Source: Heterodontus francisci
Lineage: Eukaryota
Assembly (NCBI RefSeq): GCF_036365525.1
Contig: NC_090378.1
Coordinates: 124,543,593-124,607,592, forward strand
Direction of reading: 5' to 3'
Length of the DNA: 64,000 nucleotides
Shown: one piece after another, positions 1-64,000 of the stretch
Layout of the letters: every line of letters begins with the position of its first letter
Numbering within the stretch: the first letter of the stretch is position 1
Program-made: the position numbers and the translations under genes
Notes under the pieces: generated by a model
What the model was told of the DNA's origin: nothing
The model's input: the letters and a program-made list of their open reading frames with translations, nothing else
Database searches by the model: none

Positions 1-2457
1 GATGTATCTGAGTATACAAACTGGATTGTGAAGTATGATGTATCTGAGTACACAAACTGGATTGTGAAGTGTGATGTACCTGAGTACACAGACTGGATTG
101 TGCAGTGTGATGTATCTGAGTACACAGACTACATTGTGAAGTGTGATGTACCAGAGTCCAGAGACTGGATTGTGAAGTGTGATGTATCTGAGTACACAGA
201 CTGGATTGTGCAGTGTGATGTATCTGAGTACACAGACTGGATTGTGAAGTGTGATGTTCTGAGTACACAGACTGGATTGTGAAGTGTGATGTACCAGAGT
301 ACTGAGACTGCATTGTGAAATGTGTTGTATTTGAGTACACAGACTGGATTGTGAAGTGTCATGTATCTGAGTACACAGACTGGATTGTGAAGTGTGATGT
401 TCTGAGTACACAGACTGGATTGTGAAGTGTGATGTATCTGAGTACACAAACTGGATTGTGCAGTGTGATGTATCTGAGTACACAGACTGGATTGTGAAGT
501 GTGATGTATCTGAGTACACAAACTGGATTGTGCAGTGTGATGTATCTGAGTACACAGACTGGATTGTGAAGTGTGATGTTCTGAGTACACAGACTGGATT
601 GTGAAGTGTGATTACCAGAGTACTGAGACTGCATTGTGAAATGTGTTGTATTTGAGTACACAGACTGGATTGTGAAGTGTCATGTATCTGAGTTCACAGA
701 CTGGATTGTGAAGTGTGATGTATTTGAGTACACAGACTGGATTGTGCAGTGTGATGTATCTGAGTACAGAGACTGGATTGTGAAGTGTGATGTACCTGAG
801 TACACAGACTGGATTGTGAAGTGTGATGTATCTGAGTACACAGACTGGATTGTGAAGTGTGATATACCTGAGTACACAGACTGGATTGTGAAGTGTGATG
901 TACCAGAGTACAGAGACTGGATTGTGAAGTGTGATGTATCTGAGTACACAGACTGGATTGTGAAGTGTGATGTACCAGAGTACAGAGACTGGATTGTGAA
1001 GTGTGATGTACCAGAGTACAGAGACTGGATTGTGAAGTGTGATGTATCTGAGTACACAGACTGGATTGTGAAGTGTGATGTACCAGAGTACAGAGACTGG
1101 ATTGTGAAGTGTGATGTACCAGAGTACAGAGACTGGATTGTGAAGTGTGATATACCTGAGTACACAGACTGGATTGTTAAGTGTGATGTATCTGAGTACA
1201 CAGACTACATTGTGAAGTGTGATGTACCAGAGAACATGGACGGGATTGTGAAGTGTGATGTATCTGAGTACACAGACTGGATTGTTAAGTGTGATGTATC
1301 TGAGTACACAGACTGGATTGTGAAGTGTGATGTATCTGAGTATACAGACTGGATTGTGAAGTGTGATGTACCAGAGTACAGAGACTGGATTGTGAAGTGT
1401 GATGTATCTGAGTACACAGACTGGATTGTGAAGTGTGATGTATCTGAGTATACAGACTGGATTGTGAAGTGTGATGTATCTGAGTACACAGACTGGATTG
1501 TGAAGTGTGATGTACCAGAGTACAGAGACTGGATTGTTAAGTGTGATGTATCTGAGTACACAGACTGGACTGTGAAGTGTGATGTATCTGAGTACACAGA
1601 CTGGATTGTGAAGTGTGATGTACCAGAGTACAGAGACTGGATTGTGAAGTGTGATGTATCTGAGTACACAGACTGGATTGTGAAGTGTGATGTATCTGAG
1701 TACACAGACTGGATTGTGAAGTGTGATGTACCAGAGTACACAGACTGGATTGTGAAGTGTGATGTATCTGAGTACACAGACTGGATTGTGAAGTGTGATG
1801 TATCTGAGTACACAGACTGGATTGTGAAGTGTGATGTACCAGAGTACACAGACTGGATTGTGAAGTGTGATGTACCAGAGTACAGAGACTGGATTGTGAA
1901 GTGTGATGTATGAGTACACAGACTGGATTGTTAAGTGTGATGTATCTGAGTACACAGACTACATTGTGAAGTGTGATGTACCAGAGTACAGAGACTGGAT
2001 TGTGAAGTGTGATGTATCTGAGTACACAGACTGGATTGTGAAGTGTGATGTATCTGAGTACACAGACTGGATTGTGAAGTGTGATGTACCAGAGGACACA
2101 GACTGGATTGCGAAGTGTGATGTACCAGAGGACACAGACTGGATTGCGAAGTGTGATGTACCAGAGGACACAGACTGGATTGTGAAGTGTGATATACCCG
2201 AGTACACAGACTGGATTGTGAAGTGTAATGTACCTGAGTACACAGACTGGATTGTGAAGTGTGATGTACCTGAGTGCACAGACTGGATTGTGAAGTGTGA
2301 TGTACCTGAGTACACAGACTGGATTGTGAAGTGTGATGTACCTGAGTACACAGACTGGATTGTGAAGTGTGATGTATCTGAGTACACAGACTGGATTGTG
2401 AAGTGTGATGTACCCGAGTACACAGACTGGATTGTGAAGTGTGATATACCTGAGTAT
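1..2457. repeat. 36-bp minisatellite, ~68 copies in window, continues past the left edge
   Basis: Unit GATGTATCTGAGTACACAGACTGGATTGTGAAGTGT with variants (GTACCAGAG, CAGAGAC). The 12-aa periodicity of the ORF-track peptides (KCDVSEYTDWIV) confirms the 36-bp period. The array stops abruptly at ...CCTGAGTAT. Confidence 0.97.
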
Positions 2458-3571
2458 TGTCGCAAGAGTTTTTTTTTAAATACTAAGAGGTATGTGTGCC
2501 TTTAAGACTGAGATAAAGGACTTTCTATGAGCAGTGATTGCTGGGACTTCATGTTTGAAGTGTGCAGGCTGTAAAACCTGTATCCAAGCAACAGGACGAT
2601 TTATGACTTGGTTGTTGCAAGGTTTCAGTTTTGGTTTTGCAGTGTGAAACAGAGCAGAGAGCTGGGAGCAGCGAGCAGTGAGCTGGCTGGGACCTGTGAT
2701 TTGTGATAGACCAGAAAAAGACCTCTCCCTGAAAGGAAAGCTTGATTCTCTTGTAAGAAAGTATTCCTACATTTGAGTTGTGGCTGAGTTCTGCCTGGAG
2801 AGACGAAAAGACCCCTGGAGAGCCAAAGACCCAGAGAAAGAAGAGTTGCATCTCTCTGTGTACAAAGGCGCCTTTGCTGGCAGGAAGCCCTGCATTGTTA
2901 AAGGTAGCAAATTCCTATTGTCTCCAGTCTCTGGAAAAGCTCTGCCTGAAGAATGATTCCTGGTGCCTTTTGTATTTTTGGGAGATCCTGGAATCTCATG
3001 AAAATTTTGCTTTTGGACTTCTACTTCAAATTCCAAGTCAACCTGTTGTTACACCCTTTGCTGAAAGATCTATGTGACACCTGCTGCAGACAAATTGTCC
3101 TCAGATGCTGACCCATCACAGACTGTTCAGCAAACTCATCTGGAGAGACTTCAAATGGCACCTGACTATTCGACTCTGGGACAACTCAGCAATCCAGAAA
3201 TATCCTACCAGAACGTGACAACCATTTTTAAAAAATTATTATTCCTAAGAAACTGAAGCAACTCAAATCATCCTTTTGAAACAGGTTAACTATCTTTTTT
3301 ATTATATGTGTATGTATATGAGTGTTCGGAAGAATAAAAAGTTATAAAATCTTTTCATGCATATACATTTATCTCATCATTTAATACTTGGTTTATGAAT
3401 AAATAGTTAATTTTTCTGTTGATTAAAGTAACCTCGTTTTGTGTGCTTTATTCTGGGGGATAAATAAAGTGTTTAATTTGGCTATTCTTTCCAGGAAGTA
3501 GGAAACTTTACTAATATGCTGTGACCTATGGACTGAATTAACAGTGTATTACTCCCACCTTGGTCGTAACA
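2458..3571 (+). mobile_element. Putative 5' LTR of a Gypsy-type LTR retrotransposon
   Basis: Begins TGTCGCAAG exactly where the minisatellite ends and ends ...GGTCGTAACA (TGT...ACA termini). Contains AATAAA motifs in its AT-rich 3' part. Followed by a PBS-like motif and a gag-like start. No second LTR in the window. Confidence 0.6.
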
Positions 3572-3578
3572 TATTAAT

Positions 3579-3587
3579 TGGGGGCTC
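3579..3587 (+). other. Primer-binding-site-like motif (tRNA-Pro type), degenerate
   Basis: TGGGGGCTC matches the first 9 nt of the tRNA-Pro PBS (TGGGGGCTCGTCCGGGAT), 7 nt after the inferred LTR end. The rest is diverged. Confidence 0.55.
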
Positions 3588-3634
3588 TTGCTCTTACAAG
3601 CAGAGTAATAAAGAGTAAAGGCTATACCATCAGA

Positions 3635-4020
3635 ATGGCATTAGCAGTTGCAGCAGATTTTCTGGGAAAGGAGAATGTGTCCCTCAGTGAGTTGACAACT
3701 TTAACAAAGGTTAACTTTTAAGACTAACTTTAAACTAAAAGAGTTGGCAGCATAATTGGGTAAGAATTGAAATCAGGTGCTAAAAAAAGAGACATTGATG
3801 TAATAACCCAACATTTGAAATTGGCAGAAGAAGAGGAAGAAGACAGTAAGCTAGACGGTAATGCAGTGGAATTGGCTAAAATTCAGTTACAGTTGAGGCA
3901 ACTAGAGCTTCAACAGGAAAAAGAAATAGCAGTAACATTGGCATGAGTTAAGCTTGAATTGCAGAGAGAAAGTGAAAAAGAAGCAAGGGAATTCGAATTA
4001 AGAACGGTAGAACTACAAAC
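3635..4020 (+). pseudogene. Degenerate N-terminal gag-like fragment of the LTR element
   Basis: ATG 3635: MALAVAADFLGKENVSLSELTTLTKV, then (frameshift/stops) KLKELAA*LG*ELKSGAKKRDIDVITQHLKLAEEEEEDSKLDGNAVELAKIQLQLRQLELQQEKE...AREFELR. This is the E/K/R-rich coiled-coil N-terminus typical of fish Gypsy gag. Truncated at ~4020. Confidence 0.6.
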
Positions 4021-4140
4021 AGTTGTATGGTAGTACAGAGCCCGAGTATTGCTGAAAATAGAGACATGTTGACGAAGCTTTTTGTTTTGCACTCATCAAG
4101 ACAATCCGTAAGAATACCAATGTAAGGGGAAACAACTACT
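4021..4140 (-). mobile_element. Penelope-like element terminal region, inverted, with degenerate hammerhead ribozyme motif
   Basis: Minus strand reads TTGTTTCCCCTTACATTGGTATTCTTACGGATTGTC-TTGATGAG-TGCAAAA-CAAAA-AGCTTCGTCAACATGTCTCTATTTTCAGCAATACTC. This resembles a Penelope 3' terminal repeat with a mutated CTGATGAG...GAAA core. It abuts a Penelope endonuclease fragment. Confidence 0.55.
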
Positions 4141-4142
4141 TT

Positions 4143-4376
4143 ATGCTGATAGCAACACATGTGGTATTCACCATTAACAGGATGCTTCTGTCAAGCCAAA
4201 AGGACGTCCCGCTTATCACACAAATGACGAATGTGATATATGAATTTCAATGTCTGTGTGATGCTAAAGACTGGCGATTTGTATCAAACAAAATGTTCCT
4301 TCTGCTGTTTGCAATGGGCAAGATACAGGCCATACCTAACCAGCCTGTGCTTGTAAAACTCAAAACACTGTGTCCA
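4143..4376 (+). pseudogene. Penelope-like GIY-YIG endonuclease fragment
   Basis: ATHVVFTINRMLLSSQKDVPLITQMTNVIYEFQCLCDA (NVIY..C.C, first GIY-type motif). After a frameshifting deletion that removes the YxG-x-T motif it reads RLAICIKQNVPSAVCNGQDTGHT*PACACKTQNTVS. Confidence 0.65.
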
Positions 4377-4469
4377 TCATACAGTATAAAGAAGGGCTGC
4401 ACCTCTTAAAGGGAAGATGTACTCATTATACAGAAGGTGTGGAGGATGTGGCAGGATAGAGAAGCAAAC

Positions 4470-4713
4470 CAAATAGAGGAGCAGAGCAGAGAGAGGGCTC
4501 CCAGGTTTCATGATGTGACACGGGAGACATTAATACAGGAGGTGCAAAGGAGGAGAGAATCAATGTTTGCACAAGGGGCCAGGAGGCCCTCAAAGCAAAA
4601 CGCTGAGAAGATAATGGGAGTGGTGACCAAGAAGGTCAATTCCTGGAGTCTGGACCTGAGGACCTGACAGCAGTGTTGCAAGAAGTTCAATGACCTCACA
4701 CGGGTGGTCAAGT
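4470..4713 (+). pseudogene. Myb/SANT-like DNA-binding gene relic, probably from a PIF/Harbinger transposon
   Basis: EQSRERAPRFHDVTRETLIQEVQRRRESMFAQGARRPSKQ...W...VTKKVNSWSLDLRT*QQCCKKFNDLTRVVK shows the R-x-P-R-F...RT(W)xQC(R)KKFNDL Myb/SANT trihelix pattern (NAIF1/MSANTD-like). Disrupted by frameshifts and stops. Confidence 0.7.
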
Positions 4714-5100
4714 TCAGTGAATGTAGATTCACCGGACATCTCCCACATCTCCGCACAGCACCAACCTCTCCCACTGCTCATAGTACCAAACCCCCATCAC
4801 TCACCCAGTACCAATCCCTGGCACTCAGGACTCACTCCAGACAATCAGATACTTCACCTCATCCTCACACTCCCACCAATGCCTCCTGAACATCCTGCCC
4901 CCCCACCCAAGGATCCATGATGTCGCTCCTCTGACCCTCCTCTACCGCTAATGCCTCAAGCATCACATCCATCACCCTGGAACCTTTTCTCCCCTGGCAT
5001 TCAGTTTGAAACCATTTAAGTTACATCAATATTATTCAGTTCAGATTTCCTTTAAAAGGGGCAGCGTGCCTTTTAGAAGAGCAGGCTGGCTGCAAAACAT

Positions 5101-5683
5101 GGGCTGGGATATTATCCAGACAACAGGGCCTTGACCTCCAGCAAAAGACCCACCAAGAACCCCACGTTACCCCTTCTGTGGGAGGCCCGCCAAATAAAGT
5201 TCTAATTAGGCACGTAACTGGACAGCAGTGGGCCTTTCACAGGATCAAGGACCCCGGAAACTGGGCAAGAGGGTCTCGTGAGGTGGTGGGTCTGGGCAGG
5301 AGGGTCTCGCAGGGTGGGGGGTCACAAGTAAGGGGTGTGTAGGGGGGTCAGCATCAAGGGCAGGGGGGCAGCTCTCAGCGGGCCCCCATTCCCGATGCTG
5401 GGTTCCGCGTTCAGGCATGAAGCATCTTTTAACAAGGGACAATCCCCTCCCCAAACGGAGCCAGGAAGCAACTCGCACGGTTTTCCTTGTCATGCTCCCC
5501 ATGTGGCGACAGGCCCCGCCCACAGCTGGGCTAATTGTGGTGGCAGTGGAATGAGGTAATTGGGAATTAATTACCCTCTAAAGGGCCTCAATTGGCGGTG
5601 GTCCCTCCCCCGTCACCATCCCACCCGATGATCGGCTCTCCCACCTCCAAACCCGCCATGGGGGAGGGAATTAAACTCCCCCC
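5101..5683. mobile_element. Non-autonomous TIR element (Harbinger-like MITE), diverged
   Basis: GC-rich ~580-bp segment beginning GGGCTGGGATATTA and ending TTAAACTCCCCCC (imperfect inverted termini). CATG occurs at both boundaries (5098-5101, 5683-5686), compatible with a 3-bp TSD. No coding signal. Confidence 0.4.
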
Positions 5684-6140
5684 ATGGTTTGTGAAAAACA
5701 CGACTGAGACCCCCTGAGGAACACAGAGACTGTCATCAGTGTCTGTAAACAATTTCTAATCATCTTGTTCACATCTTGTTTACACAATTCTGCTTTTTGG
5801 TAAAATATAAAATCTACATCTCAACATTGTCCAACTTTAGCACAGCCTGTCTGTATATATTACTCAGCAGGATATATGTTCACTGAGAAGGAGACCTTTT
5901 TAACTATAATAATGACACATCTCTGATAATCATCTTCATAATTCTTTTATTGTATCTTTCATCCATTCAGTGTTTATTTGCAGAAAGCTCTGGTTTCTGC
6001 TTTGCTGCATGTAGAAACCATTTGTAATGTTTTTGGTGCTGTTCAAAGTTACTTCATCAAACTTACATTTAAAATATTCTGTCATTATTCTAAATGATTT
6101 TAACTGTAACGAGCTCAGATCTGACTCCCAGCAGCTGAAA

Positions 6141-9100
6141 TAGATAGAGGGAGGGATGGAGCTCAGATAGAGGGAGGGATGGAGATCAGATAGAGAGAGG
6201 GATAGAGATCAGATAGAGAGAGGGATAGAGATCAGACAGAGGGAGGGATGGAGCTCAGATAGAGGGAGGGATGGAGATCAGATAGAGAGAGGGATAGAGA
6301 TCAGACAGAGGGAGGGATGGAGCTCAGACGGAGTGAGGGATGGAGATCAGATAGAGGGAGGGATGGAGATCAGATACTGGGAGGGATGGAGCTCAGATGG
6401 AGTGAGGGATGGAGATCAGATAGAGGGAGGAATGGAGATCAGATCGAGGGAGGATGAAGCTCACATAGAGGGAGGGATGGATCTCAGATGGAGTGAGGGA
6501 TGGAGATCAGATAGAGGGAGGGATGGAGCTCAGATAGAGGGAGGGATAGAGCACAGATGGAGGGAGGAATGGATATCAGATAGAGGGAGGATGGATCTCA
6601 GATGGAGGAAGGGATAGAGCTCAGATGGAGGGAGGGATAGAGCTCAGATAGAGGGAGGGATGGAGCTCAGATGGAGTGAGGGATGGAGATCAGATCGAGG
6701 GAGGGATGGAGATCAGATCGAGGGAGGGATGGAGATCAGATAGAGGGAGGAATGGAGATCAGATAGACGGAGGAATGGAGATCAGATAGACGGAGGGATG
6801 GTGATCAGATAGAGGGAGGGATGGAGTTCAGATAGAGGGAGGGATGGTGATCAGATAGAGGGAGGGATGGAGATCAGATAGAGGGAGGGATGGAGATCCG
6901 ATAGAGGGAGGAATGGAGATCAGATAGAGGGAAGGATGGTGATCAGATAGAGGGAGGGATGGTGATCAGATAGAGGGAGGGATGGAGATCAGATAGAGGG
7001 AGGGATGGAGATCAGATAGAGGGAGGGATGGAGATCAGATAGAGGGACGGATGGAATTTAGATAGAGGGAGGGAGAGAGCTCAGATAGAGGGAGGGATGG
7101 AGATCAGATAGAGGGAGGGATGGAGATCAGATAGAGGGAGGGATGGAGATCAGATAGAGGGAGGGATGGAGATCAGATAGAGGGAGGGATGGAGTTTAGA
7201 TAGAGGAAGGGATGGAGATCAGATAGAGGAAGGGATGGAGATCAGATAGAGGGAGGGATGGAGATTAGATAGAGGGAGGGATAGAGCTCAGTTAGAGGGA
7301 GGGATGGAGATCAGATAGAGGGACGGTTGGAGATTAGATAGAGGGAGGGATGGAGATCGGATTGAGGGAGGGATAGAGCTCAGATAGAGGGAGGGATGGA
7401 GATCAGATAGAGGGAGGGATGGAGATTAGATAGAGGGAGGGATAGAGCTCAGATAGAGGGAGGGATAGAGCTCAGATAGAGGGAGGGATAGAGCTCAGAT
7501 AGAGGGAGAGATGGAGATCAGATAGAGGGAGGGATGGAGATTGGATAGAGGGAGGGATAGAGCTCAGATAGAGGGAGGGATGGGGATCAGATAGAGGGAG
7601 GGATGGGGATCTTATAGAGGGAGGCTGGAGATTAGATAGAGGGAGGGATGGAGATCAGATAGAGAGATGGATGGAAATCATATAGAGGGAGGGATGGAGA
7701 TTAGATAGAGAGAGGGATGGAGATCAGATACAGGGAGGGATGGAGATTAGATAGAGGGAGGGATGGAGATCAGATAGAGGGAGGGATGGAGATCAGATAC
7801 AGGGAGGGATGGAGATCAGATAGAGGGAGGGATGGAGATCAGATAGAGGGAGGGATGGAGATTAGATAGAGGGAGGGATGGAGATCAGATAGAGGGAGGG
7901 ATGGAGATCAGATAGAGGGAGGGATGGAGTTTAGATTGAGGAAGGGATGGAGATCCGATAGAGGGAGGGATGGAGATCAGATAGAGGGAGGGGTGGAGAT
8001 TAGATAGAGGGAGGGATAGAGCTCAGATAGAGAGAGGGATGGAGATCAGATAGAGGGAGGGATGGAGATCAGATAGAGGGAGGGATGGAGATCAGATAGA
8101 GGGAGGGATGGAGATCAGATACAGGGAGGGATGGAGATCAGATACAGGGAGGGATGGAGATCAGATAGAGGGAGGGATGGAGATCAGATAGAGGGAGGGA
8201 TGGAGATTAGATAGAGGGAGGGATGGAGTTTGGATAGAGGAAGGGATGGAGATCAGATAGAGGGAGGGATGGAGATCAGATAGAGGGAGGGATGGATATT
8301 AGATAGAGGGAGGGATGGAGATCAGATAGAGGCAGGGATGGAGTTTAGATAGAGGAAGGGATGGAGATCTGATAGAGGGAGGGATGGAGATCTGATAGAG
8401 GGAGGGATGGAGATCAGATAGAGGGAGGGATGGAGATTAGATAGAGGGAGGGATGGAGTTTAGATGGAGGAAGGGATGGAGATCAGATAGAGGGAGGGAT
8501 GGAGATTAGATAGAGGGAGGGATGGAGATCAGATAGAGGAAGGGATGGAGATCAGATAGAGGGAGGGATGGAGATTAGATAGAGGGAGGGATGGAGATCA
8601 GATAGAGGGAGGGATGGAGTTTAGATAGAGGAAGGGATGGAGATCAGATAGAGGGAGGGATGGAGATTAGATAGACGGAGGGATAGAGCTCAGATAGAGG
8701 GAGGGATGGAGATCAGATAGAGGGAGGGATGGAGATCAGATAGAGGGAGGGATGGAGTTTAGATAGAGGAAGGGATGGAGATCCGATAGAGGGAGGGATG
8801 GAGATCAAATAGAGGGAGGGATGGAGATTAGATAGAGGGAGGGATAGAGCTCGGTTAGAGGGAGGGATGGAGATCAGAGAGAGGGACGGTTGGAGATTAG
8901 ATAGAGGGAGGGATGGAGATCGGATAGAGGGAGGGATAGAGCTCAGATAGAGGAAGGGATGGAGATCAGATGGAGGGAGGGATGGAGATTAGATAGAGGG
9001 AGGGATAGAGCTCAGATAGAGGGAGGGATGGAGATCAGATGGAGGGAGGGATGGAGATTTGATAGAGGGAGGGATAGAGCTCAGATAGAGGGAGGGATGG

Positions 9101-12100
9101 AGATCAGATAGAGGGAGGGATGGAGATCAGATAGAGGGAGGGATGGAGATCAGATAGAGGGAGGGATGGAGATTAGATAGAGGGAGGGATAGAGTTTAGA
9201 TAGAGGAAGGGATGGAGATCAGAAAGAGGGAGTGATGTTGATCAGACAGAGGGAGGGATGGAGATTAGATAGAGGGAGGGATGGAGATCAGATAGAGGGG
9301 GGTATGGAGCTCAGATAGAGGGACGGATGGAGATTAGATAGAGGAAGGGATGGAGCTCAGAGAGAGGGATGGATGGAGATCCGATAGAGAGAGGGAGAGA
9401 GATCAGATAAAGGGAGGGATGGATCTCAGATAGAGGGAGGGATAGAGATCAGATAGAAAGAGTGATGTTGATCAGACAGAGGGAGGGATGGAGATTAGAT
9501 AGAGGGAGGGATGGAGATCAGATGGAGGGAGGGATGGAGCTCAGATAGAGGGATGGATGGAGATTAGATAGAGGAAGGGATGGAGCTTAGATGGAGGGAC
9601 GGATGGAGATCAGATAGAGAGAGGGATAGAGATCAGATAAAGGGAGGGATGGAGCTCAGATAGAGGGAGGGATGGATTTCAGATAGAGGGAGGGATGGAT
9701 CACAGACAGAGGGAGGGATGGAGATCCAATAGAGGGAGGAATGGATCACAGATAGAGGGAGGGATGGAGCTCAGATAGCGAGAGGGATACAGATCAGATA
9801 GAGGGAGGGATGCAGCTCAGAACGAGGGAGGGATGGAGCTCCGATGGAGGGAGGGATGGAGCTCAGATAGAGGGAGGGATGGAGCTCAGATAGAGGGAGG
9901 GATGGATTTCAGATAGAGTGAGGGATGGATCACAGATAGAGAGAGGGATGGAGATCCGATAGAGGGAGGGATGGAGATCCGATAGAGGGAGGGATGGAGT
10001 GCAGATAGAGTGAGGGATGGATCACAGATAGAGGGAGGAATGGAGCTCTGATAGAGGAAGGGATGGAGATCAGATAGAGGGAGGGGTGCAGCTCAGAACC
10101 AGGGAGCCATGGAGCTCCGATGGAGGGAGGGATGGAGCTCAGATAGAGTGAGGGATGGATTTCAGATAGAGTGATTGATGGATCACAGATAGAGGGAGGG
10201 ATGGAGATCCCATAGAGGGAGGGATGGATTTCAGATCGAGGGAGGGATGGATCGCAGATAGAGGGAGGGATGGAGATCCGATAGAGGGAGGGATGGTGTT
10301 CAGATAGAGGGAGGGATGGAGATCCGATAGAGGGAGGGATGTAATTCAGATGGAGGGAGGGATGGATTTCAGATAGAGTGAGGGATGGAGATCCGATAGA
10401 GGGAGGGATGGAGTTCAGATAAAGGGAGGGATGGAGCTCAGATAGAGGGAGGGATCGAGCTCAGATAGAGGGAGGGATGGCGTTCAGATAGAGGGAGGGC
10501 TGATCCAGAGTCAGAAGGAGTGATGCAGATCAGATAGAGGGAGGGATAGAATTCATATGGAGGGAGGGGTGGAGCTCGATAGAGAGAGGGATAGAGATCA
10601 GATAGTGGAAGGGACCGAGTTAAGATAGAGGGAGGGTGGGATCTCCGACAGAGGGAGGGATGGAGATCCGTTAGAGGTAGGGATGGAGCTCAGATAGAAA
10701 GAGAAATGGAGATCAGATAGAGAGAATGATGGAGATCAGATAGAGGGAGGGATGGAGATCAGATCGAAGGAGGGATGTGTATCAGATAGAGGGAGGGATG
10801 GATTTCAGATAGAGTGAGGGATGAATCACAGATAGAGGGAGGGATGGAGATCAGATAGAGGGAGGGATGGAGATTAGATAGAGGGAGGGATGGAGTTTAG
10901 ATAGAGGGAGGGATGGAGATCAGATAGAGGGAGGGATGGAGATCAGATAGAGGGAGGGATGGAGATCAGATAGAGGGACGGATGGAGATTAGATAGAGGG
11001 AGGGATAGAGCTCAGATAGAGGGAGGGATGGAGTTTAGATAGAGGGAGGGATGGAGATCAGATAGAGGGAGGGATGGAGATCAGATAGAGGGAGGGATGG
11101 AGATCAGATAGAGGGAGGGATGGAGATCAGATAGAGGGAGGGATAGAGCTCAGATAGAGGGAGGGATGGAGATCAGATAGAGGGAGGGATGGAGATCAGA
11201 TAGAGGGAGGGATGGAGATCAGATAGAGGGAGGGATAGAGCTCAGATAGAGGGAGGGATAGAGCTCAGATAGAGGGAGGGATAGAGCTCAGATAGAGGGA
11301 GGGATGGAGATCAGATAGAGGAAGGAATGGAGATTAGATAGAGGGAGGGATAGAGCTCCGATAGAGGGAGGGATGGAGCTCAGATCGAGGGAGGGATGGA
11401 GATCAGATAGAGGGAGGGATGGAGATCAGATAGAGGGAGTGATGGAGATTAGATAGAGGGAGGGAGGGAGATCAGATAGAGGGAGGGAAGGAGATCAGAT
11501 AGAGGGAGGGATGGAGATCAGATGGAGAAAGGGATGGAGATTAGATAGAGGGAGGGATGGAGATCAGATAGAGGTAGTGATGGAGATCAGATAGAGGGAC
11601 GGATGGAGATTTGATAGAGGGAGGGATAGAGCTCAGATAGAGGGAGGGATAGAGCTCAGATAGAGGGAGGGATGGAGATCAGATGGAGGGAGGGATGGAG
11701 ATCAGATGGAGGGAGGGATGGAGATTAGATAGAGGGAGGGATAGAGTTTAGATAGAGGAAGGGATGGAGATCAGATAGAGAGAGGGATGGAAATTATATA
11801 GAGGGAGGGATGGAGATTAGATAGAGAGAGGGATGGAGATCAGATAGAGGGAGGGATGGAGATTAGATAGAGGGAGGGATAGAGTTTAGATAGAGGAAGG
11901 GATGGAGATCAGATAGAGAGAGGGATGGAAATCATATAGAGGGAGGGATGGAGATCAGATAGAGAGAGGGATGGAGATCAGATAGAGGGAGGGATGGAGA
12001 TCCGAAACAGGGAGGGATGGAGATCCGATACAGGGAGGGATGGAGATCCGATAGAGGGAGGGATGGAGATTAGATAGAGGGAGGGATGGAGATCAGATAG

Positions 12101-15100
12101 AGGGACGGATGGAGTTTAGATAGAGGAAGGGATGGAGATCATAAAGAGGGAGTGATGTTGATCAGACAGAGGGAGGGATGGAGATTAGATAGAGGGAGGG
12201 ATGGAGATCAGAGAGAGGGATGGATGGAGATCCGATAGAGAGAGGGATAGAGATCAGATAGAGGGAGGGATGGAGATTAGATAGAGGGAGGGATAGAGTT
12301 TAGATAGAGGAAGGGATGGAGATCAGATAGAGAGAGGGATGGAAATCATATAGAGGGAGGGATGGAGATCAGATAGAGAGAGGGATGGAGATCAGATAGA
12401 GGGAGGGATGGAGATCCGAAACAGGGAGGGATGGAGATCCGATACAGGGAGGGATGGAGATCAGATAGAGGGAGGGATGGAGATTAGATAGAGGGAGGGA
12501 TGGAGTTTAGATAGAGGAAGGGATGGAGATCAGATAGAGGGAGGGATGGAGATCAGATAGAGGGAGGGATGGAGATCAGATAGAGGGAGTGATGGAGATT
12601 AGATAGAGGGAGGGATGGAGATCAGATAGAGGGACGGATGGAGTTTAGATAGAGGAAGGGATGGAGATCAGAAAGAGGGAGTGATGTTGATCAGACAGAG
12701 GGAGGGATGGAGATCAGATAGAGGGAGGTATGGAGCTCAGATAGAGGGACGGATGGAGATTAGATAGAGGAAGGGATGGAGCTCAGAGAGAGGGATGGAT
12801 GGAGATCCGATAGAGAGTGGGATAGAGATCAGATAAAGGGAGGGATGGAGCTCAGATAGAGGGAGGGATAGAGATCAGATAGAAAGAGTGATGTTGATCA
12901 GATAGAGGGAGGGATGTAGATTAGATAGAGGGAGGGATAGAGCTCAGATAGAGGGAGGGATAGAGCTCAGATAGAGGGAGGGATGGAGATCAGATAGAGG
13001 AAGGAATGGAGATTAGATAGAGGGAGGGATGGAGATCAGATGGAGAAAGGGATGGAGATTAGATAGAGGGAGGGATGGAGATCAGATAGAGGGAGGGATA
13101 GAGATCAGATAGAGGGAGGGATGGAGATCAGATAGAGGGAGGGATGTAGATTAGATAGAGGGAGGGATGGAGATCAGATAGAGGGAGGGATGGAGATCAG
13201 ATAGAGGGAGGGATGTAGATTAGATAGAGGGAGGGATAGAGCTCAGATAGAGGGAGGGATGGAGATCAGATAGAGGGAGGGATGGAGATCAGATAGAGGG
13301 AGGGATGGAGATCAGATAGAGGGAGGGATGGAGATCAGATAGAGGAAGGAATGGAGATTAGATAGAGGGAGGGATGGAGATCAGATAGAGGGACGGATGG
13401 AGATTTGATAGAGGGAGGGATAGAGCTCAGATAGATGGATGGATGGAGATCAGATAGAGGGAGGGATGGAGATCAGATAGAGGGAGGGATGGAGATCAGA
13501 TAGAGGGAGGGATGGAGATTAGATAGAGGGAGGGAGGGAGATCAGATAGAGGGAGGGATGGAGAATAGATAGAGGGAGGGATGGAGATCAGATGGAGAAA
13601 GGGATGGAGATTAGATAGAGGGAGGGATGGAGATCAGATAGAGGGACGGATGGAGATTTGATAGAGGGAGGGATAGAGCTCAGTTAGAGGGAGGGATGGA
13701 GATCAGATAGGGGGAGGGATGGAGATCAGATAGAGGGAGGGATGGAGATCAGATAGAGGGAGGGATGGAGATTAGATAGAGGGAGGGATGGAGATCAGAT
13801 AGAGGGAGGGATGGAGATTAGATAGAGAGAGGGATGGAGATCAGATAGAGGGAGGGATAGAGTTTAGATAGAGGAAGGGATGGAGATCAGGTAGAGAGAG
13901 GGATGGAAATCATATAGAGGGAGGGATGGAGATTAGATAGAGAGAGGGATGGAGATCAGATAGAGGGAGGGATGGAGATTAGATAGAGGGAGGGATGGAG
14001 ATCAGATAGAGGGAGGGATGGAGATCCGAAACAGGGAGGGATGGAGATCCGATACAGGGAGGGATGGAGATCAGATAGAGGGAGGGATGGAGATTAGATA
14101 GAGGGAGGGATGGAGATTAGATAGAGGGAGGGATGGAGATTAGATAGAGGAAGGGATGGAGATCAGATAGAGGGAGGGATGGAGATCAGATAGAGGGAGG
14201 GATGGAGATTAGATAGAGGGAGGGATGGAGATTAGATAGAGGGAGGGATGGAGATCAGATAGAGGGACGGATGGAGTTTAGATAGAGGAAGGGATGGAGA
14301 TCAGAAAGAGGGAGTGATGTTGATCAGACAAAGGGAGGGATGGAGATTAGATAGAGGGAGGGATGGAGATCAGATAGAGGGAGGTATGGAGCTCAGATAG
14401 AGGGACGGATGGAGATTAGATAGAGGAAGGGATGGAGATCAGAGAGAGGGATGGATGGAGATCCGATAGAGAGAGGGATAGAGATCAGATAAAGGGAGGG
14501 ATGGAGCTCAGATAGAGGGAGGGATAGAGATCAGATAGAAAGAGTGATGTTGATCAGACAGAGGGAGGGATGGAGATTAGATAGAGGGAGGGATGGAGAT
14601 CAGATGGAGGGAGGGATGGAGCTCAGATAGAGGGACGGTTGGAGATTAGATAGAGGAAGGGATGGAGATTAGATGGAGGGATGGATGGAGATCAGATAGA
14701 GAGAGGGATAGAGATCAGATAAAGGGAGGGATGGAGCTCAGATAGAGGGAGGGATAGAGATCAGATAAAGGGAGGGATGGAGCTCAGATAGAGGGAGGGA
14801 TGGATTTCAGATAGAGGGAGGAATGGATCACAGACAGAGGGAGGGATGGAGATCCGATAGAGGGAGGGATGGATCACAGATAGAGGGAGGGATGGAGCTC
14901 AGATAGCGAGAGGGATACAGATCAGATAGAGGGAGGGATGCAGCTCAGAACGAGGGAGGGATGGAGCTCCGATGGAGGGAGGGGTGGAGCTCAGATAGAG
15001 GGAGGGATGGATTTCAGATAGAGTGAGGGATGGATCACAGATAGAGGGAGGGATGGAGATCCGATAGAGGGAGGGATGGAGTGCAGATAGAGTGAGGGAT

Positions 15101-18100
15101 GGATCACAGATAGAGGGAGGAATGGAGCTCTGATAGAGGAAGGGATGGAGATCAGATAGAGGGAGGGGTGCAGCTCAGAACCAGGGAGGCATGGAGCTCC
15201 GATGGAGGGAGGGATGGAGCTCAGATAGAGTGAGGGATGGATTTCAGATAGAGTGAGGGATGGATCACAGATAGAGGGAGGGATGGAGATCCCATAGAGG
15301 GAGGGATGGATTTCAGATCGAGGGAGGGATGGAGCTCTGATAGAGGAAGGGATGGAGATCAGATAGAGGGAGGGGTGCAGCTCAGAACCAGGGAGGCATG
15401 GAGCTCCGATGGAGGGAGGGATGGAGCTCAGATAGAGTGAGGGATGGATTTCAGATAGAGTGAGGGATGGATCACAGATAGAGGGAGGGATGGAGATCCC
15501 ATAGAGGGAGGGATGGATTTCAGATCGAGGGAGGGATGGATCGCAGATAGAGGGAGGGATGGAGATCCGATAGAGGGAGGGATGGTGTTCAGATAGGGGG
15601 AGGGATGGAGATCCGATAGAGGGAGGGATGTAATTCAGATGGAGGGAGGGATGGATTTCAGACAGAGTGAGGGATGGACCACAGATAGAGGGAGGGATGG
15701 AGATCGATAGCGGGAGGGATGGAGTTCAGATAGAGTGAGGGATGGATCACAGATATAGGGAGGGATGGAGATCCGATAGAGGGAGGGATGGAGTTCAGAT
15801 AGAGGGAGGGATGGCGTTCAGATAGAGGGAGGGCTGATCCAGAGTCAGAAGGAGTGATGCAGATCAGATAGAGGGAGGGATAGAATTCATATGGAGGGAG
15901 GGGTGGAGCTCGATAGAGAGAGGGATAGAGATCAGATAGTGGAAGGGACCGAGTTAAGACAGAGGGAGCGTGGGATCTCCGACAGAGGGAGGGATGGAGA
16001 TCCGTTAGAGGTAGGGATGGAGCTCAGATAGAAAGAGGAATGGAGATCAGATAGAGAGAAGGATGGAGATCAGATAGAGGGAGGGATGGAGATCAGATCG
16101 AAGGAGGGATGTGTATCAGATAGAGGGAGGGATGGATTTCAGATAGAGTGAGGGATGAATCACAGATAGAGGGAGGGATGGAGATCAGATAGAGGGAGGG
16201 ATGGAGATTAGATAGAGGGAGGGATGGAGTTTAGATAGAGGGAGGGATGGAGATCAGATAGAGGGAGGGATGGAGATCCGATAGAGGGAGGGATGGAGAT
16301 CAGATAGAGGGAGGGATGGAGATCAGATAGAGGGACGGATGGAGATTAGATAGAGGGAGGGATAGAGCTCAGATAGAGGGAGGGATGGAGTTTAGATAGA
16401 GGGAGGGATGGAGATCAGATAGAGGGAGGGATGGAGATCAGATAGAGGGAGGGATGGAGATTAGATAGAGGGAGGGATAGAGCTCAGATAGAGGGAGGGA
16501 TGGAGATCAGATAGAGGGAGGGATGGAGATTAGATAGAGGGAGGGATAGAGCTCAGATAGAGGGAGGGATGGAGATCAGATAGAGGGAGGGATGGAGATC
16601 AGATAGAGGGAGGGATGGATCACAGATAGGGGGAGGCATGGAGATCCGATAGAGGGAGGGCTGGAGTTCAGATAGAGTGAGGGATGGATCACAGATAGAG
16701 GAACGGATGGAGATCAGATAGACGGAGGGATGCAGCTCAGATGGAGGGAGGGATGGAGATCAGATACAGGGAGGGATGGAGATCAGATAGAGGGAGGGAT
16801 GGCGATCAGATAGAGGGAGGGATGGCGATCAGATAGAGGGAGGGATGGATTTCAGATAGAGTGAGGGATGAATCACAGATAGAGGGAGGGATGGAGATCA
16901 GATAGAGGGAGGGATGGAGATTAGATAGAGGGAGGGATGGAGTTTAGATAGAGGGAGGGATGGAGATCAGATAGAGGGAGGGATGGAGATCCGATAGAGG
17001 GAGGGATGGAGATCAGATAGAGGGAGGGATGGAGATCAGATAGAGGGACGGATGGAGATTAGATAGAGGGAGGGATAGAGCTCAGATAGAGGGAGGGATG
17101 GAGTTTAGATAGAGGGAGGGATGGAGATCAGATAGAGGGAGGGATGGAGATCAGATAGAGGGAGGGTTGGAGATTAGATAGAGGGAGGGATGGAGATTAG
17201 ATAGAGGGAGGGATAGAGCTCAGATAGAGGGAGGGATGGAGATCAGATAGAGGGAGGGATGGAGATCAGATAGAGGGAGAGATGGATCACAGATAGGGGG
17301 AGGCATGGAGATCCGATAGAGGGAGGGCTGGAGTTCAGATAGAGTGAGGGATGGATCACAGATAGAGGAAGGGATGGAGATCAGATAGACGGAGGGATGC
17401 AGCTCAGATGGAGGGAGGGATGGAGATCAGATACAGGGAGGGATGGAGATCAGATAGAGGGAGGGATGGCGATCAGATAGAGGGAGGGATGGCGATCAGA
17501 TAGAGGGAGGGATGGAGATCAGATAGAGGCAGGGATGGAGATCAGATAGAGGGAGGGATGGAGTTTAGATAGAGGGAGGGATGAAGATCAGATAGAGGGA
17601 GGGATGAAGATCAGATAGAGGGAGGGATGGAGATCAGATAGAGGGAGGGATGGAGATCAGATAGAGGGAGGGATGGAGATTAGATAGAGGGAGGGATGGA
17701 GTTTAGATAGAGGGAGGGATGAAGATCAGATAGAGGGAGGGATGAAGATCAGATAGAGGGAGGGATGAAGATCAGATAGAGGGAGGGATGGAGATAAGAT
17801 AGAGGGAGGGATGGAGATCAGATAGAGGGAGGGATGGAGATTAGATAGAGGGAGGGATGGAGATCAGATAGAGGGAGGGATGGAGATCAGATAGAGGGAG
17901 GGATGGAGTTTAGATAGAGGAAGGGATGGAGATCCGATAGAGGGAGGGATGGAGATCAGATAGAGCGAATGGTGGAGATTAGATAGAGGGAGGGATAGAG
18001 CTCAGATAGAGAGAGGGATGGAGATCAGATAGAGGGAGGGATGGTGATTAGATAGAGGGAGGGATGGAGATCAGATAGAGGGAGGGATGGAGATCAGATA

Positions 18101-21100
18101 GAGGGAGGAATGGAGATCAGATAGAGGGAGGGATGGAGTTTGGATAGAGGAAGGGATGGAGATCGGATAGAGGGAGGGATGGAGATCAGATAGAGGGAGG
18201 GATGGAGATCAGATAGAGGGAGGGATGGAGATCAGATAGAGGGAGGGATGGAGATCAGATAGAGGGAGGGATGGAGTTTGGATAGAGGAAGGGATGGAGA
18301 TCGGATAGAGGGAGGGTTGGAGATCAGATAGAGGGAGGGATGGATATTAGATAGTGGGAGGGATGGAGATCAGATAGAGGCAGGGATGGAGATCAGATAG
18401 AGGGAGGGATGGAGTTTGGATAGAGGGAGGGATGGAGATCAGATAGAGGGAGGGATGGAGATCAGATAGAGGGAGGGATGGAGATCAGATAGAGGGAGGG
18501 ATGGAGATCAGATAGAGGAAGGGATGGAGATCGGATAGAGGGAGGGATGGAGATCAGATAGAGGGAGGGATGGATATTAGATAGAGGGAGGGATGGAGAT
18601 CAGATAGAGGGAGGGATGGAGATCAGATAGAGGGAGCGATGGAGGTCAGATAGAGGAAGGGATGGAGATCAGACAGAGGGAGGGATGGAGATCAGATAGA
18701 GGGAGGGATGGAGATCAGATAGAGGGAGGGATGGAGATTAGATAGAGGGAGGGATGGAGATTAGATAGAGGGAGGGATAGAGCTCAGATAGAGGGAGGGA
18801 TGGAGATCAGATAGAGGGAGGGATGGAGATCAGATAGAGGGAGGGATGGTGTTTAGATAGAGGAAGGGATGGAGATCCGATAGAGGGAGGGATGGAGATC
18901 CGATAGAGGGAGGGATGGAGATCAAATAGAGGGAGGGATGGAGATTAGATAGAGGGAGGGATAGAGCTCAGTTAGAGGGAGGGATGGAGATCACACAGAG
19001 GGACGGTTGGAGATTAGATAGAGGGAGGGATGGAGATCGGATTGAGGGAGGGATAGAGCTCAGATAGAGGGAGGGATAGAGCTCAGATAGAGGGACGGTT
19101 GGAGATTAGATAGAGGGAGGGATAGAGTTTAGATAGAGGAAGGGATGGAGATCAGATAGAGGGAGGGATGGAGATTAGATAGAGGGAGGGATGGAGTTTG
19201 GATAGAGGAAGGGATGGAGATCAGATAGAGGGAGGGATGGAGATCAGTTAGAGGGAGGGATGGATATTAGATAGAGGGAGGGATGGAGATCAGATAGAGG
19301 GAGGGATAGAGATCAGATAGAAAGAGTGATGTTGATCAGACAGAGGGAGGGATGGAGATTAGATAGAGGGAGGGATGGAGATCAGATGGAGGGAGGGATG
19401 GAGCTCAGATAGAGGGACGGATGGAGATTAGATAGAGGAAGGGATGGAGCTTAGATAGAGGAAGGGATGGAGATCAGATAGAGAGAGGGATAGAGATCAG
19501 ATAAAGGGAGGGATGGAGCTCAGATAGAGGGAGGGATGGAGCTCAGATAGAGGGAGGGATGGATTTCAGATAGAGGGAGGGATGGATCACAGACAGAGGG
19601 AGGGATGGAGATCCGATAGAGGGAGGGATGGAGATCCGATAGAGGGAGGGATGGAGCTCAGATAGCGAGAGGGATACAGATCAGATAGAGGGAGGGATGC
19701 AGCTCAGAACGAGGGAGGGATGCAGATCCGATAGAGGGAGGGATGGAGTGCAGATAGAGTGAGGGATGGATCACAGATAGAGGGAGGAATGGAGCTCTGA
19801 TAGAGGAAGGGATGGAGATCAGATAGAGGGAGGGGTGCAGCTCAGAACCAGGGAGGCATGGAGCTCCGATGGAGGGAGGGATGGAGCTCAGATAGAGTGA
19901 GGGATGGATTTCAGATAGAGTGAGGGATGGATCACAGATAGAGGGAGGGATGGAGATCCCATAGAGGGAGGGATGGATTTCAGATCGAGGGAGGGATGGA
20001 TCGCAGATAGAGGGAGGGATGGAGATCCGATAGAGGGAGGGATGGTGTTCAGATAGGGGGAGGGATGGAGATCCGATAGAGGGAGGGATGTAATTCAGAT
20101 GGAGGGAGGGATGGATTTCAGACAGAGTGAGGGATGGACCACAGATAGAGGGAGGGATGGAGATCGATAGCGGGAGGGATGGAGTTCAGATAGAGTGAGG
20201 GATGGATCACAGATATAGGGAGGGATGGAGATCCGATAGAGGGAGGGATGGAGTTCAGATAGAGGGAGGGATGGCGTTCAGATAGAGGGAGGGCTGATCC
20301 AGAGTCAGAAGGAGTGATGCAGATCAGATAGAGGGAGGGATAGAATTCATATGGAGGGAGGGGTGGAGCTCGATAGAGAGAGGGATAGAGATCAGATAGT
20401 GGAAGGGACCGAGTTAAGATAGAGGGAGGGTGGGATCTCTGACAGAGGGAGGGATGGAGATCCGTTAGAGGTAGGGATGGAGCTCAGATAGAAAGAGGAA
20501 TGGAGATCAGATAGAGAGAAGGATGGAGATCAGATAGAGGGAGGGATGGAGATCAGATCGAAGGAGGGATGTGTATCAGATAGAGGGAGGGATGGATTTC
20601 AGATAGAGTGAGGGATGAATCACAGATAGAGGGAGGGATGGAGATCAGATAGAGGGAGGGATGGAGATCAGATAGAGGGAGGGATGGAGATCAGATAGAG
20701 GGAGGGATGGAGATTAGATAGAGGGAGGGATGGAGTTTAGATAGAGGGAGGGATGGAGATCAGATAGAGGGAGGGATGGAGATCCGATAGAGGGAGGGAT
20801 GGAGATCCGATAGAGGGAGGGATGGAGATCAGATAGAGGGAGGGATGGAGATCAGATAGAGGGAGGGATGGAGATCAGATAGAGGGACGGATGGAGATTA
20901 GATAGAGGGAGGGATAGAGCTCAGATAGAGGGAGGGATGGAGTTTAGATAGAGGGAGGGATGGAGATCAGATAGAGGGAGGGATGGAGATCAGATAGAGG
21001 GAGGGATGGAGATTAGATAGAGGGAGGGATAGAGCTCAGATAGAGGGAGGGATGGAGATCAGATAGAGGGAGGGATGGAGATTAGATAGAGGGAGGGATA

Positions 21101-24100
21101 GAGCTCAGATAGAGGTAGGGATGGAGATCAGATAGAGGGAGGGATGGAGATCAGATAGAGGGAGGGATGGATCACAGATAGGGGGAGGGATGAAGATCCG
21201 ATAGAGGGAGGGATGGAGATCAGATAGAGGGAGGGATGGATCACAGATAGGGGGAGGGATGGAGATCCGATAGAGGGAGGGCTGGAGTTCAGATAGAGTG
21301 AGGGATGGATCACAGATAGAGGAAGGGATGGAGATCAGATAGACGGAGGGATGCAGATCAGAACGGGGGAGGGATGCAGCTCCGATGGAGGGAGGGATGG
21401 AGATCAGATAGAGGGAGGGATGGAGTTTAGATAGAGGAAGGGATGGAGATCAGATAGAGGGAGGGATGGCGATCAGATAGAGGGAGGGATGGAGATCAGA
21501 TAGAGGCAGGGATGGAGTTTAGATAGAGGAAGGGATGGAGATCAGATAGAGGGAGGGATGGAGATCAGATAGAGGGAGGGATGGAGATTAGATAGAGGGA
21601 GGGATGGAGATTAGATAGAGGGAGGGATGGAGTTTAGATAGAGGAAGGGATGGAGATCAGATAGAGGGAGGGATGGAGTCAGATAGAGGGAGGGATGGAG
21701 ATAAGATAGAGGGAGGGATGGAGATCAGATAGAGGGAGGGATGGAGATCAGATAGAGGGAGGGATGGAGATTAGATAGAGGGAGGGATGGAGATCAGATA
21801 GAGGGAGGGATGGAGATCAGATAGAGGGAGGGATGGAGATCAGATAGAGGGAGGGATGGAGTTTAGATAGAGGAAGGGATGGAGATCCGATAGAGGGAGG
21901 GATGGAGATCAGATCGAGCGAATGGTGGAGATTAGATAGAGGGAGGGATAGAGCTCAGATAGAGAGAGGGATGGAGATCAGATAGAGGGAGGGATGGTGA
22001 TTAGATAGAGGAAGGGATGGAGATCAGACAGAGGGAGGGATGGAGATCAGATAGAGGAAGGGATGGAGATCCGATAGAGGGAGGGATGGAGATCAGATAG
22101 AGCGAATGGTGGAGATTAGATAGAGGGAGGGATAGAGCTCAGATAGAGGGAGGGATGGAGATCAGATAGAGGGAGGGATGGAGGTTAGATAGAGGAAGGG
22201 ATGGAGATCAGACAGAGGGAGGGATGGAGATCAGATAGAGGGAGGGATGGAGATCAGATAGAGGGAGGGATGGAGATTAGATAGAGGGAGGGATGGAGAT
22301 TAGATAGAGGGAGGGATAGAGCTCAGATAGAGGGAGGGATGGAGATCAGATAGAGGGAGGGGTGGAGATCAGATAGAGGGAGGGGTGGTGTTTAGATAGA
22401 GGAAGGGATGGAGATCCGATAGAGGGAGGGATGGAGATCAAATAGAGGGAGGGATGGAGATTAGATAGAGGGACGGTTGGAGATTAGATAGAGGGAGGGA
22501 TGGAGATCGGATTGAGGGAGGGATAGAGCTCAGATAGAGGGAGGGATAGAGCTCAGATAGAGGAAGGGATGGAGATCAGATAGAGGGAGGGATGGAGATT
22601 AGATAGAGGGACGGTTGGAGATTAGATAGAGGGAGGGATGGAGTTTGGATAGAGGAAGGGATGGAGATCAGATAGAGGGAGGGATGGAGATCAGTTAGAG
22701 GGAGGGATGGATATTAGATAGAGGGAGGGATGGAGATCAGATAGAGGGAGGGATGGATATTAGATAGAGGGAGGGATGGAGATCAGTTAGAGGGAGGGAT
22801 GGATATTAGATAGAGGGAGGGATGGAGATCAGTTAGAGGGAGGGATGGATATTAGATAGAGGGAGGGATGGAGATCAGATAGAGGGAGGGATGGAGATTA
22901 GATAGAGGGAGGGATAGAGCTCAGATAGAGGGAGGGATGGAGATCAGATAGAGGGAGGGATGGAGATCAGATAGAGGGAGGGATGGAGATCAGATAAGGG
23001 GAGGCATGGAGATCCGATAGAGGGAGGGCTGGAGTTCAGATAGAGTGAGGGATGGATCACAGATAGAGGAAGGGATGGAGATCAGATAGACGGAGGGATG
23101 CAGCTCAGAACGGGGGAGGGATGCAGCTCCGATGGAGGGAGGGATGGAGATCAGATAGAGGGAGGGATGGAGTTTAGATAGAGGAAGGGATGGAGATCAG
23201 ATAGAGGGAGGGATGGCGATCAGATAGAGGGAGGGATGGCGATCAGATAGAGGGAGGGATGGCGATCAGATAGAGGCAGGGATGGAGATCAGATAGCGGC
23301 AGGGATGGAGATCAGATAGAGGGAGGGATGGAGATCAGATAGAGGGAGGGATGGAGATCAGATAGAGGGAGGGATGGAGATCAGATAGAGGGAGGGATGG
23401 AGTTTAGATAGAGGGAGGGATGAAGATCAGATAGAGGGAGGGATGAAGATCAGATAGAGGGAGGGATGGAGATAAGATGGAGGGAGGGATGGAGATCAGA
23501 TAGAGGGAGGGATGGAGATTAGATAGAGGGAGGGATGGAGATCAGATAGAGGGAGGGATGGAGTTTAGATAGAGGAAGGGATGGAGATCCGATAGAGGGA
23601 GTGATGGAGATCAGATAGAGCGAATGGTGGAGATTAGATAGAGGGAGGGATAGAGCTCAGATAGAGAGAGGGATGGAGATCAGATAGAGGGAGGGATGGT
23701 GATTAGATAGAGGGAGGGATGGAGATCAGATAGAGGGAGGGATGGAGATCAGATAGAGGGAGGGATGGAGATCAGATAGAGGGAGGGATGGAGTTTGGAT
23801 AGAGGAAGGGATGGAGATCGGATAGAGGGAGGGATGGAGATCAGATAGAGGGAGGGATGGATATTAGATAGAGGGAGGGATGGAGATCAGATAGAGGCAG
23901 GGATGGAGTTTAGATTGAGGAAGGGATGGAGATCAGATAGAGGGAGGGATGGAGATCAGATAGAGGGAGGGATGGAGATCAGATAGAGGGAGGGATGGAG
24001 GTTAGATAGAGGAAGGGATGGAGATCAGACAGAGGGAGGGATGGAGATCAGATAGAGGGAGGGATGGAGATCAGATAGAGGGAGGGATGGAGATTAGATA

Positions 24101-27100
24101 GAGGGAGGGATGGAGATTAGATAGAGGGAGGGATAGAGCTCAGATAGAGGGAGGGATGGAGATCAGATAGAGGGAGGGATGGAGATCAGATAGAGGGAGG
24201 GATGGTGTTTAGATAGAGGAAGGGATGGAGATCCGAAAGAGGGAGGGATGGAGATCAAATAGAGGGAGGGATGGAGATTAGATAGAGGGAGGGATAGAGC
24301 TCAGTTAGAGGGAGGGATGGAGATCACACAGAGGGACGGTTGGAGATTAGATAGAGGGAGGGATAGAGCTCAGATAGAGAGAGGGATGGAGATCAGATAG
24401 AGGGAGGGATGGTGATTAGATAGAGGGAGGGATGGAGATCAGATAGAGGGAGGGATGGAGATCAGATAGAGGGAGGGATGGAGATCAGATAGAGGGATGG
24501 ATGGAGTTTGGATAGAGGAAGGGATGGAGATCGGATCGAGGGAGGGATGGAGATCAGATAGAGGGAGGGATGGATATTAGATAGAGGGAGGGATGGAGAT
24601 CAGATAGAGGCAGTGATGGAGTTTAGATTGAGGAAGGGATGGAGATCAGATAGAGGGAGGGATGGAGATCAGATAGAGGGAGGGATGGAGATCAGATAGA
24701 GGGAGGGATGGAGGTTAGATAGAGGAAGGGATGGAGATCAGACAGAGGGAGGGATGGAGATCAGATAGAGGGAGGGATGGAGATCAGATAGAGGGAGGGA
24801 TGGAGATTAGATAGAGGGAGGGATGGAGATTAGATAGAGGGAGGGATAGAGCTCAGATAGAGGGAGGGATGGAGATCAGATAGAGGGAGGGATGGAGATC
24901 AGATAGAGGGAGGGATGGTGTTTAGATAGAGGAAGGGATGGAGATCCGATAGAGGGAGGGATGGAGATCAAATAGAGGGAGGGATGGAGATTAGATAGAG
25001 GGAGGGATAGAGCTCAGTTAGAGGGAGGGATGGAGATCACACAGAGGGACGGTTGGAGATTAGATAGAGGGAGGGATGGAGATCGGATTGAGGGAGGGAT
25101 AGAGCTCAGATAGAGGAAGGGATGGAGATCAGATAGAGGGAGGGATGGAGATTAGATAGAGGGAGGGATAGAGCTCAGATAGAGGGAGGCTGGAGATTAG
25201 ATAGAGGGAGGGATAGAGTTTAGATAGAGGAAGGGATGGAGATCAGATAGAGAGATGGATGAAAATCATATGGAGGGAGGGATGGAGATTAGATAGAGAG
25301 AGTGATGGAGATCAGATAGAGGGAGGGATGGAGATTAGATAGAGGGAGGGATGGAGTTTGGATAGAGGAAGGGATGGAGATCAGATAGAGGGAGGGATGG
25401 AGATCAGTTAGAGGGAGGGATGGATATTAGATAAAGGGAGGGATGGAGATCAGATAGAGGGAGGGATAGAGATCAGATAGAAAGAGTGATGTTGATCAGA
25501 CAGAGGGAGGGATGGAGATTAGATAGAGGGAGGGATGGAGATCAGATGGAGGGAGGGATGGAGCTCAGATAGAGGGACGGATGGAGATTAGATAGAGGAA
25601 GGGATGGAGCTTAGATAGAGGAAGGGATGGAGATCAGATAGAGAGAGGGATAGAGATCAGATAAAGGGAGGGATGGAGCTCAGATAGAGGGAGGGATGGA
25701 GCTCAGATAGAGGGAGGGATGGATTTCAGATAGAGGGAGGGATGGATCACAGATAGAGGGAGGGATGGAGATCCGATAGAGGGAGGGATGGAGATCCGAT
25801 AGAGGGAGGGATGCAGCTCAGAACGAGGGAGGGATGGAGATCCGATAGAGGGAGGGATGGAGTGCAGATAGAGTGAGGGATGGATCACAGATAGAGGGAG
25901 GAATGGAGCTCTGATAGAGGAAGGGATGGAGATCAGATAGAGGGAGGGGTGCAGCTCAGATAGAGTGAGGGATGGATTTCAGATAGAGTGAGGGATGGAT
26001 CACAGATAGAGGGAGGGATGGAGATCCCATAGAGGGAGGGATGGATTTCAGATCGAGGGAGGGATGGATCGCAGATAGAGGGAGGGATGGAGATCCGATA
26101 GAGGGAGGGATGGTGTTCAGATAGGGGGAGGGATGGAGATCCGATAGACGGAGGGATGTAATTCAGATGGAGGGAGGGATGGATTTCAGACAGAGTGAGG
26201 GATGGACCACAGATAGAGGGAGGGATGGAGATCGATAGCGGGAGGGATGGAGTTCAGATAGAGTGAGGGATGGATCACAGATATAGGGAGGGATGGAGAT
26301 CCGATAGAGGGAGGGATGGAGTTCAGATAGAGGGAGGGATGGCGTTCAGATAGAGGGAGGGCTGATCCAGAGTCAGAAGGAGTGATGCAGATCAGATAGA
26401 GGGAGGGATAGAATTCATATGGAGGGAGGGGTGGAGCTCGATAGAGAGAGGGATAGAGATCAGATAGTGGAAGGGACCGAGTTAAGATAGAGGGAGGGTG
26501 GGATCCCCGACAGAGGGAGGGATGGAGATCCGTTAGAGGTAGGGATGGAGCTCAGATAGAAAGAGGAATGGAGATCAGATAGAGAGAAGGATGGAGATCA
26601 GATAGAGGGAGGGATGGAGATCAGATCGAAGGAGGGATGTGTATCAGATAGAGGGAGGGATGGATTTCAGATAGAGTGAGGGATGAATCACAGATAGAGG
26701 GAGGGATGGAGATCAGATAGAGGGAGGGATGGAGATCAGATAGAGGGAGGGATGGAGATCAGATAGAGGGAGGGATGGAGATCAGATAGAGGGAGGGATG
26801 GAGATTAGATAGAGGGAGGGATGGAGTTTAGATAGAGGGAGGGATGGAGATCAGATAGAGGGAGGGATGGAGATCCGATAGAGGGAGGGATGGAGATCAG
26901 ATAGAGGGAGGGATGGAGATCAGATAGAGGGACGGATGGAGATTAGATAGAGGGAGGGATAGAGCTCAGATAGAGGGAGGGATGGAGTTTAGATAGAGGG
27001 AGGGATGGAGATCAGATAGAGGGAGGGATGGAGATCAGATAGAGGGAGGGATGGAGATTAGATAGAGGGAGGGATAGAGCTCAGATAGAGGGAGGGATGG

Positions 27101-30100
27101 AGATCAGATAGAGGGAGGGATGGAGATTAGATAGAGGGAGGGATAGAGCTCAGATAGAGGGAGGGATGGAGATCAGATAGAGGGAGGGATGGAGATCAGA
27201 TAGAGGGAGGGATGGATCACAGATAGGGGGAGGGATGGAGATCCGATAGAGGGAGGGCTGGAGTTCAGATAGAGTGAGGGATGGATCACAGATAGAGGAA
27301 GGGATGGAGATCAGATAGACGGAGGGATGCAGCTCAGAACGGGGGAGGGATGCAGCTCCGATGGAGGGAGGGATGGAGATCAGATAGAGGGAGGGATGGA
27401 GTTTAGATAGAGGAAGGGATGGAGATCAGATAGAGGGAGGGATGGCGATCAGATAGAGGGAGGGATGGAGATCAGATAGAGGCAGGGATGGAGATCAGAT
27501 AGAGGCAGGGATGGAGATCAGATAGAGGCAGGGATGGAGTTTAGATAGAGGAAGGGATGGAGATCAGATAGAGGAAGGGATGGAGATCAGATAGAGGGAG
27601 GGATGGAGATCAGATAGAGGGACGGATGGAGATTAGATAGAGGGAGGGATGGAGTTTAGATAGAGGAAGGGATGGAAATCAGATAGAGGGAGGGATGGAG
27701 TTAGATAGAGGGATGGATGGAGATCCGATAGAGGGAGGGATGGAGATCAGATAGAGCGAATGGTGGAGATTAGATAGAGGGAGGGATAGAGCTCAGATAG
27801 AGGGAGGGATGGAGATCAGATAGAGGGAGGGATGGAGGTTAGATAGAGGAAGGGATGCAGATCAGACAGAGGGAGGGATGGAGATCAGATAGAGGGAGGG
27901 ATGGAGACCAGATAGAGGGAGGGATGGAGATTAGATAGAGGGACGAATGGAGATTAGATAGAGGGAGGGATGGAGATTAGATACAGGGAGGGATAGAGCT
28001 GGGTTAGGGGGAGGGATGGAGATCAGTGAGAGGGACGGTTGGAGATTAGATAGAGGGAGGGATGGAGATTAGATAGAGGGAGGGATGGAGATTAGATAGA
28101 GGGAGGGATGGAGATTAGATAGAGGGAGGCATGGAGATCAGATAGAGGGAGGGATGGAGATCAGATAGAGGGAGGGATGGAGATTAGATAGAGGGAGGGA
28201 TGGAGATTAGATAGAGGGAGGGATAGAGCTCAGATAGAGGGAGGCATGGAGATCAGATAGAGGGAGGGATGGAGATTAGATAGAGGGAGGGATGGAGATT
28301 AGATAGAGGGAGGGATAGAGCTCAGATAGAGGGAGGCATGGAGATCAGATAGAGGGAGGGATGGAGATCAGATAGAGGGAGGGATGGAGCTCAGATTGAG
28401 GGAGGGATGGAGATCAGATAGAGGGAGGGATGGAGATTAGATAGAGGGAGGGATGGAGTTTAGATAGAGGAAGGGATGGAGTTTAGATAGAGGAAGGGAT
28501 GGAGTTTAGATAGAGGAAGGGATGGAGATAAGATAGAGGGTGGGATGGAGATCAGATAGAGGAAGGGATGGAGATTAGATAGAGGGAGGGATGGAGATTA
28601 GATAGAGGGAGGGATGGAGATCAGATAGAGGGAGGGATGGAGATCAGATAGAGGGAGGGATGGAGATCAGATAGAGGGAGGGATGGAGATCAGATAGAGG
28701 GAGGGATGGAGATTAGATAGAGGAAGGGATGGAGATCAGATAGAGGGAGGGATGGAGATCAGATAGAGGGAGGGATGGAGATCAGATAGAGGGAGGGATG
28801 GAGATCAGATAGAGGGAGGGATGGAGATCAGATAGAGGGAGGGATGGAGATCAGATAGAGGGAGGGATGGAGATTAGATAGAGGAAGGGATGGAGATCAG
28901 ATAGAGGGAGGGATGGAGATCAGAAAGAGGGAGGGATGGAGATCAGATAGAGGGAGGGATGGAGATCAGATAGAGGGAGGGATGGAGATCAGATAGAGGG
29001 AGGGATGGAGATTAGATAGAGGAAGGGATGGAGATCAGATAGAGGGAGGGATGGAGATCAGATAGAGGGAGGGATGGAGATCAGATAGAGGGAGGGATGG
29101 AGGTCAGATAGAGGGAGGGATGGAGATCCGATAGAGGAAGGGATGGAGATCAGATAGAGGGAGGGATGGAGATCAGATAGAGGGAGGGATGGAGATCAGA
29201 TAGAGGGAGGGATGGAGATTAGATAGAGGGAGGGGCATGGAGATTAGATAGAGGGAGGGATGGAGTTTAGATAGAGGAAGGGATGGAGATCAGATAGAGG
29301 GAGGGATGGAGATCAGATAGAGGAAGGGATGGAGATTAGATAGAGGGAGGGATGGAGATTAGATAGAGGGAGGGATGGAGATCAGATAGAGGGACGGATG
29401 GAGATTAGATAGAGGGAGGGATGGAGTTTGGATAGAGGAAGGGATGGAGATCAGATAGAGGGAGGGATGGAGATCAGTTAGAGGGAGGGATGGATATTAG
29501 ATAGAGGGAGGGATAGAGCTCAGATAGAGGAAGGGATGGGGATCAGATAGAGGGAGGGATGGAGATCAGATAGAGAGATGGATGGAAATCATATAGAGGG
29601 AGGGATGGAGATCAGATAGAGGGACGGATGGAGTTTAGATAGAGGAAGGGATGGAGATCAGAAAGAGGGAGTGATGTTGATCAGACAGAGGGAGGGATGG
29701 AGATTAGATAGAGGGAGGGATGGAGATCAGATAGAGGGAGGGATGGAGCTCAGATAGAGGGACGGATGGAGATTAGATAGAGGAAGGGATGGAGCTCAGA
29801 GAGAGGGATGGATGGAAATCCGATAGAGAGAGGGATAGAGATCAGATAAAGGGAGGGATGGAGCTCAGATAGAGGGAGGGATAGAGATCTGATAGAAAGA
29901 GTGATGTTGATCAGACAGAGGGAGGGATGGAGATTAGATAGAGGGAGGGATGGAGATCAGATGGAGGGAGGGATGGAGCTCACATAGAGGGACGGATGGA
30001 GATTAGATAGAGGAAGGGATGGAGCTTAGATAGAGGGACGGATGGAGATCAGATAGAGAGAGGGATAGAGATCAGATAAAGGGAGGGATGGAGCTCAGAT

Positions 30101-33100
30101 AGAGGGAGGGATAGAGATCAGATAGAGGGAGGGATGGAGCTCAGATAGAGGGAGGGATGGATTTCAGATAGAGGGAGGGATGGATCACAGACAGAGGGAG
30201 GGATGGAGATCCGATAGAGGGAGGGATGGATCACAGATAGAGGGAGGGATGGAGCTCAGATAGCGAGAGGGATACAGATCAGATAGAGGGAGGGATGCAG
30301 CTCAGAACGAGGGAGGGATGGAGCTCCGATGGAGGGAGGGATGGAGCTCAGATAGAGGGAGGGATGGATTTCAGATAGAGTGAGGGATGGATCACAAATA
30401 GAGGGAGGGATGGAGATCCGATAGAGGGAGGGATGGAGTGCAGATAGAGTGAGGGATGGATCACAGATAGAGGGAGGAATGGAGCTCTGATAGAGGAAGG
30501 GATGGAGATCAGATAGAGGGAGGGGTGCAGCTCAGAACCAGGGAGGCATGGAGCTCCGATGGAGGGAGGGATGGAGCTCAGATAGAGTGAGGGATGGATT
30601 TCAGATAGAGTGAGGGATGGATCACAGATAGAGGGAGGGATGGAGATCCCATAGAGGGAGGGATGTATTTCAGATCGAGGGAGGGATGGATCGCAGATAG
30701 AGGGAGGGATGGAGATCCCATAGAGGGAGGGATGTATTTCAGATCGAGGGAGGGATGGATCGCAGATAGAGGGAGGGAAGGAGATCCGATAGAGGGAGGG
30801 ATGGTGTTCAGATAGGGGGAGGGATGGAGATCCGATAGAGGGAGGGATGTAATTCAGATGGAGGGAGGGATGGATTTCAGACAGAGTGAGGGATGGACCA
30901 CAGATAGAGGGAGGGATGGAGATCGATAGCGGGAGGGATGGAGTTCAGGTAGAGTGAGGGATGGATCACAGATATAGGGAGGGATGGAGATCCGATAGAG
31001 GGAGGGATGGAGTTCAGATAAAGGGAGGGATGGAGCTCAGATAGAGGGAGGGATGGAGTTCAGATAAAGGGAGGGATAGAGATCAGATAGTGGAAGGGAC
31101 CGAGTTAAGATAGAGGGAGGGTGGGATCTCCGACAGAGGGAGGGATGGAGATCCGTTAGAGGTAGGGATGGAGCTCAGATAGAAAGAGGAATGGAGATCA
31201 GATAGAGAGAAGGATGGAGATCAGATAGAGGGAGGGATGGAGATCAGATCGAAGGAGGGATGTGTATCAGATAGAGGGAGGGATGGATTTCAGATAGAGT
31301 GAGGGATGAATCACAGATAGAGGGAGGGATGGAGATCAGATAGAGGGAGGGATGGAGATCCGATAGAGGGAGGAATGGAGGGAGGAATGGAGGTCCGATA
31401 CAGGGAGGGATGGAGGTCAGATATAGGGAGGAATGGAGATCAGATAGATGGAGGCTGCAGTTCAGATAGATGGAGGGATGGATATACGTGAGAGGGAGGG
31501 ATGGAGTTCAGATAGAGGGTGGAATGGAGGGAGGGATGGAGGTCAAATAGAGGGAGGGATGGGGCTCAGATAAAGGGAGGGATGGAGATCAGATAGAGGA
31601 AGGGATGGAGATCAGATAGAGGGAGGGATGGAGATCAGATAGAGGGAGGGATGGAGATTAGATAGAGGGAGGGATGGAGATCAGATAGAGGGAGGGATGG
31701 AGCTCAGATAGAGGAAGGGATGGAAATCAGATAGAGGGAGGGATAGAGATCAGATAGAGGGAGGGATAGAGATCAGATAGAGGGAGGGATAGAGATCAGA
31801 TAGAGGGACGGATGGAGATTAGATAGAGGGAGGGATAGAGTTCAGATAGAGGGAGGGATGGAGATCAGATAGAGGGATGGATGGAGATCAGATAAAGGGA
31901 GGGATGGAGCTCAGATGGAGGGAGGGATAGAGATCAGATAGAGGGAGGGATGGAGATCAGATAGAGGGAGGGATGGAGATCAGATAGAGGGAGGGATGGA
32001 GATCAGATAGAGGGAGGGATGGAGATCAGATAGAGGGAGGGATGGAGATTAGATAGAGGAAGGGATGGAGATCAGATAGAGGGAGGGATGGAGATCAGAT
32101 AGAGGGAGGCTTGGAGATTAGATAGAGGGAGGGATAGAGCTCAGATAGAGGGAGGAATGGAGATCAGATAGAGGAAGGGATGGAGATCCGATAGAGGGAG
32201 GGATGGAGATCAGATAGAGGGAGGGATGGAGATCAGATAGAGGGAGGGATGGAGATTAGATAGGGGGAGGGATAGAGCTCAGATAGAGGGAGGGATGGAG
32301 ATCATGTAGAGGGACGGTTGGAGATTTGATAGAGGGAGTGATGGAGATCAGATAGAGGGAGGGATAGAGCTCAGATAGAGGAAGGGATGGAGATCAGATA
32401 GAGGGAGGGATAGAGCTCAGATAGAGGGAGGGATAGAGATCAGATAGAGGGACGGATGGAGATTAGATAGAGGGAGGGATAGAGCTCAGATAGAGGGAGG
32501 GATGGAGATCAGATAGAGGGAGGGATGGAGATCAGATAAAGGGAGGGATGGAGCTCAGATAGAGGGAGGGATAGAGATCAGATAAAGGGAGGGATGGAGC
32601 TCAGATAGAGGGAGGGATGGATTTCAGATAGAGGGAGGGATGGATCACAGATAGAGGGAGGGATGGAGATCCGATAGAGGGAGGGATGGATCACAGATAG
32701 AGGGAGGGATGGAGCTCAGATAGCGAGAGGGATACAGATCAGATAGAGGGAGGGATGCAGCTCAGAACGAGGGAAGGATGGAGCTCCGATGGAGGGAGGG
32801 ATGGAGCTCCGATGGAGGGAGGGATGGATTTCAGATAGAGTGAGGGATGGATCACAGATAGAGGGAGGGATGGAGATCCGATAGAGGGAGGGATAGAGCT
32901 CAGATAGAGGGAGGGATGGAGATCAGATAGAGGGAGTGATGGAGATCAGATAGAGAGAGGGATGGAGATTAGATACAGGGAGGGATGGAGTTTAGATAGA
33001 GGAAGTGATGGAGATCAGATAGAGAGATGGATTTAGATCAGATAGCGAGAGGGATAGAGATCAGATAAAGGGAGGGATGGAGCTCAGATAGAGGCAGGGA

Positions 33101-36100
33101 TGGATTTCAGATAGAGGGAGGGATGGATCACAGATAGAGGGAGGGATGGAGCTCAGATAGCGAGAGGGATACAGATCAGATAGAGGGAGGGATGCAGCTC
33201 AGAACGAGGGAAGGATGGAGCTCCGATGGAGGGAGGGATGGAGCTCCGATGGAGGGAGGGATGGATTTCAGATAGAGTGAGGGATGGATCACAGATAGAG
33301 GGAGGGATGGAGATCCGATAGAGGGAGGGATAGAGCTCAGATAGAGGGAGGGATGGAGATCAGATAGAGGGAGTGATGGAGATCAGATAGAGAGAGGGAT
33401 GGAGATTAGATACAGGGAGGGATGGAGTTTAGATAGAGGAAGTGATGGAGATCAGATAGAGGGAGGGATGGAGATCAGATAGAGGCAGGGATGGATTTCA
33501 GATAGAGGGAGGGATGGATCACAGATAGAGGGAGGGATGGAGATCCGATAGAGGGAGGGATGGAGTTCAGATAGAGTGAGGGATGGATCACAGATAGAGG
33601 GAGGGATGGAGATCTGATAGAGGGTGGGATGGAGATCAGATAGAGGGAGGGATGGAGATCAGACAGAGAGAGGGATGGAGATCAGATAGAGGGAGGGATG
33701 GAGATCAGATAGAGGGAGGGATGGAGCTCAGATAGAGGGTGGAATGGAGATCAGTTAGAGGAAGGGATGGAGATCAGATAGAGGGAGGGATGGAGATCAG
33801 ATAGAGGGAGGGATGGAGATCAGATAGAGGGAGGGATGGAGATCAGATAGAGGGAGGGATGGAGATCAGATAGAGGGAGGGATGGAGATCAGATAGAGGG
33901 AGGGATGGAGATCAAATAGAGGGAGGTTTCGAGATCAGATAGAGTGAGGGATGGAGATCAGATAGAGGGAGGGATGGAGTGCAGATACAGGGTGGGATGG
34001 AGATCAGATAGAAGGAGGGATGGAGATCAGATAGAGGGAGGTATAGAGATCAGATAGAGGGAGGGATGGAGCTCAGATCGAGGGAGGGATGGAGCTCAGA
34101 TCGAGGGAGGGATGGAGATCAGATAGAGGGAGGGATGGAGATCAGATAGAGGGAGGGATGGAGCTCAGATAGAGGGAGGGATGGAGATCTGATAGAGGGT
34201 GGGATGGAGATCTGATAGAGGGTGGGATGGAGATCTGATAGAGGGTGGGATGGAGATCAGATAGAGGGAGGGATGGAGATCAGACAGAGAGAGGGATGGA
34301 GATCAGATAGAGGGAGGGATGGAGATCAGATAGAGGGAGGGATGGAGCTCAGATAGAGGGAGGGATGGAGATCTGATAGAGGGTGGGATGGAGATCTGAT
34401 AGAGGGTGGGATGGAGATCAGATAGAGGGAGGGATGGAGATCAGACAGAGAGAGGGATGGAGATCAGATAGAGGGAGGGATGGAGATTAGATAGAGGGAG
34501 GGATGGAGATCAGATAGAGGGAGGGATGGAGATCAGATAGAGGGAGGGATGGAGATCAGATAGAGAGAGGGATGGAGATCAGATAGAGAGAGGGATGGAG
34601 ATCAGATAGAGGGAGGGATGGATTTTGGATAGAGGAAGGGATGGAGATCAGATAGAGGGAGGGATGGAGCTCAGATAGATGGACGGATGGAGATTAGATA
34701 GAGGGAGGGATGGAGCTCAGATAGAGGGACGGATGGAGATCAGATAGAGAGAGGGGTAGAGATCAGATAAAGGGAGGGATGGAGCTCAGATAGAGGGAGG
34801 GATAAAGATCAGATAAAGGGAGGGATGGAGCTCAGATATAGGGAGGGATGGATTTCAGATAGAGAGAGGGATGGACAAAGATAGAGGGAGGGATGAACAT
34901 CCGATAGAGGGAGGGATGGATCACAGATATAGGGAGGGATGGAGCTCAGATAGCGAGAGGGATAGAGATCAGATAAAGGGAGGGATGGAGCTCAGATAGA
35001 GGCAGGGATGGATTTCAGATAAAGGGAGGGATGGATCACAGATAGAGGGAGGGATGGAGATCCGACAGAGGGAGGGATGGAGTTCAGATAGAGTGAGGGA
35101 TGGATCACAGATAGAGGGAGGAATGGAGCTCTGATAGAGGGAGGGATGGAGATCAGATAGAAGGAGGGGTGCAGCTCAGAACCAGGGAGGGATGGAGCTC
35201 CGATGGAGGGAGGGATGGAGCTCAGATAGAGTGAGGGATGGATTTCAGATAGAGTGAGGGATGGATCACAGATAGAGGGAGGGATGGAGATCCCATAGAG
35301 GGAGGGATGGAGATCAGATAGAGGGAGGAATGCAGCTCAGAACGAGGGAGGGATGGAGCTCCGATGGAGGGAGGGATGGAGCTCAGATAGAGGGAGGGAT
35401 GGATTTCAGATAGAGTGAGGGATGGATCACAGATAGAGGGAGGGATGGAGATCCTATAGAGGGAGGGATGGAGTTCAGATAGAGTGAGGGATGGATCACA
35501 GATAGAGGGAGGGATGGAGCTCCGATGGAGGGAGGGATGGAGCTCAGATAGAGGGAGGGATGGATTTCAGATAGAGTGAGGGATGGATCACAGATAGAGG
35601 GAGGGATGGAGATCCTATAGAGGGAGGGATGGAGTTCAGATAGAGTGAGGGATGGATCACAGATAGAGGGAGGAATGGAGCTCTGATAGAGGGAGGGATG
35701 GAGCTCTGATAGAGGGAGGGATGGAGATCAGATAGAGGGAGGGGTGCAGCTCAGAACCAGGGAGGGATGGAGCTCCGATGGAGGGAGGGATGGAGCTCAG
35801 ATAGAGTGAGGGATGGATTTCAGATAGAGTGAGGGATGGATCACAGATAGAGGGAGGGATGGAGATCAGATAGAGGGAGGGATGGAGCTCCGATAGAGGG
35901 AGGGATGGATCTCAGATAGAGGGAGGGATGGATCTCAGATAGAGGAAGGGTTGGAGATCAGATAGAGGGAGGGATGGAGATAGGATATAGAGGGAGGGAT
36001 AGACGTCAGATGGAGGGATAGTGCTCTGATAGAGGGACTGATGGAGATCAGATAGAGGGAGGGATGGAGATCAGATAGAGGGAGGGATGGAGCTCAGATA

Positions 36101-39100
36101 GAGGGAGGGATGGTGATCAGATAGAGGGAGGGATGTAGTTCAGATAGAGGGAGGGATGTAGTTCAGATAGAGGGAGGGATGTAGTTCAGATAGAGGGAGG
36201 GATGGAGCTCAGATAGAGGAAGGGATGGAGATCAGATAGAGGAAGGGATGGAGATCAGATAGAGGGTGGGATGGAGATCAGATATAGAGGGAGGGATAGA
36301 TGTCAGATAGAGTGAGGGATGGAGCTCTGATAGAGGGACTGATGGAGATTAGATAGAGGGTGGGATGGAGATCAGATAGAGGGAGGGATGGAGATCAGAT
36401 AGAGGGAGGTATAGAGATCAGATAGAGGGAGGGATGGAGATCAGATAGAGGGAGGGATGGAGATCAGATAGAGGGAGGGATGGAGCTCAGATTGAGGGAG
36501 GGATGGAGATCAGATACAGGGTGGGATGGAGATCAGATAGAGGGAGGTATGGAGATCAGATAGAGGGAGGGATGGAGATCAGATAGAGGGAAGGATGGAG
36601 ATCAGATAGAGGGAAGGATGGAGATAGGATATAGAGGGAGGGATAGATGTCAGATAGAGTGAGGGATGGAGCTCTGATAGAGGGACTGATGGAGATTAGA
36701 TAGAGGGTGGGATGGAGATCAGATAGAGGGAGGGATGGAGATCAGATAGAGGGAGGTATAGAGATCAGATAGAGGGAGGGATGGAGATCAGATAGAGGGA
36801 GGGATGGAGCTCAGATTGAGGGAGGGATGGAGATCAGATACAGGGTGGGATGGAGATCAGATAGAGGGAGGTATGGAGATCAGATAGAGGGAGGGATGGA
36901 GCTCAGATAGAGGGAGGGATGGAGCTCAGATAGAGGGAGGGATGGAGATCAGATAGAGGGAGGTATGGAGATCAGATAGAGGGAGGGATGGAGATCAGAT
37001 AGAGGGAGGGATGGAGATCAGATAGAGGGAGGTATGGAGATCAGATAGAGGGAGTGATGGAGATCAGATAGAGGGAGGGATGGAGATCAGATAGAGGGAG
37101 GGATGGAGATCAGATAGAGGGAGGGATGGAGATCAGATAGAGGGAGGGATGGAGATCAGATTGAGGAAGGGATGGAGATCAGATAGAGGGAGGGATGGAG
37201 CTCAGATAGAGGGAGGGATGGAGATCAGATAGAGGGAGGGATGGAGATCAGATAGAGGGAGGTATGGAGATCAGATAGAGGGAGGGATGGAGATCAGATA
37301 GTGGGAGGGATGGAGATCAGATAGAGGGAGGGATGGAGATCAGATAGAGGGAGGGATGGAGATCAGATAGAGGGAGGGATGGAGCTCAGATAGAGGGAGG
37401 GATGGAGGTCAGATAGAGGGAGGGATGGAGGTCAGATAGAGGGAAGGATGGAGATAGGATATAGAGGGAGGGATAGATGTCAGATAGAGTGAGGGATGGA
37501 GCTCTGATAGAGGGACTGATGGAGATTAGATAGAGGGTGGGATGGAGATCAGATAGAGGGAGGGATGGAGATCAGATAGAGGGAGGTATAGAGATCAGAT
37601 AGAGGGAGGGATGGAGATCAGATAGAGGGAGGGATGGAGCTCAGATTGAGGGAGGGATGGAGATCAGATACAGGGTGGGATGGAGATCAGATAGAGGGAG
37701 GTATGGAGATCAGATAGAGGGAGGGATGGAGATCAGATAGAGGGAGGGATGGAGATCAGATAGAGGGAGGGATGGAGATCAGATCGAGGGAGGGATGGAG
37801 CTCAGATCGAGGGACGGATGGAGATCAGATAGAGGGAGGGATGGAGATCAGACAGAGAGAGGGATGGAGATCAGATAGAGGGAGGGATGGAGCTCAGATA
37901 GAGGGACGGATGGAGATTTGATAGAGGAAGGGATGGAGATCAGATAGAGGGAGGGATGGAGATCAGATAGAGGGAGGGATGGAGCTCAGATAGAGGAAGG
38001 GACGGAGATCAGATAGAGGGAGGGATGGAGATCAAATAGAGGGAGGGATGCAGCTCAGATAGAGAGATGGATGGAGATTAGATAGAGGAAGAGATGGAGA
38101 TCAGATGGAGGGAGGGATGGAGATCAGATAGAGGGAGGGATGCAGCTCAGACAGAGGGAGGGATGGAGATCAGTTAGAGGAAGGTATAGAGATCAGATAG
38201 AGGGAGGGATGGAGATCAGATAGAGGGAGGGATAGACGTCAGATAGAGGGAGGGATGGAGCTCTGATAGAGGGACTGATGGAGATTAAATAGAGGGTGGG
38301 ATGGAGATCAGATAGAGGGAGGGATGGAGATTAGATAGAGGGAGGGATGGAGATCAGATGGAGGGAGGGATGGAGCTCAGATAGATGGACGGATGGAGAT
38401 CAGATAGAGAGAGGGATAGAGATCAGATAAAGGGAGGGATGGTGCTCAGATAGAGGGAGGGATAGAGATCAGATAAAGGGAGGGATGGAGCTCAGATAGA
38501 GGCAGGGATGGATTTCAGATAGAGAGATGGATGGATCACAGATAGAGGGAGGGATGAAGATCCGATAGAGGGAGGGATGGATCACAGATAGAGGGAGGGA
38601 TGGAGCTCAGATAGCGAAAGGAATAGAGATCAGATAAAGGGAAGGATGGAGCTCAGATAGAGGCAGGGATGGATTTCAGATAGAGGGAGGGATAGATCAC
38701 AGATAGAGGGAGGGATGGAGATCCGATAGAGGGAGGGATGGAGTTCAGATAGAGTGAGGGATGGAGTTCAGATAGAGGGAGGGATGGAGTTCAGATAGAG
38801 GGAGGGATGGAGCTATGATAGAGGAAGGGATGGAGATCAGATAGAGGGAGGGATGCAGCTCAGAAAGAGGGAGGGATGGAGCTCCGATGGAGGGAGGGAT
38901 GGAGCTCAGATAGAGGGAGGGATGGATTTCAGATAAAGTGAGGGATGGATCACAGATAGAGGGAGGGATGGAGTTCAGATAGAGTGAGGGATGGATCACA
39001 GATAGAGGGAGGAATGGAGCTCTGATAGTGGAAGGGTTGGAGATCAGATAGAGGGAGGGATGGAGATAGGATATAGAGGGAGGGATAGACGTCAGATAGA

Positions 39101-42100
39101 GGGAGGGATGGTGCTCTGACAGAGGGACTGATGGAGATCAGATAGAGGGAGGGATGGAGATCAGATAGAGGGAGGGGTGCAGCTCAGAAGCAGGCAGGGA
39201 TGGAGCTCCGATGGAGGGAGGGATGGAGCTCAGATAGAGTGAGGGATGGATTTCAGATAGAGTGAGGGATGGATCACAGATAGAGGGAGGGATGGAGATC
39301 CCATAGAGGGAGGGATGGAGATCAGATAGAGGGAGGGATGGAGATCAGATAGAGGGAGGGATGGAGCTCAGATAGAGGGACGGATGGAGATTTGATAGAG
39401 GAAGGGATGGAGATCAGATAGAGGGAGGGATGGAGATCAGATAGAGGGAGGGATGGAGCTCAGACAGAGGGAGGGATGGAGCTCAGACAGAGGGAGGGAT
39501 GGAGATCAGTTAGACGAAGGTATAGAGATCAGATAGAGGGAGGGATGGAGATCAGATAGAGGGAGGGATAGACGTCAGATAGAGGGAGGGATGGAGCTCT
39601 GATAGAGGGACTGATGGAGATTAAATAGAGGGTGGGATGGAGATCAGATAGAGGGAGGGATGGAGATTAGATAGAGGGAGGGATGGAGATCAGATGGAGG
39701 GAGGGATGGAGCTCAGATAGATGGACGGATGGAGATCAGATAGAGAGAGGGATAGAGATCAGATAAAGGGAGGGATGGAGATCAGATAGAGGGAGGGATG
39801 GATTTCAGATAGAGAGATGGATGGATCACAGATAGAGGGAGGGATGAAGATCCGATAGAGGGAGGGATGGATCACAGATAGAGGGAGGGATGGAGCTCAG
39901 ATAGCGAGAGGAATAGAGATCAGATAAAGGGAAGGATGGAGCTCAGATAGAGGCAGGGATGGATTTCAGATAGAGGGAGGGATAGATCACAGATAGAGGG
40001 AGGGATGGAGATCCGATAGAGGGAGGGATGGAGTTCAGATAGAGTGAGGGATGGAGTTCAGATAGAGTGAGGGATGGATCACAGATAGAGGGAGGGATGG
40101 AGCTATGATAGAGGAAGGGATGGAGATCAGATAGAGGGAGGGATTGAGATCAGATAGAGGGAGGGATGGAGCTCCGATGGAGGGAGGGATGGAGCTCAGA
40201 TAGAGGGAGGGATGGATTTCAGATAAAGTGAGGGATGGATCACAGATAGTGGGAGGGATGGAGATCCGATAGAGGGAGGGATGGAGTTCAGATAGAGGGA
40301 GGGATGGAGTTCAGATAGAGGGAGGGATGGATCACAGATAGAGGGAGGAATGGAGCTCTGATAGAGGAAGGGTTGGAGATCAGATAGAGGGAGGGATGGA
40401 GATCAGATAGAGGGAGGGATGGAGATAGGATATAGAGGGAGGGATAGACGTCAGATAGAGGGAGGGATGGTGCTCTGACAGAGGGACTGATGGAGATCAG
40501 ATAGAGGGAGGGATGGAGATCAGATAGAGGGAGGGGTGCAGCTCAGAACCAGGGAGGGATGGAGCTCCGATGGAGGGAGGGATGGAGCTCAGATAGAGTG
40601 AGGGATGGATTTCAGATAGAGTGAGGGATGGATTTCAGATAGAGTGAGGGATGGATCACAGATAGAGGGAGGGATGGAGATCCCATAGAGGGAGGGATGG
40701 AGCTCAGATAGAGGGAGGGATGGAGCTCAGATAGAGGGACGGATGGAGATCTGATAGAGGAAGGGATGGAGATCAGATAGAGGGAGGGATGGAGATCAGA
40801 TAGAGGGAGGGATGGAGATCAGATAGAGGGAGGGATGGAGCTCAGATAGAGGAAGGGATGGAGATCAGATAGAGGGAGGGATGGAGATCAGATAGAGGGA
40901 GGGATGTAGTTCAGATAGAGGGAGGGATGGAGCTCAGATAGAGGAAGGGATGGAGATCAGATAGAGGGAGGGATGGAGATCAGATAGAGGGAGGGATGGA
41001 GCTCAGATTGAGGAAGGGATGGAGATAGGATATAGAGGGAGGGATAGACGTCAGATAGAGGGAGGGATGGAGCTCTGATAGAGGGACTGATGGAGATTAG
41101 ATAGAGGGTGGGATGGAGATCAGATAGAGGGAGGGATGGAGATCAGATAGAGGGAGGGATGGAGATCAGATAGAGGGAGGGATGGAGATCAGATAGAGGG
41201 AGGGATGGAGATCAGATCGAGGGAGGGATGGAGATCATATAGAGGGAGGTATAGAGATCAGATAGAGGGAGGGATGGAGCTCAGATAGAGGGAGGGATGG
41301 AGCTCAGATCGAGGGAGGGATGGAGATCAGATAGAGGGAGGGATGGAGCTCAGATAGAGGGAGGGATGGAGATCAGATAGAGGGTGGGATGGAGATCAGA
41401 TAGAGGGTGGGATGGAGATCAGATAGAGGGAGGGATGGAGATCAGACAGAGAGAGGGATGGAGATCAGACAGAGGGAGGGATGGAGATCAGATAGAGGGA
41501 GGGATGGAGATCAGATAGAGGGAGGGATGGAGATCAGATAGAGGGAGGGATGGAGATCAGATAGAGGGAGGAATGGAGCTCAGATAGAGGGTGGGATGGA
41601 GATCAGTTAGAGGAAGGGATGGAGATCAGATAGAGGGAGGGATGGAGATCAGATAGAGGGAGGGATGGAGATCAGATAGAGGGAGGGATGGAGCTCAGAT
41701 AGAGGGAGGGATGGAGCTCAGATAGAGGGAGGGATGGAGATCAGATAGAGGGAGGGATGGAGATCAGATAGAGGGAGGGATGGAGCTCAGATAGAGGGAG
41801 GGATGGATTTCAGATAGAGGGAGGGATGGATTTCAGATAGAGGGAGGGATGGATTTCAGATAGAGGGAGGGATGGATTTCAGATAGAGGGAGGGATGGCT
41901 CACAGATCGAGGGAGGGATGGAGATCAGATAGAGGGAGGTGTATTGATCAGATAGAGGGAGGGATGCAGCTCAGATAGAGGGAGGGATGGAGATCAGATA
42001 GAGGGAGGGTTGGAGATCAGATAGAGGGAGGGATGGAGCTCAGATAGAGGGAGGGATGGAGCTCAGATAGAGGGAGGGATGGAGATCAGATAGAGGGAGG

Positions 42101-45100
42101 GATGGAGATCAGTTAGAGGAAGGGATGGAGATCAGTTAGAGGAAGGGATGGAGTTCCGTTAGAGGAAGGGATGGAGATCAGATAGAGGGAGGGATGGAGC
42201 TCAGATAGAGCGAGGGACGGAGATCAGATAGAGGGAGGGATGGAGATCAGATAGAGGGAGGGATGGAGATCAGATAGAGGGAGGGATGTAGCTCAGATAG
42301 AGGGGGGGATGTAGCTCAGATAGAGGGATGGATGGAGATTAGATAGAGGAAGGGATGGAGATCAGATGGAGGGAGGGATGGAGATCAGATAGAGGGAGGG
42401 ATGCAGCTCAGACAGAGGGAGGGATGGAGATCAGTTAGAGGAAGGGATGAGGATCAGATAGAGGGAGGGATGGAGCTCAGATAGAGGGAGGGATGGAGAT
42501 CAGATAGAGGGAGGAATGGAGATCAGTTCGAGGAAGGGATGGAGCTCAGTTAGAGGAAGGGATGGAGATCAGATAGAGGGAGGGATGGAGCTCAGATAGA
42601 GGGAGGGATGGAGATCAGATAGAGGGAGGGATGGAGATCAGACAGAGGGAGGGATGGAGATCAGATAGAGGGAGGGATGCAGCTCAGATAGAGGGATGGA
42701 TGGAGATTAGATAGAGGGAGGGATTTAGATCAGCTAGAGGGAGGGATGGATTTCAGATAGAGGAAGGGATGGATTTCAGATAGAGTGAGGGATGGATCAC
42801 AGATAGAGGGAGGGATGGAGATCAGATAGAGGGAGCTATAGAGATCAGATAGAGGGAGGGATGCAGCTCAGATAGAGGGATGGATGGAGATTAGATAGAG
42901 GAAGGGATGGAGATTAGATAGAGGAAGGGATGGAGATCAGATAGAGGGAGGGATGGAGATCAGATAGAGGGAGGGATGGAGATCAGATCCAGGAAGGGAT
43001 GCAGATCAGATAGAGGAAGGGATTTAGATCAGATAGAGGGAGGGATGGATTTCGGATAGAGGGAGGGATGGATCACAGATAGAGGGAGGGATGGAGAACC
43101 GATAGAGTGAGGGATGGAGAACCGATAGAGTGAGGGATGGAGTTCAGATAGAGTGAGGGTTGGATCACAGATAGAGGGAGGGATGGAGATCCGATAGAGG
43201 AATGAATGTAGCTCAGTTCAGGAGAGGGATAGAGATCAGATAGATGGAGGGATGGAGATCAGATAGAGGGAGGGATGGAGATCAGATAGAGTGAGGGATG
43301 GATCACAGATAGAGGGAGGAATGGAGATCCGATAGAGGGAGGGATGGAATTCAGATAGAGTGAGGGATGGATCACAGATAGAGGGAGGGATGGAGATCCG
43401 ATAGAGGGAGGGATGAAGTTCAGATAAAGGGAGGGATGGAGCTCAGAAAAAGGGAGGAATGGAGATCAACTTGAAGGAGTGATGGAGCTCAGATCGAGGG
43501 AGGAATGGTGGTCAGATAGAGGGAGGTATGGAGATCTGTTAGATGTAGTGATGGAGCTCAGGGAGGGTGAGGGATGGACATCAGTTTGAGTGAATGATGG
43601 AGATCAGATAGAGGTAGGGTTGAACCTCATATAGAGAGAGGGATGGAGATCAGATAGAGAGAGGGAGGGAGATCAGATAGAGGGAGAGATGGAGCTCAGA
43701 TAGAGGGAGGGATGGTGGTCTGATGGAGGGAGGGATGGAGCTCAGAAAAAGGGAGGTATGGTGTACAGATAGAGGGAGGGATGATCCTCAGTTAGAAGGA
43801 GCGATGGAGATCAGATAGAGGGAGGGATGGAAATGAGATGGAGGGAGGGATGGAGCTTAGATAGAGAGAGGGATAGAGATCAGATAGCGGGAGGGATGGA
43901 TTTAAGATAGAGGGAGGGAGGGATCTCTGACAGAGGGAGGGATGGAGATCGAATAGAGGGAGGGATGGAGCTCAGATAGAGGAAGGGATGGAGATCGGAT
44001 AGAGAGAGGGATGGAGATCAGATAGAGGGAGGGATGGATTTTATATAGCGTCAGGCATGAATCACAGATAGAGGGAGGGATGGAGATCAGATAGAGGGAG
44101 GGATGGATTTCAGATAGAGAGAGGGATGGAGATCTGATAGAGAGAGGGATTGAGATCAGATAGAGGGATTGATGGAGATCAGATAGAGGGAGTGATGGAG
44201 ATCAGATGGAGGGAGGGATGGAGATAGGATAGAGGGAGCGATGGATATCAGATGGAGGGAGGAATGGAGTTCAGATAGAGGGAGGGATGGATCACAGATA
44301 GAGGGAGGGATGGAGATCCGATAGAGGGAGGGAAGGAGTTCAGATAGAGGGAGGGATGGAGTTCAGATAGAGGGAGGGATGGAGTTCAGATAGAGGGAGG
44401 GATGGAGTTCAGATAGAGGGAGGGATATGTATCAGATAGAGGGATGGATGGAGATCAGATAGAGGGAGGGATGGATTTCTGATCGAGTGAGGGATGGATC
44501 ACAGATAGAGGGAGGGATGGAGATCCGATAGAGGGAGAGATGGAGTTCAGATAGAGTGCGGGATGGATCACAGATAGAGGGAGGGATGGAGATCCGATAG
44601 TGGGAGCGATGGAGTTCAGATAAAGGGAGGGATGGAGCTCTGAAAAAGGGAGGAATGGAGATCAGCTAAAGGGAGGGATGGAGCTCAGATAGAGGGAGGG
44701 ATGGAGGTCAGATAGAGGGAGGTATGGAGCTCCGATAGAGGGAGGTATGGAGCTCAGATAGAGGGAGGGATGGAGCTCAGATAGAGGGAGGGATGGATGT
44801 CGGATAGAGGGAGGGATGGAGATAAGATAGAGGGAGGTATGGAGATCAGATAGAGGGAGGGATGGAATTCAGATAGAAGGAGGAATGGGTCTCAGATAGA
44901 GGGAGGGATGGATCTCAGATAGAGGGAGGGATGTTGGGAGGGATCGAGGTCAGATAGAGGGAGTTTTGGATCTCAGATAGATGGAGGGATGGAGATCAGA
45001 TAGATGGAGGGATGGAATTCAGATAGAAGGAAGAATGGATCTCAGATAGAGGGAGGGATGTTGGGAGGGATCGAGGTCAGATAGAGGGAGGCATGGAGAT

Positions 45101-45567
45101 CTGATAGAGGGAGGGATGGAGATCTGATAGAGGGAGGGATGGAGGTAAGATAGAGGGAGGAAAGGAAATCAGATGGAGGGAAGTATCGAGATCAGATGGA
45201 GGGCGGGATGGAGATCCTATAGAGGGTGGAATGGAGATCGGATAGGGGTAGGGATGGAGATCAGATAGAGGGAGGGATAGAGATCAGATAGAGGTAGGAA
45301 TGGAGATCAGATAGAGGTAGGAATGGAGATCAGATAGAGGTAGGAATGGAGATCAGATAGAGGGAGTGATTGAGATCAGTTAGAGCTAGGGATGGAGCTC
45401 CGATAGAGGGAGGGATGGAGGTCAGATAGAGGGAGGAATGGAGATCAAATAGAGGGAGGGATGGAGCTCAGATAGAGGGAGGAATGGAGGTCAGATCGAG
45501 AGAGGGATGGAGATCAGATAGAGGGAGGGATGGAGCTCGCATATAGGGAGGGATGGAGTTCAGGGAG
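6141..45567. repeat. 23-bp G/purine-rich satellite, ~1700 copies (~39.4 kb), with higher-order structure
   Basis: Consensus AGATAGAGGGAGGGATGGAGATC (11 G, 8 A, 3 T, 1 C) in one orientation throughout. Common variants are GAGCTCAG, GAGATTAG, GAGTTTAG, GATCACAG and GATTTCAG. More degenerate toward the right edge. Confidence 0.98.
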
Positions 45568-45889
45568 GTGTGTATCTGAGAGGAAAGAGGATGTCCCTTC
45601 ACTAACCTAAACAGCTCCCTGCTCCCCCATCCTGCGGACGGACTCCACTACTACAGTTAGAAGATTTTCACCTTGTACTTTTGACTGATATGATGGATGG
45701 ACGGAGCCCTGGCTGGAGACTGCACTGAATGAATTCAAGGAAAATGTAATAATTAAATTAAAATCTCTGAGACTAGTCAGGGAGGGAGGGACAGTAACCA
45801 GTTCATGTTGACCAGGAGCCCGAGTGGAGAATTTGTGGTTCCAAACTGGACCTTCTGCAGCTTATCCTGGGTAACAGCTCAATCATTAT

Positions 45890-48811
45890 ATAATAACCAC
45901 CCGTCATTGACCTGGGCACCGGAAATGACAACAACAAACTCAGTCCTGTCGACCCTGCAAAGTCCTCCTTCCTAACATCTGGGGGCTTGTGCCAAAATTG
46001 GGAGAGCTGTCCCACAGACTAGTCAAGCAACAGCCTGACATAGATATACTCACGTAATCATACCTTGCAGACAATGTCCCAGACACTGCCATCACCATCC
46101 CCAGTTATGTCCTGTCCCACCGCCAGGACAGACCCAGCAGAGGTGGCCGCACAGTGGTATACTGTCGGGAGGGAGTTACTCTGGGTGTCCTCAACATTGA
46201 CTCCAGACACCTTGAAGTCTCATGGCATCAGTCAAACATGGGCAAGGTAACCTCCTGCTGATTAACACCTACTGCCCCCCTCAGCTGATGAATCAGTGCT
46301 CCTCCATGTTGAACAGCACTTGGAGGAGGCACTGAGGGTGGGAAGGGCTCAGAATGGGTGGGGGACTTCAATGTCCATCACCAAGAGTGGCTAGGTAGCT
46401 GCACTACTGACCGAGCTGGCCGAGTACTAAAGGACATAGCTGCTCGACTGGGTCTGCGGTAGGTGGTGTGGGAACCAACACGAGGGAAAAACATACTTGA
46501 CCTCGTCCTCACCAATCTGCCTGCCGCAGTTGCATCTGTCCATGACAGTATTGTTCAGAGTGACCACCGCACAATCCTTGTGGAGACGACGTCCCACCTT
46601 CACATTGAGGATACCCTCCATTGTGTTGTGTGGCACTATCACCGTGTTAAATGGGATCGATTTCGAACAGATCAAGCAATGTAAAACTGGGAATCCATGA
46701 GGCGTTGTGGGCCATCAGCAGCAGTAGAATTGTACTCAACCACAATCTGTAACCTCATGGCCCGGCATATCCCCACTCTACCATTACCATCAAGCCAGGA
46801 GACCAACCCTGGTTCAATGAAGAGTGCAGGAGGGCATGCCAGGAGCAGCACCAGGCATACCTCAAAATGAGCTGTCAACCTCGTGAAGGTACAACACAGG
46901 ACTATCTGCGTGCCAAACAGCGTAAGCAGCATACACTAGACAGAGCTAAGCGATCCCATAACCAACAGATCAGATCTAAGCTCTGCAGTCCGGCCACATT
47001 CAGTCGTGAATGGTGGTGGATAATTAAACAATTAACTGGAGGAGGTGGCTCCACAAATATCCCCATCCTCAATGATGGGGGAGCCCAGCACATCAGTGCG
47101 AAAAATAAGGCTGCAGCATTTGCAACAATCTACAGCCAAAAATGCTCAGTGGATGATCCATCTCGGCCTCCTCCTGAAGTCCCCAGCATTACAGATGCAA
47201 GTCTTCAGCCAATTTGATTGACTCCATGTGATATCAAGAAATGACTGAAGGCACTGGACACTGCAAAGGCTATGGGCCCTGATAACATTCCAACAACAGT
47301 ACTGAAGGCCTGTGCTCCAGAACTTGCCGCACCCCTAGCCAAGCTGTTCCAGTTCAGGTACAACACTGGCATCTATCCGGCAATGTGGAAAATTGCCCAG
47401 GTATGTCCAAAACACAAAAATCTGGACAAATCCAACCCGGCCACTTACAACCCCATCAGTCTACCCTCTATCATCGGTAAGGTGATGGAAGGTGTCATTG
47501 ACAGTGCTATCGAGAGGCACTTGTTTAGCAATAGCCTGATCAGTGACGCTCAGTTTGGGTTCCACCAGGACCACTCAGCTCCTGACCTCATTACAGCCTT
47601 GGTTCAAACATGGGCAAAAGAGCTGAACTAAAGAGCTGAGGTGAGAGTGACTGCCCTTGACATCAAGGCAGCAATTGACAGAATATGGAATCAAAGAGCC
47701 CTAGCAAAACTGGAGTCAATGGGAATCGGGGGAAAACTCTTCGCTGGTTGGAGTCATACGTAGCGCAAAGGAAGATGGTTGTGGTTGTTGGAGGTCAATC
47801 ATCTCAGCTCCAGAACATCACTGCAGGAGTTCCATTGGGTAGTGTCCTAGGCCCAACCATCTTCAGCTGTTTCATCAATGACCTTCCTTCACTATAAGGT
47901 CAGAAGTGGGGATGCTCGCTGACGATTGCACAATGTTCAGCACCATTCGTGACTCCTCAGATACTGAAGCAGTCCGTGTAGAAATGCAGCAAGACCTGGA
48001 CAATACCTGGCTTGGGCTGATAAGTGGCAAGTAACATTCGTGCCACACAAGTGCCAGGCAATGACCATCTCCAACAAGTAAGAATCTAAATATCTCCCCT
48101 TGACATTCAATGGCATTACAATTGCTGAATGCTCCACGATCAACATCCTGGGGGTTACCATTGAGCAGAAACTGAACTGGAGTAGCCATATAAATACCGT
48201 GGCTACAAGAGCAGGTCAGAGGCTAGGAATCCTGAGGCGAGTAACTCACATCCTGACTCCCCAAAGCCTGTCCACCATCTACAAGGCACAAGTCAGGAGT
48301 GTGATGGAATACTCCCCACTTGCCTGGATGGGTACAGCTCCAACAACACTCAAGAAGCTCGATACCATCCAGGACAAAGCAGCCTGCTTGATTGGCACCC
48401 CATCCACAAACATTCACTCCCTCCACAAGAGACCTACAATGGCAGCAGTGTGTACCATCTACAAGATGTACTGCAGTAAGACACCAAGCCTCCTTAGGCA
48501 ACACCTTCCAAACCTGTGACATCTACCACCTAGATGGACAAGGGCAGCAGATGCATGGGAACACGACCACCTGCAAGTTCCCCTCCAAGTCACACACCAT
48601 CCTGACTTGGAACTATGTTGCCCTTTCTTCGCTGTCACTGGGTCAAAATCCTGGAACTCCCTTCCTAACAGCCCTGTGGGTGTACCTACCTCACATGGAC
48701 TGCAACGGTTCAAGAAGGCAGCTCACCACAACCTGCTCAAGGGCAATTAGGGATGGGCAATAAATGCTGGACTAGCCAGCAATGCCCAGATCCCAAGAAT
48801 GAATTAAAAAA
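45890..48811 (+). mobile_element. Non-LTR retrotransposon (CR1/L2/Jockey-group LINE), near-complete APE+RT ORF, inactivated
   Basis: APE motifs NIWGL..K, QQPDI, RGG, GDFNVHH..W, PTRGKNILDLVLTN and SDH. RT motifs GPDNIP, YNPISL.SIIGKVME, QFGF, LDIKAA.DR.W, GVP.GSVLGP..F..FINDL and LADD (47915-47926), then LGV..LNW..HI and RSVMEY. Multiple stops and frameshifts (47217, 47631). Ends in ...AGAATGAATTAAAAAA. The 5' boundary is approximate. Confidence 0.93.
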
Positions 48812-49425
48812 CACACGTACAGGAGCTGACACAGTCTCTGTCTCTCGCTGTCCATCTCACTCCCTCTCTCTCTCTCTCAATCTCTATCCCGTCTTCTACC
48901 TCTGAAGGTGTTCTATGGGTGTGAGTGTTTAATATAAGGTGGTGTTTGTCAGTATATTTTCACTGCTGTATGGTTTATGAACATGGTGGGAGGGGATTAG
49001 GGATCTGTTCTTCGATGTGAGGCAGTGATGTCTGTCCCAGTGACTCAGACTGCGATGCTGTTGTTTTCTGTGACTGACACTATGATATCGATTGTAATTT
49101 CACTCAGTGTGACAGGAGGTTACATTGCTTGATCAGTGGTGAGGGCGGAGCAGACTGAACAAGGAGCTGTAATCATCAGTCACTGCCGAACACCTTCACA
49201 CACACCGCACAGTCCGGAAACTTCTTCACTAAATATTCTTTCAGCTCCTTAATTACAGCCCTGGATCTGAAAAGGGAAAAAGAGAAAGACATCTTTTAGA
49301 GAGGGTCCTGGACACAATGTAGACTGTGCATTACCCACTAATGACACTACCTCCATATTTAACTCATTGTTTAAACTCCAGCACACCTCCTGTTCCAATC
49401 CACATGTTTCAGCCAAAGAGCCGTA

Positions 49426-49478
49426 TAATTCTACAGCACAGGAGGAGGCCGTTCAGCCCCTCATCTCTCTGCCAGCTG
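49426..49478 (-). mobile_element. CR1-type LINE/SINE 3' tail fragment
   Basis: TACAGCACAGGAGGAGGCCGTTCAGCCC is the reverse complement of the conserved GGGCCGAATGGCCTCCTTCTGTGCTGTA-type tail. The same motif recurs at ~50681. Confidence 0.6.
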
Positions 49479-49559
49479 TTTGCTCGAGTAATTCACAACT
49501 AACATCTCAGTTTAATATCTGTTGTCGGGAAGTTATTTGTATCTGTTATTTGGGACAGA

Positions 49560-49977
49560 ATGAGTGACAAATATAAACTGATCAGAGAGAGTCAGCACGG
49601 ATTTAAAAAGGGTGAAACATTATTAACTAACCGAGTTGTATTTTTTGAAGAGGTCACTAATGTGGTCGATAAGGGAATGTCTATGGATGTTATTTACATG
49701 GATTTCCAGAAGGCATTTGAGAAGGTTCCACACAAGAGACTGTTCGCAAAATAGAAGCATATGGAATGTGAGGAAATGTTTTGATATGGGTAAGGAATTG
49801 GTTAGGAGGCAGGAGACAGAGAGTAGGGATAATGTGTATTTACTCCAGTTAGCAAGATGTGAATAGTGGTGTCCCCAGGGATCTGTGCTGGAGCCTCAAC
49901 TTTTCACTATATTGATCAATGACTTGGATGAAGTAACAGAGAGCAATCTATCCATGGTTGCTGATGACACTAAGTTC
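49560..49977 (+). mobile_element. CR1 LINE reverse-transcriptase fragment, degenerate
   Basis: LIRESQHGFKKGETLLTN..FFEEVT..VDKG..MDVIYMDFQKAFEKVPHKRL, then WL..RRQRV, SGVP.GSVL.P.LF.I.INDLD and VADDTK across frameshifts. This is a classic CR1 RT. Confidence 0.9.
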
Positions 49978-49984
49978 AGCAGCT

Positions 49985-50340
49985 TGGAGGAGGTTGCAGA
50001 GATAGGGAGGGTCGAGGCCGGGGAGTGATTTGAGAACAAGAATGTGAATTTTCAAATGGAGAAGTTGCCGGACAGGGAGTCAATGTCGGTCATTGAGCAC
50101 AGTGGGTGCTGTGTGAATGGGACATGGTCAGGGTTAGGACACAGGCAGCAGAATTTTGGATGAGCTCTGGTTTACAGAGGGTGTGTGTTTGATACTGACC
50201 AGGAGAGCATTGGAACAGTCAAATCTAGAGGTAAAAAGGCATGGATGAGGGTTTCAGCAGCAGATGATCTGAGTCAGGGTGGACTCAGGCATGGTTACAG
50301 AGATGGAAATAGTTGGTCTTAGTAATGGAGTGGATTATGT
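49985..50340 (-). mobile_element. L2-clade LINE fragment (C-terminal ORF2)
   Basis: Minus-strand translation gives ITKTNYFHLCN...SSAAETLIHAF..SRFDCSNALL...LIQNSAACVLT...DFKILILV-like and SLQP segments, the L2 post-RT motif series. Confidence 0.75.
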
Positions 50341-50517
50341 TGGAGAGATCGAGAGAAACTCTTTCCTCTGGTGGGGGAGTCAAGAGTATTCAGAGAATTC
50401 ACCAAACAATCAGCTTTGATCTTCCCAATGTGTTTCCCAGTGAGACTGGGTCCTCAGTGCTGACTGCTCTTAGCTGCTGTTATTTTCACTGATTGGACGG
50501 TTATTATTAGAGACTCA

Positions 50518-50663
50518 GACCACAGCAGAAATCCCCAATGTAAAAAATAACTGCAAAGACTGTCAGTTCGGAAGATTGAAACTTAACCAACAGAGGAAGT
50601 GAAAGGAGGAGCTCGGAGCAGCTGGACGTTTGTTAATGACACGGGAGAAAACTGTGAACCGCA
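50518..50663. promoter_or_regulatory. Candidate B-cell enhancer motif cluster
   Basis: RUNX-type GACCACA (50518) and AACCGCA (50657), kB-like AGAAATCCCC (50527-50536), Ets-IRF composite GAGGAAGTGAAA (50593-50604) and E-box CAGCTG (50619-50624). All lie in non-repeat-looking DNA ~3.1 kb upstream of the V leader. Confidence 0.4.
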
Positions 50664-50675
50664 CACGCTACCTAG

Positions 50676-50808
50676 AATCTTACAGCACAGAAGGAGGCCA
50701 TTCAGCCCATCCTCCCTGTGAGTTACCCAATTCCTCCCACTGCCCCTCTCTCGCCCCATAACCCAGAAAATCTTTCCTTTTCAGGTATATCTCCAATTCC
50801 CTCTTGTA
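50676..50808 (-). mobile_element. CR1-type LINE 3' end fragment
   Basis: TTACAGCACAGAAGGAGGCCATTCAGCCCA tail plus upstream KRELEIYLKRKDFLGYG.R.G.W, the end of a CR1 ORF2 on the minus strand. Confidence 0.8.
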
Positions 50809-51106
50809 GACCTGGGCCCACAGCACGAGACTGCCCCTAACCTGGGCTCGAAATTGGTACCGCATTCATTCATTGGAAGACAAAATGCCTGGTTTGGGAA
50901 ATGGAGCTCAGGACTCCGAACATTCTCTCTCCCCTCCTGAGGGACACTTCATGCTGGGGTAACAGTTCCATGGGCCCTGACAGCACATTCCTACCCCATC
51001 CACTTCCCCATTCTGTGTGTACAAGTGTGGACCCTGTCACCAGGATATTTGACTACAGGGACCATCACCACTGCATCCAATTCTGTCCCCACCTGAAATC
51101 CACACA

Positions 51107-51738
51107 CAACGTGCATTTATAGAGCAGTGTTAATATACAAACAGTCACAAGATGATTCACAGAGCCGCAGTAGGAGGAACGGGGAGGGGGTGAGGGGTCT
51201 TTAGGAACAGTGATCAAAGGCTTGGGTGAAAGGATGGAGTTTGATGGAGCAGAGAGAGACCCGAAGAGGGGGGAGGGATTAATAGCGGGGTGTTCAGAGA
51301 GCAGGGCCGAGGCATCTGAAGACCCTGCTGTCAATGGTGGGATGAAGGAAGCAGCGATGGGCAGGAGAGCAGACTCAGAAGATGGAAGAGCGAGGGAGGG
51401 AATGTGAGTATGCTGGAGGAGGCAGAGGTAGGGAGGAGTGAGGCTATGGAGGGAAACAGAGGTCATTGAGATCATGAGTAACAGGGTCAGTGAGGTCAGG
51501 GATAGTGATGGTGTGAGACAGGGTATGGACGACTGCATTTCAGACATGTTGGAGTTTATGGAGCGTGGATGAAGGAAGCCGCAAGAGGACATAAGAATAA
51601 ACCAGTCAGGAGGCGAGACAAGCAGGGATAAGGGTTTGTGTGGTCAAGAGGCTGACGTAGTGTAGAGACGGGCAATGTTGTGGAGATGGAAAAAACAGGC
51701 TGAAATGATGGAGAGGATGTGGAGCTTGAAGCTCAGCT
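51107..51738 (-). mobile_element. Old L2-clade LINE 3' fragment
   Basis: CAACGTGCATTTATAGAGC resembles the L2 3' terminus. Collinear similarity to 49985-50340 (GAGGTAGGGAGGAGTGAGGCTATGGAGGGA; GGCAATGTTGTGGAGATGGAAA...GAAGCTCAGCT). Confidence 0.6.
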
Positions 51739-51746
51739 ACTGGATG

Positions 51747-52446
51747 TCCAGTGGGACGGAGGCCCATGTTTACTGGTCCCTATTGGAGGTCCAGTGGGAC
51801 GGAGGCCCATGTTTACTGGTCCCTATTGGAGGTCCAGTGGGACGGAGCCCCATGTTTACTGGTCCCTACCAGAGATTCCAGTGGGACGGAGGCCCATGTT
51901 TACTGGTCCCTATTGGAGGTCCAGTGGGAAGGAGGCCTATGTTTCCTGGTCCCTATTGGAAGTCCAGTGGGAAGGAGGCCCATGTTTACTGGTCCCTACT
52001 GGAGGTCCAGTGGGAAGGAGGCCCATGTTTACTGGTCCCTATTGGAAGTCCAGTGGGAAGGAGGCCCATGTTTACTGGACCCTATTGGAAGTCCAGTGGG
52101 AAGGAGGCCCATGTTTATTGGTCCCTTTTGGAGGTCCAGTGGGGAGGAGGTGCATGTTTACTGGTCCCTATTGGAGGTCCAGTGGGAAGGGGGCCCATGT
52201 TTACTGGTCCCTATTGGAGGTCCAGTGGGAAGGAGGCCTATGTTTACTAGTCTCTACCAGAGAATCCAGTGGGAAGGAGGCCCATGTTTACTGGTCCCTT
52301 TTGGAGGTCCAGTGGGGAGGAGGCCCATCTTTACTGGTCCCTATTGGAGGGTCCAGTGGGAAGGAGGCCCATGTTTACTGGTCCCTATTGGAGGTCCAGT
52401 GGGTAGGAGGCCCATGTTTACTGGTCCCTATTGGAGGTCCAGTGGA
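51747..52446. repeat. 43-bp minisatellite, ~16 copies
   Basis: Unit TCCAGTGGGAAGGAGGCCCATGTTTACTGGTCCCTATTGGAGG. TCCA starts at 51747 and 51790 give the period. Confidence 0.95.
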
Positions 52447-53059
52447 ACATGGACACCACGGTTGATGTGGAGGACAGCTCCTTCATGTTGTAAATATGTG
52501 ACTATCCGTCCCTCATCCCAGTAAAACTCCATGATGTGCAGCCTGACCATGGAAGGGGATGGAGAGGGGACGGGATTAGAACATGTTATGAGCTGACAGG
52601 ATGGGGCAGTGGGTCAGACCCTGTCCTGTCCCTCCAGCTCACGCTGATGGGGTGAGGATCTCCTCTCTCTGCTGGGCTTTCACGAAATGAACTTTCTGTA
52701 CAAACCAGTCCCAGTGAGAATAGACCAACAGCACAGAACTGCCCTAAATTTCACAATAATCTGCCAGTTTTACCGAGAGAGGCCAAAGCATGGTCACTGT
52801 GAGGAATGGGGCCTTACTCCAGGAGAAGGCATGCTTCTGGGGTCAAGGGTTAACATACACTGGTGGGGCAGAGCAGAGGAAGTTTGACCCTTCATTTAAC
52901 TGTGCTCCACCTGGGAGACTGTGGGAAAGAGAGGACGATGTGGAGGCTGTGAGACAGAGAGAGATAGAGAGGGAGGCATTTAACTGCTGCACCAGGCCTC
53001 AAAGTGTTCCAGTCTCCAGTAATAACTCCTGTTATAGAGATCAGATACAGAATTACAGA

Positions 53060-53560
53060 ACAATGGAGGGTGGGAGAGAGAGATGAGTAGGCACAGAGAC
53101 AAAGACAGAGAGAGGGAAAGAGAGAGAGAGAGAGAGACAGGGAAAGAGGGAGGGAGACAGGGAGAGAAGGAGAGAGCAAAACAGGGAGAGTGAGATTGGC
53201 AGAACAAGACAGAGAGAGAGAGATGAGTAGGCAGAGAGACAAAGACAGAGAGAGAGAGAGATACAGAAAGAGAATGAGAGAGAGAGAGGGGGAACAGAGA
53301 GTGGGGAGAGAGAGAGACAGTAAGAGATAGGGATGGAGAGATGCAGAAAAAGGAAGAAAGAGATGGGGAAAGAGAGAGAGAGACAAGGAGAGTGAGAGAG
53401 GGGGAGTGAGAAGGATTGCAGGAATGTGGGCGAGAGAGAGACTGAGCCAGTGAGAGGGAGAGGGAGAAAGAGGGATGGGGATAGAAGGAGAGGGGCAGAG
53501 AGAGAGAGGGGGTGAGAAAGAGTGGGAGGGAGGTAGTGAGGGAAACAGAATGAGAGAAGA
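53060..53560. repeat. (GA)-rich low-complexity polypurine tract
   Basis: Imperfect (GA)n with an internal duplication GAGAGAGATGAGTAGGCA(C/G)AGAGACAAAGACAGAG (~53076 and ~53216). Confidence 0.9.
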
Positions 53561-53655
53561 GGAAGTGAGAGTTGCTGACGTGCCTTTCTCTGGGTGATGC
53601 CATTTACATACTGAGAAACAGGCAGTCAGACTCTCACAGGCTGCAGCTTTATAAA
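53559..53655 (+). promoter_or_regulatory. Ig light-chain V promoter
   Basis: PU.1-like GAGGAAGTG (53559), CRE-like TGACGT (53576), octamer variant ATTTACAT (53602-53609; canonical ATTTGCAT) and TATAAA (53650-53655), ~65 nt before the ATG. Confidence 0.75.
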
Positions 53656-53715
53656 GCAGAGCCCAGTGAAGGAAGAGTTTATCAGTAACCAGGCACAGAG
53701 ACAGGAGCAGGCACC

Positions 53716-53764
53716 ATGATTTCACCCATCCAGCTGATCTGGCCTCTGGCATTCTGCGTCGCAG
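53716..53764 (+). CDS. IGKV: Ig kappa-type light-chain V gene, leader exon (MISPIQLIWPLAFCVAG)
   Basis: Kozak GCACCATG, hydrophobic signal peptide and phase-1 donor G|GTACAA. The 186-bp intron (53765-53950) ends in a pyrimidine tract plus CAG. The leader resembles shark kappa (NS4/type III) leaders. Confidence 0.93.
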
Positions 53765-53950
53765 GTACAAAGCTCTCTCCTTCCATGTTTAATATTTTCC
53801 TGCTGTTTATTTCAGTCCAATTCTACTGACTTGTGATTGGACGGAAAATGCTGAAACAAGAGGAACGGTCACTGTCTCTAATAATATCTCATTTTACCGG
53901 GTCTTTCTGTGACAGTTCTTACTTCACTCTGTTTCTCTGTTACCCCTCAG

Positions 53951-54249
53951 GTATCAGTGGAGACACCATCATGACCCAGTTTCCACCGGCACTGTCAGTG
54001 ACACTGGGGCAGAACGCAACTATCACCTGTACGGCCAGCCAGTCCGTAGGCAAATATGTAGCTTGGTATCAGCAGCGAGAAGGTCAGAAACCCACTCTCC
54101 TGATCTATTTTGCAACAACTCGTTACACAGGAATATCGGAACGATTCACCGGAACTCAACAGAACACCAAATACACTCTGACAATCAGTAATGTACAGAA
54201 TGAGGATGTTGCAGATTATTACTGTCAGCAGTTTGACAGCTACCCTCTA
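53951..54249 (+). CDS. IGKV: Ig kappa-type light-chain V exon, germline unrearranged, intact frame
   Basis: (G)ISG-DTIMTQFPPALSVTLGQNATITCTASQSVGKYVAWYQQREGQKPTLLIYFATTRYTGISERFTGTQQNTKYTLTISNVQNEDVADYYCQQFDSYPL. Conserved Cys (54028), Trp (54064) and DYYC Cys (54223), kappa-style CQQ...P and a 12-RSS. Confidence 0.95.
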
Positions 54250-54277
54250 CACAGTGAGACAGAGCCTTACAAAAACC
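54250..54277 (+). other. Recombination signal sequence, 12-bp spacer, perfect consensus
   Basis: CACAGTG (54250-54256), AGACAGAGCCTT (12 bp), ACAAAAACC (54269-54277). Confidence 0.98.
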
Positions 54278-54282
54278 TCAAT

Positions 54283-57200
54283 ACACACAGTCCCACCTCC
54301 CGCACTGACACATCCCACAGTTATATATAATATATAATATTGGACACACAGTCCCACCTCCTGTACTGACACATCCCACTGTTATACATAATATATAATA
54401 ATGGACACACAGTCCCACCTCCTGTACTGACACATCGCACAGTTATACCTTCTATATAATAATGGACACACAGTCCCACCTCCTGTACTGACACATCGCA
54501 CAGTTATACCTTCTATATAATAATGGACACACAGTCCCACCTCCTGTACTGACACATCCCACACTTATATCTAACATATAATAATGGACACACAGTCCCA
54601 CCTCCTGTACTGACACATCCCACAGTTATATATAATATATAATAATGGACACAAAGTCCCACCTCCTGTACTGACACATCCCACAGTTATATATAGTATA
54701 TAATATTGGACAGACAGTCCCACCTCCTGGACTGACACATCCCACAGTATATATAATATATAATAATGGACACACAGTCCCACCTCCTGTACTGACACAT
54801 CCCACAGTTATATATAATATATAATACTGGACACACAGTCCCACATCCTGTACTGAAACATCCCACAGTAAAAAATAATATATAATAATGGACACACAGT
54901 CCCACCTCCTGTACTGACACATCCCACACTTATAGCTAACATATAATAATGGACACACAGTTCCACCTCCTGTCCTGACACATCCCACACTTATATCTAA
55001 CATATAATAATGGACACACAGTCCCACCTCCTGTACTGACACATCCCACACTTATATCTAACATATAATAATGGACACACAGTCCCACCTCCTGTCCTGA
55101 CACATCCCACACTTATATCTAACATATAATATTGGACACACATTCCCACCTCCTGTACTGACACATCCCAAACTTATATCTAACATATAATAATGGACAC
55201 ACAGTCCCACCTCCTGTACTGACACATCCCACAGTTATAAATAATATATAATAATGGACACAAAGTCCCACCTCCTGTACTGACACATCCCAAAGTTATA
55301 TATAATATATAATAATAGACACACAGTCCCACCTCCTGCACTGACACATCCCACAGTTATATATAAGATATAATAATGGACACACAGTCTCACCTCCTGT
55401 ACTGACACATCCCACAGTTATATATAATATATAATAATGAACACACAGTCCCACCTCCTGTACTGACAGATACCACAGTTATATATAATATATAATAATG
55501 GACACACAGTCCCACCTCCTGTACTGACAGATACCACAGTTATATATAATATATAATAATGGACACACAGTCCCACCTCCTGTACTGACACATCCCACAG
55601 TTATAAATAATATATAATAATGGACACAAAGTCCCACCTCCTGTACTGACACATCCCAAAGTTATATATAATATATAATAATAGACACACAGTCTCACCT
55701 CCTGTACTGACACATCCCACAGTTATAAATAATATATAATAATGGACACAAAGTCCCACCTCCTGTACTGACACATCCCAAAGTTATATATAATATATAA
55801 TAATAGACACACAGTCTCACCTCCTGTACTGACACATCCCACAGTTATAAATAATATATAATAATGGACACACAGTCCCACCTCCTGCACTGACACATCC
55901 CACAGTTATATATAATATATAATAATGGACACACAGTCCCACCTCCTGTACTGACACATCCCACAGTTATATATAATATATAATAATGGACACACAGTCC
56001 CACCTCCTGTACTGACACATCCCACAGTTATATATAATATATAATAATGGACACACAGTCCCACCTCCAGTACTGACACATCCCACAGTTATATATAATA
56101 TATAATAATGGACACACAGTCCCACCTCCAGTACTGACACATCCCACAGTTAAATATAATGTATAATAATGGACACACAGTCCCACCTCCTGCACTGACA
56201 CATCCCACAGTTATATATAATATATAATAATGGACACACAGTCCCACCTCCTGCACTGACACATCCCACAGTTATATATAATATATAATAATGGACACAC
56301 AGTCCCACCACCTGCACTGACACATCCCACAGTTATATATAATATATAATAAAGGACACACAGTCCCACCTCCTGTACTGACACATCCCACAGTTATATA
56401 TAATATATAATAATGGACACACAGTCCCACCTCCTTTACTGACACATCCCACAGTTATATATAATATATAATAAAGGACACAGTCCCACCTCCTGTACTG
56501 ACCCATCCCACAGTTATATATAATATATAATAATGGACACACAGTCCCACCTCCTTTACTGACACATCCCACAGTTATATATAATATATAATAAAGGACA
56601 CAGTCCCACCTCCTGTACTGACACATCCCACAGTTATATATAATATATAATAATGGACACACAGTCCCACCTCCTTTACTGACACATCCCACAGTTATAT
56701 ATAATATATAATAATGGACACACAGTCCCACCTCCTGTCCTGACACATTTCCCAGTTATATATAATACATAAGAATGGACACACAGTCCCACTTCCTGTA
56801 CTGACACATCCCACAGTTATATATAATATATAATAATGGACACACAGTCCCACCTCCTGCACTGACACATCCCACAGTTATATATAATATATAATAATGG
56901 ACACACAGTCCCACCACCTGCACTGACACATCCCACAGTTATATATAATATATAATAAAGGACACACAGTCCCACCTCCTGTACTGACACATCCCACAGT
57001 TATCTATAATATATAATAATGGACACACAGTCCCACCTCCTGTCCTGACACATCCCACAGTTATATATAATACATAATAATGGACACACAGTCCCACTTC
57101 CTGTACTGACACATCCCACAGTTATATATAATAGATAATAATGGACACACAGTCCCACCTCCCGTACTGACACATCCCACAGTTATATATAATATATAAT

Positions 57201-60200
57201 AATGGACACACAGTCCCACCTCCTGTACTAACACATCCTACAGTTATATATAATATATAATAATGGACACACAGTCCCACCTCCTGTCCTGACACATCCC
57301 ACAGTTATATATAATACATAATAATGGACACACAGTCCCACCTCCTGTCCTGACACATCCCACAGTTATATATAATACATAATAATGGACACACAGTCCC
57401 ACCTCCAGTACTGACACATCCCACAGTTATATATAATATATAATAATGGACACACAGTCCCACCTCCTGTCCTGACACATCCCACAGTTATATATAATAT
57501 TTAATAATGGACACACAGTCCCACTTCCTGTACTGACACATCCCACAGTTATATATAATAGATAATAATGGACACACAGTCCCACCTCCTGTACTGACAC
57601 ATCCCACAGTTATATATAATATATAATAATGGACACACAGTCCCACCTCCTGTACTAACACATCCTACAGTTATATATAATATATAATAATGGACACACA
57701 GTCCCACCTCCTGTCCTGACACATCCCACAGTTATATATAATACATAATAATGGACACACAGTCCCACCTCCTGTACTGACACATCCCACAGTTATATAT
57801 AATATATAATAATGGACACACAGTCCCACCTCCTGTCCTGACACATCCCACAGTTATATATAATACATAATAATGGACACACAGTCCCACCTCCAGGACT
57901 GACACATCCCACAGTTATATATAATACATAATAATGGACACACAGTCCCACTTCCTGTACTGACACATCCCACAGTTATATATAATAAATAATAATGGAC
58001 ACACAGTCCCACCTCCTGTACTGACACGTCCCACATTTATATATAATATATAATATTGGAAACAAAGTCCCACCTCCTGTACTGACACATCCCACAGTTA
58101 TATATAATAGATAATAATGGACACACAGTCCCACCTCCTGTACTGACACATCCCACAGTTATATATAATAGATAATAATGGACACACAGTCCCACCTCCT
58201 GTACTGACACATCCCACAGTTATATATAATAAATAATAATGGACACACAGTCCCACCTCCTGTACTGACACATCCCACAGTTATATATAATATATAATAT
58301 TGGAAACAAAGTCCCACCTCCTGTACTGACACATCCCACAGTTATATATAATAGATAATAATGGACACACAGTCCCACCTCCTGTACTGACACATCCCAC
58401 AGTTATATATAATATATAATATTGGAAACAAAGTCCCACCTCCTGTACTGACACATCCCACAGTTATCTATAATATATAGTAATGGACACACAGTCCCAC
58501 CTCCTGTACTGACACATCCCACAGTTATATATAATAAATAATAATGGACACACAGTCCCACCTCCTGTACTGACACGTCCCACATTTATATATAATATAT
58601 AATAATGGACACACAGTCCCACCTCCTGTACTGACACATCCCAAAGTTATATATAATATATAATAATAGACACACAGTCCCACCTCCTGCACTGACACAT
58701 CCCACAGTTATATATAAGATATAATAATGGACACACAGTCTCACCTCCTGTACTGACACATCCCACAGTTATATATAATATATAATAATGAACACACAGT
58801 CCCACCTCCTGTACTGACAGATACCACAGTTATATATAATATATAATAATGGACACACAGTCCCACCTCCTGTACTGACAGATACCACAGTTATATATAA
58901 TATATAATAATGAACACACAGTCCCACCTCCTGTACTGACAGATACCACAGTTATAAATAATATATAATAATGGACACAAAGTCCCACCTCCTGTACTGA
59001 CACATCCCAAAGTTATATATAATATATAATAATAGACACACAGTCCCACCTCCTGCACTGACACATCCCACAGTTATATATAATATATAATAATGAACAC
59101 ACAGTCCCACCTCCTGTACTGACAGATACCACAGTTATATATAATATATAATAATGAACACACAGTCCCACCTCCTGTACTGACAGATACCACAGTTATA
59201 AATAATATATAATAATGGACACAAAGTCCCACCTCCTGTACTGACACATCCCAAAGTTATATATAATATATAATAATAGACACACAGTCCCACCTCCTGC
59301 ACTGACACATCCCACAGTTATATATAATATATAATAATGGACACACAGTCTCACCTCCTGTACTGACACATCCCACAGTTATATATAATATATAATAATG
59401 AACACACAGTCCCACCTCCTGTACTGACAGATACCACAGTTATAAATAATATATAATAATGGACACAAAGTCCCACCTCCTGCACTGACAGATACCACAG
59501 TTATATATAATATATAATAATGGACACACAGTCCCACCTCCTGTACTGACAGATACCACAGTTATATATAATATATAATAATGGACACAAAGTCCCACCT
59601 CCTGTACTGACACATCCCACAGTTATAAATAATATATAATAATGGACACAAAGTCCCACCTCCTGTACTGACACATCCCAAAGTTATATATAATATATAA
59701 TAATAGACACACAGTCCCACCTCCTGCAATGACACATCCCACAGTTATATATAAGATATAATAATGGACACACAGTCTCCCCTCCTGTACTGACACATCC
59801 CAAAGTTATATATAATATATAATAATGGACACACAGTCACACCTCCTGTACTGACACATCCCACAGTTATAAATAATATATAATAATGGACACAAAGTCC
59901 CACCTCCTGTACTGACACATCCCAAAGTTATATATAATATATAATAATAGACACACAGTCCCACCTCCTGCAATGACACATCCAACAGTTATATATAAGA
60001 TATAATAATGGACACACAGTCTCCCCTCCTGTACTGACACATCCCAAAGTTATATATAATATATAATAATAGACACACAGTCCCACCTCCTGCACTGACA
60101 CATCCCACAGTTATATATAAGATATAATAATGGACACACAGTCCCACCTCCCGCACTGACACATCCCACAGTTATATATAATATATAATAATGGACACAA

Positions 60201-63200
60201 AGTCCCACCTCCTGTACTGACCCATCCCACAGTTATATATAATATATAATAATGGACACACAGTCCCACCTCCTGTACTGACACATCCCACAGTTATATA
60301 TAATATATAATAATGAACACACAGTCCCACCTCCTGTACTGACAGATACCACAGTTATATATAATATATAATAATGGACACACAGTCCCACCTCCTGTAC
60401 TGACAGATACCACAGTTATATATAATATATAATAATGGACACACAGTCCCACCTCCTGGACTGACTCATCCCACAGTTATAGATAATATATAATAATGGA
60501 CACACAGTCCCACCTCCTGGACTGACACATCCCACAGTTATATATAATATATAATAATGAACACACAGTCCCACCTCCTGTACTGACAGATACCACAGTT
60601 ATATATAATATATAATAATGGACACACAGTCCCACCTCCTGTACTGACACATCCCACAGTTATATATAATATATAATAATGAACACACAGTCCCACCTCC
60701 TGTACTGACAGATACCACAGTTATATATAATATATAATAATGGACACACAGTCTCACCTCCTGTACTGACACATCCCACAGTTATATATAATATATAATA
60801 ATGAACACACAGTCCCACCTCCTGTACTGACAGATACCACAGTTATATATAATATATAATAATGGACACAAAGTCCCAACTCCTGTACTGACCCATCCCA
60901 CAGTTATATATAATATATAATAATGGACACACAGTCCCACCTCCTGTACTGACAGATACCACAGTTATATATAATATATAATAATGGACACAAAGTCCCA
61001 ACTCCTGTACTGACCCATCCCACAGTTATATATAATATATAATAATGGACACACAGTCCCACCTCCTGTACTGACTCATCCCACAGTTATATATAATATA
61101 TAATAATGGACACACAGTCCCACCTCCTGTACTGACACATCCCACAGTTATATATAGTATATAATAATGGACACACAGTGCCACCTCCTGTACTGACACA
61201 TCACACAATTATATATAGTATATAATAATGGACACACATTCCCACCTCCAGGATTGACACGTCCCACAGTTATATATAATAGATAATAATGGACACACAG
61301 TCCCACCTCCTATACTGACACATCCCACAGTTATATATAATATATAATAATGGACAGACAGTCCCACCTCCTGCACTGACATATGCCGCAGTTATATAGA
61401 AGATATAATAATGGACACACAGTCCCACCTCCTGTACTGACATATCCCACAGTTATATATAATATATAATATTGGACAGACAGTCCCACCTCCTATATTG
61501 ACACATCCCACAGTTATATATAATATATAATAATGGACACACAGTCCCACCTCCTGTACTGACACATCCCACAGTTATAAATAATATATAATAATGGACA
61601 CAAAGTCCCACCTCATGTACTGACACATCCCAAAGTTATATATAATATATAATAATAGACACACAGTCCCACCTCCTGCACTGACACATCCCACAGTTAT
61701 ATATAAGATATAATAATGGACACACAGTCTCACCTCCTGTACTGACACATCCCACAGTTATATATAATATATAATAATGGACACACAGTCGCACCTCCTG
61801 CACTGACACTTCCCACAGTTATATATAATATATAATAATGGACACACAGTCCCACCCCCTTTACTGACACATCCCACACTTATATCTAATATATAATAAT
61901 GGTCACACAGTCCCACCTCCTGTCCTGACACATCCCACAGTTATATATAATACATATTAAAGGACACACAGTCCCACCTCCTGCACTGACAGATACCACA
62001 GTTATATATAATATATAATAATGGACACAAAGTCCCACCTCCTTTACTGACACATCCCACAGTTATATATAATATATAATAAAGGACACACAGTCCCACC
62101 TCCTGTACTGACCCATCCCACAGTTATATATAATATATAATAATGGACACACAGTCCCACCTCCTTTACTGACACATCCCACAGTTATATATAATATATA
62201 ATAAAGGACACACAGTCCCACCTCCTGTACTGACCCATCCCACAGTTATATATAATATATAATAATGGACACACAGTCCCACCTCCTGTATTGACACATC
62301 CCACAGTTATATATAATATATAATAAAGGACACACAGTCCCACCTCCTGTACTGACCCATCCCACAGTTATATATAATATATAATAATGGACACACAGTC
62401 CCACCTCCTTTACTGACACATCCCACAGTTATATATAATATATAATAATGGACACACAGTCCCACCTCCTTTACTGACACATCCCACAGTTATATATAAT
62501 ATATAATAAAGGACACAGTCCCACCTCCTGTACTGACCCATCCCACAGTTATATATAATATATAATAATGGACACACAGTCCCACCTCCTTTACTGACAC
62601 ATCCCACAGTTATATATAATATATAATAATGGACACACAGTCCCACCTCCTGTACTGACCCATCCCACAGTTATATATAATATATAATAATGGACACACA
62701 GTCCCACCTCCTTTACTGACACATCCCACAGTTATATATAATATATAATAAAGGACACACATTCCCACCTCCTTTACTGACACATCCCACAGTTATATAT
62801 AATATATAATAAAGGACACAGTCCCACCTCCTGTACTGACCCATCCCACAGTTATATATAATATATAATAATGGACACACAGTCCCACCTCCTTTACTGA
62901 CACATTCCACAGTTATATATAATATATAATAATGGACACAAAGTCCCACCTCCTGTACTGACACATCCCACACTTATATCTAACATATAATAATGGTCAC
63001 ACAGTCCCACCTCCTGTCCTGACACATTTCCCAGTTATATATAATACATAAGAATGGACACACAGTCCCACTTCCTGTACTGACACATCCCACAGTTATA
63101 TATAATATATAATAAAGGACACACAGTCCCACCTCCTGCACTGACACATCCCACAGTTATATATAATATATAATAATGGACACACAGTCCCACCACCTGC

Positions 63201-64000
63201 ACTGACACATCCCACAGTTATATATAATATATAATAAAGGACACACAGTCCCACCTCCTGCACTGACACATCCCACAGTTATATATAATATATAATAATG
63301 GACACACAGTCCCACCTCCTGCACTGACACATCCCACAGTTATATATAATATATAATAAAGGACACACAGTCCCACCTCCTGCACTGACACATCCCACAG
63401 TTATATATAATATATAATAAAGGACACACAGTCCCACCTCCTGCACTGACACATCCCACAGTTATATATAATATATAATAAAGGACACACAGTCCCACCT
63501 CCTGCACTGACACATCCCACAGTTATATATAATATATAATAATGGACACACAGTCCCACCACCTGCACTGACACATCCCACAGTTATATATAATATATAA
63601 TAAAGGACACACAGTCCCACCTCCTGCACTGACACATCCCACAGTTATATATAATATATAATAATGGACACACAGTCCCACCTCCTTTACTGACACATCC
63701 CACAGTTATATATAATATATAATAAAGGACACAGTCCCACCTCCTGTACTGACCCATCCCACAGTTATATATAATATATAATAATGGACACACAGTCCCA
63801 CCTCCTTTACTGACACATCCCACAGTTATATATAATATATAATAATGGACACACAGTCCCACCTCCTGTACTGACCCATCCCACAGTTATATATAATATA
63901 TAATAATGGACACACAGTCCCACCTCCTTTACTGACACATCCCACAGTTATATATAATATATAATAAAGGACACACATTCCCACCTCCTTTACTGACACA
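54283..64000. repeat. 61-bp tandem array, ~160 copies, continues past the right edge
   Basis: Unit GGACACACAGTCCCACCTCCTGTACTGACACATCCCACAGTTATATATAATATATAATAAT. The pattern shifts 1 nt per 60-nt line, giving a 61-bp period. A few units are 59 bp. Confidence 0.98.

Follow-up and report, generated by a model that had tools for sequence, protein, structure and literature searches.

Does a satellite that adjoins a perfect V 12-RSS hold decoys for RAG, or is its likeness to an RSS an accident of repetition? The question comes from a window of 64,000 nucleotides of Heterodontus francisci, the whole stretch analysed here, in which a V exon is followed by a 61-bp repeat whose unit carries a 23-RSS-like motif. 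The first-pass annotation had proposed that the repeated motifs could titrate RAG or inactivate the cluster, loosely like a deleting element. We found the motif as described; it probably arose as an accidental by-product and did not evolve as a decoy. A stronger result than the motif is V-J joining over long range in a shark "minilocus".

V-J distance and the 61-bp array in the kappa clusters

An octamer-like promoter word, ATTTACAT (53602..53609, + strand), which we take to be an octamer and which was identical in 10/10 clusters checked, has TATAAA downstream of it (53650-53655). The leader exon of the kappa V (53716..53764, + strand), with an ATG and a GT donor, is spliced in contigs across 186 bp to an open-frame V exon (53951..54249, + strand) whose translation has light-chain V matches in the PDB and which has 28 paralogues on contig C8. 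The 186-bp leader intron, the light-chain/kappa PDB matches and a framework that is presumably that of NS4 suggest a type III-like gene, and we assign it to kappa NS4/type III. The V ends, as annotated, in a 12-RSS with perfect heptamer and nonamer (54250-54277, + strand); in coordinates extended beyond the window, the J signal lies at 270,860 and the C exon at 280,957.

Contig C8 holds 28 V, 28 J and 28 C of this kappa type, paired in order, each cluster having a single V, J and C and convergent V 12-RSS and J 23-RSS. V frames were open and C exons stop-free in 28/28 clusters, and 0/28 were joined in the germline. The clusters are near-identical, with promoter and signals in common, and differ mainly in V-J distance and cryptic-site number. 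Measured between search hits, the V-J distance ran from 7,435 to 216,549 bp (median 48,850, 28 clusters), the window cluster's 217 kb being the largest in the 7-217 kb range; the shortest intervals, read whole, span 7-10 kb. V and J of the other split light chain in the same genome lie 381-382 bp apart in 11/12 sampled clusters. This spread of distances, invisible in the first pass, is the larger point of the locus.

Within the window the satellite occupies 54283-64000 (+ strand; period 61, 159.5 copies, 93% matches), and it continues past the window to a length of ~211 kb (~3,340 units), ending 5.4 kb before J. Other clusters have the array too: in 28/28 kappa clusters it begins 5 bp behind the V nonamer, and 20/20 genome-wide matches to the nonamer plus unit head were kappa clusters. 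Its length varies ~60-fold among them. Across the ~9,900 units read, of an estimated 24,500, the 61-bp step was kept in 9,337 of ~9,700 unit steps under 100 bp, cluster-specific variants and embedded inserts were present, and none of the 9,909 units seen was inverted. No germline V signal joint was found on contig C8, although this test is not a sensitive one. The unit showed no homology to sequence behind the signals of other isotypes (best local scores 14-28), and a protein search with the V-RSS read-through frame, aimed at finding the sequence in other sharks, returned no candidate. Two unrelated repeats upstream of V, a 39-kb satellite of 23-bp units (6142..45563, + strand) and a 43-bp minisatellite (51737..52445, + strand), carry no RSS look-alike; the former shows that long satellites are common in the region. 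Better 12-RSS look-alikes, partly pre-selected by the search, occurred in a 37-bp minisatellite that is unrelated and has no V match within 30 kb.

V ends ran on into J in contigs from 4/4 runs; the contigs were treated as RNA-like because they are spliced, no run being recorded as RNA. Inactivation of the cluster by the array is not supported: every one of the 28 intact clusters has the array, and their family makes these joints. Among the joints listed, which leave out 79 loose ends, none changed strand at the V end; this result covers the V side only and comes from RNA-like contigs, which would miss most inactivating joints. The private bases of the window's V reached at most 0.1-0.9% at six positions in the contigs, and similarly low values came from two clusters whose intervals measure 31 and 56 kb; as the runs also carry alleles missing from all 28 assembled V genes and contig depth cannot rank genes, a ranking of clusters by this measure was rejected.

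The RSS look-alike within the unit

Window units contain the heptamer-like words CACAGTC and CACAGTT spaced 30/31 bp apart, as first reported. In 110/159 window units CACAGTT is followed after 23 bp by a nonamer-like word, either ACACAGTCC (6/9, 92 units) or ACAAAGTCC (7/9, 18 units). The main form, with four mismatches, first occurs at 54316..54354 (+ strand), with its nonamer part supplied by the head of the following unit, and is read again at 55962; the variant, with three mismatches, first occurs at 54621..54659 (+ strand), the best candidate for a RAG assay, and again at 58276. All four sites read as annotated. The sole perfect CACAGTG of the array within the window (61174..61180, + strand) is also present, but at the CACAGTC position and with a nonamer at neither 12 nor 23 bp. 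Over the whole V-J interval of the window cluster we counted 2,353 sites with at most four mismatches and 236 with at most three, all 2,353 in V's orientation and 0 facing V. The true J signal departs from the consensus as well, with three mismatches.

How readily would such a motif arise? A heptamer match of at least 6/7 with a nonamer match of at least 6/9 at 23 bp appeared in 72/20,000 dinucleotide-shuffled units, in 125/20,000 when spacings of 12 or 23 bp were allowed and in 379/20,000 with a further ±1 bp. For one unit the motif exceeds chance, but it goes back to one ancestral event that was picked post hoc. At 24/24 readable array ends the nonamer-like word is absent (7-9 mismatches); since this word belongs to the head of the following unit and disappears where none follows, tandem duplication made the signal, and the annotation's own caveat that it may be a by-product of the periodicity is borne out. 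The nonamer columns are not conserved (p=0.52). ACAAAGTCC is nearly private to the window cluster (163/3,341 units vs 43/6,553 elsewhere) and never accompanied a perfect heptamer among these 3,341 + 6,553 units. No selection against a better nonamer was seen, the C>A change ranking 129 of 183 variants. In the 27 other clusters no three-column window varied less than the heptamer's CAC (1.21%; p=0.017 when base-matched, in one of eight tests on clusters that are not independent).

Published mouse tables bear on whether RAG could use these sites. The main unit satisfies the definition of a strong cryptic RSS by at most four mismatches (PMC11153149). Its heptamer+2, CACAGTTAT, which is also tabulated for mouse TCR alpha J38 (PMC9723617), has an activity of 0.067% vs 0.096-0.097% for the heptamer+2 of the true V and J (PMC9723617 supplement), figures from a mouse/human-cell assay measured in a 12-RSS. 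The variant nonamer ACAAAGTCC ranks 25 of 262,144 (0.696 vs 0.759 for the J nonamer), and the main nonamer ACACAGTCC falls outside the top 1000 (cut-off 0.558). The additive RIC estimate for the look-alike nonamer, with published heptamer and spacer, is -45.0 vs -41.1 for the J nonamer. The unit's spacer is near-pure A/T, and spacers alter RSS activity 10-20-fold (PMC212687). By these tables the heptamer appears usable and the rare ACAAAGTCC a good nonamer, making occasional RAG cutting plausible. Of the annotated decoy, the possible target thus stands, with its at most four mismatches, active heptamer+2 and variant of rank 25; the decoy function, with a junction-made and unconserved nonamer, is unsupported.

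Origin and possible effects of the array

We favour, at a probability of about 0.62, the reading that a satellite separates V and J in the 28 clusters, that it likely grew by head-to-tail duplication and that the look-alike probably emerged, unselected, from the unit junction. In an ancestral cluster, 61 bases behind the V signal would have been duplicated head-to-tail; the array would then have been copied along with the cluster, and its length changed through unequal exchange. To join V and J, RAG would delete the array in full, making shark kappa recombination long-range, while the look-alikes, in the orientation of the V signal and weaker than the J signal, would be cut at most occasionally. 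This history draws on the position and lengths of the arrays, the intact V, J and C, the V-J joints and a nonamer that is missing at array ends and not conserved. The rarity of the match in shuffles (72-379/20,000), the conservation of CAC and the compatibility of the mouse data with use of the 2,353 sites, 236 of them with at most three mismatches, count against it.

Possible, though doubtful, is an accidental RAG sink, in which the V 12-RSS and 23-spaced sites of the array recombine by inversion, or J-bound RAG deletes through convergent CACs, so that the cluster loses its only V or J signal and long arrays lower its output. The interval of the window cluster holds 15,823 CACs on the V strand, convergent with J, vs 298 on the other, and scanning RAG in mouse uses cryptic sites convergent with its signal (PMC11153149). 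The 236 better sites equal the true J signal in mismatch number and approach it in the mouse tables (heptamer+2 0.067 vs 0.097, variant nonamer 0.696 vs 0.759). However, only six 12-spaced sites with at most four mismatches face J, the A/T spacer could shift activity by the 10-20-fold cited above, the joints listed include no strand change at the V end, and we found no report in the literature of RAG scanning in sharks. A related and similarly tentative idea is that satellite expansion has turned a shark light-chain isotype into a locus of long-range recombination, the satellite forming a tandem field of cryptic RAG sites whose array length and variants act as a heritable dial on cluster use or loss; if true, this could be part of the reason why the dominant light chain of some sharks is not kappa.

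A selected decoy or deleting-element-like array, titrating RAG or editing kappa clusters as first proposed, is very improbable. Its presence beside the true signal in every cluster, the preserved 61-bp step, the above-chance match and the hint of CAC conservation would suit such a role; yet the nonamer is junction-made and unconserved, the best variant is confined almost entirely to one cluster, the arrays differ ~60-fold in length, the other split isotype lacks the array, a 500-bp nurse-shark V-J interval could not hold it, and RS in mouse is a single element that lies 3' of C and acts by deletion. Amplification of an RSS-proximal CTCF site, with the array shaping V-J looping, is scarcely credible and was set aside: the unit matches the published consensus at 11/14 positions (PMC6746451), 12 bp behind the nonamer, but 1,057/20,000 shuffles (5.3%) do as well, only 559/7,860 units reach at least 12/14, and the columns of the motif rank with the most variable ones (p=0.89). 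Inflation of array lengths or cluster number by assembly, suggested by near-identical cluster sets on opposite strands and a shared distance of 27,273 bp in two clusters, has little chance given cluster-specific variants and embedded inserts, paired clusters that are near-equal but not equal (65,931/65,992; 123,628/124,035) and shortest intervals that still span 7-10 kb.

Comparison with known systems

Our literature search found no satellite-filled V-J interval; long distances between kappa V and J may nevertheless have been noted before in this species, and the supplementary coordinate tables of PMC12227049 and PMC13320880 may bear on the question. Like mouse RS and the human kappa-deleting element, the look-alike resembles an RSS, is non-coding and could inactivate the gene by pairing with a V kappa signal. 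Mouse RS, however, is a single conserved element that lies ~25 kb 3' of C kappa and acts through deletional recombination (PMC2212498), whereas the putative sites here number thousands between V and J, in V's orientation; they are not a single 3' element, and with 0 facing V they are not deletional with it. Place, orientation and copy number thus all depart from the deleting element to which the array had been likened. Cryptic RSSs and off-target CAC sites (PMC11153149, PMC9723617, PMC12711392) share the CAC and the partial heptamer and nonamer, but here they are tandem, with ~2,350 copies on one strand of one V-J interval. Mammalian VH RSS-associated CTCF sites (PMC6746451) likewise lie close behind the V nonamer; the CTCF-like word here is a variable 11/14 match, not above chance and on the strand opposite to V.

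The closest relatives are the nurse-shark kappa NS4/type III genes (PMC2193156, PMC5192425), which also have one V, J and C per cluster, facing V 12-RSS and J 23-RSS and a leader intron of 186 bp. Their V-J interval is ~500 bp (502-524 bp; PMC2193156) and several are germline-joined, in contrast to 7-217 kb of mostly one satellite and 0/28 here. PCR across germline V-J and short-read assemblies would miss such genes. The kappa clusters also share the independent single-segment organization of the shark Ig "minilocus" model. That model is the textbook example of V(D)J recombination that spans a few hundred bases and involves no contraction of the locus; it gives intersegment distances of ~400 bp and argues that long-range contraction is absent (PMC2435157). 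Kappa must here be joined over tens to hundreds of kb instead, and the 28 clusters offer a natural series, in the oldest antibody lineage, in which to test the part that distance, scanning and cryptic RSSs play in RAG choice.

Kappa clusters with satellite-filled V–J intervals

In the window lies a kappa-type light-chain V gene whose frame is open and which has a leader and a 186-bp intron, and the leader intron of the nurse-shark kappa (type III) light chain NS4 is likewise 186 bp (PMC2193156). Its family occupies contig C8 at 115.7–124.8 Mb and comprises 28 copies each of V, J and a stop-free C exon; every V has an open frame, and the same 61-bp satellite lies behind each. Distances from V to J, measured between search hits, range from 7,435 to 216,549 bp (median 48,850; 1.585 Mb over the 28 clusters). 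The longest interval is that of the window's own cluster, where some 3,340 units fill 211 kb; it measures 216,649 bp from heptamer to heptamer, with C lying 10 kb beyond. The array halts 2.7–5.4 kb short of J in the 25 of 28 clusters whose J-side end was read; in total, the reading covered some 9,900 units out of an estimated 24,500. Exact 46-mers of the unit number 2,164 genome-wide, possibly a lower bound, against some 2,870 expected by extrapolation from the kappa arrays alone; the first 100 listed matches all fall within the kappa locus, as do 20/20 matches to nonamer plus unit head in kappa clusters. By these matches, the satellite looks locus-specific.

The clusters lie back to back (15 minus-strand, 13 plus-strand) in repeated modules whose members are near-equal in array length, reflecting either recent segmental duplication or, in part, assembly. 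All 28 V genes read SQQN or TQQN in framework 3; the window V (53951–54249) is among the most divergent, with several private bases. The leader splice donor is AT at 117.59 Mb and GT in the other nine of ten checked. An orphan kappa J lies at C2:125446227; its signal is degenerate, and the 10 kb upstream contain no array.

The family still rearranges: V ends run into J in contigs from 4/4 runs aligned to V, and a spliced leader joint is listed in three. This evidence applies to the family and not to the window cluster itself, because the runs, whose RNA nature is not on record, may derive from a close relative or a different individual, and the identity threshold for reads was 85%. One contig extends from V across its RSS into the first unit, and is either a sterile transcript or DNA. 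We favor, at a probability of roughly 0.6, the reading that the satellite is a passenger which turned kappa recombination into a long-range process and whose recombination signal is accidental.

A 23-RSS look-alike and its possible use by RAG

Behind the V 12-RSS (54250–54277; perfect heptamer and nonamer), the array starts 5 bp further on and occupies 54283–64000. CACAGTT is followed after 23 bp by ACACAGTCC in 92 of 159 window units and by ACAAAGTCC in 18. The first-pass annotation read these as cryptic 23-RSSs; the sequence at its named sites is as described, and the perfect heptamer at 61174 is present and lacks a nonamer. Among 20,000 dinucleotide-shuffled units, equal or better matches arose in 72 at 23 bp, in 125 at 12 or 23 bp, and in 379 allowing ±1 bp. 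The window's three other satellites (other-satellite regions 1–2456, 6142–45563 and 51737–52445) contained no site with four or fewer mismatches to consensus. Counting these, at least six satellites besides the 61-bp one (36, 23, 43, 21, 68, 26, 45 bp) flank the cluster or sit in the J–C intron, and those beside the cluster have 5–8 mismatches at best or lack CAC. The look-alike is thus real and uncommon, yet a single ancestral event multiplied by copying.

The J signal itself departs from consensus, reading CACACTG-23-ACAATATCC in most clusters, and is nearly invariant across all 28. In SARP-seq data from a 12-RSS context, the unit's heptamer+2, CACAGTTAT, has an activity of 0.067, compared with 0.097 and 0.096 for those of J and V and 0.012 for CACAGTCCC (PMC9723617). 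A 23-RSS nonamer model ranks the J nonamer 7th (0.759) and ACAAAGTCC 25th (0.696), with ACACAGTCC outside its top 1000 (cut-off 0.558; PMC12711392). Our own sums of tabulated RIC differences, using the paper's heptamer and spacer, give about −45.0 for ACACAGTCC versus −41.1 for the J nonamer. The main unit would count as a strong cryptic site under the ≤4-mismatch filter of PMC11153149; spacers can shift activity 10–20-fold (PMC212687), and the unit's is A/T-only.

Across the window's V–J interval, 2,353 sites have at most four mismatches (236 at most three), all in V's orientation, so that pairing with V would, as the annotation argued, invert the segment and destroy the cluster. Since 15,823 CACs face J versus 298 opposite, J-bound RAG could also join J to the array, a second route suggested by mouse scanning data. 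Both routes are extrapolated from mammalian RAG, and an accidental array that nevertheless acts as a consequential RAG sink is a live, though rather unlikely, rival. Weak tests in the assembly gave no trace of either route, with no inverted unit among 9,909 read, no V signal joint among 14 pattern matches on C8 and no germline-joined cluster among 28; RAG is described as active in shark germ cells. No strand-changing joint at V occurs among the 13 joints listed, with 79 further loose ends outside the listing.

Origin and conservation of the look-alike

The nonamer-like word falls within the following unit, at its positions 3–11, bearing out the annotation's caution that it might be a product of the periodicity, and it is lost at array ends. 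At 24/24 readable ends (the window cluster's, cut by an insertion, being left out), the last heptamer has unique sequence at 23 bp with 7–9 nonamer mismatches, which argues for a single-copy ancestor without the signal; head-to-tail duplication of that ancestor would have created the look-alike. The window cluster's array also holds a 436-bp interruption in three copies and a 2.9-kb insert (sites at 69740, 73198, 76778 and 139465, numbering carried past 64000 towards J), and its J-side end is shortened by a separate insertion.

Among the other 27 clusters, equally weighted, nonamer columns are as variable as the rest (p=0.52), with p=0.084 for the heptamer and p=0.19 for both. The heptamer CAC is the least variable three-column window (1.21%, p=0.017), in one of eight tests on non-independent clusters. 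The better variant ACAAAGTCC occurs in 163 of 3,341 units of the window cluster versus 43 of 6,553 elsewhere, reaches 1% in three of the 27 others and never accompanies a perfect heptamer. A decoy function maintained by selection is very improbable.

The unit matches 11/14 positions of the CTCF consensus of PMC6746451, equalled by 1,057 of 20,000 shuffles and at variable columns; a CTCF site behind the RSS is not supported. An unrelated 37-bp minisatellite (C29:51740685-51745898; 135 copies, no V hit within 30 kb) holds 69 sites within three mismatches of a 12-RSS, including 25 of CACAGTG-12-ACACAATCC, in a search that had fixed the heptamer and some of the spacer beforehand. Its unit is similar to the kappa V signal together with the flank, a likeness that may stem from an RSS origin or from convergence.

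Comparison with known systems

Another split light chain in this genome has V and J 381–382 bp apart in 11 of 12 sampled clusters, the twelfth giving no J signal under the filter used. About 40 such clusters, presumably sigma-2, are spaced ~16.5 kb apart at C46:15.0–16.9 Mb. At C36:41.6 Mb, two V genes have a perfect 12-RSS and no J signal within ~2.4 kb. Shark IgH segments are ~400 bp apart, the ground for holding that no long-range contraction takes place (PMC2435157). We found no account of a satellite-filled V–J layout in the literature searched, including passages of PMC5192425, PMC12227049, PMC13320880 and PMC12205992; three older key papers lay outside its scope.

The array is not a deleting element: mouse RS is a single element ~25 kb 3' of C that acts by deletion (PMC2212498). 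Among the traits compared, this kappa/NS4-like family departs only in lacking a short V–J interval (502–524 bp in nurse shark), and the array would act, at most, as a cryptic RSS field.
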